Source of the DNA: a phage
Length of the DNA: 64,000 nucleotides
NCBI GenBank assembly: GCA_011939005.1
Contig: GCA_011939005.1_4858.1
Strand: one strand, 5' to 3'
Positions 1 to 64,000 of the stretch are shown here, in pieces. The stretch's first letter is position 1. Each line of letters opens with the position of its first letter. A program made the position numbers and the translations under genes. The notes under the pieces were generated by a model. The model was given only the letters and a program-made list of their open reading frames with translations, had not been told where the DNA came from and ran no database searches.

Positions 1-88
1 TCCCGTTACTGGCTTTCTGTAACGCAGTAAAGGCACTGTCTGCATCATTACGCTCTAATGCACTTTTAATGGTTTGAAATAAAGACAT
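1..88 (-). CDS. partial CDS, N-terminal ~29 codons; gene continues beyond window start
   Basis: Minus-strand ATG at ~86-88 preceded by GAGGAG-like RBS; frame MSLFQTIKSALERNDADSAF... stays open to the window edge. Confidence 0.3.
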   Translation of the reverse strand, partial: MSLFQTIKSALERNDADSAFTALQKASNG

Positions 89-272
89 GGTACTGCACTC
101 CTCGTTAGGTTAAAAGTCAAGGTCAACTACAAAACAAAAGGATGTCGGTATCCTACGGATACCTCCGTTTATGTTCGCATCCAATACATAAACCCCCTTA
201 CCCCCGTACTCTCCTCGATTGTCAAACGATGAGATCGAAACGTAAAAAAGTGTAGTATGAGAGGAGGGTGGT

Positions 273-1205
273 ATGAACAAATCTAAGTCAGGGTTGCACA
301 TCTTCTCGATAGGTATCGTCGCGGAAGATAAACCTCGTGGTGCCACTCGAGTTAAAGTCATCCCTATCGAAGTTAACTTTATTAATCCAACAGCTGTCGA
401 TGCAACAGAGACGCCTGTAGAGAAGCAACACAACAGTTTAAGTGGTACTGACAACCTTACTGTAAAGCAAGGTAATGCCATCACTGCAAAATGGATGAAG
501 TCCAACAGCAACCGGGTTAACCCTCCGGATGTGAAAAAAGAAGACTACGTAAGAATCTGGCGTATCGGTGAAACCGATATGTACTTCTGGGAAGATTTAA
601 ACAACAGTAACGTTAAGCGACTGGAAGATGGGGTATACGCCTGGTCTGCTGACCCAGTAAACCAGATGGCCGATGACCTCTCTAACGCCTACGTACTGAA
701 TATCTCCCCGATGGATGGTCACGTTACTTTACGTACCAGTATGACTAACGGCGAGAAAAATGCGTATTTGCTCCAGCTGAATACCCGTGACGGGTTTTGC
801 CAGTTAGTGGATGACGAAGGGCGTAAGTTCTACCTCAACTCTCCAGAGGATGACTTAGGGTTTGAAAACGCCTGCCGGTCGAAGATTAATATCAATAAAG
901 AGGACGCTTTCATTTATGCTAAACGTTCTATTAATCTCGAGACAAAGACGATTAACGAGAAGTGCGAAACTCGCAACTCTACAGCGTCGAAAAACATGGC
1001 ATGGAAGACTGAAGACTGGAAGACCACATGCCCAACGAATCTATTTACCGGTAACCTGGAAGTAGGTAAAGATTTCCTCTATAACGGCAAAGGTGAAGGT
1101 AAGGGCACATTCACAGTTACCGAATCGGTTATCGGCGGCATCACCTTTACTCTTCACGTACATACTGGCCATGGTCCGGGCAACGACACCAGTACACCAC
1201 ACTAA
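273..1205 (+). CDS. hypothetical protein (310 aa), possibly structural
   Basis: Long ORF with strong RBS (GAGAGGAGGG) 5-8 nt upstream of ATG; no recognisable motif. Confidence 0.6.
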   Translation: MNKSKSGLHIFSIGIVAEDKPRGATRVKVIPIEVNFINPTAVDATETPVEKQHNSLSGTDNLTVKQGNAITAKWMKSNSNRVNPPDVKKEDYVRIWRIGETDMYFWEDLNNSNVKRLEDGVYAWSADPVNQMADDLSNAYVLNISPMDGHVTLRTSMTNGEKNAYLLQLNTRDGFCQLVDDEGRKFYLNSPEDDLGFENACRSKININKEDAFIYAKRSINLETKTINEKCETRNSTASKNMAWKTEDWKTTCPTNLFTGNLEVGKDFLYNGKGEGKGTFTVTESVIGGITFTLHVHTGHGPGNDTSTPH

Positions 1206-1412
1206 GTTATTTACGTGTGTGGGGTATAATGTGACAATAAACCCCTAACTGTAACGATAACCCGAATCGCTTGTGCACAGTTAGCCACTTTTTTCGCACA
1301 AAAGCCGGTTTATTGTCAACTAATTTACGAGTCGGGGCAGTTAATATGCCTTGAAGTACAAGTAGTTGAACATAGGGTTCTTCTGCTATCATTTGTTAAT
1401 GGAGATAAGTAA

Positions 1413-1622
1413 ATGAGCATTCGTGAAATCACCGCAGGCAGCGACGTTTCTGGTCTGGTAGAAGCAGGCACCGTTCAGGTTTCTGGACTGAGCACCGTTA
1501 CCGAAGTTACCGAAGCGCTGGCTAAGAAAGCCGAAGCTGAAGGCGGCGTAGCATTTAAAGTTACCGCTTGCGGCGGCAACAACAAAATGTTCGGCAACGC
1601 CATCTATTACGTAAACGCGTAA
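1413..1622 (+). CDS. small DUF1471 (YdgH/BhsA/McbA-like) domain protein, no signal peptide
   Basis: 69 aa; RBS GGAGA; C-terminal pattern VSG...ALAKKAEAEGG..FKVTA.GGNNKMFGNAIYY matches the DUF1471 consensus as I recall it. Confidence 0.45.
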   Translation: MSIREITAGSDVSGLVEAGTVQVSGLSTVTEVTEALAKKAEAEGGVAFKVTACGGNNKMFGNAIYYVNA

Positions 1623-1649
1623 TCGGCCTGCAGGCAAAAAAAGATATAG

Positions 1650-1695
1650 GTACCCTACTCCCGTTGGGAGTAGGGTTTACCTTTTATTTTTTTCG
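1650..1695. terminator. bidirectional rho-independent terminator
   Basis: Stem CCCTACTCCC / GGGAGTAGGG with 4-5 nt loop, flanked by A-run upstream and T-run downstream; lies between convergent genes. Confidence 0.7.
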
Positions 1696-2946
1696 TGCTT
1701 TGTAGCGATGCATTTCAACAAATGGCTTACCCCAAGCCCCGAAAGGCCCGACGATTGCCTGCGCGTCGTTTACCAAATTCTGGTTATACCAACGCGCGTT
1801 CCCCAACAAAAAGTTTTCCCGGTCGAAGAATGTGGTATTAAAGACCCACTCCCCTTCTTCCCAGGTCGGCCAGTACCCTACACATTTACCAATACGGTTA
1901 AAGATAGGACCTAGCGTCTTCTTCCCATCTGGGTCAGTCGGGTCTTTTAAATAGAACCGGCCCCAGATAGCGTTGTGGCTTATTCCGTGAATCTCTTTTT
2001 CGAGATACGGGTTGTCTATCGTAAAGATAAACGAGGATTCGTGCGTCAGCAACGCTTTTAACGTTTCTGAGTTACGAATACGTTGAACGGACGTAGGCGT
2101 ACTTAAATCACCTACACCGATGGCGTCCCAATCGTAATAGCGACGGGTTTCCAATACAATCTTCGCCACGCTAAGGTTTGGCAGACTCAGCATAATCGCA
2201 CGGTCGCTGAAATAGCCCTGCGGTGGCAACCAATGCAGAATACCCCCGATGACGAACCCAACGGTTTTCCCTGTAATGGAATCGGGTAAGGTCAACATTA
2301 ACGAAGAATAGTAATCTCGCGTAGTATCGAGTTTGTTCATCGTTAAACCGGATATGGGGTAAGTCTTCACTTTACCAATATTCGCCATCACTAGACAGCC
2401 GATGTCGGGTGTGTTGGCTCTCCGCACGATGTTACCAGCACCGGTTAAGCGAACGCCCACAGGGTCAGATTGGTGCGGTACCCACTGACCGTTGATGTTG
2501 TACAGTACCCCGGTACGGTATTTTTCTTTCCACTCATCGTCGCAGACTACAACAACGTCGTGCGCATCATCAGGGTTGAAGTCCTGAGTGTAATGGTACC
2601 CAGGAGGGCACAGGTGCGTTTCTACGGGCACATCTGCATTAATAGACTGGTAATGTGCCTCAGCGAATTCTAACTTCGGTAGGCCTTTCCCAAGCGTTGG
2701 AATTGCGATTCCTGACTTGGTGTTTAACCAATCTTGCAACGTGTCCGTACGGTTTTGTAAATCAGCCAGGTGATACTGGCTATAGAAGGTATATTCGGCA
2801 CCTAGTGCTTCTAGTCCTACTTCGAAAAAGTGGTAGTTAGCACAAAGGGTATTTAAGGGCTGCGTGACATCGATGGTTCCCCAAGTTCGGGTGTCTCGAG
2901 AGAAGCCAAAAGCGCTGTCGGCCCGCACTTGATAAGCAGTAGTCAC
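1684..2946 (-). CDS. hypothetical protein (420 aa), likely virion/baseplate-associated
   Basis: Long ORF; apparent GTG start with GAGGA RBS; divergent from the fiber operon. Confidence 0.55.
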   Translation of the reverse strand: MTTAYQVRADSAFGFSRDTRTWGTIDVTQPLNTLCANYHFFEVGLEALGAEYTFYSQYHLADLQNRTDTLQDWLNTKSGIAIPTLGKGLPKLEFAEAHYQSINADVPVETHLCPPGYHYTQDFNPDDAHDVVVVCDDEWKEKYRTGVLYNINGQWVPHQSDPVGVRLTGAGNIVRRANTPDIGCLVMANIGKVKTYPISGLTMNKLDTTRDYYSSLMLTLPDSITGKTVGFVIGGILHWLPPQGYFSDRAIMLSLPNLSVAKIVLETRRYYDWDAIGVGDLSTPTSVQRIRNSETLKALLTHESSFIFTIDNPYLEKEIHGISHNAIWGRFYLKDPTDPDGKKTLGPIFNRIGKCVGYWPTWEEGEWVFNTTFFDRENFLLGNARWYNQNLVNDAQAIVGPFGAWGKPFVEMHRYKARKK

Positions 2947-3013
2947 TGGCTGTTTCCTCTAAGGATTCGGGTCATAGTATGAACTCGACGCCCTCAGAGA
3001 AAAGGAGTGTAAA

Positions 3014-6000
3014 ATGGCTGTCGTCCCTGACCCGCACTATCAAGAACCGGGGAATATGCAGACCGGTGAAGCGGTAACGCCGATCGGTACTAAGTACCGG
3101 ATGCTGTTCCCCGCACACGCCCCCTTTTATACCACATCCCTGGTGGTCAAGAGTGGCGGCAAGAAATTAACATTAGGTGATGATTACGTCATCACCCATG
3201 CGTACGTTACGGGCATGGCACGCACTGGCCATGTTTGTCACGGCGGCGTGTGGATTACCAACCCGAAATATCAGAGTGGCTTTACACTCGATTACCACGC
3301 AATTGGCATCGGTGAAGCCACTGCAGAAATGATCGCCGCAGAACGAGAAGCGAATAAAGATCGCTATCCCGTGGACTGCCAATGGGATAACGTCATTGGG
3401 GATTTATATTTCCCACCGGTCGATATTAAGTTCGATTGGGAAAACTGGCGTGGCGAATCTGAGTTGATGGAAGCCATTGTTGCGGTTGGTGCTAAGCTCG
3501 GTGAAGCGATCAGTCGCGTTGACCCGATTGCTCGTAACACGTTAGACCTTCAATATCGCGCCGGCGTCACGCTTATCACGTCCGAGCAGTATGCGACGTA
3601 CGACGGTACTGGCGGCTACACGTATAACGCGTCACGTCGTCGTTATTCGTTATCTTACCAGAACACGACATTCGATGCGTATTCGTTAGCGGTAAAATAC
3701 CGTTTACCGAGCATTCCACCGGAAACAACGTTGAACCCAGGCGAGTTGATCGATTGGATGCTCTGTTACGCAAACGGTGGGACAAGTATCCTGCGTCTTC
3801 AGTTGAAGCAACGCGCGATTTATCTTACCTTAACGACAGCGATTGGTTCCGGTTCGTCCAATTACAGCTATACGTTGACGACTGGCCTGACTGATACCGA
3901 GTTGGCGGGTGAGGTTGAGTTTAGCGTGGTCAGACGCGAAGGTAACGGCGTTTACGACATCACCGTTAAAACAAGCAAGCAAACCGTTAACTACAGCTTT
4001 AACGTTGACAACCCACCGAGCGAATTTGCACCAGGGTATCAGAAAACTGATGTCGCAAAATGGTTGAAGTTTAAATCGGGCGTCAACCTAAACTGGTGGG
4101 CAGGTGAGAACGATTACGTCCAGATTCGTTCATTACCAGGCGCACCGGCACCTGACGTTAACAATGACGTGTACCAGCTGCTGGTAAAATATCACCAGAT
4201 TGTCGATAAACTGTACCGTGATGCACCGGCACACACACACGTGCCGCGCAAGGATAACCCGCATCGCGATTCGTGGGGCGCAATCCGTGCTTTGGAGAAT
4301 AACGGTATTGCTTCGGACGCGACACTGGTATACGGAAAAACGCAACCGCAGCTGACAGATTACGTTAACAATCTGTTGCCGAAACTGTCAACGCTGGCGA
4401 ATAAGCTTTTACGTTTACCGGCGGCTGCACAGTCTATCATCGGCACGTTCGGCATGAAGCCTGGCCTGACTTCAATAACGTCAGCAGTGGGTACCGATGA
4501 GTCTGAAGGCGTGGGTGCACAATTCACGGTTGACCCGAGGGTTATCCGTTTTATTGGCCGCGATTCGCAAACCGTTAACGCCGGGAACAATCCGATTACA
4601 TGGCAAGGTGGGGCTAACCAACTCATCCTTTATCCGGATTCCCGTGGATTGGAGTTCAACGGTAAGAAACTGTTGGACCCTACTACGGTCGGGCCGTACC
4701 TGCCGGGTAACGAATCAGGTGGTGATGGACTGTTTTACGGAACATCCACAGCTACTGTAACCATTAACGGTAACGGTATTCAGTCTGTTCCGTTCATTTG
4801 TACCTTTGTTCCACCGGAGTCCGATGACCTTGGCCTGATGGCTGTCCGTTTGTTGGCTACTGAATTCGGCGATCGTGAGGACTTGGCCGCAACGCCGGCA
4901 CTCATCAAGAAATTGGATCAGCAGTTTACGGGCAAGTTGGTTGCCGTTAAATCGTACATCAACGACATGCCACTGACGAGTTCTATTTACATCGATAAAA
5001 CTAACTTCGGCTTATCGAACGTACAGAACATCCCAGATGTACAATTGCCGATTTCCCCGCTCCAACAAGCTGAGCTGGACAAGTATGCAGTCGTCGGTCA
5101 CAAACACACTTCTGCCGCGTTCGGGATTAAGCGTGCAACAACGACGGAGTTCGGTTTAGTACAGTTCGGCACCGCGGTTGACGATGCCACTCTGGCATTA
5201 GACGGTGGTGAGGTCATCCGACAGGCGGACGCCATCACAGAGATAGAGAAGGTTGCGAAGACAGTCGACTCTGGTGCTTCAATCAACATTATTCGTTACG
5301 GTTTACCCGGCACGGATATCATTGAAAACGGCATCACTTACACCGACTGGATGGTTACTATTAAAGCGAACGATTATTTCGTTGGTCGCGAGTACAAAGT
5401 ACCTCTCTCCACATTTAACTTGGCGGAGCTATTCCCAGCGACGCACGAAGATGCTGAGTTTGGCGTGTATGTTGACGCGGCGGGCGATGACGGCAAGTAC
5501 ATTATCTACGAAAATCCAAACACGGCAGAAACTGAGACGATGACCAAAATAGGTTCCATCATCACCAGTGAAACCGGTGTGGTTTTTGTAGAAATCCGCA
5601 ACGTGACGCGTTTAGGTGAGTTCCGTGAATTAGGCGAGCATATCGAGGATGATAACGCCCATATTCGTCGGGGCATGACGCAAGCTGAATTCGGATTTAC
5701 TTACGGTACGGGCGGGCCTGTGTGGTCCACGGGCGCACCGGGTACAAAACGTATAGATGCTGATTGGCGTTACGCGCAGGCTAGCGGCTATACGCCTATG
5801 TTGAAAGCGGACTACGATCCGGCTGCTGATAAATGGACGTTTAAAACAACCAGTTTATCTGTAACCGATTATCGTTTTGTCCACAACACGTTCCCGATGT
5901 TCCAGAATAACGGCATTACCGCAACGTGGACACCTTTAACCGCAACAGCGGACAGTGTGCTAGAAACGGTAATTGGGTGTTGTCATCACTCGGCCACGTT

Positions 6001-6727
6001 CATGCACCGTATTTCTGTACTCGTCGCACGCACCGCAGGACGTATTACCACTCCAGGCGGTGTGAGCACGTATGCGGGAATCGCGGTTAACTACGGACGT
6101 GCTGCGCAGGTTGTTATTGGCTTGAACGGCGTTACTGGTTCCGGCCATGACTGGACGGCACTTAATCCATCGGTGCGTTTCAGCCACGCGCGAACAGCGG
6201 ACGGTATTTCGTTCGTGGGAACGATTAACATCGATTCCAAAACGATTAACTTTGAGCTGACGCTAACCGCGACAACAAAGACGCTGAAATACACCTTGCA
6301 GTCGACCGGCGAGTCGTGGACTGAGGATTTGTCTACCCGTCTCCGTCCTGACTATATCGACTTGACGAAACTGATTACCGATCCGAGTACGCCGATTTAT
6401 CACGGCGTGGGTGGTTTGTTTAGTTCCGACACAGAAGCGCGTTTGACCTACGCTAACCTGAACACGATGCCGACAAAGAATCGTTATTACGCCACGTTCC
6501 TTGACTATGCGATTAACTATTCCGGCTTAAACCGCGCAAGATTCTTTACTGGCGTGGTGGATGCAGGTTCAACGATTAATGAGATGAACAGCGCGATGAG
6601 CAACTATTCATACAGTTCGTTCCGACCAGTGGATACAGGTAAAATTCCACTGGTGGCACACCCATCCAAGATGATGACGTTCAATCCGAAAAACACGTCA
6701 GCTCGAACACTTATTATTCGTGATTAA
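3014..6727 (+). CDS. large tail fiber / fiber-associated structural protein (1237 aa)
   Basis: RBS AAGGAG; N-terminal module (FP..APFY..L.V) shared with the next three genes; size and composition typical of fibers. Confidence 0.6.
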   Translation: MAVVPDPHYQEPGNMQTGEAVTPIGTKYRMLFPAHAPFYTTSLVVKSGGKKLTLGDDYVITHAYVTGMARTGHVCHGGVWITNPKYQSGFTLDYHAIGIGEATAEMIAAEREANKDRYPVDCQWDNVIGDLYFPPVDIKFDWENWRGESELMEAIVAVGAKLGEAISRVDPIARNTLDLQYRAGVTLITSEQYATYDGTGGYTYNASRRRYSLSYQNTTFDAYSLAVKYRLPSIPPETTLNPGELIDWMLCYANGGTSILRLQLKQRAIYLTLTTAIGSGSSNYSYTLTTGLTDTELAGEVEFSVVRREGNGVYDITVKTSKQTVNYSFNVDNPPSEFAPGYQKTDVAKWLKFKSGVNLNWWAGENDYVQIRSLPGAPAPDVNNDVYQLLVKYHQIVDKLYRDAPAHTHVPRKDNPHRDSWGAIRALENNGIASDATLVYGKTQPQLTDYVNNLLPKLSTLANKLLRLPAAAQSIIGTFGMKPGLTSITSAVGTDESEGVGAQFTVDPRVIRFIGRDSQTVNAGNNPITWQGGANQLILYPDSRGLEFNGKKLLDPTTVGPYLPGNESGGDGLFYGTSTATVTINGNGIQSVPFICTFVPPESDDLGLMAVRLLATEFGDREDLAATPALIKKLDQQFTGKLVAVKSYINDMPLTSSIYIDKTNFGLSNVQNIPDVQLPISPLQQAELDKYAVVGHKHTSAAFGIKRATTTEFGLVQFGTAVDDATLALDGGEVIRQADAITEIEKVAKTVDSGASINIIRYGLPGTDIIENGITYTDWMVTIKANDYFVGREYKVPLSTFNLAELFPATHEDAEFGVYVDAAGDDGKYIIYENPNTAETETMTKIGSIITSETGVVFVEIRNVTRLGEFRELGEHIEDDNAHIRRGMTQAEFGFTYGTGGPVWSTGAPGTKRIDADWRYAQASGYTPMLKADYDPAADKWTFKTTSLSVTDYRFVHNTFPMFQNNGITATWTPLTATADSVLETVIGCCHHSATFMHRISVLVARTAGRITTPGGVSTYAGIAVNYGRAAQVVIGLNGVTGSGHDWTALNPSVRFSHARTADGISFVGTINIDSKTINFELTLTATTKTLKYTLQSTGESWTEDLSTRLRPDYIDLTKLITDPSTPIYHGVGGLFSSDTEARLTYANLNTMPTKNRYYATFLDYAINYSGLNRARFFTGVVDAGSTINEMNSAMSNYSYSSFRPVDTGKIPLVAHPSKMMTFNPKNTSARTLIIRD

Positions 6728-6739
6728 GGAGATTTTTGA

Positions 6740-9700
6740 ATGAAAACGTATCCTTACGATCCTCGGGGTGTAAATCCTGAGTGTCACTTCATCGAGGAAC
6801 GTATCATCGACTCCGACAATCCTAACGATCGGGTGGTGATGCTAGATCATCGCCCGTTTTTCGAAGGATTGGTGGTAAGGCTCGCCGGCTCGTCCATACC
6901 GCTTACCCGCGGGACGGACTATGAGCTGGAGTATGCTTTAACACCGTTGGACGACTCGGTGACGACCCCGGTGTTTTGCGGGGTGCATCTTATTAACCCT
7001 AAACTGCGTGGTGCGGTGGTCTTTGAAGGCCAGATGCTCGGGGGTACGTTTTACAGTGGTTTGATTGAGATGTTGGATGAGCTAGTTAAGGCACTCAACA
7101 ATCCAACGGCTGCAGATTGGCTGCTTTTAGGTAATCGACCTTCCCTGTACCCAGCCACCCCTGCAGCGGTGGCTTGGTCAGACATGCTGAATAAAAAGTA
7201 TGTTGCCTCTGCAGTGCATGATGTGGAGTTAGATGCCGGGGCGGCCAACGAGCAGATTCGTGAAAAGCTTACTGAGCTGAAAGATGCGGTTTTGGGCTTA
7301 GGAACTGAAATCGCCGCATTTAACTACCCCGGACACATTGCGTCGACTAACCCTCATGGGACTACCGCGGCGCAGGCCGGTGCGCATCCTGTCAACCTGA
7401 AAACGCCAGATACTTTCCTGGCGTATGGAAAGACGTTGCGTCAGTTAACCAGCGAGGTCCGTGCACTGGGTCTGCAACAATCGGATATCGACAAGTACAT
7501 TTCTAAATGGGTATCGAAAGAATCCAAAGGGGTGTTTAATGCGACGATATCCGGTACTCGTGCCCTGTTCCGTTCTCCTGCTGGTGAATCCGAAATTGTG
7601 TTCTCTGCTGAGGCATTCACTCTTAAATCTAATGGCTCTGTTGTGTTGGCGTGTGGGTATGCCGACACTACTGGAACCGTCCGGTTTATGGAGTGGAAAG
7701 CAGGCATCAATACATTACGTATTGAGTCGACTGGCAGTGCCTTGGGGATGGATAAGCTGACGCTTAATGGTACGACGTTACTGACCACAACTGCTCTCAT
7801 GGGCTATCAACAAGACCCTGGTACCGGCGGTGGTACCGTTGACCCGGATGACAACAAACTGTACATTAGCGGGGTGAACGGCATCACTTTCACGGGTAAA
7901 GGGTCAAAAGCCGATCCCGTCACCGGGAAGGTCACAGCCAAACCCGCGACGACCTCTGAACCAGGCGTTGTGACGCTGACTGATAAGCCGAGCGATGTAG
8001 TCAAAGGGCAAGCAGCCACCCCGTCGGCGCTTTTGCCGTATGAGGGCGACCTGTCTTCGTACGTCAGGAAGACAACGCTGCTGAATAACCAGCCGATGAA
8101 CACTGGTAGTCGAACGCTGACGAAAAAGGATTTAGGTTTAGACTTGGCTGATAACACAGCTGACGTCGATAAACCACTTTCTGATGCGTTGGCAGAAGCA
8201 GTTACCGGTCTTAGTGATAAAGGTCACCATCACAACTTCGCTGATTTACAGATTCCAACAGCCTCTCAAACTGTGCCAGGTATCGCACGATACTCTACCA
8301 ACTTAAACGGCTTGGCGGATAATCGCGGCGTTACCCCGAATGTTCTGAACGATCTGTCAAAACGTTTAGACGTAGTTGCAGCTGCGCTAGCAAACGCGAA
8401 AGAGGATTCCGTGACCGATTTTGCCGCTGTGCGTGGTAAGACTTGGACTGTGGGATCTACACGTACCACCCTCGCCGTAACGGATTTGAATTATTTCTAT
8501 CTGTTAAATGGTGCACGTAAAGAGGGGACGGTATCTGGTTCGATAGACCTGCAAACCACCCCGATGTTCCAGTGGTTCTCTCCAGATAACCGTATGGAAA
8601 GAACGTGGCAGAACGCGGTAATTAATATCGGTGACGGTATTGATTTTAGTGGGTTTGAGGTTGCCGTCCCGGAAACGAACTACGGTGCGCAGATTGGGTT
8701 AACGGCAACCGGCATGGGTGACTTATCGGTTGTTAACCTTTTAGCAAAAACGTGGGTTCGTTGCGATACAGGTAAACTACGTATTTGGGTTCGTGGCGGT
8801 GGTGCTGTTTCTGTTTATCTGGACGGTGTAATTATCGGTGCGGGTATTACAGAAGCGGGGTATCTGGAGGCGACTGTCAAAGAGGGGTGGAAGCAACATT
8901 GCCTGGCGTTTCGTGCGGAATGTAACAATAGCGCGAAAGCAGCTGCTATACGCTTCACCATTTACGATGGTGATTACCCGGTTGCGGTGTCGGACAAAAA
9001 CACCAAAGTTGCCCGCCTGCAGGAGTTTGTTAAGACCGCGAACGGTTTACGACATTATCTTTACGTGAACATGATAACCAACGCATTGTATTCACGTGCG
9101 GAACCCATTGTGGACACGGAAGGTATTAACCTGGAGCGTGGGTACATTGGTTACATTGATGTACCCGAGACGGGATTGGTTGCAGGTACGACTTACGAGT
9201 TTGAAACGACGTTTGATTTTGGCATGGCGTCCGAACTTAAACGGCACTTCGAAACACGTCTGGCGCACGGAGTGAGTAATGCCGACTGGTCGTTGACGGA
9301 TAACCCAAAAATGTTACCGCTAAACAAAGTCGATCCGTTGCCTAAACAGTGGCTTTATGCGTACCCTAATAGTCCAGTTTCTGGTAACCACTATATTCGA
9401 TTAGACCGAGGGTTATTCGATTATAAATTTGATAGTACCATTTCAAGCCTAGTGTTTGTTGGAGCGGTTGTCTCCACAGAAAGCGCATCACCGTACTGCT
9501 GGTTTACACCAAGCAACCCGAAAGAAAAAGGGATGGCGACGTTTGAAGGTTCTGTGGTGGTCGATGTTGATTTGTCGGAAGCACAAACAGTTCGCGTTCG
9601 CGATATCACATTAAACTTCATGGCCCCGTCTGCAGATGATAAAAGCAAGACCAGGGTACTGAGATGGAGTGGCAATCGTCCAGAATTGAATTGTGGCTTC

Positions 9701-10870
9701 ATCACGTCTCCTTATAACCAAGCAACTGGAGGCATCATCTCGACCACGCAGGGCAGTGTTACAAATAAGGTGCTTGAAAATCCGAGGGTAATTAAAAACC
9801 TGACGAGCCAATCTACCGAGTGTTTAGATTTTCTTTCGGTTCATACCGATAGTGAGCTTGCGCCGCTTGGAGATCGTTGGCTTGTACGTTATCGATACAT
9901 TGTTGATACGCAGGTACTGCGCATCTCAATGGTTTCTAAGTTGATAGCCAATCCGCTGGTGCAGGTTTACGAAATGGAATACGACATTCCGTTTGATGCG
10001 ATCGATTACTTTAAAGGTGGGGCGCTAGCCATCCACGTTTCCGGTATTGAAACTGGAGACAACGTGACTATTAACCACGGTTTGATGCAGCCGATCATCT
10101 CAGATGTGGATATAAATCGTTTCCATTATTTACGTTCACTGTTTGAGTCGTATATTGAAAGGACACCAGATAGACAGTCTTCCGGCCACGAGGAGATGAC
10201 AGTAACAACGGTACCTTTTGCGTCATTTGGAGATAACGTTGATCACCCGGTTACGGAATACATCACGATGTCTGCTGCAAGTGAGGGTTATCCGGAACTT
10301 GCACCGAACGGTAAACTCCCAGCGCCGTTTTATAAAGGGCTGCAGAAACGTGGTGCTCCGCTACTTGAGTCGGCTCCTGCCGACTATACGTCTAACGGTG
10401 GTGAATGGAAGTACGGCTTTATGCGGACTTATCGCCCGACTCAAACTGAGCGTTTTGTGTCGGTAAATGGGACAATGCTCTCTAACTACCCCGGATATAT
10501 CGTCGTGGGTAGTGAGAAAATTCCGGGTAATGTTATACCTTTCAGTGCGTCGACAACAGCTGTTCGGATATCCAGGACTCTTGCCCGCACGAAACCGATG
10601 CAGCCAATTCACATCGTGTTCGTGCCTCCGGAAGGTTCTGTGCCGCCGCTGCAAGCGAAGTTCACTATTAATGGTGTGGGTAGTAGTGGTAATCCGATGT
10701 TCGTGATTACTGAAACGACACCGGTGGAACTTCGCACGGGTGGCGAGACGATTCTCATTGAGAAGCGTAATCCATTCCACATCCCCACCAGGACATGGGA
10801 TTGGATTTTACAAACGTTGGATACTGAACGTAGAAACGAAGGCAACAACTCGGGTGAGTGGGCCTCTTAG
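6740..10870 (+). CDS. tail fiber protein (1376 aa) with phage-fibre repeats
   Basis: RBS AAGGAG; shared N-terminal module; repeats of type TSEPGVVTLTDKPSD...AATPSAL and HHHNFADL...GIARYSTN resemble the Phage_fiber_2 repeat. Confidence 0.65.
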   Translation: MKTYPYDPRGVNPECHFIEERIIDSDNPNDRVVMLDHRPFFEGLVVRLAGSSIPLTRGTDYELEYALTPLDDSVTTPVFCGVHLINPKLRGAVVFEGQMLGGTFYSGLIEMLDELVKALNNPTAADWLLLGNRPSLYPATPAAVAWSDMLNKKYVASAVHDVELDAGAANEQIREKLTELKDAVLGLGTEIAAFNYPGHIASTNPHGTTAAQAGAHPVNLKTPDTFLAYGKTLRQLTSEVRALGLQQSDIDKYISKWVSKESKGVFNATISGTRALFRSPAGESEIVFSAEAFTLKSNGSVVLACGYADTTGTVRFMEWKAGINTLRIESTGSALGMDKLTLNGTTLLTTTALMGYQQDPGTGGGTVDPDDNKLYISGVNGITFTGKGSKADPVTGKVTAKPATTSEPGVVTLTDKPSDVVKGQAATPSALLPYEGDLSSYVRKTTLLNNQPMNTGSRTLTKKDLGLDLADNTADVDKPLSDALAEAVTGLSDKGHHHNFADLQIPTASQTVPGIARYSTNLNGLADNRGVTPNVLNDLSKRLDVVAAALANAKEDSVTDFAAVRGKTWTVGSTRTTLAVTDLNYFYLLNGARKEGTVSGSIDLQTTPMFQWFSPDNRMERTWQNAVINIGDGIDFSGFEVAVPETNYGAQIGLTATGMGDLSVVNLLAKTWVRCDTGKLRIWVRGGGAVSVYLDGVIIGAGITEAGYLEATVKEGWKQHCLAFRAECNNSAKAAAIRFTIYDGDYPVAVSDKNTKVARLQEFVKTANGLRHYLYVNMITNALYSRAEPIVDTEGINLERGYIGYIDVPETGLVAGTTYEFETTFDFGMASELKRHFETRLAHGVSNADWSLTDNPKMLPLNKVDPLPKQWLYAYPNSPVSGNHYIRLDRGLFDYKFDSTISSLVFVGAVVSTESASPYCWFTPSNPKEKGMATFEGSVVVDVDLSEAQTVRVRDITLNFMAPSADDKSKTRVLRWSGNRPELNCGFITSPYNQATGGIISTTQGSVTNKVLENPRVIKNLTSQSTECLDFLSVHTDSELAPLGDRWLVRYRYIVDTQVLRISMVSKLIANPLVQVYEMEYDIPFDAIDYFKGGALAIHVSGIETGDNVTINHGLMQPIISDVDINRFHYLRSLFESYIERTPDRQSSGHEEMTVTTVPFASFGDNVDHPVTEYITMSAASEGYPELAPNGKLPAPFYKGLQKRGAPLLESAPADYTSNGGEWKYGFMRTYRPTQTERFVSVNGTMLSNYPGYIVVGSEKIPGNVIPFSASTTAVRISRTLARTKPMQPIHIVFVPPEGSVPPLQAKFTINGVGSSGNPMFVITETTPVELRTGGETILIEKRNPFHIPTRTWDWILQTLDTERRNEGNNSGEWAS

Positions 10871-10965
10871 GACGGACTGCCTACGGGCGGGTAGTCCGTA
10901 GGTAAACCGCCCTTCCGTTATTGGGAGGGCGGTCTCCGTTTTATTACAGATTAGGAGTGTTTGCA
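10871..10965 (+). other. structured intergenic region with nested hairpins between fiber genes
   Basis: Inverted repeats CCTACGG/CCGTAGG and CCGCCC(T)TCC/GGAGGGCGG followed by T-rich tract. Confidence 0.4.
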
Positions 10966-13900
10966 ATGCCGAGAGAAGATGCGGCGCAGTTTAACGGTAC
11001 CCTCAGTACCGCTACTTACCCGAACCGTTATTCGACGGTCATTCCCGTCGAAGCACCGTTCTATCGCATCGGGTTAACGTTAACCGTTACCGATAAAACA
11101 ACCGGAACCAAACGCAAGTTAATAGAAGGTCTTGATTATTTCTTAGGACATTACTTCCAGGAATTAGCCGAGGCTGAGAACGATGCAATATACGGCAGCA
11201 TAATGCTGCTGAACGCCACAGAGGTAGAATACGAGTTATTGTCGGTTGGTCGACAGTATCGCATCCCTGCTTCTGAAATCGGCAAGTATCTGGTTAAGAC
11301 GGATATGAAAGACCCGCGCAACTGCGATTGGTCTGAGCTGATGAAATATCCGCCGATTATCTCGCCAATCGACCCGCCAAAAGATCTCGAAGAAGCCATC
11401 CTTCGCGATGAAATCGTAAAGGCGTTGGAAGATATCCGTCTGGGTATTTTAGAACGTGCCCACGAACTGGATGAGGCTTTTGCGGAAGTTACTGATTTGA
11501 TTTATCAGAACGGTAAAAAGGTGTTTGATGACGAAATGTATCAACACCACCTGATTAAAAATGCACATGGTTACACCTGCGGTGACATTGGCGCTCTCCC
11601 GGTACTCGGCAAAGCCGTAGATGCGACTAAGGCATTCGGACGTACCCTGGCAGAGCTAGTGACGTTAATGTCTACCAGTGGCATCCAACAGAAACACGTT
11701 GACATGCTTCTGGATAATACCCTGGGTGATTTACTGGGCCGTATGCGTGTTCTGAATAACGACGCGATTACGTTCCAAACAACGTCTGGTCACGTTATCA
11801 GCATGAAGGGTGAGAAGTTCATCATCACCTCGACAAAACCGCTGGTATTAAAAGCTGACCAGGATAACAACGAACCGGGTATCGCTACGGAGTTCAGTGC
11901 TGGTCTGAACACGCTTTGGGTTCACTCGGGTAAAGCAGGTGACAAGTGGGGCGCTTATGATGCAGGTGTGCTTGCACCTGTGTATAACAGCGTGTATCTC
12001 GTTACGCCGGATATGGTTAAGATGTACTTGACCTCGGTGAAGATACTTCCAGCAAACGCCTACTTCAAGTCCAGCGACACGTTGAAGATTTACGGCTCTG
12101 GTAAAGAAACAAACAAACTTTACATGAATGCGGAGCTGCCTGCAGCAACCACAACTGTGCAGGGTTTGTTTGCGATTACTAACCTTTCGGCGTCCGCTGC
12201 AGCATCCACAGCGATTTCCCAAAAAGCTGTTACTGACTTGAAGAACAAACTCGACGGATATGTGGACGACACGTATACAGTCAACGGTAAAGGGTTTGTA
12301 TTAGATTCAAACGGGCAGATGCATCTGACCTTAACCGCGGCAGATTTCGGTATTGAGAAGATGAACAATACCGGGCCGCTGGAGAAACCGGTTACTAATG
12401 CGTTGCGCACCGTGCTATCTGGCAAAGCGCTTACAACGCACACCCACACCATTGCCGATCTCGATAACGTGCCGTACGCATCCACGTCTGTTACAGGTTT
12501 GGCTAAACTGTGGGATGCTATTGACACCACAACAGATAAGATGGTTACTTCGCGTCAAGGCTTCTTGCTTGAACAGAAGATTGACACGCTGAATGACAAG
12601 ATTGCTACGTTATTACCGGCGTGGACTGTCGGCGGATCATCGTACGGCAACAATAACTTCTTGCCTATACCTGTCCAGGGGAACTACGAAGGGTATACCA
12701 AAAACCAAACCTGGCAGAAAGGTTTGGCGCGTTACGAGTCTGGTAAGGTTTACTCGCTCCGTAACGGTTCTAACGGGAACCCACCAGGTGACTGGGCTAT
12801 CTATTACGCCTATGCTGATGTGTCGCCAAGCAATACGCTGGAAAATATGCAGCAGACGTCCGTACGCTATCGACCCGCTGGAATGTCGGCGTATCCTGGG
12901 GTGAATCTGGTTGCTATTGTGATTACCGGTACCGATGCAATGATCTGCTTAGGCAGTGACGGTGCGTACTACCTGGTCATCTTCGATGGGACGATTGACC
13001 ATGCAAAACATCATCGTGTTGTTAAAGTGGTGTTGGGTGATTACAAGAACGGTAATGGTGCGGGCACAGTAACGACAGCACCGTGGGCTCCAAACGCTTC
13101 TACAGACGATTTGATTGTTTGTAATGAACGTGTCTACCTGTTGCGTACGGTGCTTACCTCCGGTAACTATTTCGTGAGTATGCGTAGCATCGCACTCAAC
13201 GAACTTAATCTGGGTGGCAGCAACACGTTTGTGGCGGATGCGTTAACAGGCGGGATATTAACGTCGGGTGAAAACGTTTATCTGCGACAGGGACAGAAAC
13301 GTGCACCTTCCGATGCGCTCCCAGCACCAGTTACACAGATCTACGCAGACGCGTTAGCGAAGTGGAACAATGCAACCAACTTTGTACATGGTCCTGAGTG
13401 TAATCACGCGATTGGTGTTGATGGGCTGAGCTTTCGTGTTGGTTTAACTCCAACGGTTTGGTTTGCTTCTACTACAGGGCAAACTATTAACTTTAAACAA
13501 TGGGTGTCAAGCTTTGTTGTCGACTGTAGCGCATTAACGGTAACGCTGGAAGGGGCTGATCGATTCCCTATTGTGGCTGATCTTACCACGGTTCGTTATA
13601 ACGGTGGTACTGAGATTGGGATTCCAAGCCGGAAGTGGGGCGAAGGTCAAGCTAATAACCGAACCTTTGCAACATCGCAAGACAAGTATATCGTTTCGCA
13701 GGGACATGCAGGCGATCGCGACCTAATGCCAATTGTCACGATTACCACGTTAGACGACGGTGTGAGTTGGTACGAGTACCTGTCGTGCGACTACAACTTC
13801 ACTGCCAGAAGTTTTAGTGCGGTAATGTTAAACCAAGGTCGTGGTTCTATCTACGAGCTAGGTATGGCGTATCCACTGACTCTGGGAGCGAATTCCAGAC

Positions 13901-16149
13901 TTATCTGGTTGTCACAGCCACGTTCCCGTTTGGCAATTGAAGTTGAGTTTGATCCGAACACCACTTACTCAGGTAAGGTGGGGTATGGCCCAACTAACAA
14001 TCGTCGTGTAGTAGATTCTATCACGTATGAGAATCTGTCGCAGATGTGCCACATTGTTACACCGGCGTCGCCTGGTACAGAGTTAAACGGCTGGTATTGC
14101 ACAGGGCCAGAAACATTCCCTTACCACAACGTTTCTGGCACTTTCACGATTCATGCCGATCGGTTGACGCTGTCACAGGCCGAATGGGATAAGATGAAGC
14201 AGATGATCATCGACGGTGCACCGGCAGGCGCTGCGAATGGTTATGCTTCGGAATTTATCCTTGCCGCAAATAACGCAGGAAAGGCATTGTTCTCCGTTTG
14301 GTTCATCGGCATTGGTACGGCCACACCGCTCACGTTAGCACAAGTAGCATGTACGCGTACTGTGAACAACGTTAACGTGTTGGATATCTACTACTTTACA
14401 CTGAAACCAACAATCAGCAACGGGCAGGTAACATTCCCCGCAGCGATATTGGCTTTGTTTGACTTCTATAACAACCTCGACTATAGCTTGAACTATGCTA
14501 CGTTGGGTGAGATAACGGGAGGAAAAACACGCCGGCCGGGACAACCTACCTTGGTGTCAGTAGATGGTACTCAGTTCGGGTTGTATCTTCCACACACGTT
14601 AACCTTGCGCCAAATTGGCGACTTGGGTGCGCTTAACTACGCTGTTGGTCTTACGCTGTCTAATGGTACTTGGACGCGTTCTTCTGCTCCACACGGCGTT
14701 GGACGTATGGCACCGTCACACACTCCAGTCAGTCCAGCTTATCTGGCACATCGCGATCAAGTGATGTTACACAACTCATCTCTCGACTACGTCTATTGTG
14801 GTGGTATCGCAACGCCGTCGAGAGATTTTGTCGCGGCTCCTAATTTTAGTGGCCCGACTGAATCGGTTGTCATTGCTGGTGTGGAAACAGCTGAAGGTTG
14901 GCTGGTATATGTGACTGAGGAAGTTGACCTGCGTTTCGGCTCGAGCACTTATAAGCTGCCTACGTGGTATATTGACCTCAGCGCAGCATTTCCAACAAAC
15001 CATCAGAACCGGACATTCTACCTGCACGCCAAGGTAGAAAATGGTACACCGAAGTACGTAATGGACGTGGTTCAACATCCAGACACTGAAACGGAACTCT
15101 ACATCGGGTATGTTAAAACGGGCTCGTCGCGAGTCGTCGAGACTAACGTCGAACATGCTAAGCGATTGGGGGCGGTGAAACAACTGTTGGAACATGCGGC
15201 GGTTGAGAATAAGCATGATGTGGAGGTGGGAAGGGATGCGGCAACGGGCAGACTGGCACCATTGCGTAAAGAAGCGATGGGTCCTTTGTCTATCGATGCT
15301 ACGAAAGGCTATCTGGATAGTCAGTTGCTTTATACCGTATCTGACGCACAGCGTCGCGGTAAACCGATGGTCTCCAAACGTTTCGAAGGCTTGAAAACTT
15401 TGCCGGCGTTTACTCAGGCAAACAAGTCGGGGGCGTTTTGGAAACATCCTACAACAATTGCGACGGTAACGGCCGATGAGAACGGTGAAGCGGCATCGTT
15501 GGGAATGGAGTGGGTGGGTATCCCTACGCCTGCTTTCTCTCCGACCTCAGGAATGATGATAGTGGTGATACAAAGTAAATTCGTCGTCCCAGGTACACCG
15601 GGAGTAGAAACGACCTTTAATGTCAACATCGCCCCATGGGATACGGTAGATAGATTTTTCTACAACGTCGAGGCGGAAGGTAAGGATGTTAACATTGAAG
15701 AAAATCCAGAAGTGCTAATGCCGACACCACATACCGTGTATCACAAACAGCATTCTCTGCCCGCAGGCGTGCCATGTACGTTTACTTTCGCTGCTGTGTT
15801 GAGTTCCCCAGCGCTTGAGATGGCCAACCAGCATATTTGCTCTTGGCTTTTCACGGACGCGGGGGGACTACCAATCACCACCGATCTTTCGGATAGTAAG
15901 ATTCAAATCTTACCATTGGGGGGAGAGACCTACGGCACACCAGTTGTTTTGAACAGCCGTAGCTACACGTTTGTGGATGTGGCGGGTGCAATTCCGGTTG
16001 TTACCACGGGCGCTCAGGGTTTATTCCCACCACCGATCGTGGCGTGGGATGGCGATGATCTTACGTTAACGATTGCGCACGATTGGGTGAACGAGAGAGG
16101 ATGGCAACAGCCTGATATTATCCAGGTCAATCTTATGTTCCGTACCTAA
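10966..16149 (+). CDS. tail fiber protein (about 1727 aa from internal ATG)
   Basis: ORF track starts at an upstream non-ATG codon; ATG at 10966 has RBS TAGGAG; shared N-terminal module; fibre-repeat-like segments (HTHTIADLDNVPYASTSVTGLAKLWDA). Confidence 0.65.
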   Translation: MPREDAAQFNGTLSTATYPNRYSTVIPVEAPFYRIGLTLTVTDKTTGTKRKLIEGLDYFLGHYFQELAEAENDAIYGSIMLLNATEVEYELLSVGRQYRIPASEIGKYLVKTDMKDPRNCDWSELMKYPPIISPIDPPKDLEEAILRDEIVKALEDIRLGILERAHELDEAFAEVTDLIYQNGKKVFDDEMYQHHLIKNAHGYTCGDIGALPVLGKAVDATKAFGRTLAELVTLMSTSGIQQKHVDMLLDNTLGDLLGRMRVLNNDAITFQTTSGHVISMKGEKFIITSTKPLVLKADQDNNEPGIATEFSAGLNTLWVHSGKAGDKWGAYDAGVLAPVYNSVYLVTPDMVKMYLTSVKILPANAYFKSSDTLKIYGSGKETNKLYMNAELPAATTTVQGLFAITNLSASAAASTAISQKAVTDLKNKLDGYVDDTYTVNGKGFVLDSNGQMHLTLTAADFGIEKMNNTGPLEKPVTNALRTVLSGKALTTHTHTIADLDNVPYASTSVTGLAKLWDAIDTTTDKMVTSRQGFLLEQKIDTLNDKIATLLPAWTVGGSSYGNNNFLPIPVQGNYEGYTKNQTWQKGLARYESGKVYSLRNGSNGNPPGDWAIYYAYADVSPSNTLENMQQTSVRYRPAGMSAYPGVNLVAIVITGTDAMICLGSDGAYYLVIFDGTIDHAKHHRVVKVVLGDYKNGNGAGTVTTAPWAPNASTDDLIVCNERVYLLRTVLTSGNYFVSMRSIALNELNLGGSNTFVADALTGGILTSGENVYLRQGQKRAPSDALPAPVTQIYADALAKWNNATNFVHGPECNHAIGVDGLSFRVGLTPTVWFASTTGQTINFKQWVSSFVVDCSALTVTLEGADRFPIVADLTTVRYNGGTEIGIPSRKWGEGQANNRTFATSQDKYIVSQGHAGDRDLMPIVTITTLDDGVSWYEYLSCDYNFTARSFSAVMLNQGRGSIYELGMAYPLTLGANSRLIWLSQPRSRLAIEVEFDPNTTYSGKVGYGPTNNRRVVDSITYENLSQMCHIVTPASPGTELNGWYCTGPETFPYHNVSGTFTIHADRLTLSQAEWDKMKQMIIDGAPAGAANGYASEFILAANNAGKALFSVWFIGIGTATPLTLAQVACTRTVNNVNVLDIYYFTLKPTISNGQVTFPAAILALFDFYNNLDYSLNYATLGEITGGKTRRPGQPTLVSVDGTQFGLYLPHTLTLRQIGDLGALNYAVGLTLSNGTWTRSSAPHGVGRMAPSHTPVSPAYLAHRDQVMLHNSSLDYVYCGGIATPSRDFVAAPNFSGPTESVVIAGVETAEGWLVYVTEEVDLRFGSSTYKLPTWYIDLSAAFPTNHQNRTFYLHAKVENGTPKYVMDVVQHPDTETELYIGYVKTGSSRVVETNVEHAKRLGAVKQLLEHAAVENKHDVEVGRDAATGRLAPLRKEAMGPLSIDATKGYLDSQLLYTVSDAQRRGKPMVSKRFEGLKTLPAFTQANKSGAFWKHPTTIATVTADENGEAASLGMEWVGIPTPAFSPTSGMMIVVIQSKFVVPGTPGVETTFNVNIAPWDTVDRFFYNVEAEGKDVNIEENPEVLMPTPHTVYHKQHSLPAGVPCTFTFAAVLSSPALEMANQHICSWLFTDAGGLPITTDLSDSKIQILPLGGETYGTPVVLNSRSYTFVDVAGAIPVVTTGAQGLFPPPIVAWDGDDLTLTIAHDWVNERGWQQPDIIQVNLMFRT

Positions 16150-16196
16150 CAGATAGCGCTATGGGGCAAGGAAGCCCCAATCAAAGGAGTTTGGCA

Positions 16197-17399
16197 ATGG
16201 CCGAAATCATTTATCAGTACCCGCTCGACCTTACCGGGACATTAACGTCGAACGCCGTTACGCGGCGTATTACGTTAGGTTCTGGTAAAGTTAACCGGGC
16301 TTTTGCATTTCCTGACGGAGCTTTCTACGCGGATACCTTCCGCTTGGCGGCTGCGAATAAACCAGGTGTCTACCCGTACAAACGCGGCACAGACTACGAA
16401 CTGATTTTTGCACATACTGCATATCAGAAAATGACCAAGAACCGCGAAGTGGTCATGGGTGTGGTGGTAACTAACTCGGCCATTCCTACTGATATCGAAG
16501 TCTCTGCGCAAGTCGTTGGTGGTTTTCAGTCCGCGAACGTCGAAGGCATCCGACAAGCGATTGCGTCGTTGAAAATTGAAGACCGCGTGGTGGACTTCAA
16601 GGATCTTCGAAACGTACCCGATACGTTCCCGTCCGCACCGACGTATAAAGACCTTGGCGATATCTACGGTTTTGAGTATATCATTACCGTACTCGCGGGG
16701 ATTAAAGATGCGATTAACTCCGGCTCTGCAGTACAGCTGGAAGAAATTAAAGGTATTCTGGGTGGTCTGAAAAACGACTTCCTCGACGCCTTAAATGCCC
16801 ACATCAACGCCGAAGGTAACGTACACAATCTCGACATTCATCAGGTTAATGGCCTGACGGAGACGGAGATTCGTGCCCTGATTCAAAGTGTACAGACTGC
16901 CATTGACGCCACCATCAAAGATATCGGCGACTTAAGAGCAGCAGACACAGCGTTGGGGCAACGCATCGATGCAATTGTGGCTTCGTTAGCCGCGTGGAAC
17001 GACCAGCTTAACGTGGTTGCTCAAAATTACCAGAAAATGTCGTTAGCATTAGCTAACCTTAATTCTCTGGTGTTGCAATTACAGAAGATGGTTAACGATC
17101 TTCAGTCTGCACTGAATAAAACAAATCAGCGCGTCACGGATCTTGAGAATCAGGGCAAAGACTTCCAACAGCAAATTGATAACCTGCAAGGACAAATCAA
17201 CAGTCTTAAAACTCAGGTTGTAAATAACACCAACGCAATTTCGCAGGCAAACCAGAATCTGGCGAACCATGCGGCTGCGGATAACCCACACCCGAATTAC
17301 CTCCATAAACAGTATGGCGGTGTTGTGCAGGCTGCTGTTCACGTCAACAACAACCTCACCTCGCGCGACGATGTTCAAGCTGAAGCGGGTACTAAGTAA
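16197..17399 (+). CDS. fiber-associated coiled-coil protein (about 400 aa)
   Basis: Internal ATG with RBS AAAGGAG; shared N-terminal module (GTDYEL); long heptad-like Q/N/L-rich C-terminal region. Confidence 0.55.
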   Translation: MAEIIYQYPLDLTGTLTSNAVTRRITLGSGKVNRAFAFPDGAFYADTFRLAAANKPGVYPYKRGTDYELIFAHTAYQKMTKNREVVMGVVVTNSAIPTDIEVSAQVVGGFQSANVEGIRQAIASLKIEDRVVDFKDLRNVPDTFPSAPTYKDLGDIYGFEYIITVLAGIKDAINSGSAVQLEEIKGILGGLKNDFLDALNAHINAEGNVHNLDIHQVNGLTETEIRALIQSVQTAIDATIKDIGDLRAADTALGQRIDAIVASLAAWNDQLNVVAQNYQKMSLALANLNSLVLQLQKMVNDLQSALNKTNQRVTDLENQGKDFQQQIDNLQGQINSLKTQVVNNTNAISQANQNLANHAAADNPHPNYLHKQYGGVVQAAVHVNNNLTSRDDVQAEAGTK

Positions 17400-17410
17400 C
17401 TTGTTTACGA

Positions 17411-17450
17411 GCCGGACTATGTTTATGGACATAGTCCGCTCGTTCTACTT
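17411..17450 (+). terminator. hairpin, possible terminator/attenuator between fiber operon and Cys-peptide operon
   Basis: 9-bp stem CGGACTATG / CATAGTCCG, T-run a few nt downstream. Confidence 0.4.
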
Positions 17451-17464
17451 TTTAAGGAAGCGTA

Positions 17465-17857
17465 ATGGCGATATCTATTAAAGACGTCAGAAACCGCGTC
17501 CAGATAGTCGAAGCTAACATGGCGACAGGCCCCCGCGTCGACGCGCAAGTGGCCTCTAAAGCCCATAATGCGGCAGACCGATTTGGGGGTTGGACGAAAA
17601 CACAGCTAGATTGCGGAGGGACATGTTCTTGGACGTGCTCTAACGGTTGCTCGCATGGCTGTTCGAGCTGTTCAGGAAGCTGTTCTGCTTCTTGTATCGG
17701 TAGCTGTTCTTCGACGTGTGGCGGTAACTGTTCTGGTTGCTCTGGTTGTTCTGGTGGTTGCAGTAGTAGCTGTACCGGTAACTGCACAGGTGGTTGCGGT
17801 GGCTCTTGTTCTTCCAATTGTTCCGGAGCCTGCTCCGGTGGCTGTTCAGGTCGCTAA
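17465..17857 (+). CDS. Cys/Ser/Gly tetrad-repeat small protein A (130 aa); candidate RiPP precursor
   Basis: RBS AAGGAAG; N-terminal ~50 aa non-repetitive leader-like region, then about 21 Cys in C-x3 (sometimes C-x2) spacing built only from C/S/G/T/N/A. Confidence 0.6.
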   Translation: MAISIKDVRNRVQIVEANMATGPRVDAQVASKAHNAADRFGGWTKTQLDCGGTCSWTCSNGCSHGCSSCSGSCSASCIGSCSSTCGGNCSGCSGCSGGCSSSCTGNCTGGCGGSCSSNCSGACSGGCSGR

Positions 17858-17867
17858 GGGGGATTAA

Positions 17868-18272
17868 ATGGCAATTGGATTAAAAGAACTGAATAACCGA
17901 TTAAACACGATCGATGCAAACGCTCTAAAGAATACCACGAATGTGCAAAACTACATTCGCAATAAAGCTACGAATAACGCTGACTTGTTCGCAGGTCAAG
18001 GTCGTTCGCACTACGACTGTGGTGGTACGTGTTCTTTTAGCTGCTCAAGTTGCTCTGGCGGGTGTACTGGGTCTGCGACAGGTGGTTGTGGGTCGACTTG
18101 TTCGGCAAACTGTGTATCAGGCTGTAGCAGCAGCTGCACGGGCTGTAGCTCTTCGTGCTCTGGTGGTTGTAGCGGCACGTGCACAGGCAGCTGTTCTGGG
18201 GGTTGTGGTAAATCCTGCTCCGCAAACTGCTCAGGTGCGTGCTCTGGTGGTTGTTCAGGTCCTAACTCCTAA
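17868..18272 (+). CDS. Cys/Ser/Gly tetrad-repeat small protein B (134 aa); candidate RiPP precursor, paralog of A
   Basis: RBS AAGGGGGA; leader-like N-terminus similar to A (I.LK..RNRL), core starts DCGGTCS and ends CSANCSGACSGGCSG, nearly identical to A. Confidence 0.6.
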   Translation: MAIGLKELNNRLNTIDANALKNTTNVQNYIRNKATNNADLFAGQGRSHYDCGGTCSFSCSSCSGGCTGSATGGCGSTCSANCVSGCSSSCTGCSSSCSGGCSGTCTGSCSGGCGKSCSANCSGACSGGCSGPNS

Positions 18273-18287
18273 CTGACGGAGGCTTAT

Positions 18288-18494
18288 GTGATCAGTCTCA
18301 AGACTATTCGAAACCGTCTCGTTACGGCAGAAGGTTACATTACAACCGCACAGGCAAACAACTATATCGCTAACCAGGGCACCGTGTCGACCACAAATAA
18401 CCTGGCTGGCTTACCGCTTTCTCACTATAACTGTAATGGTGGGTGTAGCTGGTCCTGCAGCGGAAGCTGTAGCCGTGGAGCGGGGAATCGATAA
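18288..18494 (+). CDS. short paralog C (68 aa) with truncated Cys-repeat core
   Basis: Apparent GTG start with GGAGG RBS; leader-like region similar to A/B; core NCNGGCSWSCSGSCS. Confidence 0.45.
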   Translation: MISLKTIRNRLVTAEGYITTAQANNYIANQGTVSTTNNLAGLPLSHYNCNGGCSWSCSGSCSRGAGNR

Positions 18495-18516
18495 CAGAAA
18501 ACGTTCGGAGTATTAA

Positions 18517-19404
18517 ATGAAAAACGATTTGCATCTTGCGTATAAAACCACATTCAACCACCCGCTGCATCTATCTTCCCCAGATTCAGTGCGTGCACAT
18601 CTCGCTGACAAAGTCAGACTGATTGCACAGATTCCTGGTGAGTGGCCAAAGGTTCGTGGTCGCTTCTTGACCGACAAGAAGAACTACACCGTAGAAAATA
18701 CGTTTAAGATCCGTGATATGGTTGCAGAGGCCATCGTTATCTTTAACGGCGATGGTAACTCTCGCGGCGTGTTGGTTGACGGTAAGTATTTCTTCAGTGA
18801 AGGGATTCTGAACAACAGTGTCGATTTAGAACTGATGTTTACACCGTTTGACGAACTTGAAGCAAAACCGATGGCGCGCCGTTGGTGGAGTCCGGACTAT
18901 CTGGGCTCGTTCCCTTACTACTTTGTACTGGTACCTGCCGATACGGAAACGTATTTCGACACCGAACCATACATCGATATCGAGGGGTATAAAGAACTCG
19001 GCATCACCCGTTTAGCGGACATGATGGCGTATAGCTATAAGTTCGTGTGGGATAAAAAGCGTTCTGTCTGGTATGCGCTGACTGACGATTTTGAAATCAC
19101 CAAGCGTATTCGTAAGCCGTGGATGCAACACCTGGTTCAAACTCGATATGGGGATTACCCGGCGACAGAAGCGGATTTGAGTAAGCTGGTAAGTTTCCTC
19201 TTAACGAAGGTGGATTTAACGAAAGAAGAAGCAGAAGCTGTTTCTGAGATTCGTGGTCGTTCGGTAACGTTGGCCGATTTGAAACGTCTGAACGAAAGAC
19301 ACGCCGACCTGAACAAAATTTTAGCTGCCTATCACGACCCGATGTTACTGGTGCCTGGCGCTAACGTAGACGAAGATCCTTTATTCGCCATTGATTATAT
19401 TTAA
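18517..19404 (+). CDS. hypothetical protein (295 aa) in Cys-peptide/radical-SAM operon
   Basis: RBS GGAG; co-oriented and tightly spaced with neighbours; no motif recognised. Confidence 0.55.
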   Translation: MKNDLHLAYKTTFNHPLHLSSPDSVRAHLADKVRLIAQIPGEWPKVRGRFLTDKKNYTVENTFKIRDMVAEAIVIFNGDGNSRGVLVDGKYFFSEGILNNSVDLELMFTPFDELEAKPMARRWWSPDYLGSFPYYFVLVPADTETYFDTEPYIDIEGYKELGITRLADMMAYSYKFVWDKKRSVWYALTDDFEITKRIRKPWMQHLVQTRYGDYPATEADLSKLVSFLLTKVDLTKEEAEAVSEIRGRSVTLADLKRLNERHADLNKILAAYHDPMLLVPGANVDEDPLFAIDYI

Positions 19405-19426
19405 AAATATACTGGAGCAACCTGCA

Positions 19427-20341
19427 ATGACAGATCAAGTAGAATCCAGGATCTCGTCTGAACTGTACGACAAACCGTCAATTCTGTCGGTTGTCGCAAC
19501 TTCTAAGTGTAACTTAGACTGTAGCTTCTGTGGAGGGGCTTATTACATGGATAGAGAAGATACTTCTCGTGAGTTTCAACGTGAAGAGATTCTCTCGATT
19601 TTAGAGAAGAATCCGGATATCGGTGAGATTCATTGGACGGGCGGTGAGCCGCTGTTAGCGCAGCGCAAGATTGAAGACTTCGTGAACGAGTTGAAGGAGT
19701 CTCATCCGAACCTCCGTCATCACATGTACACCAACGGTTTAAAGATGCGTAAATCACATCTGCCGTTGCTGAAACAGTTCGACCTTATCTTTGTGTCCAT
19801 TGACGGCTACAAGAAGTCGGAACGTCCGTTTATGAACTTTGTAAACGGTGGTAATCACGAAGCGCTGGAAGTGCTGTACGAGCTGGACAACTATTACACC
19901 TGGGGTGTGATGACGCGTGACCAGTTAGGTGATAAACGCTGGTACGAAGATTTCATCGAGCTGCACCGAGCAATCTATCATTACCGTCCAGGTGGTATGT
20001 CGTTGCTGTTTGATGCGATGATGCCGAAACCGTTATCGCCAGACCACGTCATGAACTTCATGTACGGGTATTGGAAAATACTCGACAATATCGAACGCCT
20101 TAACATGCAGAACGATTCTGAATGTGGGCTTGCGATCAGTAAAATGTTCGATACCGAGTGCAACACGTGCAGTGAAGTGCTGTGGCTTAACGCCGACGGT
20201 ACGCAGGAGCAAATTCAGAACGCCCCAGAGATATTGGAAGTCGGCTGTAATCGCCTGGCGCGTTCTATCGGCGTTGATGCGTATAACTACATCAACCGTG
20301 TAATTTCTGCTAAGCGTAAACGGGCGGCGAACAATGAGTAA
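19427..20341 (+). CDS. radical SAM enzyme (about 304 aa)
   Basis: C-x3-C-x2-C (CNLDCSFC) about 28 aa from the internal ATG start (RBS GGAG); GGEPLL motif; extra C-terminal cysteines (CGLA...CNTC...C) suggest an auxiliary cluster. Confidence 0.75.
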   Translation: MTDQVESRISSELYDKPSILSVVATSKCNLDCSFCGGAYYMDREDTSREFQREEILSILEKNPDIGEIHWTGGEPLLAQRKIEDFVNELKESHPNLRHHMYTNGLKMRKSHLPLLKQFDLIFVSIDGYKKSERPFMNFVNGGNHEALEVLYELDNYYTWGVMTRDQLGDKRWYEDFIELHRAIYHYRPGGMSLLFDAMMPKPLSPDHVMNFMYGYWKILDNIERLNMQNDSECGLAISKMFDTECNTCSEVLWLNADGTQEQIQNAPEILEVGCNRLARSIGVDAYNYINRVISAKRKRAANNE

Positions 20342-21662
20342 TAGCGAACAGCAAATCCAGTACACACCACGCACGTATCAGGTTGTGACTAACCTGTCAT
20401 GTAACCTGGACTGCGAATACTGCTACGAGCGTAAATATCCACGCAATAACAAAGTAGCTGACGTGATTGATTTTATCCACGCTTGCTTCGAGCGCGATAA
20501 AGATATCCCGAACGTTGAAGTCATCATCGATATCATCGGTGGTGAGCCGTTCATGCAGCCTAAACTTCTTTTGGCGGCCTTTGAAACCGCAGAGAAGTTA
20601 TGCGCAGAACACAATCGCCCGTATATGTTCAGTATCTCCACGAACGGTACACTTCTGGACCGTCCGCTGAACAAAGAAATTATCGAGCGCTGGAAAGACA
20701 AACTGTCTATTGGGGTCTCCATCGATGGTTTACCTGAAGTCCATGACAAATATCGTATCTTTACCACGACGCGTGAAGGGTCGTACGAAGCTGCGGTACG
20801 TGGTTACAATTATCTGAAGAGTGTTGGCATCGCTGAACTGGGCGTAAAGGCGACGTTTACGATCGATACATTGCCGCACTATGCCGCCAGCATGAAATCG
20901 TTAATTGACATGTCCGGCGGTGGTACCATTTCTGGTAACGTAACGTACGAAGATATCCTACCGCGCCATATGGCGTTGGATATCGCGAACCAGATGATGG
21001 ACGTGATGGACTACTGGATTGAGAAGGGTCTGCACACCAACCCGCGTAACACGATTACACACATCATCCCGGATGGCCTGAACTTTATGGCAACTTGGGA
21101 CCCGGATTGGCGTGACAAACTCTTACATGACGACTCTGTTCGTCTCGACCCAGAACGCCTGAAACCGTACTGCGGTACGTTGACGCACATGACCTGTCTC
21201 GGCTTTGATCGCAAGATTTACGGTTGTAACCGTTTCATGTCCACGGTAACTTCCCGTTCTGCTGTAGCAGAACTGGTCGGTCGTGAGTTTGTGAGCCTGG
21301 ACGGTGGTAAGCTGTTAGAAGAGATTCAAACGCAGTACACCAACTACCCAGAAACCTGTTTAGGGTGTCCGATGAAACACAGTTGCGGTAGCTGCGCGGC
21401 AGCATCGTACGAAAACGGTGAAGGTACACTGGAAGACCGTAAAGCGTATCATGCCGAGCGTCGTCAGTGTGGTTGGACTACTGCGAAGCTGATGGCGGCA
21501 GAATATTGGTATCAGAAAACTGGTACGACCCGCGCATCAGATTTGCATGATAAATCCATGTGCTATTGTTCACGTTGTGTACGCCAACGTGCTGAAGCAG
21601 AAAAATTACAAAACGGAGCCCAGAATGAAGTCAATACTGATTCACAATTTTACGAAGCGTAA
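20334..21662 (+). CDS. radical SAM enzyme with SPASM-like C-terminal domain (442 aa)
   Basis: CNLDCEYC near N-terminus; C-terminal cysteine cluster C-x2-C-x5-C-x2-C plus upstream Cys; start ATG overlaps stop of the upstream radical-SAM gene (translational coupling). Confidence 0.8.
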   Translation: MSNSEQQIQYTPRTYQVVTNLSCNLDCEYCYERKYPRNNKVADVIDFIHACFERDKDIPNVEVIIDIIGGEPFMQPKLLLAAFETAEKLCAEHNRPYMFSISTNGTLLDRPLNKEIIERWKDKLSIGVSIDGLPEVHDKYRIFTTTREGSYEAAVRGYNYLKSVGIAELGVKATFTIDTLPHYAASMKSLIDMSGGGTISGNVTYEDILPRHMALDIANQMMDVMDYWIEKGLHTNPRNTITHIIPDGLNFMATWDPDWRDKLLHDDSVRLDPERLKPYCGTLTHMTCLGFDRKIYGCNRFMSTVTSRSAVAELVGREFVSLDGGKLLEEIQTQYTNYPETCLGCPMKHSCGSCAAASYENGEGTLEDRKAYHAERRQCGWTTAKLMAAEYWYQKTGTTRASDLHDKSMCYCSRCVRQRAEAEKLQNGAQNEVNTDSQFYEA

Positions 21663-22191
21663 ACTGCACTTGGTCGATCGCTTCCTGCGCAAAAGCAAGC
21701 TGTACAATGTGCACGCAATTGTGGCAGGGGAAGACTTCACTGATGAAATCCAAAGCCTGTTGATTAAATACGGGCTGAATGTGATGATCCCGGTCTACTG
21801 CGTTGAGAAAGGACACGAGTCTGTCGCAGAAATCGAAAAGCGCAATCCTGGCTTTGAGAAGCGATTGCTCGCATACCCACGCCACAAAATCGAACTGCTA
21901 CGTCATTCCATCGATGAAGCCAGTCCTGAAAGTTTAGTGGCTTTGGGCTTGTCTTTCCCGCGGATGCGTATTCGTAACTTACGCTCCAATAATCCGGTCG
22001 ACGCGTATTACACAGAGCGTCAAATCTTTGAAGAACATCTGCTCCCGCAGTTGGAAGAAGAAGAGCAACACAACATTTCGTTGTTGTGGGCCGGTAACCT
22101 CGATCAGGACTTCCAGATGCTGGACTTCGGTTTGTTGTTAGAACTTGGCCTGATTGAGGAGGACGAATGTCTGTTACTGACAAAAGCTTAA
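21625..22191 (+). CDS. hypothetical protein (about 188 aa)
   Basis: Internal ATG with RBS GGAG; overlaps end of upstream gene; same operon. Confidence 0.45.
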   Translation: MKSILIHNFTKRKLHLVDRFLRKSKLYNVHAIVAGEDFTDEIQSLLIKYGLNVMIPVYCVEKGHESVAEIEKRNPGFEKRLLAYPRHKIELLRHSIDEASPESLVALGLSFPRMRIRNLRSNNPVDAYYTERQIFEEHLLPQLEEEEQHNISLLWAGNLDQDFQMLDFGLLLELGLIEEDECLLLTKA

Positions 22192-22838
22192 CGAACGAAG
22201 AGATCCGCGCCCGTTATTTCCAGCGCAATTTGCCGATTGACCGACACGGCAACTTCATGGAACGTATCGGTGCAGAGGATCAAGGCCGTACAGGCTTTTG
22301 CGCTCTGCTCCATTATCATCTCATCGAAGGGATGTCTGATAAAGAAGCCCTGGCACGCATGAAGCTGTATGAGATGTCGGAGATTGAAGCTAACTTCACA
22401 TTGAAACGCACGAAAGAGTTTATTGCTAATGTGCTGGAGATTGACCTCGACGAAATTCGCGGGAATCTAAAATCTACCGCACGTTACATTTACGAAGACG
22501 TGCAGAAGATGCTGTTGGAACTCGACCACCGCTACGAAGATGAGCGCCATGGTTATATCGAGTTTGAAGGTAGTCACTTTCAAGCCGATGAATCGTCGCG
22601 TACCATCCTCGGTCAATACATTCAGGCAGATACCGCACCAGAATACTGGCTCGATACGCTGAATACTAAGCACAGTCCGTTTACAGTAGACCAATGTAAA
22701 GCGTTGTTGGGCGCTATTGTTGCACGCGACCAAGTGTTGCACTCAGCAATGGCAGATAACAAACGCCAAATCCGTGAGTTAGCTGAAAAGCGCGATTACA
22801 CTGGATTAAAAACATTGTCCGAGTCACTCGGCATGTAA
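22167..22838 (+). CDS. hypothetical protein (223 aa), last gene of operon
   Basis: RBS GAGGAGG; followed by strong terminator. Confidence 0.5.
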   Translation: MSVTDKSLTNEEIRARYFQRNLPIDRHGNFMERIGAEDQGRTGFCALLHYHLIEGMSDKEALARMKLYEMSEIEANFTLKRTKEFIANVLEIDLDEIRGNLKSTARYIYEDVQKMLLELDHRYEDERHGYIEFEGSHFQADESSRTILGQYIQADTAPEYWLDTLNTKHSPFTVDQCKALLGAIVARDQVLHSAMADNKRQIRELAEKRDYTGLKTLSESLGM

Positions 22839-22852
22839 GCAAAGAAAATAAA

Positions 22853-22895
22853 GGCCCTACCTCCCCGAAGGGAGGTAGGTACCTTTTATTTATTT
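22853..22895. terminator. bidirectional rho-independent terminator
   Basis: 10-bp stem CCTACCTCCC / GGGAGGTAGG with CGAA loop, T-rich on both sides. Confidence 0.7.
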
Positions 22896-22919
22896 CTTAG
22901 AAACTACTAAGTTGTTTTG

Positions 22920-23447
22920 TTAAACGAATCCGTCCAGTTCACCGTTGGTGGTACTCAGGTCAGTTTTAACGATTGGCTGCGTTACAGTATAAACTGCAAG
23001 GCTGGCAGGCTGGTATTTAATGTGGCCTTCTTTCACCTTAACAGTGATGATTTTCTCACCACTGTCGCCGTCCTCGCGTGTAATGGTGAGTTCAGACAAT
23101 GCAAACGCATCTTCCGTTTTACCGGCAGCAATTAGATCTGCGTTGACAAAAGCAAGCACTTCTTCATCGGTATCCCATTCTGCCTGGTCAGCGGTAACTG
23201 CTTTCGCACCGATGATGTTCAATGAATCGAGGCGGGTATAATGCAGCTCTTTCTCGCCAGTAAAGTTAGCGGATTCCGCGGTGGCAGTGATGGTGAGTTT
23301 GGAGTTGCGATGGTCTCCAGAATCTGCTGGTGAATAGTCAGCAACAGCGCCGAATGTAACGTCAGCAGAAGTTAACGGACTAGACAGTCCGCTGTTTGCA
23401 GCATTAAACAGCGCAACGAGTTGGTCTTTTGCAGAGATGACTGCCAT
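22920..23447 (-). CDS. fiber-like protein, short member of the N-domain paralog family, C-terminal NGELDGF motif
   Basis: Internal ATG with RBS AAGGAAA; N-terminus resembles the 36982-43059 array; ends TNGELDGFV. Confidence 0.5.
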   Translation of the reverse strand: MAVISAKDQLVALFNAANSGLSSPLTSADVTFGAVADYSPADSGDHRNSKLTITATAESANFTGEKELHYTRLDSLNIIGAKAVTADQAEWDTDEEVLAFVNADLIAAGKTEDAFALSELTITREDGDSGEKIITVKVKEGHIKYQPASLAVYTVTQPIVKTDLSTTNGELDGFV

Positions 23448-23571
23448 GGTTGTTTCCTTATAGTAGGTTTGTGGTGCATACCAAATCATTCTAAAAAATA
23501 CATAGTGGGGTTAATATGACAGTAAAGTTGGCTGTTAAACGAGAAAGTTTTTACCACTGAAAGGATACCTT

Positions 23572-24063
23572 ATGAAACGTCTATTTATCGTATTCGCGAT
23601 TATAAACCTGTTGGTCGGTTGTGTTCAGTCGCCAAACAACATCGGGCAATTTAGCGCCACGCCAGTAAAGAATCACGACTTGGTGATTTATACATGCACA
23701 GGAACGCAGGAGAAGTTTGTAGACTACCGTCCGGTTCTGGACAACCTACAAATGATGCCGCGGTCAGTAACAGTATTGGATGTGGGTGCAAGCTGGGTAG
23801 CAACGTGGGACGGTGGCAAACTTGAGTCACCGATGATGTTTAAAGATACAATTGGCAAAATCGACGGGAATGTTAACACCACCACAGGTGAGCGTTATTA
23901 CCGTATTAATAAAACCGTAAACGATAGCCCCACTTACTCTTTTTCGGATGTGAACCCGTATACCGGCGAAGGTAAAGGGATGACATTCTTTCGCTGCAGC
24001 AGCGGGTTTATCGGTGAAGTTCCTACCCCGATTACGATTGTTCCGTTAGAAGAAAATAAATAA
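23572..24063 (+). CDS. predicted lipoprotein (163 aa)
   Basis: N-terminal signal peptide with lipobox (LLVGC); followed by GNRA-loop terminator. Confidence 0.6.
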   Translation: MKRLFIVFAIINLLVGCVQSPNNIGQFSATPVKNHDLVIYTCTGTQEKFVDYRPVLDNLQMMPRSVTVLDVGASWVATWDGGKLESPMMFKDTIGKIDGNVNTTTGERYYRINKTVNDSPTYSFSDVNPYTGEGKGMTFFRCSSGFIGEVPTPITIVPLEENK

Positions 24064-24110
24064 TGCTTACCCACTCCCGTAAGGGGAGTGGGTAAGGGCT
24101 TTATTTACCC
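24064..24110 (+). terminator. rho-independent terminator
   Basis: Stem TTACCCACTCCC / GGGAGTGGGTAA with GTAA loop, then T-rich tract. Confidence 0.7.
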
Positions 24111-24188
24111 TCTAAAACGCTCTGTAACGCTCTCTAAGCGCATTAAACGTATCAAATGATAAATGATATTACTTTTGATTAAAGTGGC

Positions 24189-24704
24189 TTAGATTTTAAC
24201 TAGCTTGCTCCAATCGATGGGTTGTTGCTTAACCACTTTAACGGTACCACGTGTCGGTGACCAGAAGGTGATATCAGGCTGGTTGCGTACGTCAACATGC
24301 AGCCAGGTAATATCGCACTCGATAAAGTGAATAAATGGAAACTCGTCAGGGTTCGCGGCAATATAATCGTGCACTTTCTGCAACGGAGTATCAAGCATTG
24401 TTGCATCAAACGCATTACCGAATTTATGCATACTGCCTGATTCGGCGTACAGTTTGTTTGCACGAGTTTGCCAATCGCCACCCTTTGGTTTCTCTTGATT
24501 AATAAAGAACTGCAGGGTACGCAGACTACGCTGTTGCTGGGAACTGGTTAAAATCACCATCCGCCCAAAACGATTACGAATCTGTTGGAGCGAGATTAGC
24601 AGTAACGGATTAAGGAAACGAATAGCACCTTCACCGTATTTCGCGATGTACTCCTGCGGCATCAACTCTTTTAACGCGAAGTTGGCAGGATTCGGATGAA
24701 ACAT
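24189..24704 (-). CDS. peptidase M15-like zinc peptidoglycan peptidase (171 aa), putative
   Basis: Motifs S-M-H-K-F-G-N-A-F-D (S.H..G.A.D) and W-L-H-V-D consistent with the His/Asp/His zinc site of M15/VanY-type cell-wall peptidases. Confidence 0.45.
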   Translation of the reverse strand: MFHPNPANFALKELMPQEYIAKYGEGAIRFLNPLLLISLQQIRNRFGRMVILTSSQQQRSLRTLQFFINQEKPKGGDWQTRANKLYAESGSMHKFGNAFDATMLDTPLQKVHDYIAANPDEFPFIHFIECDITWLHVDVRNQPDITFWSPTRGTVKVVKQQPIDWSKLVKI

Positions 24705-24713
24705 TTTCTCTCC

Positions 24714-25355
24714 TTAAGGGGTAGTCAGGAACGCGCGTTTGATATTCAAATACTGCACGTTTACCGGTTGCCCATTAGTAATGTCAACACGTTCGTGTTC
24801 AGGAATCGCTAACGTACGCGATGTTCTAAAGAACAGGTAGTTGCGATTATAGGACAACGTCTTTTCTACCGGCCGGCTATAAACCACCTTAGAGTTATCG
24901 TCTACATAGGACGGCCAACCAAACTCGTGAACGGCATGGTAGAAGGACTTACGAATAAAGGTGTCAACGCCTAATGCCTCCATGATGCGTAAGAACATCA
25001 AGTCAGCGAACGTTTTGTCACATGCACGAGATAGATTACCTTCAACGGTGTCAGGGTAAAAGCCTACCGATGAACGTTTCTGGTAAAACAAATCATGCAC
25101 ACAAGCGGCAGCGGCCCAAGGCCCATCCGGATGCAGGATAGGACGTAACGTTTCTGGAATGCTTGCCAGGTCCGTCACAAATCCTCTCGGTACCGTTACC
25201 CATAACGGGGTATCCGGATGCACACCTGCTAATGCTACCATCGCATCCATTCCGGTCTGTTCACGATAGAGGCTGCGCAACGTAAACTCGAAATGGAAAT
25301 CATCCGTGAGGATAAACCACGGCTTCTCTAACAACTTATACTTAAGTGCTTCCAT
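24714..25355 (-). CDS. DUF1353 domain protein (213 aa)
   Basis: GFVTDLASIP....HPDGPW....HD..Y pattern typical of DUF1353. Confidence 0.45.
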   Translation of the reverse strand: MEALKYKLLEKPWFILTDDFHFEFTLRSLYREQTGMDAMVALAGVHPDTPLWVTVPRGFVTDLASIPETLRPILHPDGPWAAAACVHDLFYQKRSSVGFYPDTVEGNLSRACDKTFADLMFLRIMEALGVDTFIRKSFYHAVHEFGWPSYVDDNSKVVYSRPVEKTLSYNRNYLFFRTSRTLAIPEHERVDITNGQPVNVQYLNIKRAFLTTP

Positions 25356-25643
25356 ACTGACCTCATGTCATATAACGCACGAGCATCGTGAGGACCATTA
25401 ATCCCAGTAAAATGGGCATTAAGCCTTTCGGCCAGTCGTCGTTGTCGTATTGCATGGCTTTACCCTCTGACAGAAGATCGTGCGTAATAGTTTGAAGAAC
25501 CCAGAATCGTAATACGTTTCCGGAACAGTTTGTACTTCGGGGAACTTAGGCGGAGTTGGACGGTGGGTCATTACGTTTTCTCCTTGCAGCAAAAACAAGG
25601 GCGCGCCAGATAGCTTTCATTAAGGCAGCAAACCAATTCTGTT

Positions 25644-26297
25644 TCATTTACACATCCCCAACTTAGCCACGTAGTCTGGCATTTCCTGATAGACGCGGCC
25701 ATACCAGCCGTAAGTAAACTCTTCGTTATCCTCACGCCCTTCACTGATTTCCGTGTAGTACGCTACCTGATGACAGGTTAAAGCGAATATCAGTCGATTT
25801 AGGCCCTCTTCCCCACGAGCTTTGATAAAGCCTTCTAACGCTGTTAACGTACGTGGTCCAATACCACCGTCGGCATCGATATCGTCGTACAGTTTACCCT
25901 GACGGTTTAATACGTTCAGAATGCGCTGCAGGGACTTGATACAGTTGCCACGACCTGCGTTGATGCCGAAATCAAACATCCGGTCAGCTAGCAGGACATT
26001 CATTTTCATAATCTGGTCTAAGCGCATCCGCTGCCACCAGAGCTTGTTGTAAATGTCTAACGCGGTTTCTAGGCTCAGGTCACGCATATCCCCTTTATAG
26101 CCATATTCACGCGCCGTGAGTTCGGTGACACCACGGTTCGTTGCTTTACCCAAATCTTTCGGGTTATTAACGTAACCGGCTTCGATGTTTACTTTGGCAC
26201 GAATAATGCCCTCTTTACTCCAACGATCGACCACGATAACCTCCTGCGTTGATAGGGTCATAAAAAGAAAGCCTCTTCCCCGTGGGGAAGAGGGCAT
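25644..26297 (-). CDS. endolysin: GH108-type muramidase with C-terminal peptidoglycan-binding domain
   Basis: EAGYVNNPKD.G..T..GVT...YGY.GDM motif (GH108) and DADGGIGPRTLTAL (PG_binding_3-like). Start ambiguous: M1 at 26297 or M13 at 26261, which sits immediately after a hairpin. Confidence 0.8.
   Translation of the reverse strand: MPSSPRGRGFLFMTLSTQEVIVVDRWSKEGIIRAKVNIEAGYVNNPKDLGKATNRGVTELTAREYGYKGDMRDLSLETALDIYNKLWWQRMRLDQIMKMNVLLADRMFDFGINAGRGNCIKSLQRILNVLNRQGKLYDDIDADGGIGPRTLTALEGFIKARGEEGLNRLIFALTCHQVAYYTEISEGREDNEEFTYGWYGRVYQEMPDYVAKLGMCK
26268..26296 (-). terminator. hairpin terminator after the 722-aa gene, overlapping the possible 5' end of the endolysin gene
   Basis: Stem CCTCTTCCCC / GGGGAAGAGG, T-run on minus strand. 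Confidence 0.5.
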
Positions 26298-26348
26298 GGG
26301 TTATTCTCAGGCTTTAACCCCGTCAAGTTCCTCGTTAAATTATGATAA

Positions 26349-28517
26349 CTATTTCTTTGGCCGCACCCACGGTTTAGGGGCGGATTTGGTATACGGATTA
26401 CATTCCATCATCTTACCGAGGTAGGCATCGTAATACACGAAGCGATCGACATAGAACTTCTCCACCGGTGCACTACTGGTAGCCGATTTCACCCGGTTGC
26501 GTTCCACAGCGAGGCTAATCGCCCCGGTAGGTGCGGGTTTTAGCGTGAACATTACCGCGCGGTTGTAACGCCAAGTGTCGTGCACAATATCAAACTCCGA
26601 TACACAGTGTGCCATGATACCAAACAATGTGGTGGCTGGTAAGTTGGCTACAGCATCGCCGTATGGTGTTCCCACCAAACCGCCGGGTATGTTTTGCTTT
26701 TTGAACAGCGTACCTGAAATAATCGTACCTAAGAACTCCACAACTACAGGCTTGGTTGGGTCGGTGACTTTATCTATCCCATCCGCACTGGCCAATCGGT
26801 TGGCATCTAAATCTGCGAGGTAGTCGAGGAACTCTTGGTACTCGTCGGTAACATTCGGTTTCACCGTTCCGACGGATACCCAGTTGACGATACTTTTATT
26901 CCCACCGACAGCTTCGCCTGCCATCCCAGGGCGAGTCCATGACATCCCGTCTTCACGACCGTAGACATAGACTGGCGAGCCGGTAGCCGGGGTGTTCCAT
27001 TGCTCGAACGCTGTATATCGTCCCGGCTGGCCCCAATCCCCACCCGGACCGCCATAGTAGCGACTCTGGTAGCCGGTAAATTGCGCGACGACTAACTGGG
27101 TAGCACCGCCTTTGTCACGGGACCCAGCTAAGCCGTTACGGTTATTGGTGCCGCTGGGCACCGCCGCGCCTGGCCCGAGAGGCGCACCACCAGCTCCACC
27201 GATCTTGGTGGTGCTAAACGCATAGTAGTCGCCCCCACCCCCACCACCGGCGATGGTGCCGTAGTTTTCGATGGTGACTTTGCCACGGAAGGTATCGCTA
27301 ATGTGGATTGCGTCAGCTCCGTCCGCTGATGTGTTCGCAGGCATAGAGTAGACCACACCCGAACCACCACGACCAAGAATGGTTCCCCGGTTAACGAAGT
27401 TCCAAACCACCTCGCCAATTTGCGGCAATTCGTCGATAACGAACGTCGGTTTCAGGTTGCTGTCGCGATAAACGAAAGCCCCCGCATCTACGGTCACGTT
27501 AACAAACAAACGCCCGCACGCCGCATGGTTGGTCAACGTTGTGGCCCAGTAGCTGTCCGAAAGTTGCGACGTAGTTGTGTAGTTCAGGTTAAGGGTTTGC
27601 TCGTTATCTTGATAGCGTGCTACATTCAACGTGGCACTGCCCATGACTTTGTACGAACCCTCTACGGGTGCCAATTGCACTTGTCTCGGCCACTCGCCTG
27701 CCAGGTTCTCTACAGGAGCAATTTCGTTTACATCAAAAACACTCCGAATGCCGAGTGTCTCGATGGCCAGAGCATCGTGCAGGCTACCGGTGAAATCATC
27801 CGGGACGTATGTGGTTTTGCCTGCATATGTCTCGAGTTTGTTACGTGAGAAGAACACATACTTCGTTCCAAACATCCCGCTCCCCGGTCTAGCGGTCAAA
27901 GCTACGACGCTGTTATACGCAGAGGTTTGGCCTATATCCTCCGGGGACATCGGGGCGCTGACATCGACTTTATCAAGATCCACGATCCGTTTGGTTGCAT
28001 TAGAGTAGAAGTTAATCCACTGCTGCTTATTCGCAGCCTTTAGCGTGAAAATGATATTGGTAACAGTGTAGACAGTGTTGATATCCACGTCACCGTTTAT
28101 CACATCTAGCGTTTGGCTGCCGTACCAGATAAGACTTGTCTGTTTCGCCTGGAACGTGATGCGCGCAGCATTGTTTGTCCAAGTGATGGGCAGGTCTTCA
28201 AAGTCGTCGGTTAAAAAGGTAATCCCTAGTAGAGTGTCTAAATGCGGCAACAGTTCGTGGATGGACGCACAAGTGGGAATGGCATCCAACTTAACCTTGG
28301 CGAAATAATCAGCAATATTTTGCTTCGTGACTTGGGCCGTAATTTGACCGTAACTAGAATACCCCGGACCCCCTGTCAGTGTGACGTCTAGGGTTTTTTC
28401 GTCACGATGCGCCACGGACACCAGGCGTACGTTAGCGGGGTCTACTGCTTTGGCGACCGCGTTTTTACGGTTGAGCGACCGAATCACGGTCGCCACTAAA
28501 TCGGGAGTGTATGACAT
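26349..28517 (-). CDS. fiber-like protein (722 aa) with Gly-rich region; N-domain paralog family
   Basis: RBS AAGG; N-terminal module resembles the array genes; poly-Gly/GGxGG segment. Confidence 0.6.
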   Translation of the reverse strand: MSYTPDLVATVIRSLNRKNAVAKAVDPANVRLVSVAHRDEKTLDVTLTGGPGYSSYGQITAQVTKQNIADYFAKVKLDAIPTCASIHELLPHLDTLLGITFLTDDFEDLPITWTNNAARITFQAKQTSLIWYGSQTLDVINGDVDINTVYTVTNIIFTLKAANKQQWINFYSNATKRIVDLDKVDVSAPMSPEDIGQTSAYNSVVALTARPGSGMFGTKYVFFSRNKLETYAGKTTYVPDDFTGSLHDALAIETLGIRSVFDVNEIAPVENLAGEWPRQVQLAPVEGSYKVMGSATLNVARYQDNEQTLNLNYTTTSQLSDSYWATTLTNHAACGRLFVNVTVDAGAFVYRDSNLKPTFVIDELPQIGEVVWNFVNRGTILGRGGSGVVYSMPANTSADGADAIHISDTFRGKVTIENYGTIAGGGGGGDYYAFSTTKIGGAGGAPLGPGAAVPSGTNNRNGLAGSRDKGGATQLVVAQFTGYQSRYYGGPGGDWGQPGRYTAFEQWNTPATGSPVYVYGREDGMSWTRPGMAGEAVGGNKSIVNWVSVGTVKPNVTDEYQEFLDYLADLDANRLASADGIDKVTDPTKPVVVEFLGTIISGTLFKKQNIPGGLVGTPYGDAVANLPATTLFGIMAHCVSEFDIVHDTWRYNRAVMFTLKPAPTGAISLAVERNRVKSATSSAPVEKFYVDRFVYYDAYLGKMMECNPYTKSAPKPWVRPKK

Positions 28518-28531
28518 GGTGACACCTTAGT

Positions 28532-29851
28532 CTATAGCGCTGGATACCAAGGGACCGGGGCAGTTTTGCTATATGGACTGTAGACCATATAGCCGCCTTT
28601 GCTTGGGTCGTAATAGATGAAATAGTTACAGTAATTCGAGTAGAGGCTCGTCATTTGTTTGGATTGGTATCCGTTACGGTATAGTCCCTGGTAAGTAGTA
28701 GCTGATGTCGTGGTGGTGTAAGCAGTGTGGTACAGTACCCGACGTCGGTTAGCAATACTTTCTTGGAACATCTCTTCGGTCGGAAACGCGTGTTGCATCA
28801 GCCGTCGAATACTCCCGGTACAGTATCGAGTGCCATACGGGGAACCCGTTAAATCATCCGCAGTTTCAGGCGATTCTGCCCGAGTCAACACGTACTCGTT
28901 TTGATACAACGTGACGCTCATCGAATTTGGGCTGGTTTCCCGGAAACTCATGTAACGCGCATAACGTTCGACGTCCTCTTCCTGCGCCAAATAGGCCACG
29001 TTATTTTTCGGACCAAAGTGCAAGAAGAACGGACGGCGGAGATTACCCATATCCTCAGGTGGCGTCAACTTCACGCAGTAATTGTACTCCCCACGCATAT
29101 CAGGGTCTAAGCCTGGGTTGTTATTGCGTGTAGCGACATACCCATAGAGGTCATACGGGTTATCAGTAGCAGCATTACCGATAGTGAACGGGATGCCCGA
29201 CCATGCCGACAGCGCCGCGATGAACTGGGTCATGTACGAGTTACTGTTTAGTCGCAGCGGGGTACCCATCTGGATATTGATTATCTGTTGGGTGTACATG
29301 CTCCAGTCGAGTCGATAGACCGTGCTGTAAACATCCATGGGTTCCCAAGCTCCGGTTTCGGTGGTGTGGTACAAGTCGGCAAAGCTGGGCTCTTCACGAA
29401 TAAAGCTAATAGGAATGTGACCCGTGAATGCGGGGTTATCCGATTTAATCGCCACCGTCCGATCGCCCGTTGCCACAGTGATCATTGCAAACTGGCTGTC
29501 AGGATACGTTAAATCGTCAGCAGTAAGCACCAGCCCACAAGCTGCGGAAATCCGGTCGATGATGTCGCGGTAGACCGTCGCCCGATAAGGTACTTTAACC
29601 GGTACGCTGACGCCTTTAAAATACTGCGAAAGGTTTAAGCGGTCGTAGTAGATGTCCATCTTACCGCTGTAACCACCACCCTGTAATCCGTTTACCACGA
29701 TACGGCTGTTGCGACCATCGCGCAAGGCATTGGTTAAAGGACCTTGTAATAACGCCACGTTGGTTGCGTTGAGCGGTTTCTTGAGCTGCGGGTTATCACG
29801 ATTAATCTGATCCCAAACCAGTTGCATGACAGGTTTGTTATAGTTGATCAT
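28532..29851 (-). CDS. fiber-like protein (439 aa), N-domain paralog
   Basis: Starts MINYNKP..L..QINRDNP, VYYDRLNL motif shared by family. Confidence 0.6.
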   Translation of the reverse strand: MINYNKPVMQLVWDQINRDNPQLKKPLNATNVALLQGPLTNALRDGRNSRIVVNGLQGGGYSGKMDIYYDRLNLSQYFKGVSVPVKVPYRATVYRDIIDRISAACGLVLTADDLTYPDSQFAMITVATGDRTVAIKSDNPAFTGHIPISFIREEPSFADLYHTTETGAWEPMDVYSTVYRLDWSMYTQQIINIQMGTPLRLNSNSYMTQFIAALSAWSGIPFTIGNAATDNPYDLYGYVATRNNNPGLDPDMRGEYNYCVKLTPPEDMGNLRRPFFLHFGPKNNVAYLAQEEDVERYARYMSFRETSPNSMSVTLYQNEYVLTRAESPETADDLTGSPYGTRYCTGSIRRLMQHAFPTEEMFQESIANRRRVLYHTAYTTTTSATTYQGLYRNGYQSKQMTSLYSNYCNYFIYYDPSKGGYMVYSPYSKTAPVPWYPAL

Positions 29852-29861
29852 TGCAACGTCC

Positions 29862-29895
29862 TAAAAAAGAAAATAGGCCCCGAAGGGCCTATTTT
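29862..29895 (-). terminator. rho-independent terminator (UUCG-type loop)
   Basis: Stem AGGCCC / GGGCCT around a 4-nt loop, T-run on minus strand. Confidence 0.6.
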
Positions 29896-30086
29896 TAGCT
29901 GTTATGGTGAAGTACGCTATCCCTTTAACTCCAGCTGCTTCGACGTCAGTTTGGATAACCACGCGGCCGTACGCTTTATTAGCGAAATTGAATCAGCGCT
30001 GATTCGACCTGCGAGTTCAGGGTTATCCCTTACGACTTGTTGGCAGAGCAGTTCCAGTGCGCTATACAATCCCATGAAGTCTCCTG

Positions 30087-30986
30087 TTAAGGCAGAACGA
30101 GTTCAAGTACCGCGATAGAACGTATTGTATTGGTTTCGTATCTACCGTACGACGGCGACTCTGGGTAGGGTGGACGGTTGTACCACTGATTGTAAATGTC
30201 AGACATAGCCGCAAAGAATGCAGATTGTTGGGCAGTAGTCGAATCGATTGAACCGACCGGAAGGTCGTCAAAGCGCGGCAACTGCCCACTGTAGTTGTAC
30301 AGGCGCGCGAAAGTGTTAAACCACTCACCGTCGAGATACAACTCACTGTTACCGCTTCTAACGTTAGTCGTCCAGAATCTGTAGTCGAACAAATACGGCA
30401 AGCGCACCACGTATTCGTAACCGTTCTTCGCCACCGTGCGGCGTTGGTTACGTGCAGTGGCCCAGCTCGGTACAAATCCATTGCCATCCTGGCCGTACAT
30501 CAGCCCCTGGTTATAAATGAACTGCGGGCTAGCGTATATTATCGAGTTATCGGACATAAACAGAATACGGTTTTTGTAAATGAATTTATGCCAGGCACCA
30601 ACGGCGGAACTGAACATATTCACCACGAGGCTGTTCAGTTCCGCGTTAGTGAATAACTCTGCTGGCGTTACTGTTCCAAAGTATCCAGCGTGCCAGTCGC
30701 CGTATAACAGCTTCTGGGGGCCAGGCCCGGTGTCTAAAAAGAACCCTTGGGCGGTAGGGGTGTTGAAGACACGCTCACCGTCTTTAACCGCAGCTATCCA
30801 ATAACGGTAAGTGGTGTTGTTTTCCACAGCGTTGTCTTCGTACGATGTAGCGTCACCCGGAAGGGTTGCCAGAGGCGTTCCCGGTGCATTAACATCAATG
30901 GTGGCGTTGCCCGGCGTCTTGCGATAGATTTCAATGTTATCGAGCGCCTGTGGCTTCCGTTGTGCAAAGTTTAATGTAATAGGCAT
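30087..30986 (-). CDS. fiber-like protein (about 300 aa): FN3-like N-module plus GPGP module
   Basis: Internal ATG overlaps stop of upstream gene; TTYRYW..AVKDGER and DTGPGPQ motifs. Confidence 0.55.
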   Translation of the reverse strand: MPITLNFAQRKPQALDNIEIYRKTPGNATIDVNAPGTPLATLPGDATSYEDNAVENNTTYRYWIAAVKDGERVFNTPTAQGFFLDTGPGPQKLLYGDWHAGYFGTVTPAELFTNAELNSLVVNMFSSAVGAWHKFIYKNRILFMSDNSIIYASPQFIYNQGLMYGQDGNGFVPSWATARNQRRTVAKNGYEYVVRLPYLFDYRFWTTNVRSGNSELYLDGEWFNTFARLYNYSGQLPRFDDLPVGSIDSTTAQQSAFFAAMSDIYNQWYNRPPYPESPSYGRYETNTIRSIAVLELVLP

Positions 30987-30988
30987 GA

Positions 30989-31978
30989 TTAATCCTCGAT
31001 AAGCTCGATTACTGGAATCCAAATACCGCCCACGGTCGCACCAGGGACATGTTGTATACGCTGGAGGTTATCCACGGTATCAGTGGAATCCGTCGTCGCT
31101 GTTCCGCGCGTCAGCCCCAACTTACGGTCTGGGTCAAACTCCTGACAATGCACCCCACGGCCACTCACCACCGATCCATTTCCGAATATGCTGATGTTCG
31201 ACCGCGTTAACAGGGACATCACTTTTTTCTTTGCTGGGAACCAGGTACTTATCCCATAGATGAGTCGGTTGTATTCGCTATCGGCAGTATACGGTGACAC
31301 GTCATGGATTTTTCCGTCCCACTGTGCATCGAGCGCCATGACCGGACTTTCACTGTCGTGTGTTAAACCGCGCAGCAATCGCATCCGATAGCGGTCACCC
31401 AACCACGTAAACTCCCCAGACTGGTCAACGTCAGGTAAATCACCATGACCGCCTTCCGGACCAGGTCCCGCCACACCGTACAGCAAACCCGCGTTATAAA
31501 TCGCATCACGGCTATACAGCGTGTTGCCGTTCACACGAAGACCACTAAGCAGATACAGAATTTTACCGTCTAGCTGGAACTTAAACAAGTACAGCTTAAC
31601 AGTTGGGTCAATTCCAGAAAGGGCCACAAACCCTGGCGGATAATCACCCACGCTAGGCAATTCATCGTACGCCACATTCCCGTAATACGCAAAGCGGTCA
31701 TCACCGTACTGTGGAGTCACGATGCCGATACCGCGACGGTTCTGAATCAGAATTGATTTCTGCGGACTGAACAGTGTCCGGCTTCCCACTGTCACGGTGG
31801 TCATGTAGTAATACGTTGTCCCCAGTATCGCTGTTCGGTCAGTATACTCAGTTTCCCCGTTAGTGAACGTTGCCAGAGGTTCAGGTAATGCCGTACGCAC
31901 CAGAGGTTTGGTGTCGCGGTACAGCTTCACGGTCGAAGCCCCAGGGTTATTGTTCGTCCAACGAATTGTAAAAGCCAT
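30989..31978 (-). CDS. fiber-like protein (329 aa): FN3-like N-module plus GPGPEGGHG module
   Basis: Starts MAFTIRW; paralog of 34434-35432. Confidence 0.55.
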   Translation of the reverse strand: MAFTIRWTNNNPGASTVKLYRDTKPLVRTALPEPLATFTNGETEYTDRTAILGTTYYYMTTVTVGSRTLFSPQKSILIQNRRGIGIVTPQYGDDRFAYYGNVAYDELPSVGDYPPGFVALSGIDPTVKLYLFKFQLDGKILYLLSGLRVNGNTLYSRDAIYNAGLLYGVAGPGPEGGHGDLPDVDQSGEFTWLGDRYRMRLLRGLTHDSESPVMALDAQWDGKIHDVSPYTADSEYNRLIYGISTWFPAKKKVMSLLTRSNISIFGNGSVVSGRGVHCQEFDPDRKLGLTRGTATTDSTDTVDNLQRIQHVPGATVGGIWIPVIELIED

Positions 31979-31990
31979 TGTCGTTACCTC

Positions 31991-33487
31991 TTATTGGAAT
32001 CCATCCAACTCACCGTTAGTATCGCCCAGAGTAATTTTTGAAGGTTGGGCGATTTGGTCAGTCGTGAGAATAATCGGTCTAATCTTAACGCTAGCCATGC
32101 CTGTTACCGCGACGGAATATGCACGTTCATCATTGTCCGTCGTGGCAAGCAGAGGACGTGGTGAGTCTGATGACGCTTCCCGTACCCAGGCAGGGGTGGC
32201 AGTTTCGGTGTTGTCGGTGTTGAAAACTAACGGACGTGGATTCGCTGCAGCGGAGGTTTCCGTAATCGGCACCACACGAAGCGATTCATTTTGGTCGATG
32301 TCCGTCAGAGTAACCACGGACGGTGCCCATGTTAGTTCTGCACCTTCGTCAATCAACGGCACAGGTTCATTGGCAACATCAATCATCTCCAAGATTGGCC
32401 AAAAGCCAGAAGAGGTGTAGATGTAGGTGTATGAACGATAGCTCCCACTGATAGACTGGTAATACGCTTGGTCGGCACCGAACTGGTGTCGTAACCACAC
32501 GTAATCCAGGAAGTTAGCATCAGTCGTGCTAAGAGTTCCCCATTCCCCATATACGTTCACCGACCCCAATTTGCTGGTCAGTGACAGGATAGAGGTGATT
32601 GACGGCGGTTTACTCCAATCAGGCGCGGCGGCGTTCTCGGTGTAATACGGGATAGACATTCTGAAATAATGCGTTCCTTCATCATCCCGTTTTACCATGT
32701 ATTTCAACTGTTCAACATCGACAGGTGTGTAAGTCGACTTCGGGCGAGGTCCTGCGTCTCCGGAATCAAATATTGCACCCTTGTTGTACAGGTCTGCCCA
32801 GGTAACGTTGCAAATCGCACGGGTCGGAACAAACACTACCGCCCCATTCAGAAAGAATTTGAGCCACTTGATAGCGTAGCGGTTAGGCCAGTTGGTGCCG
32901 TTATAGAGGGCATACACCATTTCATCAGATGTGAATAACTCTTCCGCGCTTACCAGCCCAAAAAATCCGTATAACTCATTACCGGCCATTAATCCTTTTG
33001 GCCCAGGGCCCGACTTCGGATACATCGCAATCGGTTCGTAAACATAGGTCATCTTGCATGACCCGGTATAGCACAAGGAGTTAGCGTGCGCCGTCAGAGT
33101 TACAGTTTCTGGCGTAGCGTATTTCATTAATGCAACGTTTGGACTGGTGATGTCACTCGCGGTTAAGTTCAACCCGTTCAATTCATTGAACGCCGGTAAC
33201 GCTTCCGCATGGGTTTGTGCGCTACGTGGAATACTCACCATCTTCGGGCCAGACTTGAACAGACTGGCCAGATTCAACCGGTCGTAATAGACCGTTATTT
33301 CCCCAGCAAATCCTTTACCGGGTTTACCTACCAACGTAATCTGTGTGTTTCGTCCGTTAACGTTTTTCGCAACAGGAACACCCCTGACCCCAATGGAGTC
33401 AGCGGTGATTTTTCCTGCTAAACCGGGATTGTCACGCACAATTTGTTGGCAGAGCAGTTCCATTGAAGGTTCTGTATACAACCCCAT
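31991..33487 (-). CDS. fiber-like protein (498 aa): N-domain, GPGP module, C-terminal NGELDGF
   Basis: RBS GGAG; VYYDRLNL, SGPGPKGL, ends TNGELDGFQ. Confidence 0.6.
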   Translation of the reverse strand: MGLYTEPSMELLCQQIVRDNPGLAGKITADSIGVRGVPVAKNVNGRNTQITLVGKPGKGFAGEITVYYDRLNLASLFKSGPKMVSIPRSAQTHAEALPAFNELNGLNLTASDITSPNVALMKYATPETVTLTAHANSLCYTGSCKMTYVYEPIAMYPKSGPGPKGLMAGNELYGFFGLVSAEELFTSDEMVYALYNGTNWPNRYAIKWLKFFLNGAVVFVPTRAICNVTWADLYNKGAIFDSGDAGPRPKSTYTPVDVEQLKYMVKRDDEGTHYFRMSIPYYTENAAAPDWSKPPSITSILSLTSKLGSVNVYGEWGTLSTTDANFLDYVWLRHQFGADQAYYQSISGSYRSYTYIYTSSGFWPILEMIDVANEPVPLIDEGAELTWAPSVVTLTDIDQNESLRVVPITETSAAANPRPLVFNTDNTETATPAWVREASSDSPRPLLATTDNDERAYSVAVTGMASVKIRPIILTTDQIAQPSKITLGDTNGELDGFQ

Positions 33488-33500
33488 GGCTTTTACTCCG

Positions 33501-34424
33501 TTACGGTAAGACTAATTCAAAAGCAAAGAATATCGTGGCCGAGTTCCCGACACCTGCGGTGTTACTAATCACCATAGGCACGGTGCCATACGCATAAGCG
33601 AATATGTTGTTGCTCCACAAAGGAGCTAATACAGCGGCACCTGACTCATTCGGCTGCACAGTCGCGCCTTGTCTTGCAAGTGAGTCAATCGCACCAAGAC
33701 CGAGGGCTGCGAACTGTGCACCGACAGGATACAAACGGCCCATTGTGTTTCGCCATTCACCGTTGTTGTAATCCTGTCCTGAGAGAACAGCGTCGTACGG
33801 GACTGCGTAAGGTAATCGGATACGGTACGTACGACCATCCTTCGTGACCTTACAATCTTGTTTAGTCGCCGTGGCTCCCTGCGGAACAATACTTCCGACA
33901 TCATCGGTCCCGTACATCATACCGTACTGATACGCCATTTGTACCGAGTTGGTTTTCGAATGCATCGTCGCTGGGAAGAAGACAATTCTCCCACGGAAAA
34001 TAAACTTGTGCCATTCCTGAGGGTCGTAGACAAACATGTTTCCCTGCTGTGCAGTCAACATAAGCTTCAGCTCGGCGGTATTAAAGAACTCGGTATTCGG
34101 TACTGTACCGAAATAACCTGAAGCCCAGTCACCACGCAAAATAGTTTGCGGACCCGGCCCGGTGTCCGGATAGAATCCTTGCGTAATCGGATTGCCGATA
34201 AGTCGTTCACTGTCCTTCACAGCAGCTACCCAATAACGATAGGTTGTATTCTTCGTCAGAGTATCGATATTATCTACGAACTCTACCGCGTTGCCCGATA
34301 AAGTTGCGTGGGGTGTGCCTGGATTGTAAACGTCGATTGTTGCGTTCCAACCTTCCTTGCGGTAGATTTCAATCGCGGTAAGACCTTTGCTGGCTTGGGA
34401 CGGCCAGCTTAACCGTATAGTCAT
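33501..34424 (-). CDS. fiber-like protein (307 aa): FN3-like N-module plus GPGP module
   Basis: Starts MTIRLSW; TTYRYWVAAVKDSER; DTGPGPQ. Confidence 0.55.
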   Translation of the reverse strand: MTIRLSWPSQASKGLTAIEIYRKEGWNATIDVYNPGTPHATLSGNAVEFVDNIDTLTKNTTYRYWVAAVKDSERLIGNPITQGFYPDTGPGPQTILRGDWASGYFGTVPNTEFFNTAELKLMLTAQQGNMFVYDPQEWHKFIFRGRIVFFPATMHSKTNSVQMAYQYGMMYGTDDVGSIVPQGATATKQDCKVTKDGRTYRIRLPYAVPYDAVLSGQDYNNGEWRNTMGRLYPVGAQFAALGLGAIDSLARQGATVQPNESGAAVLAPLWSNNIFAYAYGTVPMVISNTAGVGNSATIFFAFELVLP

Positions 34425-34433
34425 GACTGCCCC

Positions 34434-35432
34434 TTACTCGACCAGTTCAAAGATAGGGTAGTAACGCCCTTTCGTGGTGGGTGATAAATAGTTTATACGC
34501 TGAATCGTGGATACGGGTGTTCCACCGGCATTGTTAAAAATGCCACGATGGACCACACGGTCTTCCGCGGTGTCGTGTTCCATACAGAGAACTCCGGCAC
34601 CGAAATACGTTGCCGAGGTTCCCAAATTAGCCTGCCCCAGATAAGTATAACTGTTCGCTGCCCAGTTAGCCCAACGCTGTTTCCTCGGCACCTCGTTAAC
34701 CATCGTGTAAAGTAAATCGTTATACTCACACGGGTTGGTTAGAGAAGCGATTTCATCGTGGGTTTTCCCATTGTAGTCAGCTACGAAAGGATACGCAGGA
34801 GACTCGCTAGACGTCGTCAGGCCGCGAGGAAGACGCATAATGTACGTATCCCCTTTGTGGACTATCTTAGCGTCTTGTGGAGTGGCCGGTAGCGTTCCAT
34901 GGCCGTTCTCTGGGCCAGCATCGCCCGTACCATAGACTAAACCAGCTTGATAGAGGGAAGCCCAGTCCACAGGCGTATTCGGGAACTGCGACGTGTTAGA
35001 TAGCATGTAATAGATCTTCCCGTTTCGGGTAAATTTATACAACGCCACACGATCGGTTAACAGGTTAGGGAACATCGCCAAAAATGCAGGTGGCATTTGC
35101 GACGGAAGCCACTGTTCGTCGTAAGGAACCTCACCCATAAACCCTAAACGGTCGTTGCCGTTTAGAATAGTCATTGGGCCTATCCCGCGTTTTACCTCAA
35201 TGGTATATTTCTGGCTAGACGACGCTACTGTTTTACCGTTGGCGGTTACCGTCAGAAGGTAATAATAGGTTGCGCCTGGTGTGGCGGTGGTATCACGCCA
35301 TTCTGTCTCGCCGTTTGAGAGCGTTGCAATCGGTTCAGGCAAAGCGCTTGGTGTGATATCTTTAACATCACGGTAGATTTTTACTACCGTAGAGATTACG
35401 TTTGGATTTTTCCAACGCAAAGTAAAAGACAT
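34434..35432 (-). CDS. fiber-like protein (332 aa): FN3-like N-module plus GPENGHG module
   Basis: Starts MSFTLRW; paralog of 30989-31978. Confidence 0.55.
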   Translation of the reverse strand: MSFTLRWKNPNVISTVVKIYRDVKDITPSALPEPIATLSNGETEWRDTTATPGATYYYLLTVTANGKTVASSSQKYTIEVKRGIGPMTILNGNDRLGFMGEVPYDEQWLPSQMPPAFLAMFPNLLTDRVALYKFTRNGKIYYMLSNTSQFPNTPVDWASLYQAGLVYGTGDAGPENGHGTLPATPQDAKIVHKGDTYIMRLPRGLTTSSESPAYPFVADYNGKTHDEIASLTNPCEYNDLLYTMVNEVPRKQRWANWAANSYTYLGQANLGTSATYFGAGVLCMEHDTAEDRVVHRGIFNNAGGTPVSTIQRINYLSPTTKGRYYPIFELVE

Positions 35433-35443
35433 AGATGATACCT

Positions 35444-36934
35444 CTACTTAAAGCCGTCCAGTTCACCGTTAAGAGACGTTAACGTTGTCTTGTCAGGGGG
35501 CGTATACATTTCAGCGGTAGCCGCAATAGGTTGAAAATCGACAGTCTTCGGCAGCATTAATGCAGGCGGATGCAGTGCGAAACTGTTTTCTGAAGTAACG
35601 GCCACAGGTTGAAAATCGACAGTCTTCGGCAGCATTAATGCAGGCGGATGCAGTGCGAAACTGTTTTCTGAAGTAACAACTACCGGTTCGAAATCGGTAG
35701 TATCTGGATTACCGAGCACCAACGGCTTGAGACTAAACGTGTTTTCTGCGGACACGCTGCACGGTTGGAGGCTGTAATCTACCGCGCCGTGGATATCTTC
35801 TAAGCCCAAGGTAACCGTGGACTTATCCACCAACTCCAGCACCGGGAACCAGTAGTAGTTGCCCGCACTCGATGATTTTTCTAAGTTTGTCCAACTTGCT
35901 CCAGACAACGTCGCCATGCGATGATTGGCGACGTTGGTGTTCAGTGTATCTTTCAATAAACAGAACAGCGTCCAGTAACTGTTAATCGGTTTGTCCCACG
36001 TTCCATTATACAGAAAGTTGAACATCTCAAACTCACTACCTGCTAACTCAGCGGCAGTTGGGGTGCCGCTGACGTATGGGTCTTTCCCGGCACTAGGTAG
36101 ACGAACGCGGAAGTAAAACCTTTTGTTGTCTGCGCCTGTAAAGCTAATGATGCGTCCCTGGTTAACGGGCGTCGCCGCAGGGTATTTACCATTATCATCT
36201 GTTCCGTAAACGAGTCCGTTTGTATATAACGTATTCCAGGAGATGGAGCTAGCGACAGGACTGATCGGAAGGTAAATAACCCTACCCTGGTAAAAGAACT
36301 TGTACCAACCTTCGGCACCAGAATGTACCGGTGGTAACGCACCGGCCGATATAGTGGCATTAAGAAGTTGAGAGTGTGTAAACAACTCTGCAATTGTGGT
36401 TGTTCCGAAATAACCCGCGATAGTGTTACCTTGCAGCAACGTTTTAGGGCCAGGTCCAGAATCGGGGTAAATTGCACCGCTCGGGACGGTATAACGTATC
36501 GTTAAGCTGCCTATAAACGCAGGGCAATTACCTGAGATATTTAATTTCAACGTCTGCGGCGAAGCGCTCGGTTTAGGTAAACTTGCGTCAGGTGACTGCA
36601 AATCAGAAGCAACTAATGTAAGCCCCAATGCGTCGTTTATTGCAGGTAGCGCGTCTCGTACCGTTAAGACTGTATCTTTGATAGCCACAGTCGGCACAAA
36701 ATTAAATAAAGTGGCCAGGTTAATCCGGTCGTAGTACACGGTAACATTACCTTGTACACCTGTCCCTGGATACCCGGTGAAAACAGCTTTGGTGTTACGT
36801 TGGTTTAACGTAACTGAAGTTGGGCCGCTGGTTAAAGCAGCGATAGCCGGTGTCAGCTTAACAACTAAATCAGGGTTATCCCGATTGACTTGGTCGTATA
36901 CAAGCAGTGCCGACTCCTTCGAGTAAAATAGCAT
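35444..36934 (-). CDS. fiber-like protein (496 aa): N-domain, GPGP module, internal 26-aa tandem repeats, C-terminal NGELDGF
   Basis: VYYDRINL; DSGPGPK; repeated KTVDFQPVAVTSENSFALHPPALMLP; ends NGELDGFK. Confidence 0.6.
   Translation of the reverse strand: MLFYSKESALLVYDQVNRDNPDLVVKLTPAIAALTSGPTSVTLNQRNTKAVFTGYPGTGVQGNVTVYYDRINLATLFNFVPTVAIKDTVLTVRDALPAINDALGLTLVASDLQSPDASLPKPSASPQTLKLNISGNCPAFIGSLTIRYTVPSGAIYPDSGPGPKTLLQGNTIAGYFGTTTIAELFTHSQLLNATISAGALPPVHSGAEGWYKFFYQGRVIYLPISPVASSISWNTLYTNGLVYGTDDNGKYPAATPVNQGRIISFTGADNKRFYFRVRLPSAGKDPYVSGTPTAAELAGSEFEMFNFLYNGTWDKPINSYWTLFCLLKDTLNTNVANHRMATLSGASWTNLEKSSSAGNYYWFPVLELVDKSTVTLGLEDIHGAVDYSLQPCSVSAENTFSLKPLVLGNPDTTDFEPVVVTSENSFALHPPALMLPKTVDFQPVAVTSENSFALHPPALMLPKTVDFQPIAATAEMYTPPDKTTLTSLNGELDGFK
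35524..35684 (-). repeat. 78-bp period tandem direct repeat inside the 496-aa gene
   Basis: Two copies identical over 71 nt (GGTTGAAAATCGACAGTCTTCGGCAGCATTAATGCAGGCGGATGCAGTGCGAAACTGTTTTCTGAAGTAAC), flanked by degenerate copies. Confidence 0.85.
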
Positions 36935-36942
36935 AGGGACTC

Positions 36943-36978
36943 CGCATCGCCAAAAGAGGGGGCTCCGAAGAGCCCCTA
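36943..36978 (-). terminator. rho-independent terminator (UUCG loop)
   Basis: Stem GGGGCTC / GAGCCCC around TTCG, T-run on minus strand. Confidence 0.6.
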
Positions 36979-36981
36979 CAC

Positions 36982-37809
36982 TTAGCTGTTATAGTGGTAG
37001 TACGCCACGCCTTTCACGCCTTCCTCATCGATGCCCGTTTGGACAACCACGCGGTCGTACGATTTGTTAGCGAACTGAGCGGTGGATGTCGGCACATCCT
37101 GAACGGTGTTGCTGTTCAGTGGCCCCGCGTAGTTCGGAATACCCAGGTCATCCAACACCTTACGCAATCCAGCCCACTGCGGTAGGCCAGAAGCATCTAC
37201 TGTCAGTAGGTTTTTATACGCGGTAAAGTCAATACCATACGTCAACAAATCAATACACTTCTTACCGAGAGACGGTGAAATAGGCTCTTGAATCGCATTC
37301 AAGACATCCGATTTCACCGAAGTGTCTAGTACCGGTAAACCACGGTTATAACGCAACGTCGCAGAACCGATATAAGCCGGAGATGTCGATAGCGCTACGA
37401 TGTTCTGTGTATTGGTGTAATTTGGGGTATTGGGACCCGCCAGTGGGAGGTTATAGATATCGATTGCAGAGAAGTTTACTCCGTAAGTATCCAAGAGCAC
37501 CGAAAAGGCTGAATGGAGGTTGGGCGCGTCAAACGTGACGAACTGCGCCTGGACAGAAGGACCCCACGGCAATAACCGCGCTAAGTTCACACGGTCGTAG
37601 TAAACGGTGATTGCGTCTCGAAATCCGGAACCCTGAATACCGCGCAAGCGTGCCGACGTATTGCGGTTGTTGGAAGCTGCATTAACGGGAACCTGTGTCA
37701 CTTTCTCCACGTAGCAGTTTGCCGGCGACGCTTTAATAGGTAGGTTTGGGTTATCCCGGTTAATGAGGTCAAAGACCAACTCGTTTGACGGCTTAGCATA
37801 GTTGATCAT
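36982..37809 (-). CDS. fiber-like protein (about 275 aa), N-domain paralog
   Basis: ATG at second codon of tracked ORF with GAGG RBS; starts MINYAKPSNELVFDLINRDNP. Confidence 0.55.
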   Translation of the reverse strand: MINYAKPSNELVFDLINRDNPNLPIKASPANCYVEKVTQVPVNAASNNRNTSARLRGIQGSGFRDAITVYYDRVNLARLLPWGPSVQAQFVTFDAPNLHSAFSVLLDTYGVNFSAIDIYNLPLAGPNTPNYTNTQNIVALSTSPAYIGSATLRYNRGLPVLDTSVKSDVLNAIQEPISPSLGKKCIDLLTYGIDFTAYKNLLTVDASGLPQWAGLRKVLDDLGIPNYAGPLNSNTVQDVPTSTAQFANKSYDRVVVQTGIDEEGVKGVAYYHYNS

Positions 37810-37812
37810 CAA

Positions 37813-38700
37813 TTATACCTCGCTTGGATCGTCCAGATCGTTGAACTGGAGATACAACGTTCCGACGATGGTGGTACAGGTAACAGGCAGTTTCAACGCC
37901 AGCACATACTTGTACTTCGCGTTTGTCGGCATTGCAACAGGGTCATTCAGACCAACACTGATAACCTCCGCGCCCGCCAAACCGTAGGAAGCGGAAGTGG
38001 TCGCTACCCATGCAGTACCCGTGATATCTTTCAGCAGGTTAACCATATCCGTTAACGGCTGTCCGGACAGAATACCCGGCTTGTATGCCAGCAGAGCATC
38101 TCGGTACTTAGTGAAGTTGTACGGGTAGGAATAAACCTCTGCAATGACCGCAGTAACATTTTCGGAACCCATCTGACCGTTCGGGTATTTCAGACCGGTC
38201 AGGACGTTAGTGGTGACTGCAGAGACTAACGACTCATCACCTTTCACGACTTTAAATGTCGCCTGTCCAACCCAACCGATAGACTCTGGATGTGCAACAA
38301 CACGCACAGTACCTTCGGTCTTATCACCGTTCCATTCGATATCTGCGTCCTGCAGGTCAGCTTCTTCCAGAACAAAACCGTAACGTTGGTTCAGTCCAGG
38401 AATGGCCGCATACAAGGTTTCGTTGGATGGGCCGATCGCCAACGTGTCACCGATCAGCACTAACAAGTCTTCGACTTTCATGCGGTTGTAGAAGACATTT
38501 TTCTTACCCGACCAGGTAGAGCCCGTTACCCCATCTGCCGTAATTTTAATTTGCGTGTTACGGTTAGTCAGCGTTTCCTTCTCCGTACCACGGATGTCCT
38601 TTGGCGAGGACCAGATGATGTCAGTCATCTTAACAGCAAGCGAGTTCTGTGCGTTCACTGCTGCCAACAGGACGTCTTTAGAAGGTTGATAAATAGCCAT
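37813..38700 (-). CDS. fiber-like protein (295 aa), N-domain paralog
   Basis: Contiguous with neighbours, no intergenic gap; family N-terminus. Confidence 0.55.
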   Translation of the reverse strand: MAIYQPSKDVLLAAVNAQNSLAVKMTDIIWSSPKDIRGTEKETLTNRNTQIKITADGVTGSTWSGKKNVFYNRMKVEDLLVLIGDTLAIGPSNETLYAAIPGLNQRYGFVLEEADLQDADIEWNGDKTEGTVRVVAHPESIGWVGQATFKVVKGDESLVSAVTTNVLTGLKYPNGQMGSENVTAVIAEVYSYPYNFTKYRDALLAYKPGILSGQPLTDMVNLLKDITGTAWVATTSASYGLAGAEVISVGLNDPVAMPTNAKYKYVLALKLPVTCTTIVGTLYLQFNDLDDPSEV

Positions 38701-38710
38701 TCGCTAATTC

Positions 38711-39550
38711 CTAGTTGTTGTAGTGCAACATACACTCGCCGATTACTTTCGGGTCGTTCTGAATGCCGGTAATCAGCAATACGTTATCGTACGCTTTATT
38801 GGCGGTCGCCAACTCACTCGTTTTGTAGCGGGTAATTGTGCAGTTCGTCGGATCAAACGACGGTACCCCACGTGCGACCAATGTGGCCATCAGATTGGAC
38901 GTGTAACCCAAATCAAAGTTACTTCCTACATCCATTCGCCCGTTCTTAAACGAGGCCATAACCTGCACTTCATCGGTAAAGTCTTCCCCGTACGTCAAGA
39001 AGCCCATGTATTTCTTACCAGTGCTTGCTGCTGCAGGGTGGTTCAAAGCCAACAAGATGTCGTTTACCACGAGGTCTTCGAGGCTATTCTTACCCCGGAT
39101 AGACATAAAGGTGATGCTGCCAGTGTATTGGATACAGCTAGCGTTAATACGCATCGTGTTGTTTACGTTCAGATAAACGTATTGTTCTGGGATATCATCT
39201 GCAACCAGGTTTAATCCATAACGACCGTTCAGGTTCTGCGCAAACGCAGTACGTTTCGACTCCACGTTCAACCAACCGTAGGCATTCGGTGCAGTTACCT
39301 GAGGTGTCATGTTCTTAAATAAGTCGTTCAGCGACAAGCGCTTATAACGGAACGTCTGGGGACCGATATAGCCACGACCTTGACGACCACGAATGATAAT
39401 CTCAGTATTGGCACCGCTTGCTGTCGGTGTGATTGCTTTCGGCGTACCGATGATAGCATTGTCTAAACCCATCGGTAGCACAGCATCCGGGTTTTCGGCA
39501 TTAATCGCATCGTACAGATATTGTCGCTGAGACAGACTATATAAAGCCAT
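38711..39550 (-). CDS. fiber-like protein (about 279 aa), N-domain paralog
   Basis: Internal ATG with RBS GAGGAGG; ends LHYNN. Confidence 0.55.
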   Translation of the reverse strand: MALYSLSQRQYLYDAINAENPDAVLPMGLDNAIIGTPKAITPTASGANTEIIIRGRQGRGYIGPQTFRYKRLSLNDLFKNMTPQVTAPNAYGWLNVESKRTAFAQNLNGRYGLNLVADDIPEQYVYLNVNNTMRINASCIQYTGSITFMSIRGKNSLEDLVVNDILLALNHPAAASTGKKYMGFLTYGEDFTDEVQVMASFKNGRMDVGSNFDLGYTSNLMATLVARGVPSFDPTNCTITRYKTSELATANKAYDNVLLITGIQNDPKVIGECMLHYNN

Positions 39551-39569
39551 AATAGCCTCCTCGGCCAAA

Positions 39570-39612
39570 AAAGAAAGGAGTAGCCGGGAGGAGGATTTCC
39601 TCCTCCCAGCGA
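39570..39612 (-). terminator. hairpin, possible intra-operon terminator/attenuator
   Basis: Stem GGGAGGAGG / CCTCCTCCC with AAAT loop; T-run follows after a short spacer on minus strand. Confidence 0.45.
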
Positions 39613-39619
39613 GGCCTAA

Positions 39620-40531
39620 TTAGGCATTAAAGTGCAGGTACATGATGCCCTGGAAGTTGGTGCACAGAGTGTCATCCAGCTGCAGCAGCAGAACCTGGTT
39701 GTAAGCAGTGTTTGCACCTTCAACCGGTTTCTTAGGTTCGTCGCCTGAAGCAGTGCCATCGTCAGTAGTAGAACCAACGTACAACACGTTAGCACCTTTC
39801 AGGTTATAATCCGCAGGCTCATCAGATGCAACCCACAGTTCCGGCACAACTTTATTCAGCTCAACCGGGAATGCAGAGTCGCCAGCGATAACACCTTTCG
39901 CCTGTACTTTCAGGAATGGTGCGATTGCTGTGCAGTCTACACCGTAAGAGTAGATGTAACCCTGACCCTTCGCTTCGCTTGGACCATCTGGGTAAACCAG
40001 GCCGTCGAGCTTGGTTTGTGTTACCACCAGACTCAGACGTTCACCAACCTGAGGCTTAGCACCGATTTTAACCGGGATGCTGCCCAGATAAGCGTAGCAG
40101 TCTTCTTTGAAGGTAATGACGTGGTCAACCGGTGCTGGGTCCGGATCGTTCGGGTTAGTCAGCGGCGGGTTGGTATTTTCCGGAATAGCCGCCGGAACAA
40201 TATCATCTTCGGTCAGTTTCAGACCGTATTGGGTGTTCAGGGTCGTCAGCAGGTCGGTGGTGGTTTTCGGCAATTTAACGTCGAGGTATGCCGTTACATT
40301 ACGGAACAGCGCACCGCCTTCCAGGCGATTATAAGTCACGTCCTGAGTACCGATGTACCCGGAGTTCTTTTTCGCAGTCAGGGTCATGCTGGTATTGCGA
40401 TCAGCACCTTCATCGCTAATAGGGGTCGGTGTGCCGAGCGTTATTTTAGAAAGTTCCAGTTCTGCGTCTGGGTTTTTCTCATTAATAAAATCCAGAACCA
40501 GCTTATCTGACGTTTTGTTTAAAGGTTTCAT
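39620..40531 (-). CDS. fiber-like protein (303 aa), N-domain paralog
   Basis: RBS AAGGAAG; ends LHFNA. Confidence 0.55.
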   Translation of the reverse strand: MKPLNKTSDKLVLDFINEKNPDAELELSKITLGTPTPISDEGADRNTSMTLTAKKNSGYIGTQDVTYNRLEGGALFRNVTAYLDVKLPKTTTDLLTTLNTQYGLKLTEDDIVPAAIPENTNPPLTNPNDPDPAPVDHVITFKEDCYAYLGSIPVKIGAKPQVGERLSLVVTQTKLDGLVYPDGPSEAKGQGYIYSYGVDCTAIAPFLKVQAKGVIAGDSAFPVELNKVVPELWVASDEPADYNLKGANVLYVGSTTDDGTASGDEPKKPVEGANTAYNQVLLLQLDDTLCTNFQGIMYLHFNA

Positions 40532-40552
40532 TCTTACTTCCTTTACTCAGGA

Positions 40553-41398
40553 TTAATCAGGGTCGTTGTAATGCAAATACAAACGCCCGCCAAAATTCAG
40601 ACAGTACAACGACAGCTCCACAATCAGCACGTTGTCGACTGCTGGGTTGGTTGGTAATTCCGCTTTGTTACGCCCGTTATAGACGACGACGGCTTCACGA
40701 AGGTTAAAGTCGATTGGGTTACGGTACGTTGTCCAGTTATCACCGGTGACCGTTTTGAGAATCTGCGCCAGACGTTCTGCGGTTATCGCAGCACCTAGTC
40801 GTTGAAATTCCTCCGCGAAATTATCAAAGCGCCAGGGATACGAATAAACTGCACCTTGACCGACCTTGATGTTAAAATACGGATACTCGTAAGGCATCAC
40901 TGTTAACGGTTCGAAGTTTGCAGGAAGCAACGCATCGCCTGGTAACAGCTGTACCTGTTGTTGCCCTATCCAACCTAAAGAAGAGGGCGTGGCAATCAGA
41001 TCCACACGCCATGTCTTCCTGTCGATTTCGGTATTCACCACATCTGCAGGTTTAAGGCTGAGACCGTAATACTGGTTAATTAACCCGACCACGTCATGCA
41101 TCTGGTAAACAGCATCGAGACGTGCAGGAACACGTAAAGGTTGAATCCCGTCTGGGTCGGTAAACATGTCTGCGAAGTCAACACGATCGTAATAGACGGT
41201 AGTGGCACCGATAGCATTAGCCGTGGCCAATGCCTGAATGCGCACCATCGCGTTGTGACCGTTAGCTTTTGCCAAGTCTTCGTCAGACGTTGGAATCGCA
41301 GGGACACCAAAAACAACATCCTCGACTTTTAAATCGAGATTGTTTTCGACGTTAACTTCCGCGATAATAATCTTTTCAGCTGTGGCTAAAAGTGGCAT
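40553..41398 (-). CDS. fiber-like protein (281 aa), N-domain paralog
   Basis: RBS AAGGA; ends LHYNDPD. Confidence 0.55.
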   Translation of the reverse strand: MPLLATAEKIIIAEVNVENNLDLKVEDVVFGVPAIPTSDEDLAKANGHNAMVRIQALATANAIGATTVYYDRVDFADMFTDPDGIQPLRVPARLDAVYQMHDVVGLINQYYGLSLKPADVVNTEIDRKTWRVDLIATPSSLGWIGQQQVQLLPGDALLPANFEPLTVMPYEYPYFNIKVGQGAVYSYPWRFDNFAEEFQRLGAAITAERLAQILKTVTGDNWTTYRNPIDFNLREAVVVYNGRNKAELPTNPAVDNVLIVELSLYCLNFGGRLYLHYNDPD

Positions 41399-41408
41399 GT
41401 CAAAATCC

Positions 41409-42251
41409 TTATATCGGGAGATAATGAAGGATGAGATTACCGGCGTAGTTGCTGTCCGCAGCTAGCTTGATAATCGCCACACGCTGATAATCGGGGTTGT
41501 AACTATCGTTCGGTGTGACTGAAGTTATCCCCATAAATCGTGCACCTTGGAGTGCAATTTGTTCAGGTTGCGCATTCGCCCCCGTCACATATGCAAACTT
41601 TAATGGCACCACTTCATTCAACAACTCAACATCCGCTGCAGTGATTGCACGGTTGTAAACCCAATCGGTGGTGAACTGTTTTTGCAGTTCAGTCCAATCG
41701 TAACCATACGCCACATACTCGGCCTGTGGTTTACTAGCAACCACGAACGGTGCGATTATTGCGCTGAGGTCAACATCCGTCACCACATCCGCCAAGTTCG
41801 GGAAGAACTTCGCAAAGCGTAAACGGAAACCACCTTGCCAGGCCAAGCAACCGGGCTTAATAGTCACATCGATTAACCAGCTTTCTCCCAAATCTTTTAC
41901 TGACTGGTCAACGATATCGTCGGCAACTAAAGACAAGCCGTATTTCGCATTCAGAAACGGCAACAACTCAGAGAGTTTATTTACCGGGTCGGCAACGACT
42001 ACCGGTATTACGTTCCTGAACAGAATTTCCATTTCGATACGGTCGTATTCGAGCGTAACGTTGCCTTTGTAGCCCTTGCCGTTCAACCCGTATAAGAGCA
42101 CACGTGTATTCCGGTCAGCGCCAGGCGTTTGGACAGACTCAGGGAAGCCAGTTGCAACCTGCTCCCATGTGAGTGGATTGGCCGTTAATCCGTTCTGTCG
42201 GTTAATAGCATCTAACAACATCTCTTTCGAGGGCTTATCGTAAATAGACAC
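41409..42251 (-). CDS. fiber-like protein (280 aa), N-domain paralog
   Basis: Apparent GTG start with AGGAGG RBS overlapping upstream stop. Confidence 0.55.
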   Translation of the reverse strand: MSIYDKPSKEMLLDAINRQNGLTANPLTWEQVATGFPESVQTPGADRNTRVLLYGLNGKGYKGNVTLEYDRIEMEILFRNVIPVVVADPVNKLSELLPFLNAKYGLSLVADDIVDQSVKDLGESWLIDVTIKPGCLAWQGGFRLRFAKFFPNLADVVTDVDLSAIIAPFVVASKPQAEYVAYGYDWTELQKQFTTDWVYNRAITAADVELLNEVVPLKFAYVTGANAQPEQIALQGARFMGITSVTPNDSYNPDYQRVAIIKLAADSNYAGNLILHYLPI

Positions 42252-42261
42252 CTATACCCTC

Positions 42262-43059
42262 CTAGTTGTTAAAGTGTAAGTTGAGGCTGCCCTGGAAGTT
42301 CGTACATTTATCGGTCAGTTGCACTGACACGACTTTCGCGAACGCCGTATTTGCTCCCGGTAAGTCTGCAGGTACGCCGTCGAATACGACAGTAGCACCA
42401 CGCAAGTTATACGGGGATGGGGTATCTTCAGCCACCCAAATCTCAGGAACACATTTGTTGAGTTCGATTGCTAACGCCGTGTCATCTACTTCGATACCGA
42501 CCGCTAAGAGGCTCAGGAAACGAGAGATGTGGCTACAATCGATGTCGCGCGAATAGATATACGCCTGACCCAACTGGATGTCCTGGTGATCCGGGTACAG
42601 AAGACCGCTCAACTCTGTATTGGTTATTACTTCTGCCAGAGGTGTAGCAGGTTTCAGCTCGATGACCGCTTGACTTCGCCACTCGTGGGAAGTTTCAACA
42701 GCAACGACTGTGTGAGTCTGTCCATCAATGGGGTTATCTTCGATATCCTCAGGTAAGATAGACAGATTAAAACGCTCGTTAATCGCCGCGAGTAAGTCGT
42801 GCGTGGTATGCACATCTTCATCGCCAAAGGCAACATCGCCTGTAAGGTAGTCCTCTAATGGACGACGATGATAGTCCACAATCACTTGCGTACCTTCATC
42901 ACCGCGCATTTTCGAGGTTAGTACCACCTCCGAATCACGACCGTCTACTGACACAACCTCCGGCAGTCCGATATCAACATCGTCAAAGGTAAGCGGTGGG
43001 CTTATCTTATTCTCTTCGTTGATGAGTTTTAGCAGATTCTGTTTTGAAGTAAAAGACAT
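42262..43059 (-). CDS. fiber-like protein (265 aa), first gene of the paralog array
   Basis: Starts MSFTSKQNLLKLINEEN; ends LHFNN. Confidence 0.55.
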   Translation of the reverse strand: MSFTSKQNLLKLINEENKISPPLTFDDVDIGLPEVVSVDGRDSEVVLTSKMRGDEGTQVIVDYHRRPLEDYLTGDVAFGDEDVHTTHDLLAAINERFNLSILPEDIEDNPIDGQTHTVVAVETSHEWRSQAVIELKPATPLAEVITNTELSGLLYPDHQDIQLGQAYIYSRDIDCSHISRFLSLLAVGIEVDDTALAIELNKCVPEIWVAEDTPSPYNLRGATVVFDGVPADLPGANTAFAKVVSVQLTDKCTNFQGSLNLHFNN

Positions 43060-43184
43060 CGCGTTAACTCGAGTTAAGGGATTATTGAGGTCGTAAGATT
43101 TTTAGACCTCCTGCCAGCATATTAAAAGCGTAGAGCGTACCAGAATCCGAACAAGAGCAAACAAAAAGAAAAGGAAACAAAAAA

Positions 43185-43215
43185 AGAAGGGGAGCCGAAG
43201 CTCCCTTTTCTTCAC
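43185..43215 (-). terminator. rho-independent terminator
   Basis: Stem GGGAGC / GCTCCC around a 4-nt loop with flanking T/A runs. Confidence 0.55.
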
Positions 43216-43236
43216 GACTATATCCTCAATCGTCGA

Positions 43237-43455
43237 TTAACAGACCCACACAAGGCCGTTATTCTTTGGGCGGTCTTTAACACCATAGGTTACTTCAACA
43301 TTGTCAATCGTTTTCTCGTCGTCTTTCATTGTATTCATGAAAGCTTTGGCTTCTGCTGCAGACATTTTCAGCAGCAGGTCAATCATGTCGGGCTTACGTT
43401 TGGCTGCGGTTTCAACAACAGGTTTGATTTCAGATTTGGAGAACAGGTTGCGCAT
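43237..43455 (-). CDS. small hypothetical protein (72 aa)
   Basis: ORF with downstream terminator; no motif. Confidence 0.4.
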   Translation of the reverse strand: MRNLFSKSEIKPVVETAAKRKPDMIDLLLKMSAAEAKAFMNTMKDDEKTIDNVEVTYGVKDRPKNNGLVWVC

Positions 43456-43516
43456 GGGATATTCCTTTTTTGTAGATTGCGGGTGAATTGGCGGGACTTT
43501 GCCCGCCGGGTTATTA

Positions 43517-43963
43517 TTAGTGTACTTCTTTTTCTAAACGCAGGCGATGTGTTGCTAAGGCAACCGCGCGGTTTTCGAATTCAAGACTGAATGGGCTGAT
43601 TTGTGCCATGTATTTCTTTACGACATCGTCAGAGACAACTTGACGACGATAATCACGAATCATTTCAGCAAAGCTGCTAGTAGGAAGTTCGTCGTATTCG
43701 ATTTCCATACCACGTCTATTGATGTAGTACGAAGCAATCATGTCGTTAAACATTACATCGCCGGCTTCACCTAGAGGGAACTCGTCACGTGTGGGTTCCG
43801 TAGTCTGGAACGTGGCTTCTTTGGCGTTGGCGATAATCTCTTCGAAGTCCTCAGTAGTGAATTCGCTAGGGTCTTGTTTGTTGGCCGCCATCACGATTAG
43901 GAAAGAAATCATAATCGGGTTTTTGCTAGCGTATTTAGTAAGTTCGTTATTCAGAATGTACAT
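43517..43963 (-). CDS. hypothetical protein (148 aa)
   Basis: RBS TAAGGAG; promoter-like motif about 70 nt upstream. Confidence 0.5.
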   Translation of the reverse strand: MYILNNELTKYASKNPIMISFLIVMAANKQDPSEFTTEDFEEIIANAKEATFQTTEPTRDEFPLGEAGDVMFNDMIASYYINRRGMEIEYDELPTSSFAEMIRDYRRQVVSDDVVKKYMAQISPFSLEFENRAVALATHRLRLEKEVH

Positions 43964-44023
43964 GTTAAAACTCCTTAAGATAATGGTCGATTAGATAAGA
44001 GTTAATTGTTAACTCTCACCTAA

Positions 44024-44047
44024 GTAATATATATCTGAAAATAATTG
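44024..44047 (-). promoter_or_regulatory. promoter-like motif, copy 1 (minus-strand reading TTTTCAGATATATATTACTT)
   Basis: Shares TTTCAGATA.AT.TTA core with two other intergenic sites; contains -10-like TATATT; lies between a terminator and an RBS/ATG. Confidence 0.4.
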
Positions 44048-44059
44048 TAATCGGACTAG

Positions 44060-44105
44060 GCAAAAAAAAGAAGAAACCCTACTCCCGAAGGAGTAGGGTA
44101 CTGCT
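44060..44105 (-). terminator. rho-independent terminator
   Basis: Stem CCCTACTCC / GGAGTAGGG around CGAA, T-run on minus strand. Confidence 0.65.
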
Positions 44106-44135
44106 TTATTCGCTACCCTTGGGATAAGCGTCATC

Positions 44136-44564
44136 CTAGTTGATGTGGAGTAGAGTGTCCTTCAACGCCTTCTGCTTTTCGTACGACTGACGACACAAGG
44201 AAGTCAGCGTCGAATACGCCGTGCCGGTACGCACCGGTAATTCGCCACCCGCTTCGGTGGGTTCTGTACGAACAAAAGACCCTTCTTCAAACGGCGGCGC
44301 TGCGTGTGGGAAGTTCTTTTTCATGTATCGCTTATACCAGCCGGCCACAACACGGATAACTTTTGGCATCTGAGATCGTCGGTCACGTACTTTCTTCCCG
44401 TGCATCTGATTCATCTCGGAAGACATGCATAGCGAGGTGTACTGACTGAATCCGTCACTGACCCACTTACCGTCCTGGACCAGTAATTTCTTACCAACTG
44501 CTACAGCGATTCTCGGAGAGAAAATGACCGCACCATCTTTACGTTTCTTAGGCTTAAGCATCAT
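44136..44564 (-). CDS. hypothetical protein (142 aa)
   Basis: ORF in minus-strand operon. Confidence 0.45.
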   Translation of the reverse strand: MMLKPKKRKDGAVIFSPRIAVAVGKKLLVQDGKWVSDGFSQYTSLCMSSEMNQMHGKKVRDRRSQMPKVIRVVAGWYKRYMKKNFPHAAPPFEEGSFVRTEPTEAGGELPVRTGTAYSTLTSLCRQSYEKQKALKDTLLHIN

Positions 44565-45357
44565 TATCGTCCTTGTATAGGGAGTCGTAAGGGCTGTTAG
44601 TGTTCATGTTAAATTCTTGTTCTACTTCAGGATGTTGTGAAAGGGAATCCAGAAAGATCGGTTGATATCCACCCTCTGTACGTTTCTTTATCATTTCAAG
44701 GAACGACTTTCCATCAGGAACATCAGGTGTTGATACTAACACCGTGTCAGAGACTGTCGGTAAACGCGCGCAGCCTTCAGTGTTCAGCTGTAGTACCGCG
44801 TCTGGTGCGATGTGTCTGATGTTAGGAAACTTCAACGCGATCTCTTCCATCTTCGCTTTCAATGCATCACCGTTTAGCAGCGGTACAGTCGGCGTCATAT
44901 AAGCGAACTCAACATCTCGATCGGCCACATAATCGCGTAAGTGTTTTCGGGCTGCTACTGTAGCAGAAACTTGCTCTTTATTAGCGTTTATGCCGATGTC
45001 ATTAAAGCGTTTTAGTTTGTCTAAGAAAACGCTAATGTTTTCCTTCGGCATAGGGCGTGGGAACTTACGCAGAAAATAAAGTTGTTCGCGGCCAGGCACC
45101 CAGCTGAGTACCCAGCACGCTTTTAGTGTACGGAAGATATCACGATAGGGTTTCTTCTCTTGAAAGAAATCCCCTTTTAACTGGCAACGGTCTTCAACCA
45201 TTGCCTGGAGTTGGGTGGCTACGTTGGCCATTGCCGACCAGGTGATAAGACGACTACGGTGTTTACCCACGTAGAGACGTCCACCTGTAACACGATGGGA
45301 CTGTGGATGTACTATTTTGACAAACTGTAATCTTTTCTGTTTGCGTGGCTTTAACAT
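44554..45357 (-). CDS. hypothetical protein (about 267 aa)
   Basis: Internal ATG (MLKPRKQ) with GGAG RBS. Confidence 0.5.
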   Translation of the reverse strand: MLKPRKQKRLQFVKIVHPQSHRVTGGRLYVGKHRSRLITWSAMANVATQLQAMVEDRCQLKGDFFQEKKPYRDIFRTLKACWVLSWVPGREQLYFLRKFPRPMPKENISVFLDKLKRFNDIGINANKEQVSATVAARKHLRDYVADRDVEFAYMTPTVPLLNGDALKAKMEEIALKFPNIRHIAPDAVLQLNTEGCARLPTVSDTVLVSTPDVPDGKSFLEMIKKRTEGGYQPIFLDSLSQHPEVEQEFNMNTNSPYDSLYKDDNDA

Positions 45358-45434
45358 TTTAATACTCCTTATGGTCGTAACTAATTTGAAACTGTTGCTT
45401 TTAAGGATTAACGAACAGCCTGCCAACCTCTAAT

Positions 45435-45851
45435 TTACTCATCTTTTACCTCGAAACCGTGACTACGGAAATACTCGATGGCCGCAGAACGTTTACCTAC
45501 ACAGGAGAGTTTTTCATAGAGCAACTCAAGGAGTGTTTTTGGTTCCCAACGTTGCTCTATGAAATAGATTAGGGCACCCAGGTTCCGTCCTAACATCTTG
45601 TCACGCAGATCCGCATCTCGTCGGGCATCTCGTAGTTCGTCTTCGAGTTTTCGGTTCTTAGACTGTTCCTCAGAAAGTAATCGGGTAAGTTTGCGTTGTT
45701 CTTCGAATGCTGCTAACAGGTTCCGTTCCCAAACTTCTTTGGACGCTTTCAACTCAATTTTTGCGATGTCGAGTTCCATTTCCAGCAACTCTACTTGCTG
45801 CCGCAATTGTCTCCTCTCCCGGAACACTCCGAACATGTTTTCTCCTTGCAA
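45435..45851 (-). CDS. hypothetical coiled-coil protein (138 aa)
   Basis: Charged heptad-like region (ELLEMELDIAKIELKASKE...). Confidence 0.45.
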   Translation of the reverse strand: MQGENMFGVFRERRQLRQQVELLEMELDIAKIELKASKEVWERNLLAAFEEQRKLTRLLSEEQSKNRKLEDELRDARRDADLRDKMLGRNLGALIYFIEQRWEPKTLLELLYEKLSCVGKRSAAIEYFRSHGFEVKDE

Positions 45852-45901
45852 TAGCCCTGTCGATTCTGTTACGAATTTCTGCTAACGTTAACGGTTCCCA
45901 C

Positions 45902-46222
45902 TTAAAATCCATTGCGACCTCCTTGTGCGATGTATAACGCACATTTCGCATTGAGTGCTTCGATATTAGCGATAAGTATCATCACCCCGCCGAGTGTTCG
46001 TGGTACGCGAACTGCTTCGTACTCGCGACTTTGTGTACGGACACAATACTCATCGCCCAGAAACGCGATTTCGTAATACTCAGCGCGTAGCGGCACAAAT
46101 GACTGCAGCAACATATCTGCGGTTTGATAGTCGTCAGTCAGTTTCCCGCCCTCGAGTAAATATTTCTGAATCTCGTGAATGGTCAATCCCTGTAATGAAA
46201 TAGACACCGGCTTCTCCTTCAT
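45902..46222 (-). CDS. hypothetical protein (106 aa)
   Basis: ORF; overlaps the 3' end of 46134-46565, so start/extent uncertain. Confidence 0.35.
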   Translation of the reverse strand: MKEKPVSISLQGLTIHEIQKYLLEGGKLTDDYQTADMLLQSFVPLRAEYYEIAFLGDEYCVRTQSREYEAVRVPRTLGGVMILIANIEALNAKCALYIAQGGRNGF

Positions 46223-46565
46223 GGTCGATTAATAACAGTTCAGGTGGCACGTCATAGTCGATGGGTGCGGACTCCTCCATCACGCTATACAATCGCTGAT
46301 AGAACCCTCTGGAGGTTTCCAGGTGCCCTCTTGACACGTGTCTGACATGCGGTGTATTAGGATGATAAAACTCGCCGTAGGTTATCGCTAACTCGACAAA
46401 CCATAGACATAGTTCTCTTGGCCCGTATCGGTTATAAAACTTTATCACCCCAACATCAAACATCTTGTTGTAATGCGGTAAATCGCGATAACGAAGTTTT
46501 AGTGTACCTACACCGATGCGTTGAAGCTCGATAGAGATAGCTACGTCTATGGTTAACATTATCAA
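46134..46565 (-). CDS. hypothetical protein (143 aa)
   Basis: ORF in operon. Confidence 0.45.
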   Translation of the reverse strand: MIMLTIDVAISIELQRIGVGTLKLRYRDLPHYNKMFDVGVIKFYNRYGPRELCLWFVELAITYGEFYHPNTPHVRHVSRGHLETSRGFYQRLYSVMEESAPIDYDVPPELLLIDHEGEAGVYFITGIDHSRDSEIFTRGRETD

Positions 46566-46582
46566 TTACCCTTATCTACCGA

Positions 46583-46966
46583 TCAGTTAAATCCGGTATA
46601 TTCGTTGATGCTACCGTCCTTGATATACACGCCTGGCGTCAGTGCAACTTTACGTGGATCGTTATCAGCACGCTCGCCGTTACACTGAACGTTCCACTCG
46701 TTGACTAAGCGCTCCATTTCGCGCGATGCATATAGGCGCACGTCTGTAACCAGCTCGCTGGCCTCACCCAGATGCGTTGCGTGAAGCACGCTGTTCTCCA
46801 GGCTGTAGAGTTTAGCGAGCAGGATTTTGTTAAGTTCTAACGCTGCTTTTGCAACGAGTGCATACCCTTGACGTTGTCCGTCTGTGCTTGCATTCAGTAA
46901 CGTCAGCTGATGGTTTTTCATGTGTTCGATTGCCAGTGCTAAGTCGGTGTTCATTGGCATTTCCAT
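46583..46966 (-). CDS. hypothetical protein (127 aa)
   Basis: ORF in operon. Confidence 0.45.
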   Translation of the reverse strand: MEMPMNTDLALAIEHMKNHQLTLLNASTDGQRQGYALVAKAALELNKILLAKLYSLENSVLHATHLGEASELVTDVRLYASREMERLVNEWNVQCNGERADNDPRKVALTPGVYIKDGSINEYTGFN

Positions 46967-47286
46967 TAGTATTTATCCTCACGTTTGCTAAACTCTTCTA
47001 ACATCTCGTCGTACACATTCCTGGTATCTTTCAATCCCTGGACGGCCGCGTCATAGACGCGACGCGCAGGAGACGTAAGATGGTAGTGTCCAATACGTTC
47101 GATGATATCGTGGCACCGGCTAATGTGCGTGCAAAGCCTACTCGCGTTAACACCCAGTTTCGCGAGGTCGTGTCTTAACTGCAAGTTATCGGCCTGTACA
47201 CGACGGTTAGCGGCAGCCAATTCTCGGTTTTCTTCGTACAGTTGTTTTTGTCGCTTGTTAATCAGCGCAAGTAACCAGTTCAACAT
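46966..47286 (-). CDS. hypothetical protein (106 aa)
   Basis: ORF; stop/start overlap with neighbour. Confidence 0.45.
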   Translation of the reverse strand: MLNWLLALINKRQKQLYEENRELAAANRRVQADNLQLRHDLAKLGVNASRLCTHISRCHDIIERIGHYHLTSPARRVYDAAVQGLKDTRNVYDEMLEEFSKREDKY

Positions 47287-47296
47287 CCTGTCCCCC

Positions 47297-47815
47297 TTAA
47301 CGCTTCAGATAGATAACGTTATGGTTTTCGTATTTCGCATCTACCCAGGAAAATTCCCAGTAGTGGCGAGGCCGATCAGCAATTTTCATGTCCAGTTCCA
47401 GGATACCATCTAAAGGTACCTGTCTGAGCACCTCTACGATGCTCTGTAGCTCGTTACGAGGCCGGTCGTGGATTAGCTCCAGATAACGCTCCAAACGCGC
47501 AGGCGTCGCTACAGTGCGAATATGGGTACGTTTATCGTCATCGTGTAAGTAGAGGAAGTTTGGTGTGCGTGGAACGTACCAGTGCCAGGTACCGATATAC
47601 GGACCAGGCTGATAATCAGACAGTTGTTTGATTGCATTTAATACCGACGAACAACGGAAATACCAGATGTCCCATTCATCACGAGGGAACAGTTCCGCGA
47701 CTTTCACTTTCAATGGGTCGATACTAATATCCCCCGCAGCCAATACTTCCGGGGCAACGCCCGATTCTAAAACGTTACGTTCCCGTTTGGTATACAGGTT
47801 CATGATAATATTCAC
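47297..47815 (-). CDS. hypothetical protein (172 aa)
   Basis: ORF in operon. Confidence 0.45.
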   Translation of the reverse strand: MNIIMNLYTKRERNVLESGVAPEVLAAGDISIDPLKVKVAELFPRDEWDIWYFRCSSVLNAIKQLSDYQPGPYIGTWHWYVPRTPNFLYLHDDDKRTHIRTVATPARLERYLELIHDRPRNELQSIVEVLRQVPLDGILELDMKIADRPRHYWEFSWVDAKYENHNVIYLKR

Positions 47816-47842
47816 TTAATGCTCCTTAGGATTTAAAATAGC

Positions 47843-48502
47843 TTATTGTTTAGCCCAGTATTCGGCTAACGTTTGGTCGCCTTTACCGATGCGAGCATGA
47901 ATGCCCATTTTACGCAGCCGGCACAGCTCAAGGGACATAGTGTTTAGTTTGATAAGATTTACGTCCGTTGGGCTCTTAAGGCAATCGTCTAATACATTAA
48001 CGAATTTATCCAGCGCCTCTTGCGGAACTTTGCCTTCTGGGTAGTCGTACAGTGTTATCACTTTAAAGGTGTAACCGTCGATATTCGACAACTGTTTTAC
48101 AGCTTCACTGATATCACGATTTATCATCGGCGTCCTATTGAGACGCATTGGTCTGGCAACACGGATTACTCTACCCATTAACCACCCCAAACCACTTACA
48201 GTGGATGCTGCGGGGACATCCAGGTTATTCATCCATAACGACAGTTTGTTCATCTTCGCCGCGGTTTCAGGACTAGGGTTATTGCGCAAGTCACTTAAAG
48301 CCATCGCATACTGGGTTGCCAGTATTTGACTGCCGTAGAAAGCACTGCGGCTTACTGGTAACGCTTCGAAGCGTGCATCGAAATTGTTTGCTTGGTTAAG
48401 TTCTTTAACAGTGCTCAGAATGGCTTCTTGCATTCGAAGTTCACCGTCGCCTTCAAGGTCAGTTGCCTGACGCAATACCGCAATGTGATAGACTTTAGAC
48501 AT
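47843..48502 (-). CDS. hypothetical protein (219 aa)
   Basis: RBS AAGGAG; promoter-like motif about 75 nt upstream. Confidence 0.5.
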   Translation of the reverse strand: MSKVYHIAVLRQATDLEGDGELRMQEAILSTVKELNQANNFDARFEALPVSRSAFYGSQILATQYAMALSDLRNNPSPETAAKMNKLSLWMNNLDVPAASTVSGLGWLMGRVIRVARPMRLNRTPMINRDISEAVKQLSNIDGYTFKVITLYDYPEGKVPQEALDKFVNVLDDCLKSPTDVNLIKLNTMSLELCRLRKMGIHARIGKGDQTLAEYWAKQ

Positions 48503-48568
48503 TTTAAGTGCTCCTTAATACATGACATAAGCTCTGATTGAAACGTAAATTTCAGAGGTTCACTGAGA

Positions 48569-48590
48569 TAACATCTATCTGAAATAAAAT
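48569..48590 (-). promoter_or_regulatory. promoter-like motif, copy 2 (minus-strand TTTCAGATAGATGTTATCTCAGTGAACCT)
   Basis: Near-identical to copy 3 over about 25 nt; TG.TAT extended -10-like element. Confidence 0.45.
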
Positions 48591-48591
48591 A

Positions 48592-48630
48592 AAGGTTAGG
48601 TGGTACCTCTACGAGGTACCACCTAGACAC
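48592..48630 (-). terminator. rho-independent terminator
   Basis: Stem GGTGGTACCTC / GAGGTACCACC with short loop. Confidence 0.6.
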
Positions 48631-50790
48631 TTACTGATATATTTTGATTTGTGGGTAACTATAGCGATAGCTATCGCTATCAACATCCTGACCGACAAAC
48701 AAAATGCCTGTGTTAGAAAACGCCGCGCTGCAATACAATGTTAGCCCGGCGGGGTTAGAAATCGTATTACCGTAGTAGGCGCTGTAGCGCATGTACTTAC
48801 CATCATTCTTCACAAACAGGCTGCCTAACGATCCAACCATTCCGAAGATCAAACAAGCACCATCGGGAGAAACACAGACATTGCCGTTCGGATATCGAGT
48901 GGATGTTACACTATAATCAATTTCCGTGTAATCCAACTCACGTGTCGCCACCCAACCATCGGCGCGTTTTTCGAAGATGTAGTATTTGTGGGTTTCAAGG
49001 ACGGATACCAGTATGACTGAAAAGTTCGAAGATGCTGCCACCTTCAACGTCGAGGCTTCTGCTAACCCTGGGATGTCTAGCTTAGCGGTTTCAACATAGA
49101 GTCCTTCTGAACCTTTAGTTACGATATGGACAGATTTTCCATTGTGCTCTGAAAAAGCAACGCTGGTGCCATCGGCGGTCATCGCGATACTGTCGTACGA
49201 ACCACACAGAGCACCAGAATCGTCGAAGTCAAACGTGAGCGTTTCGTAATTTGAAAACCCATCACTTTTTTGGTAAACAGCTATTTCGCGCGTACCATTC
49301 CCAACGAACAGTGTCTCTCCGTCCGGGGTGAGTTTGACCAACTTACCGTTTACACCGGCGGCCGGGAGATTGGTAATTGCCGTTGGCGTCACTTTGCCCC
49401 ACGCCATGTCGGCACCGTTGTCGTAAACCAGCACTGCGCCCTTCGTTGTTTCTCCAGTTATCGCGGAAGGAATCCCGACGACGAACAAATCGCCTGACTT
49501 GTTTATCGATACCGGACAACGCCCGTCGGTTTCCGCATTTTCACCAGTATCAAAAGTTAGATCCATCAGAATGCTGGCATCGTGTCTATAGCCTGGGAAA
49601 TCTTTTCTATATATAGAAATTGTAGTTGAACGCTTTGCAAGCGGAGTGGTAATCAGAACATTTGCATCGCTACTACAATCCAATTCTGCACCCAACGAAT
49701 AATTATTTTCCGAAGACACGTTCAACGACTGGAATTCATTCGATGGGTATACGTTTCGGCTTATCTTTATCCGATAAGGATCGGACCACTGTCCGACGGT
49801 GTCCTCACCACGATATCTGACGCGTAGCCAATAACTACTACCGTATTGAAGCACGTTATCCGGCAGAGTTATCGTTGTAAGGTTTCGCATATCGAACAAT
49901 GAAGAGAATGGTAGGTTGCTACTAGGACTAAAATCTAACGTATCGCCATAGTTATAATAGAGTTTCCAGTCTGTAGCAATATGCGTTTCCGTGCCTGAAG
50001 TTTCAAACGTCGATGTTTCTATCGTTAAACCTGACGGTCCGTTCACATCGGTTGGGGTTGGCGACACTATCGTCGGTTTTTGGATTGTGGTCTCTATTAC
50101 CGAAAACATGGTTACTGACCAGTCACTATTAACCGTATCTGAGTGAAATTTAGCACGGGCGTAATACGTCTTGTTTCCTACCAGTGTGCCGGGTGGTAAA
50201 GTTAGAAATTTTTTAGCATCCTGAGATTCGAGCAATTGGTAAACCGTAGTGGAAAAATCTTCATTTTCAGACACTTCCCAACTCGTCGCTCTATGAGGTG
50301 TTGTTTGAAACGGCCTTGCAGTGAAGCCATTGAGGATAAAATCCAGATCACTAGCTGAACTAGAACCGTAGTACGGGGAAATCCATGTAGGCGCGTCCAC
50401 TACATTAGAGACCACCTCAATTTCATAGGTTTTGGTGATGCCGTTAGCAGAAACGGTCAGCGTAATAATTTGTCCTAACTGCCGAGGATCTTCGATAAAC
50501 AACGTATAGTTTAAACCTCCATAATGCCTGATTGTTGCTTCAGGGCACGTTACCTGATAAACCGACGGTTCTTCATTACCGGCAATGTAAAAAAGCGTTT
50601 CACTGCCTAGAATGCATTTTTTTTCATTTCCGTCGGAAAAGATTACAGTGAATGATGACTCTGCAGAAGCATCTGACAACGGTATCTTGTATTCGATTCC
50701 ATCCTTACTAAATAAAACAACCCCACCCGTTTTATCCCCAGTAAATTCAGGCAGTTCGTGTAAACGTTTCTTTTTGACTACAGTTGCCAT
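48631..50790 (-). CDS. large structural protein (719 aa) with tandem FN3/Ig-like domains
   Basis: Two FN3-like segments (W.V...E.F...Y...YYARAKF; W.L.Y..G....YWLRVRYRG); Thr/Ser-rich beta-type composition. Confidence 0.55.
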   Translation of the reverse strand: MATVVKKKRLHELPEFTGDKTGGVVLFSKDGIEYKIPLSDASAESSFTVIFSDGNEKKCILGSETLFYIAGNEEPSVYQVTCPEATIRHYGGLNYTLFIEDPRQLGQIITLTVSANGITKTYEIEVVSNVVDAPTWISPYYGSSSASDLDFILNGFTARPFQTTPHRATSWEVSENEDFSTTVYQLLESQDAKKFLTLPPGTLVGNKTYYARAKFHSDTVNSDWSVTMFSVIETTIQKPTIVSPTPTDVNGPSGLTIETSTFETSGTETHIATDWKLYYNYGDTLDFSPSSNLPFSSLFDMRNLTTITLPDNVLQYGSSYWLRVRYRGEDTVGQWSDPYRIKISRNVYPSNEFQSLNVSSENNYSLGAELDCSSDANVLITTPLAKRSTTISIYRKDFPGYRHDASILMDLTFDTGENAETDGRCPVSINKSGDLFVVGIPSAITGETTKGAVLVYDNGADMAWGKVTPTAITNLPAAGVNGKLVKLTPDGETLFVGNGTREIAVYQKSDGFSNYETLTFDFDDSGALCGSYDSIAMTADGTSVAFSEHNGKSVHIVTKGSEGLYVETAKLDIPGLAEASTLKVAASSNFSVILVSVLETHKYYIFEKRADGWVATRELDYTEIDYSVTSTRYPNGNVCVSPDGACLIFGMVGSLGSLFVKNDGKYMRYSAYYGNTISNPAGLTLYCSAAFSNTGILFVGQDVDSDSYRYSYPQIKIYQ

Positions 50791-51323
50791 TATACATCGT
50801 CTCCGTAGGTTAACACTGCATCATCACCGATGCATAAAACAGTTTCTTCATCCAGACTTGCCACAGCTTCTTTTTCATTAAACGCCGTGAATGTAAAGGT
50901 AGCCGTCCAAGCCGGTGAATCGTCACTCATCGCTGCAATCAATGGCTCGTTTGTTGGTGTAATAACCCCTGTCGAGATGTCTTCACGTGACAAGTTTAAA
51001 CCGCATAACTGGTTTACAACTGTCGCTAAATCAGCATAGGTGTCGCCGGGAGCTACAGTAACCAGTATCGGTCCTTGCGGGTCGATAATATTATTAGCGA
51101 CTAGACGGTCGTAATAGACGGTAACCTTCTTGCCGTTAGGTTTACGTGCTTTCGCAATGTACGCTTGCGAGGTACGGGCACTTTCAACACCTAAGTCGAT
51201 TGGCCCTACTCCGCTTATCACAATCTCGTCAGGCGATAATGACAAGCCGTTATCGTGATTAATCAACGCCACGACAAGCGCTTTCGACGAGATTGTTAGG
51301 TCGGGCTGATAGCGGTCTGCCAT
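50790..51323 (-). CDS. short N-domain family protein (about 177 aa), possible adaptor
   Basis: Internal ATG with GGAGG RBS; LINHDN...VTVYYDRL motif of the fiber N-domain family; stop overlaps start of the 719-aa gene. Confidence 0.5.
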   Translation of the reverse strand: MADRYQPDLTISSKALVVALINHDNGLSLSPDEIVISGVGPIDLGVESARTSQAYIAKARKPNGKKVTVYYDRLVANNIIDPQGPILVTVAPGDTYADLATVVNQLCGLNLSREDISTGVITPTNEPLIAAMSDDSPAWTATFTFTAFNEKEAVASLDEETVLCIGDDAVLTYGDDV

Positions 51324-51334
51324 TAACGCCTCCA

Positions 51335-51388
51335 GAAACAAAAAAAATAAGCTACCACACATATGATCGTGTGGTAGCCTACTCGTAC
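51335..51388 (-). terminator. rho-independent terminator
   Basis: Stem GCTACCACAC / GTGTGGTAGC followed by T-run on minus strand. Confidence 0.6.
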
Positions 51389-51392
51389 GCTG

Positions 51393-51788
51393 TTAGTGCA
51401 GTGTAGCACTGTGCACAACAGTTAACCCGCGACGTTTGATCTCATCCGCGATGGATTGCAACAGCTTATCGTAACCCACCTTTACAAATTCAGGTAAGCC
51501 ACGGTCAACCATCTCCATCTCGGTGATTTCTTCACGGAAAACTTGACAACAGCCTTCTAAATAACGTTTAGCTTCTGTCACGTCATCGACATACCGCGCA
51601 TAACTCAGGGCGATCGCGTAACCTTCTGCAATAAACGCATACTTCATGAAGATTTCTGGGTCGAGTTCTTCAACTGCTACGTCTAGACGTGAAGCGGTCT
51701 GACGTACAGAGTTACGTAATGATTCAGAAAACAGTGTAGTCGTAACCATATCCTGATTAGGAACGGTTTTAGGCATAATCAATTTCAC
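51393..51788 (-). CDS. hypothetical protein (131 aa)
   Basis: ORF in operon. Confidence 0.45.
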   Translation of the reverse strand: MKLIMPKTVPNQDMVTTTLFSESLRNSVRQTASRLDVAVEELDPEIFMKYAFIAEGYAIALSYARYVDDVTEAKRYLEGCCQVFREEITEMEMVDRGLPEFVKVGYDKLLQSIADEIKRRGLTVVHSATLH

Positions 51789-51799
51789 GAGGACTCTCC

Positions 51800-52183
51800 T
51801 TACGATAACTCGCCCATGTAAATTACTTCATAACCGAACCACTCACCGATTTCAATAAGGTAAGAAACTAGCAAGTGGCGATGACAGAATTTCCCCGGTG
51901 GGCAATAGCACATTAGTACGACCTCGCCCTGGCGGAGAATCTCTATCAACTTATCAGTGTCTTCATCAAACAACCGACTAAGTTTCTGCAGGTAGCGTTT
52001 GGTATACGCAGCTTCTGCGTCGGGGCCTTTATCAGACTTCTTGTAGTCCATCAGAAAGTCCCAGTCGGGTGCCAAATATTTCAACCCCGACTTAACTGTT
52101 ATATCCAGCTTTGGCAAATTCCGTTTTTCAGCTATCCGCCACTTCGCCAGTTGGAGCGTCCACAGCTTTACTTGCTTTGGCAT
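51800..52183 (-). CDS. DUF488 (YeaO-like) domain protein
   Basis: C-terminal LMCYCPPGKFCHRHLL matches the DUF488 signature. Confidence 0.5.
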   Translation of the reverse strand: MPKQVKLWTLQLAKWRIAEKRNLPKLDITVKSGLKYLAPDWDFLMDYKKSDKGPDAEAAYTKRYLQKLSRLFDEDTDKLIEILRQGEVVLMCYCPPGKFCHRHLLVSYLIEIGEWFGYEVIYMGELS

Positions 52184-53135
52184 TTTTCGCTATCTCTTTT
52201 TCTTTCTCCTGAAGCGCTTTAAAATGTGGCGCATACGCGCACCACTCTTCCGCGGTAAACGATGTGATACATAACCGGTTAGTATCTTCACTTACCGTAA
52301 AGGTCGTGTGGTTTCTTTCCGGGTCCTTAAAGTTAGCAAAAGCCGGTACGCCCAAACCCATAGCAGAAATAGCACTACCGAGAGCAGAACACCATACCCG
52401 TCTGTAAGCATCGTTGATTTTAATCTCCCATCCCACTGACGGTGTAATACCAAGACTACGATAATTCTGCGACTTTGCCGACGGATGGGCATAAACGATG
52501 AGCACGTTATTCTCACGGTCTATCGCGAATTCGTAGTTGTTGTTGTTACTGACCTGTACCAACCTACGAATATCTTCCGGCAACTCCTGCCACATTTCCA
52601 GTTTCTCTTTATCCCACGCAGGTGTTAGAAGCGGTGGAACGCGACCGGCATGATCTTGGAAATACATCAATTCGCTATAGAGGTTCTTTAAGCGAGCGTA
52701 CTCGTCTAATGTCCAATCTCCCAGCTCTAGACTATTCTCCAACGCATCTAGCTTATTCCAACCAACAACTGCATAGGCGTGGTGCTGTTTGCGCGTAATA
52801 CCACACATCAGTTTAGCGAGACCGTTAACAACATTGCCCTGCTGAACCAGAGGCGACCAGCCGTTAGCATATCCAGCGCTAACGACAGGCTGGAAGTTCT
52901 CTTCCCCGAGCACCGCCCATGTAACATGTTCGGTTTGTGCATGGTGTCTATCCATCAACCGTTCAACAATGGCCACGCTACAAAGAATTTCCATGAAGTT
53001 CGCGTTACCTCCATTCCACATGGAGAAATACGCAGGACGGACATGTCGTGCTTCATTGGCCGGTGCTTTGCATAGCAGCTGATACATTATCCAGGTGGAA
53101 TCCAACCCTGCTGAAAACGAAACGAGCTTCGCCAT
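52128..53135 (-). CDS. putative PP-loop (adenine nucleotide alpha-hydrolase) superfamily protein (335 aa)
   Basis: N-terminal SFSAGLDST resembles the SGGxDS PP-loop; assignment tentative. Confidence 0.3.
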   Translation of the reverse strand: MAKLVSFSAGLDSTWIMYQLLCKAPANEARHVRPAYFSMWNGGNANFMEILCSVAIVERLMDRHHAQTEHVTWAVLGEENFQPVVSAGYANGWSPLVQQGNVVNGLAKLMCGITRKQHHAYAVVGWNKLDALENSLELGDWTLDEYARLKNLYSELMYFQDHAGRVPPLLTPAWDKEKLEMWQELPEDIRRLVQVSNNNNYEFAIDRENNVLIVYAHPSAKSQNYRSLGITPSVGWEIKINDAYRRVWCSALGSAISAMGLGVPAFANFKDPERNHTTFTVSEDTNRLCITSFTAEEWCAYAPHFKALQEKEKEIAKNAKASKAVDAPTGEVADS

Positions 53136-53143
53136 CCTTTACC

Positions 53144-53476
53144 TCACTTTTGTTTCTGTTTTTCTTCACGCATCAACTTAGCGTTCAGGTCGACCATGTA
53201 ACCCGGTTTTTCCATCACCTGCACTTCTTCCCAATTGCTCCCCACTGCCATTTTGAGGGTTCCTTGACGTACCGCGATTTCTTTTGCAGTGTCACGGCAG
53301 ACCTCTAACGCTTCGTCCAAATCGTTAAAGGTTGTCTTCTGTGGTCCGTTAAAGGTTTTAGCGCATTCCAGGAATACACGTTCGTAAACATCCTGGTCGA
53401 GTAAGAGTGGTTTGTCCGCAGCGTGGACAACCATAGGCGCAACGAGTGCGCCTAACAGAACTAAAACTTTCTTCAT
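53144..53476 (-). CDS. secreted/periplasmic small protein (110 aa)
   Basis: Classic Sec signal peptide MKKVLVLLGALVAPMVVHA with A-x-A cleavage site. Confidence 0.55.
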   Translation of the reverse strand: MKKVLVLLGALVAPMVVHAADKPLLLDQDVYERVFLECAKTFNGPQKTTFNDLDEALEVCRDTAKEIAVRQGTLKMAVGSNWEEVQVMEKPGYMVDLNAKLMREEKQKQK

Positions 53477-53605
53477 TGTTTCACCGTGTGTATAAGTTGA
53501 TAACGTGGGGTTTCTTCTACCACAACATCAAAGGATGGAATACATGGGGTTAAAATCAAATCCATGTAACCTAGGGTCAATAGCGCACTTGCGGCGCTAT
53601 TAGCA

Positions 53606-55366
53606 TTACGCGTTCTCTGTCCAAGCACGCCCACGCAGCGTTTCACCGCGTATGTCATATTGCTTATATTTCGAAGAGTCGTAAGACGCAGGTAGGAAGA
53701 TCTGATGAACAATATCCGCCAGTCGACGAGCACCAAGGTTCTCTACAGCATTGGCTTCCATTGTTTTCTCAGCGATGAACGTATAGGTGTCCATGTCGTA
53801 CTGCGTTTCCACCCCTTCGGTTTTCAACAACTTAATCATGCCGTGGAACTCACTGTTATCCAACTTACAGATAGCAATCAGTGCCTCGGTATCCAGCGAA
53901 GACATTTTCGCTCTTAACGGAAAACGTCCCTGGAGTTCTGCCATGAGTTTAGAAACAGGCGCTTGAGCAAACGACCCAGCAGCGACAAAAAGCACATTGG
54001 TTGTGTCAACGCCATGATAAATACCCCCTTCAACCATTTTCAACAAGCTACGCTGCACACCACTACGGGATACACGTGCGGTGTGTTGCGTGTCAGTCTC
54101 GATAAGTTTGTCAAACTCATCCAAGAACACCACCGCAAAGTTCTCAACGAAATCATGCCCATTACAGTTGGGTAGTTTCTTGAGGTCTTTGCGGCTGACT
54201 GTTTCTTTTTCTGGTGCAACTGTTTCAGGTATCTCGTAATGCCAGAGCCGTTCATCGGCGTATTTGGTAAATTCTGGAGAACCTTCGAACACGTCATCCC
54301 ACCAACGACACCACTTCTCAGGATCTTCCAAACGAGACAACAAGCGAATAGTAAACGCTGTAGCGTTGATCGGGAGCCAATTAATGCCCACCGGCTCGAC
54401 GTCCTCGTCGTCGCCGTTAAACGTGTCGAACAAATCGTAGAAATCTGAGCCATCGGCACACGAGAGTGGCAGGTTATTTGACATCAGCGCTTGACCGGCA
54501 TCAACGTATAAGTCAATCTGTTCGCCTAAAGCCATCAGCGACATAAACTCACCCATATACCCAATCGCGCCCGGTATATCACCATCCATTAACTTATCGA
54601 CTTGACTTTCAAGTTCTACACTATTCAACAGTTCAGAAATTGACGAGACACCGAGCAGACTCCTTGCGATTTCCGACATCTTATCTATCCATTCCTGCAC
54701 AGTACGGCCACCGAGCGTAACAGAATAGATATCGAAGTCTTCGTAGGTTAAATTGTGTTGACGGCAATAGCCAACCATAAACGCGCGAAGACAATAGATG
54801 TCTTGGTATTCTTCGTACAACTCCTTCGGATCGAGTATACCCTGACGCCGTAATAGTTCGGTGTGGTCACGTTTAGCTTGATACCGCAGCTGGCGCTCAG
54901 CTGCGCGCTCGTCTAGTTCGCGCTCAACTTCCTTACGGGATTCACGCTCCCACTCTTCACGAGTAAGACGATTACCGTCTACTTCCGTCTCGACACGTCG
55001 TTTGGTACGCAGCTCGATATACCAGTCGGGCAATTCGACAGAACGCGCTAAGTCGGCTAAGTCCTTGCCGATTGATGTAACTTCCCGGCCTACGTAGCCT
55101 GATTCTGTAAACGCGGTCATGTCGAGTTCCAGCACAGGTAAACCGAATTTAGTTTTCAGTACCCGCATCAACGCTGTTTTACCCGTGCCTGTTGGACCTT
55201 CTATTAAAAGGTTCTGTTTGTGGACCGACATACGGTCCACTACGTTGAGTTTGTTGGCACGATATCGATTACGTAGCGCAATCGCCAGCATTTTCTTTGC
55301 CTGCGTTTGTCCGTATACGTAACGGTCGAATAGCGCCACTATCTCAACCGGCGTGAGGTTTTCCAT
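53606..55366 (-). CDS. hslU: HslU-like AAA+ ATPase/unfoldase (586 aa)
   Basis: N-terminus GQ..AK..LAIALRNRYR....nLLieGPTGTGKT (Walker A) then TESGYVG; C-terminus FLDEFDK...GVQRSLLK.VEG...AAGSF...LQGRFP...GARRL, colinear with HslU including an inserted domain; RBS AGAGGA. Confidence 0.8.
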   Translation of the reverse strand: MENLTPVEIVALFDRYVYGQTQAKKMLAIALRNRYRANKLNVVDRMSVHKQNLLIEGPTGTGKTALMRVLKTKFGLPVLELDMTAFTESGYVGREVTSIGKDLADLARSVELPDWYIELRTKRRVETEVDGNRLTREEWERESRKEVERELDERAAERQLRYQAKRDHTELLRRQGILDPKELYEEYQDIYCLRAFMVGYCRQHNLTYEDFDIYSVTLGGRTVQEWIDKMSEIARSLLGVSSISELLNSVELESQVDKLMDGDIPGAIGYMGEFMSLMALGEQIDLYVDAGQALMSNNLPLSCADGSDFYDLFDTFNGDDEDVEPVGINWLPINATAFTIRLLSRLEDPEKWCRWWDDVFEGSPEFTKYADERLWHYEIPETVAPEKETVSRKDLKKLPNCNGHDFVENFAVVFLDEFDKLIETDTQHTARVSRSGVQRSLLKMVEGGIYHGVDTTNVLFVAAGSFAQAPVSKLMAELQGRFPLRAKMSSLDTEALIAICKLDNSEFHGMIKLLKTEGVETQYDMDTYTFIAEKTMEANAVENLGARRLADIVHQIFLPASYDSSKYKQYDIRGETLRGRAWTENA

Positions 55367-55575
55367 TAATTTTCCTCTTTCAATATCTCAGCAACTGCTT
55401 TACGGCACGCATTCACCGCGTCAGGATAAGTGGTACTGTTCGGGTCTACGCGGTCAATGCACATTCTGAACGTACTGGTTGCGGTCTCGCGACGTTCTGC
55501 AGTGCGGGTACTGGTGCTGATGGCGATATAAATACAAAACAACACAGCAGCCACGATCGGCCAACGTAGATTCAT
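55366..55575 (-). CDS. small membrane protein (69 aa)
   Basis: Single hydrophobic helix (IVAAVLFCIYIAI); stop overlaps hslU-like start. Confidence 0.45.
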   Translation of the reverse strand: MNLRWPIVAAVLFCIYIAISTSTRTAERRETATSTFRMCIDRVDPNSTTYPDAVNACRKAVAEILKEEN

Positions 55576-56273
55576 CAGTAATCCCCCGTTGCCCCTATCG
55601 CAGTCGCTACTTTACTGACAACCTCGTCAACCGGAAGCACCACCTCGTCTTTCTTGCTCACAATCTCTGGTACTTCTTTGACATGTTCAACGGTCACGTC
55701 AAACTTCCGAGTATAACCAACGAGCAGGTTGGCCATTTCTGCACGACTAACGAACTGTTGTTCTTCCGACAGATGTAACGACGTATCAAGAAGTCCAGAA
55801 TGCATGAAGTTTTCAATGAGTTGGTCTTCTTCCGCTTTGAAGTCGTACCGCTCGTTCGGGGCGGCCACAAACGCATAACCGAAATATTTCCCTTCTTCCT
55901 GTTCAGGACGTAGCGATTTAACTAACTCCTCAGCGTGTTCACAGAAGTCCGCCAAAGTATAATCGTCGAGTGTGGCAACTGCGGTTTCTGTTACAATTTC
56001 ACCGGTGTCGAGTTCAGTGAGGTGCATCACCCAAAGATGCCATGGTCGCGGTTGGTCGAACAGCCCACCGACTAACATATCTGTGGCGATAGCACGAATA
56101 CGAGGACTTGCCGTAAAGTGAAAACCACGGCCCGCGTACGGCCCGAGGCGACGAATCGAACTGCCTATAAACGTGATACGATTCAGAGCGTTTTCAGCGA
56201 CGGTGTGTGCCGTACGTTCTGTGGCAACTTTCGGGTTATACTTTTTGTTACGGGGTTTCTTTTGCTTAGCCAT
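55575..56273 (-). CDS. hypothetical protein (232 aa)
   Basis: ORF with start/stop overlaps to both neighbours (coupled). Confidence 0.5.
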   Translation of the reverse strand: MAKQKKPRNKKYNPKVATERTAHTVAENALNRITFIGSSIRRLGPYAGRGFHFTASPRIRAIATDMLVGGLFDQPRPWHLWVMHLTELDTGEIVTETAVATLDDYTLADFCEHAEELVKSLRPEQEEGKYFGYAFVAAPNERYDFKAEEDQLIENFMHSGLLDTSLHLSEEQQFVSRAEMANLLVGYTRKFDVTVEHVKEVPEIVSKKDEVVLPVDEVVSKVATAIGATGDY

Positions 56274-56743
56274 TAGTTAAAAACCTTTTTGCAAACTGTG
56301 TGGAATACTTTACGAATTTCACGAAGGGATTGTTCGGTGTGCAGATAACGATACGTTATCTTCCACGCGTTATACGTGTTTTTCAGGGTGATTTCGCTGA
56401 GGTCATAAACGAAATCATCATCAGGGTACATGAGTCTCGCCATGGATAAATCCCACAATGGTGGAATATCCGCTTTCATTAACTCAGCAACTAGCTCATG
56501 CGCTTTGTGCTCAAAGCCAACACCAAGAACAAACACTACATGGAACTCCCCTGGCGAGTTCTTTTTAGAATATGGTCCGTGTCCATGACATGACCACATT
56601 GTCGTCGCGCCGGGGTAACGGCAAATAACTTCACACGCATCCCGTACCCCACGCTCGACCCAACCGTTTACGAGCGCTTCGGATGCCCGTAGTTTAAACC
56701 GATCCAAAACTTTCAGATCCACGCCGCCGTATAAAACTGGCAT
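56273..56743 (-). CDS. hypothetical protein (156 aa)
   Basis: ORF in coupled operon. Confidence 0.5.
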   Translation of the reverse strand: MPVLYGGVDLKVLDRFKLRASEALVNGWVERGVRDACEVICRYPGATTMWSCHGHGPYSKKNSPGEFHVVFVLGVGFEHKAHELVAELMKADIPPLWDLSMARLMYPDDDFVYDLSEITLKNTYNAWKITYRYLHTEQSLREIRKVFHTVCKKVFN

Positions 56744-56771
56744 CTTTAATTCTCCTTAAGGGTGTCTTCAT

Positions 56772-57224
56772 TTAATGGTTGTGTTCTGTAAAAATTGCGA
56801 GTGCGAGCCAGTGCTCCATCACTCTTTCCATCACATCTGGGTCAGGTCGATAGATGAGTCTAAACGTCCAGCTTGGATAACAGAGATTCGCATTGCCTTC
56901 TTGACGCAGCCAAGTAAAGTTTAACTGAAAACGTTTCCCGTATTCGTGCGGCTGCCATCCTTCTAATAAATGATTAATGTCTTTAAGACCAGCCTCGGTT
57001 GCCACAAATGTTAAGCTGTGGTGTCTACGTGTACGAAGCTTGTCTCCGTCTTTGCGAACTTCTCCCGTGAATGCCCAAACGGTTGCGATATTCGGCCATT
57101 CGCTAAATGCCCTAATGATTGCACGCGTTTTAACATCGACTGGTTTTTCAGCATCCAGCGCCCGGATTGTGCGCTGCTTGTACACGGCCAATTCCGCATC
57201 ATTGACGACTGAACATTGAAACAC
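56772..57224 (-). CDS. hypothetical protein (150 aa)
   Basis: ORF in operon. Confidence 0.45.
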   Translation of the reverse strand: MFQCSVVNDAELAVYKQRTIRALDAEKPVDVKTRAIIRAFSEWPNIATVWAFTGEVRKDGDKLRTRRHHSLTFVATEAGLKDINHLLEGWQPHEYGKRFQLNFTWLRQEGNANLCYPSWTFRLIYRPDPDVMERVMEHWLALAIFTEHNH

Positions 57225-57249
57225 GGTATATCCCTCAGAGGGTTAAAAA

Positions 57250-57292
57250 TAAAAAGAGCCCTACCTAACCGAAGTTAGGTAGGGGACTACTT
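57250..57292 (-). terminator. rho-independent terminator
   Basis: Stem CCCTACCTAAC / GTTAGGTAGGG around CGAA, T-run on minus strand. Confidence 0.65.
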
Positions 57293-57596
57293 AAGCGACA
57301 GCGCGTTTGCGTTTATCGACGACTTTCTTGGTTGCTTTCGCTGCCTTCTTACTGGCAGGGATAGTATCAACCGGGGTGTCGGCTACCAAGGCACGCTCTA
57401 CACCGTCTGCACGTACGACGCGCAGATTCTTCGCCTGTGGTAAGCCTTTGAAAGTGATGGTCAAACCCGCGCGGAGACCTTGATACAGAAACCCTTGCAG
57501 GTTCAGTTTCTTGGCGGTTGCAGTGTTCTCACAACCTTTCTCCACGTACAGCAGAGTCATACCTGCACGTTTAACAATTGTGTATTGTTTAGCCAT
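57291..57596 (-). CDS. small basic protein (101 aa), possibly nucleic-acid binding
   Basis: Lys-rich C-terminal tail (KKAAKATKKVVDKRKRAVA); promoter-like motif about 45 nt upstream. Confidence 0.45.
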   Translation of the reverse strand: MAKQYTIVKRAGMTLLYVEKGCENTATAKKLNLQGFLYQGLRAGLTITFKGLPQAKNLRVVRADGVERALVADTPVDTIPASKKAAKATKKVVDKRKRAVA

Positions 57597-57633
57597 CTAC
57601 TTTTTTCCTTTCTTTACAGTTAGGTTCAGTAAA

Positions 57634-57653
57634 ATAACATCTATCTGAAAAGT
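57634..57653 (-). promoter_or_regulatory. promoter-like motif, copy 3 (minus-strand TTTTCAGATAGATGTTATTTTACTGAACCT)
   Basis: Conserved with copy 2; TG.TATTTT extended -10-like element. Confidence 0.45.
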
Positions 57654-57659
57654 CGTGCG

Positions 57660-57992
57660 TTAGACCATCATCTCTAAGCGCACATACTCTTTACGGCTAG
57701 GATGTACCTGCGCCATAATCCGATGATGCACACGGTCGATGAGCAGCGTTTCGTTTACGCGCGGAATAAACCGAAATACGTTTAACGGTAACGTGAACTC
57801 AACACCCGTCACAATATTAGACAGTGTCATTAGTTCTTCGCCGATACCTTTAACTTCTGCAACCACGGAACGATCGTGTACCTCACCACCTAACGGGGGT
57901 GTGAACGCCCGAATAAAACGGACGTGCAGTTCCTGGTGCGTCAGCGTGGGCTCAATGGGGTTTAGGTTCGACATGAAGCTGTCCTGGGGCAT
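57660..57992 (-). CDS. hypothetical protein (about 105-110 aa; start uncertain)
   Basis: Tracked ORF extends to 58211, but RBS-supported ATGs are near 57974 or 57992. Confidence 0.35.
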   Translation of the reverse strand: MPQDSFMSNLNPIEPTLTHQELHVRFIRAFTPPLGGEVHDRSVVAEVKGIGEELMTLSNIVTGVEFTLPLNVFRFIPRVNETLLIDRVHHRIMAQVHPSRKEYVRLEMMV

Positions 57993-58269
57993 ACGCGGTA
58001 CCTTTTTCATTGGTTGTGTTAGCAACGCACCACATCCACTGTTTAGTTTCTTTGTCTTGCCAAGAAAACAAGATAGAACCCTCGCGGATTTCAGACGCAT
58101 CAACTTCGGGATGGAATAACATGAATTCGTTTTCATCGTTGTCCACCACGACATACTGCCCTTCCTCCATACGGTCGAAGTTAGCGACACCAACGGTAAT
58201 CGGTTCCGCATCGACAGAAAGGGTCACTTCACGTTTTGGCAGGTCACGATGAATAGCACTTAACCACAT
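57952..58269 (-). CDS. hypothetical acidic protein (105 aa)
   Basis: ORF; overlaps downstream gene start region. Confidence 0.4.
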   Translation of the reverse strand: MWLSAIHRDLPKREVTLSVDAEPITVGVANFDRMEEGQYVVVDNDENEFMLFHPEVDASEIREGSILFSWQDKETKQWMWCVANTTNEKGTAYAPGQLHVEPKPH

Positions 58270-58330
58270 TCTCTTAATTCCTCTTTACGTGGGTTGTTTC
58301 ACATAAGTTAGTGGACTGATGTAAATAAAA

Positions 58331-58362
58331 GGGACCTCCTTACCCGTGGGCAAGGAGGTAGA
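58331..58362 (-). terminator. rho-independent terminator
   Basis: Stem CCTCCTT / AAGGAGG with about 10-nt loop, T-run on minus strand. Confidence 0.5.
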
Positions 58363-58364
58363 CC

Positions 58365-58859
58365 TTACAGTTGGTTTTCTTCGCGGTCGTCTGTCAGTAC
58401 GGCTGCGCAGATAAAGCGTGCGAGTTTCAATTTCGCAGCAGCCGTCTGTTCTGCAGATGGGTTTGGGTCAACCGGTGCAGCCAAATCGACATCTGCCAGC
58501 TCTTCCGCGTATTTCTCAGCAGCTTCATCGAAGCCTGCACGGATACCTGCCAGAAGGTCTTGTACCTCATCGCTTGGCACAGGACCATCGATAAGAATCT
58601 TCTGAGCGTCAGACGGTTCCACATCAGCAAAGTTCATTTCGTTTAACATGCCAATGCGTTCTGCGTTAGAGGTGATGAGTTGTGCCAACAGTTTTTCAAA
58701 ACGGTTGATATACTCATCGTCCAACGGTTGACCGGTCAGTAGCTCGTAGTAGCGGGCCATAAGTGTGTTCGCGTCGGCCCCTTCCTCATGACGCACGCCT
58801 AAATCAAAATCGTGCTGAGGGAGCTGACCTAATTCGATCATATCCATAGTTAACCTCAA
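58365..58859 (-). CDS. hypothetical acidic protein (164 aa)
   Basis: ORF in operon. Confidence 0.45.
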   Translation of the reverse strand: MRLTMDMIELGQLPQHDFDLGVRHEEGADANTLMARYYELLTGQPLDDEYINRFEKLLAQLITSNAERIGMLNEMNFADVEPSDAQKILIDGPVPSDEVQDLLAGIRAGFDEAAEKYAEELADVDLAAPVDPNPSAEQTAAAKLKLARFICAAVLTDDREENQL

Positions 58860-58887
58860 CGGTATTTAAGGGTCATACAATGGCGAA

Positions 58888-59178
58888 TTACGCCGTTACC
58901 GGAACAGGGGTGATTAACAGCTCCCCTTCCACCTCACGTAACTGATAACCGTACATAACGTTGTAGGATTTAATGCCGTCGCGTTGTTTGGCTTTCGCGA
59001 CGAGTTTTTCCAACACGCGACTATGTGCACGAGTCATCTCCTCTTTCGGATAAACAACTTGGAGCACGTGCTGTTCGTCAATAACGGCACGGAACTGCAT
59101 TACATCACCGTCTTCAACGTTGTAAACGACTTCTTTAGACTTCGACACTGTACGATTAATTTGCATTATTTTCTCCAT
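58888..59178 (-). CDS. hypothetical protein (96 aa)
   Basis: ORF in operon. Confidence 0.4.
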   Translation of the reverse strand: MEKIMQINRTVSKSKEVVYNVEDGDVMQFRAVIDEQHVLQVVYPKEEMTRAHSRVLEKLVAKAKQRDGIKSYNVMYGYQLREVEGELLITPVPVTA

Positions 59179-59968
59179 TAGTAGTTTTCAGGGCACGTCC
59201 GTAGATATAACTTTCAGGTAGCCAACCGTTTTCTAATAACCACATTGCGGCAGGCCCCCCAGTATATTGGTGATAAGTGTAAATCAGTTCATCCCCCACC
59301 GGTAATTCAGACTGGATACAGTGCATCAACAGCCCGAACTCCTCCCGAGTTAGAGTAACCACCCCTTCTGCGGTAAACCACCCACCAATAACCCAGCGTT
59401 GTCCACGATGTGTGAGCACTGTCAGTTTGTAACTATCGCTGTTCCGCCACGACATCATCCTCCCGCCCGTAACGAGCGTTGAGTAGATAGAGCTTGTACC
59501 GTAAAGCATCCTAACCCAATCCAAGAACGCTTTCTTACTATCGAACAACGAACTGACATCCCCACAGAAATCCTCATCGTGGCTAGGCACCGATGAATTA
59601 ATTTTGCGATAGTTTATCGTTTCGCAACAAAAGCCCATGCGTGCATATTCGTCCCCTTCAGAACGAGTAAAATGCATCGCGTAGTTACGCCCAGCTGCAC
59701 GAAGTAAGGAATCCGCAAGCGAGGTTAACTGGGCGTCTAAAGCACGAACCATATTGATAACTTCTAACATGTATCCGTGGTCCAGACAGAGCACGATCGC
59801 ATCAGGCGCAACCGTGTCCCGACTGAATACTTCAAAGATTCGGTAGTAAAGACGACGTTCATCTTGTAACGTGGAAGGATCGATATCATTTAACAACGAT
59901 AACGCTTTACGGTCTTCCAACCACGTTCGGTCCAGAATCCTCTCCGTGCGTTCGATAACTCTCAGCAT
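59156..59968 (-). CDS. hypothetical protein (270 aa)
   Basis: ORF in operon. Confidence 0.45.
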   Translation of the reverse strand: MLRVIERTERILDRTWLEDRKALSLLNDIDPSTLQDERRLYYRIFEVFSRDTVAPDAIVLCLDHGYMLEVINMVRALDAQLTSLADSLLRAAGRNYAMHFTRSEGDEYARMGFCCETINYRKINSSVPSHDEDFCGDVSSLFDSKKAFLDWVRMLYGTSSIYSTLVTGGRMMSWRNSDSYKLTVLTHRGQRWVIGGWFTAEGVVTLTREEFGLLMHCIQSELPVGDELIYTYHQYTGGPAAMWLLENGWLPESYIYGRALKTTNGENNAN

Positions 59969-59977
59969 ATTCTCTCC

Positions 59978-60781
59978 TTACGCAAGGGTGTAATGATGCG
60001 TGATTACACGATACTCTAACCCTTCGATAGAAGGAAACTCGTGCTCTATCGCAACACCCATGTTGACCTTCTTACCTTTCTGTCCCGCCAAATGCAAAAT
60101 GGCGTGGTAGTGTTTTAGAAACTCTACCGAGTAGGCAATCGGGTCAAAACTTTGGCAGCAGAATTGCTCAGTAATGATGCTCTTCGGGAACTCCTTATAG
60201 AGCATTAATGAAAACGGTTTCTGGCCGTGTAACCCTACAAACGCGGAAACAAAACCATTTGCTAACTCGCCCAACATCTCTCGCGTTCCTGCGTCTTTTA
60301 GCGTAGGTCGCATCAGATAGCAAACATCTTGGGTTTGTTCTAATGACAATGTCTCCAACGGGACAACCGATGGGTCTGACGTAAAACCGTATTTCGGACT
60401 GACAGTAATCTCCACACGTTTCGTTACAGCTTCGAACCCCAGACGCTGGTATAATGCTGCGTGTTCGGTGTCGTGCGGGAAACAGGTAATATCAAGCATC
60501 TGCACTTCCAGGAGTCGCGTTAAACGCTTCCACTCGTGGAACAGGGGCTCGGAAAGCACGTGCAACTCGTAGATGTAGTAAACAATACCTGAACGACATC
60601 CACGAAAATACATTTGCGCACGACCGCTATTGCTCAACACTAACCAATGATCGTCTTCTTGGTCTGCGACGGGTCGCAAATCTTGAATCCGTTCGCGGAG
60701 TTGCCCCAAGGTGGTCAATCGACCACTAAACTCTACGGTCAGGTCGTTTTTGTCCATACCGTATAGATTAAATAGTTGCAT
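59978..60781 (-). CDS. hypothetical protein (267 aa), possible acetyltransferase-like fold
   Basis: Segment HAALYQRLGFEAV resembles GNAT motif B; weak. Confidence 0.4.
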   Translation of the reverse strand: MQLFNLYGMDKNDLTVEFSGRLTTLGQLRERIQDLRPVADQEDDHWLVLSNSGRAQMYFRGCRSGIVYYIYELHVLSEPLFHEWKRLTRLLEVQMLDITCFPHDTEHAALYQRLGFEAVTKRVEITVSPKYGFTSDPSVVPLETLSLEQTQDVCYLMRPTLKDAGTREMLGELANGFVSAFVGLHGQKPFSLMLYKEFPKSIITEQFCCQSFDPIAYSVEFLKHYHAILHLAGQKGKKVNMGVAIEHEFPSIEGLEYRVITHHYTLA

Positions 60782-60790
60782 GTTGGTACC

Positions 60791-61609
60791 TTATAGGGTG
60801 CCGATTAGCTCTGTCACCGCTTTACGCTTATTCGCATCCGCAGACATATATCGACCTACCTGAACTTCGCGCCAAGTAAAGCCGTAGTAGATGTCACGTG
60901 TGAGTAACGTATCTGCGTTTGACAGAACGACCTTATTGCCATCGGCAGCTTGTTGTTTTAAAAGTTTCGCTAACTCGCGGTGGTCAGCTTGTGAAAATTC
61001 TTTGCTGTGATACTGCGCGTGTTTAGCCGTATCCGAAAGTGGGATGTAAGGCGGGTCAGCGTATATCACAGCGTTAGATGGGCATTTATTTAGGATATCG
61101 CGGAAGTCCGCGCAGAGCAGCTCGACGTTGGTTTCCGAACAACGTTTTGCCCACGCCAGAATTTCCTCTTCAGGGAAATAGACACCGTTCGGGTGTTGAC
61201 CATAAGGCACGTTAAACCCACCCGACTGATTGTATCTGCACAAACCATTGTAACCATGACGTGTAAGATACAGGAACATCGCGGCGCGCTGGAGATTAGG
61301 TTTCCCCGTGGTTGCTTCGCTGTTAAATTCCTCGCGTCGTTTCATGTACAGACCGCGGTCCGTCCCATTTGCAAAGAGTGCCTTTGCTTCCAGAATCAGC
61401 GCTTCCGGACGATCGCGCGCCATGGTCAGTAACTCGATTAAGTCTGGGTTCGTGTCGCCGAGAATATAGTTCGGGTATTTAGTGTTTAAAAACACTGACC
61501 CTGCACCCACAAACGGTTCAACGAAATACTCAGCATCTGGAAGCACCTGTAGCAGCTCGGGAAGTACGCGACTCTTACCACCCATCCATTTTAAAATTGG
61601 TCTTATCAC
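60791..61609 (-). CDS. dam: DNA adenine methyltransferase (Dam-like, N6-adenine, D12 class)
   Basis: N-terminus LKWMGGK...VEPFVGAGSVFLNT and catalytic DPPY (IYADPPYIPLS), colinear with E. coli Dam. Confidence 0.85.
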   Translation of the reverse strand: MIRPILKWMGGKSRVLPELLQVLPDAEYFVEPFVGAGSVFLNTKYPNYILGDTNPDLIELLTMARDRPEALILEAKALFANGTDRGLYMKRREEFNSEATTGKPNLQRAAMFLYLTRHGYNGLCRYNQSGGFNVPYGQHPNGVYFPEEEILAWAKRCSETNVELLCADFRDILNKCPSNAVIYADPPYIPLSDTAKHAQYHSKEFSQADHRELAKLLKQQAADGNKVVLSNADTLLTRDIYYGFTWREVQVGRYMSADANKRKAVTELIGTL

Positions 61610-61615
61610 CCGTTA

Positions 61616-62614
61616 TCATCCTCTCATGCCAGATTGAAACATATCACTAATAGTCAGCCTGGTTGTAGTCTCCACCGGAAAGCTAGGTTCTTCATTCAGC
61701 ACTCGATCGGCGCGGTTTCCATTCACCCGTTTCCAGCTAATAAGTTCAGGATCGCGTTTCAACGTTAGTGTACGCAGTACCTGCTTGCAACGTAAGATGT
61801 TGCCATACAGGTGATTTGCTGGATTATTATCAGCAGCTGTTTCAATATAGACTTGGTCGGAATGACGTTGTGCGAAATCGAATAGCGCGCCCATTAGCCG
61901 GCGGCCAATGCCACGTTTACGGTGCGTGGGTGCAACGGTTAAACCAGAAAGTTCAACGACGCCTGGTGTAACCAAGCGCATCTGGGCAATACCGACGATA
62001 TCATGACCGTCTCGCCAAATTGCAGTCTCCACATTAGCGTGCTGAATTCTTGCTATTACTGTTTCTGCTAACGGACCAATGTGCGTATAATAGCCACGCA
62101 CATCGTATTCTAGCTCTTCGCAAATTGCACCGCTAATCAAATTCAGGATAACGTCTTTATCTTCCTTGGTAAGTTCTGCGTATGCATCACCAGAAATAAT
62201 CTTGATTTCCGATGCGGTGATTACTTTGTCAAACAGTTTAGAATGACATGCCCAAACGATATCTGAAAGAACAAACCCTTTTTCGACCAGTTTTTGTTCA
62301 ACATCGTCAGTAGGTGCTGGGCACGACATATATTCGAATCCTGTGTGGTCGAGCACAAGGGCCAAACCAACTTTATCGAACGCCCCAGGTACAAACTCCT
62401 CAAAATAGTGACAGGTTAGTGTAGGGTCACCGTGTCGATAGGTGGCCACTAAATAACCCTCCCAGGTTTCTTTATTCTTCACCACGTAAACAGAATAAGT
62501 CTCGTCCTTTAGAAACTCTTTTAGGCGGCGTGCTCGTACAGTATCGGTACCGACGTTATTTCGGAACTCGGCAGTGCGGATGCTGGTGCGAAACAATTTA
62601 GCCACAGTTTTCAT
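61616..62614 (-). CDS. GNAT-family N-acetyltransferase domain protein (about 332 aa)
   Basis: Internal ATG with GAGGG RBS; C-terminal acetyl-CoA binding motif R-K-R-G-I-G-R-R-L (R..G.G/A). Confidence 0.6.
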   Translation of the reverse strand: MKTVAKLFRTSIRTAEFRNNVGTDTVRARRLKEFLKDETYSVYVVKNKETWEGYLVATYRHGDPTLTCHYFEEFVPGAFDKVGLALVLDHTGFEYMSCPAPTDDVEQKLVEKGFVLSDIVWACHSKLFDKVITASEIKIISGDAYAELTKEDKDVILNLISGAICEELEYDVRGYYTHIGPLAETVIARIQHANVETAIWRDGHDIVGIAQMRLVTPGVVELSGLTVAPTHRKRGIGRRLMGALFDFAQRHSDQVYIETAADNNPANHLYGNILRCKQVLRTLTLKRDPELISWKRVNGNRADRVLNEEPSFPVETTTRLTISDMFQSGMRG

Positions 62615-62667
62615 TGTAATGCCCTCAAAAGGTATTGCTGTCACAACATGAGGATAATGCGTAAAAA

Positions 62668-62702
62668 GACAAAAAATTAAGGGGTCCGAAGACCCCTTAA
62701 TG
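62668..62702 (-). terminator. rho-independent terminator (UUCG loop)
   Basis: Stem AAGGGGTC / GACCCCTT around TTCG followed by T-run on minus strand. Confidence 0.65.
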
Positions 62703-62703
62703 A

Positions 62704-63360
62704 TCACAGTTCAGGTTTGGAGACAAGCGCCGTCCAAGTTTCAGAATGTTTGACACTGACGTGCGCCAAGCGATTCACCATGAACGCAAATTTGTCCATA
62801 TGCTTCTGCACTTCGTTATCAGTCAGATTGCCAGCGATAACTTTACCGTCTTTGGTCAGCACGATATAGCCGTGGTTGTTGTCTACCGTAGTGAACGCCA
62901 CATCAATCGTAACCGGGTAAAGTTTCACCAGCGTCGGCAGAATGTGGCCAACACGATCGGCCATACCCGCAAGCTGGCCACAAAGGTCGGCTTTATCCTG
63001 CATGAACAAACGCAACATCGCTACTGCAAACACCGGATAGATGTTTTCGATTTGCGTGTCGTAACGAGACAGACCGATAACTTCATCACCGCGGGTTAGC
63101 ACCATGTTGTTCAGATGCGCGCCTTTATAGATGGTAAAGCGTACGTCGCTACCAAGGTTAACCGCAACGATTTCCTGACCAAGGTCAATCGGATATTCGC
63201 GCTCGATGTGAATTGTTTTCAGACGTTCACTGATTGGTACAATTACATCCGGTTTAGGAATGGTAGGTGAGCGTGGAGATTCGGTAGTACGCGTTTTTGT
63301 GGATTTAACCGCGCTGCTTGCCATTGAATCTTTTGCTACAGTTTTAGGGGCCTTCGCCAT
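62704..63360 (-). CDS. hypothetical protein (218 aa)
   Basis: ORF with terminator downstream. Confidence 0.5.
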   Translation of the reverse strand: MAKAPKTVAKDSMASSAVKSTKTRTTESPRSPTIPKPDVIVPISERLKTIHIEREYPIDLGQEIVAVNLGSDVRFTIYKGAHLNNMVLTRGDEVIGLSRYDTQIENIYPVFAVAMLRLFMQDKADLCGQLAGMADRVGHILPTLVKLYPVTIDVAFTTVDNNHGYIVLTKDGKVIAGNLTDNEVQKHMDKFAFMVNRLAHVSVKHSETWTALVSKPEL

Positions 63361-63386
63361 GGTATACTCCTTAAGGTTTACACTAG

Positions 63387-63773
63387 TTAATCCCAGAAAG
63401 CTGCTTCTGGAAAGTCGTGTTCAAATGCCCGACGGTCATTCTCTACACGGTTTAAATGTGTCGGTAAAGACACGCAGTTATTACAGATACAAAGTTCTTT
63501 ATCCCCTTGACTGGGGTCAAAGTCGTACCATTTCCACTCAACGGTATCCCGTTTCGGGAAGGTACCTTTGCAGTCGTCGCAGACCACTTCTTCAGCTGCA
63601 ATTTCAGCCTGCAGCTTTTCCCAGCAGTTCTCGCACATGTAATACGTTTCGCGGCCCCATGGGTCGCACTCTGCCGTATAACGTGGAGCTATAGAGCCCA
63701 CTTTAAGATGTTTACATCGATCATCCTCTTCCGTCATTACACGACGGGTGATACCATTTACAAACCAATTCAT
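63387..63773 (-). CDS. Cys-rich zinc-finger-like protein (128 aa)
   Basis: Multiple C-x2-C pairs (CENC, CDDC, CNNC) spaced as in zinc ribbon/treble-clef folds. Confidence 0.45.
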   Translation of the reverse strand: MNWFVNGITRRVMTEEDDRCKHLKVGSIAPRYTAECDPWGRETYYMCENCWEKLQAEIAAEEVVCDDCKGTFPKRDTVEWKWYDFDPSQGDKELCICNNCVSLPTHLNRVENDRRAFEHDFPEAAFWD

Positions 63774-63784
63774 ACGTTTGCTCC

Positions 63785-63979
63785 CTACATCACTGCAGAA
63801 GGTTTACGTGCCATGACTTTAAGTCCCGTATCTCGTACCCGGATAGGACAGTTATTCATGTAGTCGATGCAGGATTCAATTTTGAAGCTATGGCGGCATT
63901 TGCCGTTGATGGAACGGTAAACGATTTCGTAATTCAGGCGCAGTGTATCAGCAACCCGCATCAATGTTTCGATAGTCAC
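63785..63979 (-). CDS. small hypothetical protein (64 aa)
   Basis: ORF; upstream region extends toward window end. Confidence 0.35.
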   Translation of the reverse strand: MTIETLMRVADTLRLNYEIVYRSINGKCRHSFKIESCIDYMNNCPIRVRDTGLKVMARKPSAVM

Positions 63980-64000
63980 GGCCTTCTCACGTTCATTTTT

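Follow-up and report, generated by a model that had tools for sequence, protein, structure and literature searches.

In enterobacteria, DUF1471 proteins belong to the cell envelope, are abundant, and are induced by stress. BhsA (YcfR/ComC), YbiJ, and McbA (YbiM) are single-domain periplasmic members of the family in Enterobacteriaceae, and SrfN (2ma8/2jna), YahO (2ma4), and domains I and III of YdgH/SssB (2m2j, 4evu) are Sec-exported and periplasmic. The domain has been reported to be exclusive to Enterobacteriaceae genomes, and one family member, SrfN, binds sulfated polysaccharides (PMC4092069). A second point of reference is phage phiKZ, in which the monomeric spike tip gp163.1 is bound to the spike in the virion structure (PMC13250141).

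The phage DNA analyzed here, a stretch of 64,000 nucleotides referred to as the window, was 98.5% identical over its first 3 kb to the Salmonella jumbo phages SEGD1 and SPN3US (genus Seoulvirus, of the phiKZ-related lineage). The protein encoded by the small open reading frame under study was identical in sequence to SPN3US gp172 (SPN3US_0172, RefSeq YP_009153466), and this name is used below. Features of the locus and other elements of the window are listed in Table 1. In SEGD1, the match to gp172 ended at residue 63. Positions 1–3000 of the window were matched in short pieces (40 per place) by the records of SPFM1, 5, 7, 9, 10, 12, 14, and 15 (LR535901, LR535903, LR535904, LR535907, LR535908, LR535911-LR535913), in which gp172 genes were truncated or chimeric (61 aa); these records look like indel-rich assemblies rather than true variants.

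Table 1. Positions, strands, and basis of the features discussed in the text (window coordinates).
Feature	Position	Strand	Basis or remark
gp173, central baseplate spike (cell-puncturing device)	273..1205	+	phrog_3216 baseplate
Spacer, spike gene to putative gp172 promoter	1206..1319	+	Alignment of seven orthologous spacers
Degenerate second motif copy TTTAC...TA(T/A)ATG	1209-1230	+	Directly after spike stop codon
Conserved spacer block GTTAGCCACTTTTTTCGCA	1280-1298	+	Alignment of orthologous spacers (L003-L007, L013)
Promoter-like element CTAATTTACG-N16-TATG	1320..1348	+	65 nt upstream of ATG; conserved upstream of orthologs
Shine-Dalgarno GGAG	1401..1404	+	8 nt before ATG, read from sequence
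In-frame TAA	1410-1412	+	Immediately 5' of gp172 ATG, read from sequence
gp172 CDS, leaderless DUF1471 (BhsA/YbiJ/McbA-like) domain	1413..1622	+	69 aa + stop
Antisense ORF, 82 aa (rejected)	1389..1637	-	Spans and is longer than gp172 gene
Bidirectional intrinsic terminator common to gp172 (+) and gp171 (-)	1636..1693		Terminator scan; A-run 1636-1642, 11-bp GC-rich stem 1652-1676, T-run 1682-1693
gp171, tail-associated protein, convergent with gp172	1684..2946	-	ORF; phrog_3337; SPN3US_0171
gp163 (radical SAM protein 1)	20334-21662	+	Matched to SPN3US by length and position
TTTAC-N14-17-TATG copies	1324-1348, 17404-17427, 23550-23574	+	Motif search
TTTAC-N14-17-TATG copies	58325-58302, 48549-48526, 30580-30555, 23526-23501, 38980-38957	-	Motif search

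A profile-HMM search with Pfam PF07338 matched gp172 over nearly the full profile (43.5 bits versus a cut-off of 27, E 3.3e-11), and its orthologs scored 50–57 bits. Scores against the NCBIfam equivalogs BhsA (NF047859, 39.4 bits versus 90), McbA (NF040473, 40.9 bits versus 110), YbiJ, YhcN, YahO, and BsmA all fell far under the respective cut-offs. gp172 is a DUF1471 domain and the ortholog of no named bacterial protein. An AlphaFold2 model calculated with 28 phage homologs as input was confident (pLDDT 88) and showed a beta-alpha-beta-beta order; its structure matches were YdgH, SrfN, YahO, and RcsF, in agreement with the mixed alpha+beta fold of PF07338. The only cysteine, Cys53, was not conserved. 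The domain itself is already on public record, since RefSeq names gp172 'DUF1471 domain-containing protein'. Other depositors labeled orthologs 'putative multiple stress resistance protein BhsA' or 'bhsA'. Because the BhsA and McbA cut-offs were missed, some phage records are too specific in using the label 'bhsA', which should not be equated with a stress or biofilm gene in therapeutic candidate phages. The antisense ORF was rejected as a gene: it is broken in Caitlin and in the metagenomic relative L012, and the Pfam match and published peptides back the plus strand instead. Its presence is explained by a highly biased sense strand that avoids the rare codons TTA, CTA, and TCA, and it could misdirect gene callers.

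Since TAA occupies the codon right before the ATG of gp172, a signal peptide is impossible, and an alternative start or N-terminal extension that would add a leader is ruled out. The N-terminus was hydrophilic, whereas a Sec signal is stated for 'most' PF07338 members. A hydrophobic N-terminal segment was found in 0 of 28 phage homologs versus 90 of 101 full-length bacterial representatives, in which it typically ended in an AxA-type site. These results bear out the original prediction of a host-type (enterobacterial) DUF1471 domain encoded without a signal peptide. Bacterial relatives, which measured 78–92 aa with the domain beginning near residue 27–35, were reached by searching 1.84 billion representatives exhaustively with a profile; a word-indexed search returned phage relatives only. 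In the profile search, four phage clusters scored 109–121 bits and bacterial BhsA-like proteins at most 71 bits, leaving a gap of 38 bits. The nearest bacterial proteins were BhsA/YbiJ/McbA-like and shared 42–56% identity across the mature domain. On the basis of this identity and the gap between clusters, a recent host-to-phage transfer was rejected. gp172 is therefore in effect a mature BhsA-like domain plus Met, of old rather than recent acquisition.

The reported confinement of DUF1471 to Enterobacteriaceae genomes did not hold, since approximately 60 jumbo-phage genomes, all of 197–251 kb, encoded the domain. Their hosts (Erwinia, Salmonella, Escherichia, Cronobacter, or Proteus) were all Enterobacterales, a range that mirrors that of the DUF1471 family. 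An NCBI TPA entry, 'DUF1471 domain-containing protein [Salmonella enterica]', on a 23-kb contig was of the leaderless phage type (phiEaH2/SPAsTU type) and probably stems from jumbo-phage DNA present in a bacterial assembly, not from the chromosome.

The 5' neighbor of gp172, gp173, is co-directional and homologous to the phiKZ gp164 spike (PDB 6orj/9xph, E 3e-27). At the C-terminus it could be aligned to the Mu gp45 puncturing-device apex, HxH motif included (E 4e-4). gp173 joins a phiKZ gp164-like N-terminal part to a Mu gp45/P2 gpV-type apex (codons 243–310) with a terminal LHVHTGHG (HxH metal site); a separate PAAR tip in phiKZ versus an own apex in the SPN3US type looks like a modular spike-tip swap within the chimallivirus group. 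The 3' neighbor, gp171, is convergent, essential, and tail-associated (PMC5105663). The gene had been described as lying between divergent structural genes, which is incorrect. The order spike, DUF1471, convergent gp171 was fixed in Seoulvirus, Erskinevirus, Machinavirus, Derbicusvirus, and metagenomic relatives, with a small leaderless DUF1471 gene at the exact slot in SPAsTU, phiEaH2, Caitlin, Parshik, CR5, and three metagenomic relatives. In every SPN3US-like genus sampled the slot was occupied; the allele varied, the presence did not. A near-confinement to Seoulvirus seen with tblastn was a sensitivity artefact, overturned by synteny and by queries with other allelic types. The slot was empty in Vibrio, Aeromonas, and Agricanvirus relatives, and a check of Vibrio phage pVa-21 showed no DUF1471 remnant there. 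In phiKZ-like phages the slot holds the PAAR-motif protein gp163.1.

The promoter-like element upstream of gp172 has the pattern AAnTTTAC-N16-TATG and, if functional, would place the transcription start at G1348, giving a 65-nt leader. It resembles the architecture of phiKZ middle promoters, which carry AAanTTACc centered near -24 and in some cases TATG at the start site, and which are served by the phage's own RNA polymerases (PMC4666361). TATG is also the core of phiKZ late promoters (PMC4666361, PMC7598289). The window contained eight copies of TTTAC-N14-17-TATG versus approximately three expected, at least six of them directly upstream of ORF starts in short intergenic regions, and the middle/late regulon in phages of the SPN3US type could be mapped with this motif. 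Sigma-70-like promoters numbered 0 versus 4.3 expected in positions 1–3200. Among the papers searched, none reported a transcriptome or experimentally located transcription starts of an SPN3US-like phage. In Erwinia phages, a GC hairpin and T-run preceded the second motif copy in the spacer, and the spike–gp172 spacer might hold a short separate transcript. A structured RNA or riboswitch was rejected, as neither the 207-nt spacer nor the leader showed a significant fold (z -0.7 and -0.4). An Rfam scan gave no credible match, its sole entry being EBER2 on the terminator hairpin (17.7 bits versus a cut-off of 200).

The terminator folded strongly on both strands (-33.2 and -29.5 kcal/mol; z -4.8 and -4.9), and its hairpin was retained in relatives despite changed stem sequences. 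The claimed flanking terminator was thereby confirmed, and gp172 has the terminator of its own that is expected of a moron. The claim that the gene is monocistronic also stands, at the level of probability, given the conserved promoter-like element: gp172 probably forms its own transcription unit. Control of this unit by a phage polymerase is plausible, and its timing would be middle or late.

Within allelic types, dN/dS values of 0.10–0.35 indicated purifying selection on the DUF1471 gene, and the gene tree was discordant with those of the flanking genes. Relative to the window, SPAsTU showed 75% identity in the spike gp173 and 85% in gp171 versus 43% in the DUF1471 protein, while the corresponding values for Caitlin were 62, 65, and 78%. 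Between Caitlin and Parshik, two members of the same genus, they were 80, 72, and 46%. Identity switched at the gp172 start codon and again past the stop codon, and the coding sequence has therefore been swapped between lineages as a cassette. Two allelic types were distinguished, each present in Salmonella and in Erwinia phages, and the type varied independently of the spike and gp171 genes on either side.

Codon usage set gp172 apart from the other genes of the window. Its fraction of enterobacterial optimal codons (Fop) was 0.90 versus a window median of 0.55, and the excess over the expectation from amino-acid composition (+0.30, z 5.2) was the largest among 70 window genes. A higher z was reached only by gp141, a gene 4.5 times longer. 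This head protein is among the most abundant virion proteins, with an SC/M of 9.39 and more than 300 copies per capsid. Because gp141 and gp143 rank high, the codon index tracks abundance in an SPN3US-type phage. All gp172 orthologs showed elevated Fop (0.65–0.86 versus 0.55–0.60 for neighbors). The gene for gp163, a presumed non-virion enzyme, had the third-highest codon z in the window (3.7), suggesting that it is highly expressed. The cassette exchange, the codon optimization, and the recognition that a phiKZ PAAR protein holds the same slot are new in this analysis.

In published mass spectrometry of CsCl-purified SPN3US virions, gp172 was identified with 100% probability from four unique peptides and six spectra (81% coverage, SC/M 0.86), compared with SC/M values of 0.93 for the portal, 0.74 for gp171, and 0.23 for the spike gp173 (PMC5694885). 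It was described as the smallest virion protein and low in abundance, was outside the set of head-assigned proteins, and was undetected in 47(am1) particles; the authors left its virion status undecided (PMC5694885). Since gp172, of 7 kDa, yields only four usable tryptic peptides, spectral counts underestimate it.

gp172 can securely be described as belonging to a leaderless, phage-specific DUF1471 subfamily that is fixed beside the spike gene in jumbo phages of Enterobacterales, expressed by the phage program, under strong selection for efficient translation, and recombinationally mobile. Beyond this, we infer the class and timing of its promoter, a location in the tail or baseplate, and any role at the host envelope. 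The interpretation to which we assign the highest probability, roughly 0.4, is that gp172, a BhsA-like domain of ancient capture, is produced in the cytoplasm and acts as a tail or baseplate accessory of the virion. The mature part of a BhsA/YbiJ/McbA-type periplasmic protein would have been captured long ago with removal of the Sec signal peptide, and the gene would then have become fixed in the spike and baseplate module of SPN3US-like Enterobacterales jumbo phages. It may be transcribed alone from a phage-RNA-polymerase promoter of middle/late type, with transcription ending at the strong bidirectional terminator, and would be translated very efficiently in the cytoplasm, the site of virion assembly. 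At least part of the product may be incorporated into or bound to the virion, most likely at the tail or baseplate. The particle, and not Sec, would in this manner bring an envelope-type domain, possibly polysaccharide- or envelope-binding, to the surface or periplasm of the host, and this would account for the loss of the signal peptide.

Consistent with a virion accessory are the missing leader, the fixed slot, the virion peptides, the exclusion of gp172 from the head-assigned set, the essential tail neighbor gp171, and purifying selection, as well as the phage-type promoter element in a region devoid of sigma-70 promoters and the polysaccharide binding of SrfN. The precedent of phiKZ, in which the small gene next to the spike encodes the spike-bound virion protein gp163.1, points in the same direction. 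Against it, the codon bias implies an excess of protein over the need of a low-copy virion component, so that the six virion spectra could represent carry-over, and the failure to detect gp172 in 47(am1) particles also counts against it. The uncoupling of the allele from spike and gp171 argues against a tight lineage-specific structural interface. Moreover, the Mu gp45-type apex of the SPN3US spike makes a tip cap unnecessary, and the solved phiKZ and Goslar virions are from phages that carry no DUF1471 gene and hence provide no structural precedent.

The main rival to the virion-accessory interpretation is that gp172 is an abundant non-structural cytoplasmic protein, acting as a stoichiometric binder or decoy of a host or defense factor or otherwise in host takeover, whose detection in virions reflects carry-over. 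We regard this as possible but rather doubtful. A codon-optimization excess larger than in the most abundant head proteins, with optimization elevated in the orthologs as well, would fit such a role, as would the own promoter-like element and terminator and the exchange of the coding sequence independently of its structural flanks, a pattern typical of accessory and counter-defense genes. The six spectra, and zero in one mutant preparation, are also in keeping with it. However, the gene lies inside the baseplate and fiber module in every genome examined, cytoplasmic action is known for no DUF1471 protein, and the coverage and identification probability in CsCl-purified particles were high; with four usable peptides, the protein is also undercounted by spectra. 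It is distinctly improbable that gp172 is an exapted envelope-stress domain carried as cargo of the contractile tail, on or near the spike, and injected into the periplasm. As a mimic or competitor of the host's DUF1471/RcsF-type proteins, it would there dampen envelope-stress signaling, or else bind envelope polysaccharide at the onset of infection, and an arms race over the host target would preserve the two allelic types; injection on puncture would be a Sec-independent route and would explain the missing leader. Slightly lower still is the chance that gp172 serves spike, baseplate, or fibers as a chaperone or assembly factor and is mostly released once they are assembled. Its size and position between spike and tail/fiber genes and its trace, variable level in particles agree with this function, yet chaperones normally co-evolve with their clients and the gp172 allele is uncoupled from spike and gp171. 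Extreme codon bias and a separate promoter would moreover be unusual for a factor needed in catalytic amounts, and the fold has no known chaperone relatives.

Only a slender chance is given to accumulation in the cytoplasm followed by extracellular action after lysis, for example by coating debris or neighboring cells against unproductive adsorption of progeny. High predicted expression without an export signal, an envelope-type fold with polysaccharide binding in one family member, and the loose association with purified particles are compatible with this scenario, which is wholly inferential and has no DUF1471 precedent. Least probable of all, and very unlikely, is a moron that alters host biofilm or stress physiology during infection, as suggested by homology to BhsA/McbA-type proteins and by the compact unit with its terminator. 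A leaderless product cannot enter the BhsA-type compartment, the periplasm, of an intact cell, and no evidence pointed to a biofilm or stress effect in the host. A host-type sigma-70 promoter was not found, the element present being of phage-polymerase type in a strictly lytic, nucleus-forming lineage with its own polymerases. The gene is conserved over four genera rather than patchy, its slot is constant across the SPN3US-like genera sampled, and it scores under every NCBIfam equivalog cut-off; purifying selection and detection of the product in purified virions (PMC5694885) likewise speak against a moron. The original prediction of a moron or auxiliary gene accordingly survives in its second half only: an auxiliary gene is possible, as the coding sequence is exchanged independently of its structural neighbors.

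Long retention of a leaderless DUF1471 copy by a phage lineage offers an independent handle on the binding partner of the domain. If gp172 is truly virion-borne, it would exemplify a host periplasmic domain that arrives at the envelope on a phage tail and not via Sec. Otherwise, it is a small protein with very high predicted expression in a model jumbo phage for which amber mutants are available.

In comparison with known systems, gp172 shares with its best-scoring relatives BhsA, YbiJ, and McbA the core G-x-V-S...G, L..KA...GA, GGNN...G-x-A-x-x-Y and the beta-alpha-beta-beta fold. It differs from them in being phage-encoded and reduced to the mature domain of 69 aa without a signal peptide, in forming a separate cluster, in having a phage-type promoter element, and in its occurrence in virions. 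It likewise lacks the leader of the Sec-exported SrfN, YahO, and YdgH/SssB. The periplasmic domain of RcsF (2y1b, 9biy) matched gp172 in fold at 11% identity, but gp172 has neither the RcsF lipobox nor the disulfide cysteines essential for RcsF signaling. Long DUF1471 paralogs of Erwinia phage Wellington (186 aa, BFVD A0A345BLJ6) and the metagenomic L012 (187 aa) are leaderless like gp172 and carry, unlike gp172, a low-complexity, acidic, Ala/Thr/Ser-rich tail of approximately 120 residues that is probably disordered. In L012, the long gene (4296-4859, +) is a second copy directly 3' of the short one, in the gp172 slot, and the short DUF1471 proteins of this branch end in acidic tails too.

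The positional analog is phiKZ gp163.1, a minor virion protein and PAAR spike tip whose small gene lies directly 3' of the homologous spike gene. Its PAAR fold (PF05488) is unrelated to DUF1471; a profile search gave no PAAR match in gp172, position alone being common to the two, and no PAAR homologs were detected in SPN3US-like phages. A role of gp172 as a PAAR replacement that caps the spike was not supported, since the fold differs and the spike has its own HxH apex. Whereas the gp163.1 gene abuts the phiKZ spike gene, gp172 follows its spike gene after a 207-nt spacer that contains its own promoter-like element.

Follow-up and report, generated by a model that had tools for sequence, protein, structure and literature searches.

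The DNA analysed here (the window) is a 64,000-nucleotide stretch of phage sequence (GenBank assembly GCA_011939005.1, contig GCA_011939005.1_4858.1) that belongs to a strain of Seoulvirus SPN3US and is 98% identical to Salmonella phage JN03. Four consecutive large genes, as claimed in an earlier note made from the sequence, occupy open reading frames on the + strand at positions 3014-6727, 6740-10870, 10921-16149 and 16161-17399, and are the orthologues of SPN3US gp170, gp169, gp168 and gp167 (SPN3US_0170 to SPN3US_0167), respectively. All 14.4 kb of this fibre locus are 98% identical to JN03 and 94.8% to SPN3US; amino-acid identities to the SPN3US proteins are 98.3% for gp170, 84.7% for gp169 and 96.2% for gp168. 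Beyond position 19408 the ungapped identity to SPN3US is lost, which was traced to a single-base intergenic indel. The gp170 and gp169 reading frames encode 1237 and 1376 aa. For the other two genes the most likely starts are the ATG at 10966 (giving 1727 aa for gp168) and the ATG at 16197 (giving 400 aa for gp167), on which AGGAG-type Shine-Dalgarno sequences upstream, the conserved N-termini of homologues and the SPN3US annotation agree. The strongest terminator-like hairpin of the region (10906-10933, + strand; 12-bp stem with 8 G-C pairs, T-rich tail) sits in the 95-nt gap separating gp169 from gp168. Matches to sigma-70 promoters were discarded, being rarer than in shuffled sequence.

Directly upstream of the fibre genes, on the opposite strand and divergently transcribed, lies the gp171 orthologue (1684-2946, - strand; 420 aa), which matches phiKZ gp130 over its full length (BLASTP E 9e-16). 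phiKZ gp130 is an outer-baseplate protein beneath which the fibres dock (PMC13250141), and in SPN3US gp171 is an essential, tail-associated protein (PMC5105663). The same layout, a divergent gp130 homologue beside two to four genes bearing the N-terminal module described below, was found in eight other phiKZ-related (chimallivirus-type) jumbo phages, namely phiKZ, Psa21, Serratia 2050HW, Ralstonia FLC4-4C, Erwinia PhiEaH1, Salmonella SA002, Aeromonas pAEv1810 and Proteus phage 10.

The N-terminal segment that the earlier note had seen in all four proteins was confirmed, though it is weak at the sequence level: in a four-protein comparison the segments are 15-21% identical, with 8 invariant columns across 200 aa. 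Pairwise BLASTP gave E values of 2e-24 (gp168-gp169), 6e-6 (gp168-gp170) and 3e-7 (gp167-gp169), all four proteins matched the N-terminal part of phrog_2163 (E 3e-14 to 2e-107), and BLASTP of the four against the phiKZ fibre proteins returned E values of 1e-13 to 6e-7. On these alignments, the likeness among the four N-termini is far beyond chance. The two motifs by which it had been recognised, F.P..APFY/F and L.RGTDYEL, are present but degenerate, occurring as FPAHAPFY, LDHRPFF, IPVEAPFY and FPDGAFY, and as LTLGDDYVI, LTRGTDYEL, LIEGLDYFL and YKRGTDYEL, respectively.

An HMM of this anchor module was built from the N-termini of phiKZ gp131, gp133, gp134 and gp135 only and searched against the 337 six-frame open reading frames of the window. 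It picked exactly the four fibre genes, with no further open reading frame at E<=10. The matches were the anchors of gp170 (3014-3463, + strand; E 5e-12, with a BLASTP match to the phiKZ gp131 N-terminus at E 5e-9), gp169 (6740-7189, + strand; E 9e-10) and gp168 (10966-11415, + strand; E 2e-6, with BLASTP to phiKZ gp131 at E 1.4e-8), together with that of gp167, which has the remaining E value, 2e-12. The anchor is laid out as a beta-domain of ~140 aa, a helix and a paired-histidine motif, H-x(5-7)-N-x-H; in an eight-protein alignment with the phiKZ members, the helix and the H-x(5-7)-N-P-H motif are collinear, the motif in gp170 being pushed downstream by a ~200-aa insertion. The module was found in 3131 representative proteins, every time at residues 1-200, and a sample of 49 anchor-bearing proteins includes Peptidase_S74, Phage_fiber_2 and Collar domains. 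Neither Pfam nor NCBIfam holds a model of the anchor, and the phiKZ fibre N-domains had no sequence match in the PDB copy searched.

A neighbour-joining tree (computed without bootstrap values) and cross-phage best matches split the N-domains into a gp131-type class (class I), comprising gp170, gp169 and gp168, and a gp135-type class (class II), comprising gp167. Phages with two anchor copies have one of each class. We infer that the N-domains form two old classes, of which the long class was triplicated here and the short class in phiKZ.

Downstream of their anchors, gp170, gp169 and gp168 run collinearly through a shaft of ~290 residues, in which each has fibre repeats and an HxH motif. Landmark spacing in this shaft is 279-291 residues in all three proteins and their orthologues, and the three shafts are several indels apart. 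Phage-fibre-type repeats had been noted in the two largest proteins; they are present there but are not limited to them, as all three long proteins carry them. In Pfam, all matches of window proteins to fibre-repeat families fell below the gathering threshold (Phage_fiber_2, PF03406, in gp170 at E 0.11 and 12.6 bits versus a cut-off of 22; PTR, PF12789, in gp168 at E 0.014 and 15.9 bits versus a cut-off of 27), while motifs resembling the repeats can be seen in each of the three shafts and the Pfam fibre-repeat threshold is passed by 5 of the 49 sampled anchor-family relatives. PHROG tail and tail-fibre families were matched by proteins of the fibre locus.

The long proteins differ beyond the shaft. 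gp170 consists of the anchor (aa 1-150), an insertion at ~190-400 that is lineage-specific and missing from the orthologue P0239, the motif HTHVPRKDNPH at 407, the shaft (395-745), a second histidine motif at 876 and a distal domain (884-1237). gp169 has its anchor at 1-150, the histidine motif at 199 and the shaft at 185-580, followed distally by invariant E832, H836 and H843 and then a variable part. A marginal lectin match in a profile search of the PDB (E 4e-4, best-domain i-E-value 0.024) makes it possible that residues ~611-750 of gp169 form a lectin-like jelly-roll; the same profile searches returned nothing for gp168 or gp170, and single-sequence PDB searches gave no match for any of the three long proteins. 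In gp168, the anchor (1-150), the histidine motif at 194 and the shaft (180-570) are followed by a globular beta-rich region (558-1400), invariant H1410 and H1417, and a beta-sandwich (1469-1727). The distal region as a whole (aa 545-1727; 12598-16146, + strand) is predicted to fold into globular beta-propeller-like and beta-sandwich domains, so that, going by the models, the distal parts of the fibres are not purely fibrous. The propeller matches are at fold level alone (7-12% identity) and therefore name neither a ligand nor an enzymatic activity. phiKZ gp131 ends in a C-terminal seven-bladed beta-propeller (Sycheva et al. 2012); gp168 had no sequence match to this domain, and its own blades are not countable.

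The short protein gp167 (16197-17399, + strand; 400 aa) matches phiKZ ORF135 (BLASTP E 1e-13; tblastn E 2e-8 within a 2.3-Gb database). It comprises the anchor (10-110), helices (159-204), the histidine motif (202-210), a coiled coil (222-360) and a second histidine motif at 358-365. The coiled-coil-rich character first noted for this protein is supported by many matches to coiled-coil families and by AlphaFold2, which models residues 222-360 (16860-17276, + strand) as a single helix with pLDDT 84-92 across 290-350. Matches of gp167 in single-sequence PDB searches were dismissed as coiled-coil noise. Foldseek returned no PDB match below E 0.05 for the model, which leaves the anchor fold not tied to any solved structure. 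In SPN3US, gp167 was identified as a virion protein by mass spectrometry (PMC5694885, PMC5105663).

Within the species, the fibre proteins vary mainly in their distal parts, at aa 851-1200 of gp169 and aa 1501-1700 of gp168. Protein and DNA identity to SPN3US drop across the gp169 segment (9290-10339, + strand): ungapped protein identity to SPN3US gp169 is 8-12% at aa 901-1000, compared with 96-100% in the flanks. At the DNA level, positions 8900-10300 are 96-99% identical to JN03, EC001, Lh1B and SaP7, and 76% identical to SPN3US, the SPFM phages, SEGD1 and Proteus phage 7. Two alleles of the distal gp169 region occur in the species, and that in the window is of the JN03 type, not the SPN3US type. 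A 1393-aa gp169 homologue falls into over 100 separate clusters, at first sight a sign of hypervariability; these are ~98% identical to one another, so the pattern is a clustering artefact and not the work of a diversity-generating mechanism.

We consider it probable that this SPN3US-like jumbo phage, a relative of phiKZ, builds its baseplate-attached fibres, the receptor-binding apparatus, from the products of the four genes. In SPN3US, gp168-170 are virion proteins, detected by mass spectrometry and missing from tailless particles (PMC5694885, PMC10052503), and gp168 was 'expected essential', with an amber mutation seen in a double mutant only (PMC5694885, PMC5105663). In the 2026 phiKZ cryo-EM atlas, each fibre base is formed by six N-domains of the gp131 type together with a bundle of six helices, docked under gp130; the chains were assigned by docking AlphaFold3 models in 4.4-4.6 A density, and the authors' word for them is 'candidate' (PMC13250141). 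By homology with phiKZ, the anchors encoded in the window would oligomerise and attach beneath the gp171 orthologue, the gp130-like product of the adjacent gene. The three long proteins would continue as a shared shaft and then as diverging globular domains, and gp167 as a coiled coil of ~140 residues past its anchor. The propeller-like distal domains of gp168 and the distally concentrated variation suggest that the distal domains of the long proteins most likely bind host surface structures. Of the proposal that several fibres attach at a common site, we retain the tail-fibre or receptor-binding nature of the proteins and the N-terminal module as an anchor to one baseplate docking structure, given its homology to phiKZ gp131, gp133, gp134 and gp135, paralogues proposed to co-assemble with six N-domains per fibre base; the picture of separate fibres is disfavoured.

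Separate fibres would mean four independent homotrimers, each plugged by the shared N-module into equivalent baseplate sockets, as in phages with multiple receptor-binding proteins (RBPs). We regard this as possible but doubtful. Repeats and HxH motifs of the kind seen in the shafts typically mark homotrimeric fibres, the shaft indels and an identity of only ~22% would be awkward for a heterotrimer, and the three long proteins are about equally abundant in SPN3US virions. Against this, phiKZ, the closest solved relative, has six N-domains from several paralogues at each base and two docking sites per sixfold unit, a number indivisible among three or four fibre types, and the two-paralogue phages always retain both anchor classes, which suggests partners and not alternatives. 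The other arrangement raised in the earlier note, a multi-segment long fibre with the four proteins joined end to end like T4 gp34-gp37, was not upheld and appears highly improbable. The order of four consecutive large genes with a short one last is only superficially like that of gp34-37; in T4 the proximal segment alone binds the baseplate, whereas here the anchor is common to all four, and this places them in parallel. Sequence and profile searches of the PDB brought up no similarity between the four and T4 fibre proteins, and phiKZ fibres are short (~50 nm) and described as short-tail-fibre analogues (PMC13250141).

It is also unlikely that the four serve mainly as structural parts of the outer baseplate (wedge or periphery) and take no direct part in receptor binding. 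They appear in the SPN3US papers as 'baseplate/tail fiber candidates' (PMC5694885, PMC5105663), the phiKZ N-domains belong to the baseplate periphery, and a comparison of Seoulviruses reported two positively selected virion structural proteins, not necessarily any of gp167-gp170, as predicted baseplate wedge proteins (PMC6614189). A scaffold is harder to reconcile with distal variability within one species, fibre repeats in the shafts, lectin- and glycosidase-like propeller folds and relatives with Peptidase_S74 and Collar domains, and a purely scaffolding role is unlikely for proteins of 135-188 kDa that end in globular domains.

Within the favoured fibre apparatus, each fibre base may contain three class I chains (one each of gp168, gp169 and gp170, or a homotrimer) and three class II chains (gp167). 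phiKZ would then be the mirror image, with one class I gene (gp131, three copies) and three class II genes (gp133, gp134 and gp135). Anchor copy number varies from two to four between phages, so 3+3 need not be a fixed rule. Spectral counts from SPN3US, a rough measure, put gp167 to the long proteins at ~1.3-1.9 : 1, not 3 : 1, and cannot separate a heterotrimer from a homotrimer because both models predict the same ratio. We offer only tentatively that the hexameric socket is a conserved 3+3 platform fillable by duplicated genes, and that class I in Seoulviruses is a gp168/gp169/gp170 heterotrimer. Such a fibre would carry three different receptor-binding heads on one stalk, beside a gp167 coiled-coil trimer, the reverse of phiKZ with its class I homotrimer and class II heterotrimer.

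The fibre paralogue family itself is already known: its role in SPN3US was published in 2016-2017 and the structural logic of phiKZ in 2026. SPN3US gp168-170 were described as tail-associated 'paralog family C' and candidates for baseplate or fibre proteins (Thomas et al. 2016, PMC5105663; Ali et al. 2017, PMC5694885). The genes in the window are the orthologous set, located in the virion and tail and linked to phiKZ gp131, but where the published family has three members (PMC5105663, PMC5694885), gp167 here also bears the anchor. The likeness to phiKZ extends to homologous N-anchors, helices and H-x-N-P-H motifs, four anchor-bearing genes in both phages and the gene order beside a divergently transcribed gp130 homologue. 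The two phages differ in the make-up of the set, where a single long protein and three short ones (~460 aa) in phiKZ stand against three long proteins (1237-1727 aa) and a single short one here. BLASTP found no sequence similarity outside the anchor region, and there is no counterpart here of the small gene gp132. As in T4 gp34-gp37 and gp12, the shafts contain histidine-containing motifs and fibre repeats, and phiKZ-type fibres have been compared functionally with T4 short fibres (PMC13250141); unlike in T4, each protein has its own baseplate anchor, there are no end-to-end segments, and there is no homology.

In rV5, phi92, CBA120 and phiKp24, adaptors join RBPs to one another in a branch. 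Those phages resemble the window in having several RBPs with differing distal domains on conserved N-terminal adaptors and in swapping distal modules between close relatives. The window would differ from such branched systems in its single anchor domain family, which by analogy with phiKZ would bundle at one docking site; no Pfam, PHROG or NCBIfam match pointed to rV5/phi92/CBA120-type systems.

To what was known, the analysis adds the split of N-domains into two classes, the propeller-like distal domains of gp168, the two alleles of gp169 and the inclusion of gp167 in the family. For annotation, gp167-gp170 together with gp171 can be treated as the fibre module of Seoulviruses. Both O-antigen and flagella have been reported as receptors in this genus. 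Seoulviruses are used as Salmonella biocontrol candidates, which gives the module value for host-range engineering; gp169 aa 851-1200 and the tip of gp168 are the obvious places for differences in receptor specificity. The two-class pattern makes a prediction, open to testing, about which chains make up the fibre base, and a 3+3 platform, if true, would offer jumbo phages a general route to multi-receptor specificity without extra docking sites.

The 14.4-kb fibre region aligned over its full length with Salmonella phages JN03 (98.0% identity) and SPN3US (94.8%), and at least 80% of it was covered by 23 phage records. Given this full-length identity, the window was assigned to Seoulvirus SPN3US, as a strain of this nucleus-forming jumbo phage related to phiKZ. 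Its four consecutive plus-strand ORFs are orthologues of SPN3US_0170 (gp170; 3014-6727), 0169 (gp169; 6740-10870), 0168 (gp168; 10921-16149) and 0167 (gp167; 16161-17399). Likely starts of the last two are ATG 10966 and ATG 16197, yielding proteins of 1727 and 400 aa; both codons follow an AGGAG-type ribosome-binding site and agree with the N-termini of many homologues. The gp171 orthologue, a homologue of phiKZ gp130, lies just upstream on the minus strand (1684-2946). Of the terminator-like hairpins in this region, the strongest (10906-10933, plus strand; 12-bp stem, T-rich tail) falls within the 95 nt that separate gp169 from gp168, and a second, imperfect one is found just upstream of it (~10872-10901); the pair could act as an attenuator or divide the cluster into two transcription units. 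Two radical-SAM genes (19391-21662, plus strand) were located ~2 kb downstream of the cluster, past three or four small uncharacterised genes, and in the Ralstonia phage FLC4-4C locus (L007, 21152-31450) a block encoding a cupin, an Fe-S oxidoreductase, a radical-SAM protein and a 2OG-Fe(II) oxygenase directly follows the two fibre genes; such enzymes might act on nucleotides or on the fibres. Also downstream, a few kb from the fibre genes, the SPN3US RefSeq annotation has a DUF4376 protein and a 'tail assembly chaperone' (by offset, window positions ~22166-22837 and ~24713-25354), both of which could be fibre-assembly factors.

The N-terminal segment common to the four proteins is weak by eye (15-21% identity) but statistically solid, with pairwise BLASTP E-values of 2e-24 (gp168-gp169), 6e-6 (gp168-gp170) and 3e-7 (gp167-gp169). 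All four matched the N-terminal part of phrog_2163, and a profile built only from phiKZ gp131, gp133, gp134 and gp135 retrieved exactly gp167-gp170, with no further match, from 337 ORFs called in all six frames across the 64-kb window; the common module proposed in the earlier note was thus borne out. gp167 matched phiKZ ORF135 (E 2e-8; tblastn, 2.3-Gb phage database), the phiKZ gp131 N-terminus was matched by gp170 (E 5e-9), gp169 (E 6e-7) and gp168 (E 1.4e-8), and the gp171 orthologue was homologous to phiKZ gp130 across its full length (E 9e-16). Gene order in phiKZ is alike, with gp130 on the minus strand followed by gp131 to gp135. The 2026 phiKZ cryo-EM atlas describes twelve fibres, each proposed to comprise three copies of gp131 with gp133, gp134 and gp135, a chain assignment termed 'candidate' by its authors and based on AlphaFold3 models that were docked into 4.4-4.6 Å density (PMC13250141). 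Combined with this fibre structure, the homology to phiKZ identifies the shared module as the putative baseplate anchor of the fibres.

Searching with a profile made from the N-termini of gp167-gp170 recovered 3131 representative proteins at E<=1e-3 (2100 at E<=1e-10), of 159-2164 aa and with the anchor match always at residues 1-200. Among 49 sampled members, Peptidase_S74 and Phage_fiber_2 domains were each present in five and a tail Collar domain in one, a mix characteristic of a conserved anchor that carries putatively exchangeable receptor-binding payloads. A divergently transcribed gp130 homologue always preceded the anchor-bearing genes in 8 other phiKZ-related (chimallivirus-type) phages. 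These genes number four in phiKZ, Psa21 and this window, three in Salmonella phage SA002, Aeromonas phage pAEv1810 and Proteus phage 10, and two in Serratia phage 2050HW, Ralstonia phage FLC4-4C and Erwinia phage PhiEaH1. By cross-phage best hits and a neighbour-joining tree without support values, the N-domains fell into two classes, a gp131-type anchor borne by a long gene, first in the array, and a gp135-type borne by a short gene, last. Both two-copy phages in the tree, 2050HW and FLC4-4C, carry one anchor of each class (PhiEaH1 was left out of the tree). phiKZ and Psa21 combine a single long gene with three short ones; in the window, three are long (gp170, gp169, gp168) and one, gp167, is short. 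By analogy with phiKZ, we infer that the fibre base would require three chains per anchor class; on that reading the long class was triplicated in the Seoulvirus lineage and the short class in the Phikzvirus lineage, although the rule is not a simple one, since some phages have three anchor copies.

Fibre-type repeats, which the earlier note had confined to the two largest proteins, were found in all three long ones. Their shafts are collinear, running from an H-x-N-P-H motif through YGKT, a first repeat, a 'DLGL..N..D.KP' motif and HxH to a second repeat, and the two histidine landmarks are spaced 279-291 residues apart in these proteins and their orthologues. The 400-aa gp167 is coiled-coil rich, as first noticed, with a helix at residues 222-360 of its AlphaFold2 model. 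Module boundaries in gp167-gp170 are marked by a recurrent paired-histidine motif, H-x(5-7)-N-x-H (gp168 H1410/H1417; gp169 H836/H843; gp170 H876/H883; gp167 H202/H210 and H358/H365), of which each phiKZ paralogue has two or three copies; its histidines are invariant or nearly so in orthologues down to ~20% identity and could plausibly form a metal site in the oligomer. Between its anchor helix and first histidine motif, gp170 carries an insertion of ~200 aa (residues ~190-400; window 3581-4213), absent from the other paralogues and from a 1021-aa gp170 orthologue (P0239). Residues 545-1727 of gp168, modelled with 39 homologues (mean pLDDT 84.3, pTM 0.67), were predicted to be globular and all-beta, with a low-confidence linker around the invariant H1410/H1417 and a beta-sandwich in the last 260 residues. 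The predicted head is propeller-like, a similarity of fold only, which names no ligand; it would fit a carbohydrate-binding or carbohydrate-cleaving head and parallels the phiKZ gp131 propeller. A gp169 profile gave a marginal match of residues 611-750 to a mushroom lectin jelly-roll (E 4e-4).

Anchors and shafts were 96-100% identical to SPN3US, and the variable parts of gp169 and gp168 lie at the distal tip, beyond the second histidine motif. Relative to SPN3US, gp169 residues 851-1200 (window 9290-10339) are replaced, with ungapped identity of 8-12% at residues 901-1000; the gp168 tip (residues 1501-1700; window 15466-16065) is the second most variable spot, at 80-88%. The gp169 cassette exists within one species as two equal-length alleles, one shared by the window, JN03, EC001, Lh1B and SaP7 (96-99% DNA identity) and the other, 76% identical to the window, by SPN3US, SPFM phages, SEGD1 and Proteus phage 7, between DNA flanks that are 97-98% identical. 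Because it sits at the distal tips, this variation supports a receptor-binding role, and both tips are likely host-range determinants swapped by recombination. Reported Seoulvirus receptors are O-antigen for SPLA1a (PMC10949491) and flagella for SPN3US (PMC11428620). More than 100 gp169 homologues of 1392/1393 aa (P0118-P0228; ~98% identical to one another, 48% to gp169, C-terminal half the more variable) come from isolate assemblies of Salmonella, E. coli and Shigella, where their contigs reach ~227 kb; this fits the persistent Seoul-like jumbo phages described from bacterial assemblies (preprint 10.1101/2024.12.31.630880). The Seoulvirus records LR535901-LR535917 (SPFM1, 5-10, 12, 14, 15 and 20) aligned with the fibre genes only in 8-11 short pieces, or yielded aberrant proteins (P0042, P0044, P0049, P0100-P0105), which looks like frameshift-rich assembly rather than real divergence.

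The best supported reading, and a probable one, is that the four fibre proteins would be mounted in parallel, their one common anchor docking under gp171. The earlier interpretation of fibres on a common attachment module therefore largely stands; its multi-segment, T4-like alternative, with proteins joined end to end, is very unlikely, since each of the four carries a separate anchor and PDB sequence and profile searches showed no resemblance to T4 fibre proteins. The distal variability and the predicted lectin- or glycosidase-like folds make it improbable that the proteins serve the baseplate in a purely structural capacity. Within parallel mounting, phiKZ and the anchor class pattern suggest a 3+3 hetero-hexamer, in which gp168, gp169 and gp170 might form a heterotrimer or alternative homotrimers; independent homotrimeric fibres seem a less likely arrangement. 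Mass-normalised SPN3US spectral counts (gp167 1.90, gp169 1.41, gp168 1.08, gp170 1.00) do not discriminate between these models.

Earlier work has already described the cluster in SPN3US and, at the structural level, in phiKZ. SPN3US gp168, gp169 and gp170 constitute 'paralog family C', similar to phiKZ gp131, and are virion proteins missing in tailless particles and baseplate or tail-fibre candidates; gp168 carries the label 'expected essential', since a double mutant was the sole source of its amber mutation, gp171 is essential and tail-associated, and gp167 is a virion protein without family assignment (these data and the spectral counts: PMC5105663, PMC5694885, PMC10052503). Placing gp167 as fourth member is a small increment, as PHROG 2163 already groups all four. 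With it, the modest additions made here are the two putative anchor classes with reciprocal triplication, the allelic cassette of gp169 and a gp168 head predicted to be propeller-like.

Follow-up and report, generated by a model that had tools for sequence, protein, structure and literature searches.

Operon architecture and the Cys-repeat proteins

The window, the whole 64,000-nucleotide stretch of phage DNA analysed here, belongs to an SPN3US-like jumbo phage and shares 98% identity with SPN3US, a giant Salmonella phage. On its plus strand, the gene for a gp168-like 1742-aa tail protein (10921..16149, corresponding to SPN3US_0168), a baseplate or tail-fibre candidate, is followed by that for a gp167-like, coiled-coil-rich virion structural protein of 412 aa (16161..17399), whose Pfam matches are of coiled-coil type only. 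SPN3US gp168 is present in virions, missing from a tailless mutant and similar to phiKZ gp131 (PMC5105663, PMC5694885), and gp167 has also been detected in virions (PMC5694885 supplement). Directly after the virion tail proteins gp167-gp170, SPN3US carries the operon studied here. The ORF list of the window confirms its eight ORFs as real, on the plus strand and where a previous, sequence-only reading had placed them.

The gap upstream of the first operon gene folds into a plus-strand stem-loop (17407..17443), 3' of the gp167-like gene, with a T-run a few bases further 3', indicative of a terminator or attenuator-like element. Its 16-bp hairpin has a dG of -25.5 kcal/mol (z = -3.1), a stability reached by none of 200 shuffled sequences; a simple terminator scan did not call it. 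The operon ends at a strong bidirectional intrinsic terminator (22856..22879) with a 10-bp stem, seven GC pairs and T-runs on both strands. With these elements before and after it, the description of a terminator-bounded plus-strand operon holds.

The first three genes encode pepA (17465..17857; 130 aa, 21 Cys), its 134-aa paralogue pepB (17868..18272; 20 Cys) and pepC (18288..18494), a truncated 68-aa paralogue with only 4 Cys that keeps the leader and box described below. All three match phrog_6085 (E = 1.5e-40, 3e-41 and 2.7e-24, respectively), which bears out their proposed paralogy. They are followed by a conserved 295-aa accessory protein (18517..19404; phrog_8030), whose AF2 model (pLDDT 88.9) has a fold of unknown type, and by two radical-SAM enzymes, rSAM1 (19427..20341; 304 aa) and rSAM2 (20334..21662; 442 aa). 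The last two genes encode a gp162-like 188-aa protein (21625..22191; phrog_7988) and a gp161-like 223-aa DUF4376 protein (22167..22838). The gp162-like ORF opens at 21547, yet its PHROG match, beginning at residue 27, and the RefSeq start both favour 21625; this protein is specific to the SPN3US group, with no homologue in the distant loci discussed below. The gp161-like protein scores 37 bits against a cut-off of 25 for Pfam DUF4376 and weakly matches the tail family phrog_2837. Searches of Pfam, NCBIfam, PHROGs and PADLOC gave no peptidase or transporter family match for any operon protein.

The Cys frame is coding and under purifying selection. Most differences from phages STsAS and pEa_SNUABM_29 (~80% DNA identity) are in the third position of the codon (e.g. 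14/7/69). The ratio of synonymous to non-synonymous codon changes is 61:14 in the Cys frame, and the two alternative frames give 8:71 and 7:72. The pepA core has undergone about one amino-acid change over ~20% DNA divergence, and against the same two phages the core is better conserved than the leader. Runs of at least six consecutive C-x2-3 units occur in the whole 64-kb window only in pepA and pepB, which argues that the Cys-repeat pattern is not due to chance. The SPN3US record annotates a wrong-frame ORF at pepB (SPN3US_0166) and leaves pepA, pepB and pepC unannotated.

By layout, the first 49 aa of pepA comprise an N-terminal helix and the 'fibre box'; the remaining 81 aa contain 21 Cys, most of them spaced as CxxxC. 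In all three proteins the helix is short, amphipathic and heptad-patterned. The box is conserved, with the consensus N-[AN]-x-x-[LF]-x-G-x(5-6)-[YL]-x-C-x-G-x-C-S-[WF]-x-C, and is followed by ~80 residues of Cys-Ser-Gly-X repeats, the Cys spacing being four in 17 of 20 pepA intervals and 16 of 19 pepB intervals. By composition, Asp and Glu are absent from the cores of pepA, pepB and pepC. The short pepC form, with 2-4 Cys, is kept in CR5, Kwan and Asesino. The AF2 model of pepB was uninformative (pLDDT 43).

The radical-SAM enzymes and their closest known systems

The operon had been proposed to encode two radical-SAM enzymes, one of them SPASM-like, and both pass the Pfam Radical_SAM (PF04055) cut-off of 29.5 bits, rSAM1 with 58.6 and rSAM2 with 55.6. 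Their cluster motifs, CNLDCSFC and CNLDCEYC, are invariant among the respective homologues. The rSAM1 ORF opens with a TTG at 19391, and its likely start is the ATG at 19427, which has GGAG upstream; the RefSeq start removes the cluster motif. Besides CxxxCxxC, rSAM1 has C245, C248 and C274 conserved in 9-10 of 10 homologues, and with only these three conserved C-terminal Cys it is twitch-like rather than SPASM. In 24 rSAM2 sequences, down to 32% identity, C23/C27/C30, C280, C298, C342, C345, C351, C354 and C379 are invariant and C288 is nearly so. This is the full SPASM 7-Cys set, C-x9-15-G-x4-C ... C-x2-C-x5-C-x2-3-C ... C, a binder of two auxiliary clusters.

The best NCBIfam families for rSAM2 are TIGR04115 (125.6 bits, 3e-36) and PapB (113.6 bits, 1e-32), both under the curated cut-offs of 350 and 340 bits, respectively. 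Weaker matches include the SCIFF maturase TIGR03974, TIGR03906 (3.8e-15) and the anaerobic sulfatase maturase (1.3e-15), and the nearest solved sequence is 5WGG (E = 3e-10). In the profile-HMM comparison rSAM2 therefore falls with radical-SAM/SPASM peptide maturases, as a sister subfamily of TIGR04115, and its scores lie so far under the TIGR04115 and PapB cut-offs that their chemistry is not transferable with confidence. Viperin, QueE and NrdG types were considered and rejected for rSAM1: these matches cover its N-terminal core only and score 44.7 against 180, 40 against 260 and 39 against 131 bits, respectively, while the PADLOC pVip matches span ~110 of 260 model positions. The affiliation with QueE, NrdG activase or viperin that the sequence-only reading had set against peptide maturation is thus confined to generic core matches far under the cut-offs.

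Among the closest known systems is the CXXX-repeat system (TIGR04114 plus TIGR04115; PF27846), a radical-SAM target system reportedly first described by Haft and Basu in 2011. There, too, proteins with Cys at every fourth residue adjoin a SPASM rSAM gene. TIGR04115 is the top match of rSAM2, and against TIGR04114 pepA scores 18.9 and pepB 17.1 bits, with a third score of 13.7, just under the cut-off of 20; precomputed PF27846 matches exist for a close homologue (P0119) and for the fibre of locus L010. Unlike that system, with its 350-bit enzyme cut-off, the SPN3US type also includes another rSAM, of twitch-like type, together with an accessory protein of 250-295 aa, and the conserved fibre box is present in its substrates. 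No experiments on the chemistry or function of TIGR04114/TIGR04115 were found in the literature searched, nor any link of these families to phage tails.

The PapB/PapA (freyrasin) pair, a ranthipeptide system, offers a second comparison. PapB matches rSAM2 over nearly its full length (residues 22-357), and its substrate PapA is also a periodic Cys-X3 repeat of CSAND units. PapB makes one small thioether ring per repeat, requires a carboxylate acceptor (Asp, Glu or the C-terminus) and recognises the leader via an RRE (PMC12373016). Since the cores here are free of Asp and Glu, the native Cys-to-Asp reaction of PapB is excluded. The CxxxCxxC of rSAM2 begins at residue 23, too near the N-terminus for a further domain to precede it. 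CteB/SCIFF and the sactipeptide maturases likewise share the radical-SAM core, SPASM domain and Cys-rich substrates, but the significant alignment with CteB (5WGG) is limited to the radical-SAM core (5WGG residues 106-263), the ~100-residue N-terminal region of the 5WGG chain has no rSAM2 counterpart, and the phage substrates are fibre domains with ~20 Cys rather than 45-aa peptides.

A precedent for thioethers in a retained protein is QhpD/QhpC, which matures the gamma-subunit of quinohemoprotein amine dehydrogenase: a SPASM rSAM puts several Cys thioethers into a subunit that is kept in a larger assembly and is not released as a peptide. The corresponding family, TIGR03906, also matches related gut-phage enzymes at ~1e-28 to 1e-31; however, the homology to rSAM2 is distant, the Qhp acceptors are Asp/Glu, and the substrate is an enzyme subunit with no repeat architecture. 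The His-Xaa-Ser system resembles the phage operon in that a repeat substrate goes with two rSAMs, one a SPASM enzyme and the other shorter: rSAM2 matches HxsB (4.8e-21), rSAM1 matches HxsC (6e-12), and HxsC is the top match of the rSAM1-type partner enzyme at locus L009. Yet these scores are far under the cut-offs, the repeat is H-x-S rather than C-x-x-x, and that system is likewise uncharacterised.

Enzyme-substrate linkage and fusion to tail-fibre proteins

The pairing of Cys-repeat proteins with these enzymes recurs in other viral loci. A Cys-repeat ORF, counted as one with at least six Cys repeats, lies within 3.5 kb of an rSAM2 relative in 74 of 80 viral loci, and all 97 such ORFs share the strand of the enzyme gene. 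Of the six loci that have none, four are cut at a contig end. In the window, pepA and pepB lie 1.5-2.9 kb upstream of rSAM2 on the same strand. A four-gene core is conserved in five distant loci, L009, L092, L093, L094 and L095, in which homologues of the 295-aa protein (E = 2e-9, 1e-7, 2e-6, 2e-5 and 1.5e-9, respectively) stand between a Cys-domain gene and the rSAM genes, the accessory gene and rSAM pair following a fibre gene. The 263-aa rSAM of L009 is homologous to rSAM1 over its full length (E = 1e-14). A DUF4376 protein is also encoded after the rSAM pair at L094; its pairwise similarity to the gp161-like protein is not significant. Members of TIGR04115 proper, such as the gut-phage enzymes of L030, L027 and L042 (498, 427 and 388 bits), adjoin CXXX proteins in tail modules on viral contigs, and the TIGR04115 systems of gut siphophages stand after the TMP, Dit and minor tail genes.

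We next consider the substrates. A set of 1.8 billion representative proteins, searched by profile, yielded 359 clusters. Of 74 matches listed and parsed, 41 span both box and core; among these listed matches, 36 of the 41 carry an N-terminal extension of 42-365 aa and five are stand-alone small forms. The leader and box align to an internal region of proteins of 160-930 aa. Four of ten extended proteins tested match a tail-fibre PHROG (P0241, P0272, P0200 and P0190), P0241 matching the tail collar fibre family phrog_910 at 2.4e-20. The phrog_6085 domain forms the C-terminus of a 302-aa Deferribacter prophage fibre with HxH/DxRYYTE repeats (4e-12), and a jumbo-phage contig encodes a 568-aa fibre-like protein that ends in this domain as well (2.7e-14); the same architecture is found at L092 and L095. 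In a T7-like podophage, a fibre protein with a C-terminal Cys domain directly follows the gene for a T7-tail-fibre N-domain. The L009 fibre has T5-LTF-like repeats, and in L009 and L092 the Cys domain comes after repeats of the HxH type. The module lies within tail gene clusters in the window and at L009, L092, L093, L095, L096 and L030. Between the gp167-like protein and the N-terminal portions of the fused fibres there is no similarity in sequence.

Judged from these alignments, the phrog_6085 leader-plus-core unit is usually not a free peptide but the C-terminal domain of tail-fibre proteins, an arrangement seen in the prophage, the podophage, further jumbo-phage contigs and dozens of proteins from metagenomes, and pepA, pepB and pepC appear to be stand-alone versions of this distal domain. 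This bears directly on the proposal that the operon is a RiPP system. Its enzyme-substrate logic is supported by the enzyme families and by the 74 loci, whereas the reading of the small proteins as leader-plus-core precursors loses ground to the alternative raised alongside it, that they are fibre or virion components, which we find the best reading. A diffusible RiPP would have its ~49-aa leaders cleaved and its cross-linked cores freed at lysis as antimicrobial, signalling or anti-competitor products. The small size of the three paralogues (68-134 aa), their leader-like N-termini and the membership of the enzymes in RiPP-maturase families are in keeping with this, and Tat signal peptides on some bacterial CXXX-repeat proteins (P0131 and P0136) suggest that the repeat can be secreted in other settings. 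We nevertheless regard such a product as improbable: genes for a protease, an exporter or immunity are missing from the operon, the core is better conserved than the leader, rSAM2 lacks a CteB-like N-terminal domain, stand-alone forms are the minority among the matches listed, and the module is always in tail gene clusters. The dedicated leader and the protease or exporter by which a RiPP is defined are not found here, the leader and box lying inside larger proteins elsewhere; the marks of a tail-fibre protein, a tail-cluster location and, in the homologues, fusion with fibre domains, both are.

Many tail fibres end in a C-terminal domain that serves as an assembly chaperone and is afterwards cut off. 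By this likeness, the Cys-repeat proteins could instead be transient chaperones or scaffolds that fold or trimerise gp168-170 and are absent from the mature virion, with which the nearby tail-assembly-chaperone-like genes (gp157) and the degenerate, Cys-poor pepC would agree. This seems very unlikely, since a transient chaperone has no obvious need of irreversible radical cross-linking and the fused versions contain no protease domain. Published SPN3US virion lists include gp160 and gp167-170 but not gp161-166. The absence of gp162-165 is as expected for enzymes and chaperones, while pepA, pepB and pepC were outside the MS protein database, so that their absence is uninformative either way.

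A putative maturation pathway for fibre tips

We consider the chance slightly better than even that the operon is a tail-fibre maturation module, yielding cross-linked fibre tips or accessory subunits, with thioethers as the probable type of cross-link. Fibre components carrying some other modification, be it formylglycine, epimerisation, another C-C or C-S link, metal or Fe-S binding, or disulfides formed outside the cell, are a clearly less likely alternative. It would accommodate the position of rSAM2 under the cut-off of every characterised family, its match to the anaerobic sulfatase maturase, cores without the acidic acceptors that PapB needs (PMC12373016), the metal-binding repeats common in tail fibres, of which the HxH-type repeats at L009 and L092 may be an instance, and the presence of two different rSAM enzymes, suggestive of two chemistries. 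On the other hand, the top-scoring characterised relatives (PapB, SCIFF/CteB and QhpD-type) all make Cys thioethers, and if the 20 Cys simply stayed as free thiols or formed disulfides, there would be no need for two dedicated rSAMs kept across very distant phages.

Under thioether maturation of the fibre domain, the 295-aa protein, a candidate substrate-docking or chaperone component, or the enzymes directly, would dock on the box late in infection. rSAM2, with its 5'-deoxyadenosyl radical and two auxiliary Fe-S clusters, would then link the sulfur of every Cys with a carbon atom in a neighbouring residue, giving a sacti- or ranthi-type thioether, most likely at C-alpha because the core offers no acidic acceptor, and rSAM1 may add a further subset of modifications or modifications of another kind. 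The outcome would be a ladder of ~20 small rings per chain, making a stiff rod or knob, resistant to proteases and insensitive to redox conditions, which would remain part of the virion as the tip of a fibre or as an accessory subunit. The Cys core is near-identical between Salmonella and Erwinia phages, which argues against a host-specific receptor-binding role for it. No paper describing such a system was found in the literature searched, and to that extent the earlier remark that it is not recognisable as a described phage module still holds. Most likely, then, the operon represents an undescribed enzymatic hardening of host-contact fibres rather than an antibiotic-peptide operon.

Operon structure and coding frame of the Cys-repeat ORFs

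A sequence-only reading had described a terminator-bounded plus-strand operon of eight ORFs, and we found all eight: the small Cys-repeat ORFs pepA (17465-17857), pepB (17868-18272) and pepC (18288-18494), an accessory ORF for a 295-aa protein (18517-19404), the radical-SAM genes rSAM1 (19427-20341) and rSAM2 (20334-21662), a gp162-like ORF with its start corrected to 21625 (21625-22191), and a gp161-like ORF for a DUF4376 protein (22167-22838). The boundaries hold as well, with a stable hairpin and T-run 3' of gene 167 and a strong bidirectional terminator 3' of the operon's last gene. The genes are closely packed and overlap by 8, 38 and 25 nt in the distal half. rSAM1 most likely starts at ATG 19427, with GGAG upstream, and its RefSeq start lies past the CxxxCxxC motif; SPN3US_0164/gp102 (rSAM1 in phage SPN3US) is annotated from such a downstream start (window 19391-19546), and CR5_154 is truncated likewise. 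Rfam and tRNA scans of the whole window gave no matches. A perfect, in-frame 78-bp tandem duplication (26 codons; ~2 copies, 100% match) lies at 35528-35696, inside a minus-strand 496-aa ORF (35444-36934).

Over its full length, the interval 17400-22900 is 98.3-98.5% identical to Salmonella phage SPN3US and near relatives such as Proteus phage 7, Escherichia phage EC001 and SEGD1, and ~80% identical to STsAS, SPAsTU and Erwinia phage pEa_SNUABM_29; the SPN3US-type relatives are jumbo myoviruses of ~240 kb, genus Seoulvirus. By SPN3US numbering, the operon comprises genes 166-161, directly after genes 167-170. The GenBank and RefSeq records of SPN3US leave all three small Cys-rich ORFs unannotated and place over pepB a 111-aa ORF that is read in a different frame; we therefore tested the frame. 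Differences of pepA from STsAS and pEa_SNUABM_29 lie mostly at third positions of codons read in the Cys frame (e.g. 14/7/69), and the ratio of synonymous to non-synonymous codon changes is 61:14 there, compared with 8:71 and 7:72 in the two remaining frames. pepB and pepC gave the same pattern. Together, these two tests rule out both that the Cys-rich ORFs are non-coding low-complexity sequence and that the alternative-frame SPN3US_0166 is a true gene, and indicate that pepA-C are expressed proteins under strong constraint and the database ORF over pepB a mis-call. This wrong-frame ORF, SPN3US_0166/gp100 (records JN641803 and NC_027402), corresponds to window 17941-18276; all three small ORFs are annotated in the EC001 record MN445185.

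The three proteins are paralogues, matching the family phrog_6085 at E = 1.5e-40, 3e-41 and 2.7e-24, respectively. Ser, Cys and Gly make up ~80% of their cores, and Asp and Glu are absent. A Cys-Cys spacing of 4 recurs in 17 of 20 intervals of pepA and 16 of 19 of pepB, while pepC retains the N-terminal part and has only four Cys. We drew no structural inference from the AF2 model of pepB (pLDDT 43). Across ~20% nucleotide divergence, about one residue of the 81-residue pepA core has changed; because the core is almost the same in Salmonella and Erwinia phages, its conservation points more to a structural or chemical function than to host-specific recognition. The unmodified leader tryptic peptides of pepA-C are VQIVEANMATGPR, VDAQVASK, LNTIDANALK, NTTNVQNYIR and ATNNADLFAGQGR.

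On a related IMG/VR jumbo-phage contig (L022), pepA (4126-4518) and pepB (5516-5914) lie ~1 kb apart, versus 10 nt in the window, which suggests an insertion between the paralogues. Two pepB matches, the Cys-repeat proteins P0131 and P0136 (~100-113 aa), carry a twin-arginine-type N-terminal signal (…SRRDFFKKAAK…), so a secreted bacterial form of the Cys repeat probably exists too.

The radical-SAM enzymes and their linkage to Cys-repeat ORFs

Both rSAM1 and rSAM2 score above the Pfam Radical_SAM threshold. The profile-HMM comparison proposed in the sequence-only reading places rSAM2 (442 aa) among the SPASM peptide maturases. Its top NCBIfam match is TIGR04115, titled "radical SAM peptide maturase, CXXX-repeat target family" (3e-36; 125.6 bits against a cut-off of 350), followed by the PapB ranthipeptide maturase (1e-32, almost full length) and then a long series of further SPASM peptide maturases. 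The scores for anaerobic sulfatase maturase, NirJ, viperin and QueE are much lower. In an alignment of 24 homologues with identity down to 32%, C23/C27/C30 are invariant, as are C280, C298, C342, C345, C351, C354 and C379, with C288 nearly so, which completes the SPASM pattern. rSAM2 is a SPASM maturase nearest to the Cys-thioether-forming families.

The closest solved structure to rSAM2 by sequence is 5WGG (3e-10), which we take to be the SCIFF thioether synthase CteB. Because residues 22-179 of rSAM2 align with 106-263 of the 5WGG chain, rSAM2 lacks the ~100-residue N-terminal region of that chain, presumably its RRE domain. rSAM1 (304 aa) matches only the generic radical-SAM core and falls in the same PHROG as rSAM2; its CxxxCxxC motif and C245, C248 and C274 are conserved across ten homologues in a twitch-like arrangement. 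Membership of QueE, NrdG or viperin, which the earlier reading had named as evidence against peptide maturation, was rejected for both enzymes together with MoaA, since the similarity is limited to the generic core. The 295-aa protein has a confident predicted model with no known fold, and no family match was found that would make it a known RRE, a peptidase or a TIGR04116-like partner.

We scanned IMG/VR with a degenerate pattern for the rSAM2 family, recovered 279 relatives and kept the best 80 loci. A Cys-repeat ORF, defined by at least 6 consecutive C-x2-3 units within 3.5 kb of the enzyme, is present in 74 of these 80, and all such ORFs (97/97) lie on the enzyme strand; four of the six loci without one are truncated contigs. 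pepA and pepB are the only ORFs in the 64-kb window that match the C-x2-3 pattern. These counts show that the linkage of enzyme and Cys-repeat ORF is near-obligate.

True TIGR04115 enzymes (388-498 bits) are encoded at the more distant loci, which come mostly from gut metagenomes. One such locus has genes for a tape measure protein, Dit, a minor tail protein and a structural protein of 796 aa, and its CXXX protein comes immediately after them. Since such loci usually miss both rSAM1 and the 295-aa protein, there appear to be two related system types, the catalogued single-enzyme CXXX systems versus the four-component SPN3US type.

Spread of the module and its tail-fibre-fused forms

The synteny check suggested by the sequence-only reading revealed that the whole module is kept in four jumbo-phage genera, Seoulvirus, Erskinevirus, Derbicusvirus and Wellingtonvirus, and its core also in distant loci. 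It consists of two long and one short Cys proteins, the 295-aa protein, rSAM1, rSAM2, a ~190-aa protein and the DUF4376 protein. Beyond these genera, the nearest rSAM2 relatives are 32-39% identical. On a Deferribacter abyssi contig (L009), a GpJ-like tail protein is followed by proteins of 147, 316, 302 and 250 aa, a 263-aa rSAM and a 385-aa rSAM/SPASM enzyme. The 302-aa protein carries classic tail-fibre HxH/DxRYYTE repeats, then "...KATNADQLGGQAGSYYRCSDCSWTCSSSCTGSC..." and then a Cys-repeat stretch of ~100 residues. Homology links the 250-aa protein to the 295-aa protein of the window (E = 2e-9) and the 263-aa rSAM, along its entire length, to rSAM1 (1e-14).

A metagenomic phage contig of 213 kb (L010/L011) has, after a T4 gp13-like gene, a 568-aa fibre-like protein that ends in "NAVTLGGQPPDFYTCGGSCSWSC..." and has a precomputed PF27846 match; two rSAMs come next. 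L092 and L095 follow the same pattern with fibres of 258 and 271 aa; L093 has a 607-aa T7-tail-like protein and then a 79-aa Cys peptide; and L094 has a 110-aa Cys protein, with a DUF4376 protein after the rSAM pair. On L096, a contig of a T7-like podophage, capsid, tube and nozzle genes are followed by a T7-tail-fibre N-domain protein, a 132-aa protein, a Cys-tip protein of 213 aa and an rSAM. Members of the 295-aa family occur in L009, L092, L093, L094 and L095. These homologies show a conserved core of four genes. gp162 and gp161 were rejected as parts of it, their homologues being absent from the distant loci; the DUF4376 proteins of the window and L094 show no significant pairwise similarity despite their co-occurrence. 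In L092, three consecutive radical-SAM genes (274, 301 and 377 aa; 6306-9134), not two, follow the Cys-tipped fibre.

phrog_6085 matches the L009 fibre at 169-263 (4e-12) and the L010 fibre at 443-531 (2.7e-14), and both matches begin within the "leader" part of the profile. When anchored on the first C-x-G-x-C-S-W-x-C, the alignment reveals a shared box, N-[AN]-x-x-[LF]-x-G-x5-6-[YL]-x-C. BLASTP of pepB against the L009 fibre did not show the homology owing to composition correction; the PHROG profile did instead.

We further searched a profile of pepA-C and relatives against 1.84 billion representative proteins and obtained 359 clusters at E <= 1e-3. Of the 74 listed matches that we parsed, 41 cover the box as well as the core: five are stand-alone small proteins and 36 have N-terminal extensions of 42-365 aa, with the domain ending within 15 residues of the C-terminus in 20 of the 36. 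All ten extended proteins tested match phrog_6085 C-terminally, and four of them match tail-fibre PHROGs N-terminally; the N-terminal match of homologue P0241 is to the tail collar fibre family phrog_910 (2.4e-20). Pfam was uninformative on the extended homologues. The profile matches show that the "leader plus core" unit corresponds to the distal domain of tail-fibre proteins. The sequence-only reading had headlined a RiPP operon, a label that captures the logic of the chemistry, but the biology is better supported by its own alternative, fibre or virion components, on the basis of the C-terminal tail-fibre homology of leader and core.

Some homologues have other architectures. P0216 (791 aa) unexpectedly joins the box and Cys-repeat domain (274-382) to Hint/intein-type domains (488-789), and P0192-P0199, P0209, P0220, P0246, P0264 and P0308 (1461-1867 aa) each match the profile at 3-12 separate places, always within its Cys-repeat part. 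gp167 was considered as the N-terminal half of a split fibre and rejected, having no similarity to the fused fibres.

Virion data and proposed function

Proteomics of SPN3US virions found gp160, 167, 168, 169 and 170 and did not find gp161-166 (PMC5694885 supplement). gp168-170, missing in a tailless mutant, are tail, baseplate or fibre candidates (PMC5105663, PMC5694885), and genes 161-165 are common to PhiEaH2 and CR5, not phiKZ, in published data. That the enzymes and accessory proteins are not virion components is consistent with a function in maturation. pepA-C were undetectable in the published virion mass spectrometry because they were missing from the searched protein database. The virion status of the DUF4376 protein (22167-22838; gp160 region 22920-23489) is ambiguous, since the text of PMC5694885 places 'gp161' in virion paralog family B whereas its virion tables list gp160 (18.5 kDa) and no gp161. 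As the sequence-only reading had supposed, the module does not appear to be a described one; no paper on it turned up in the literature searched.

In the mechanism we propose, the Cys repeats would be turned into thioether rings arranged as a ladder. The links would most likely be of C-alpha type, because the cores contain no acidic acceptor and the native chemistry of PapB requires one (PMC12373016). rSAM1 may add a second modification, the 295-aa protein may stand in for the missing RRE in presenting the substrate, and the modified products would stay on the virion. For SPN3US, which serves as a genetic model, amber mutants and deep proteomic data sets exist.

It is possible, at slightly short of an even chance in our judgement, that radical-SAM 'RiPP' chemistry has been recruited for virion building, with jumbo myoviruses, T7-like podoviruses and gut siphoviruses covalently laddering a Cys-repeat domain at the fibre tip. 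If true, this would be the first radical-SAM post-translational modification on a virion structural protein and an unprecedented covalent reinforcement of the organelles by which phages recognise their hosts; it would affect how stable particles are in the gut or in reducing environments. Peptide and protein engineers would also gain a thioether-forming system that is leader-guided and repetitive by nature. The uncharacterised radical-SAM/Cys-repeat family of the databases would gain a biological role, and the long-catalogued, unexplained bacterial CXXX-repeat/rSAM systems would largely be prophage tail modules.
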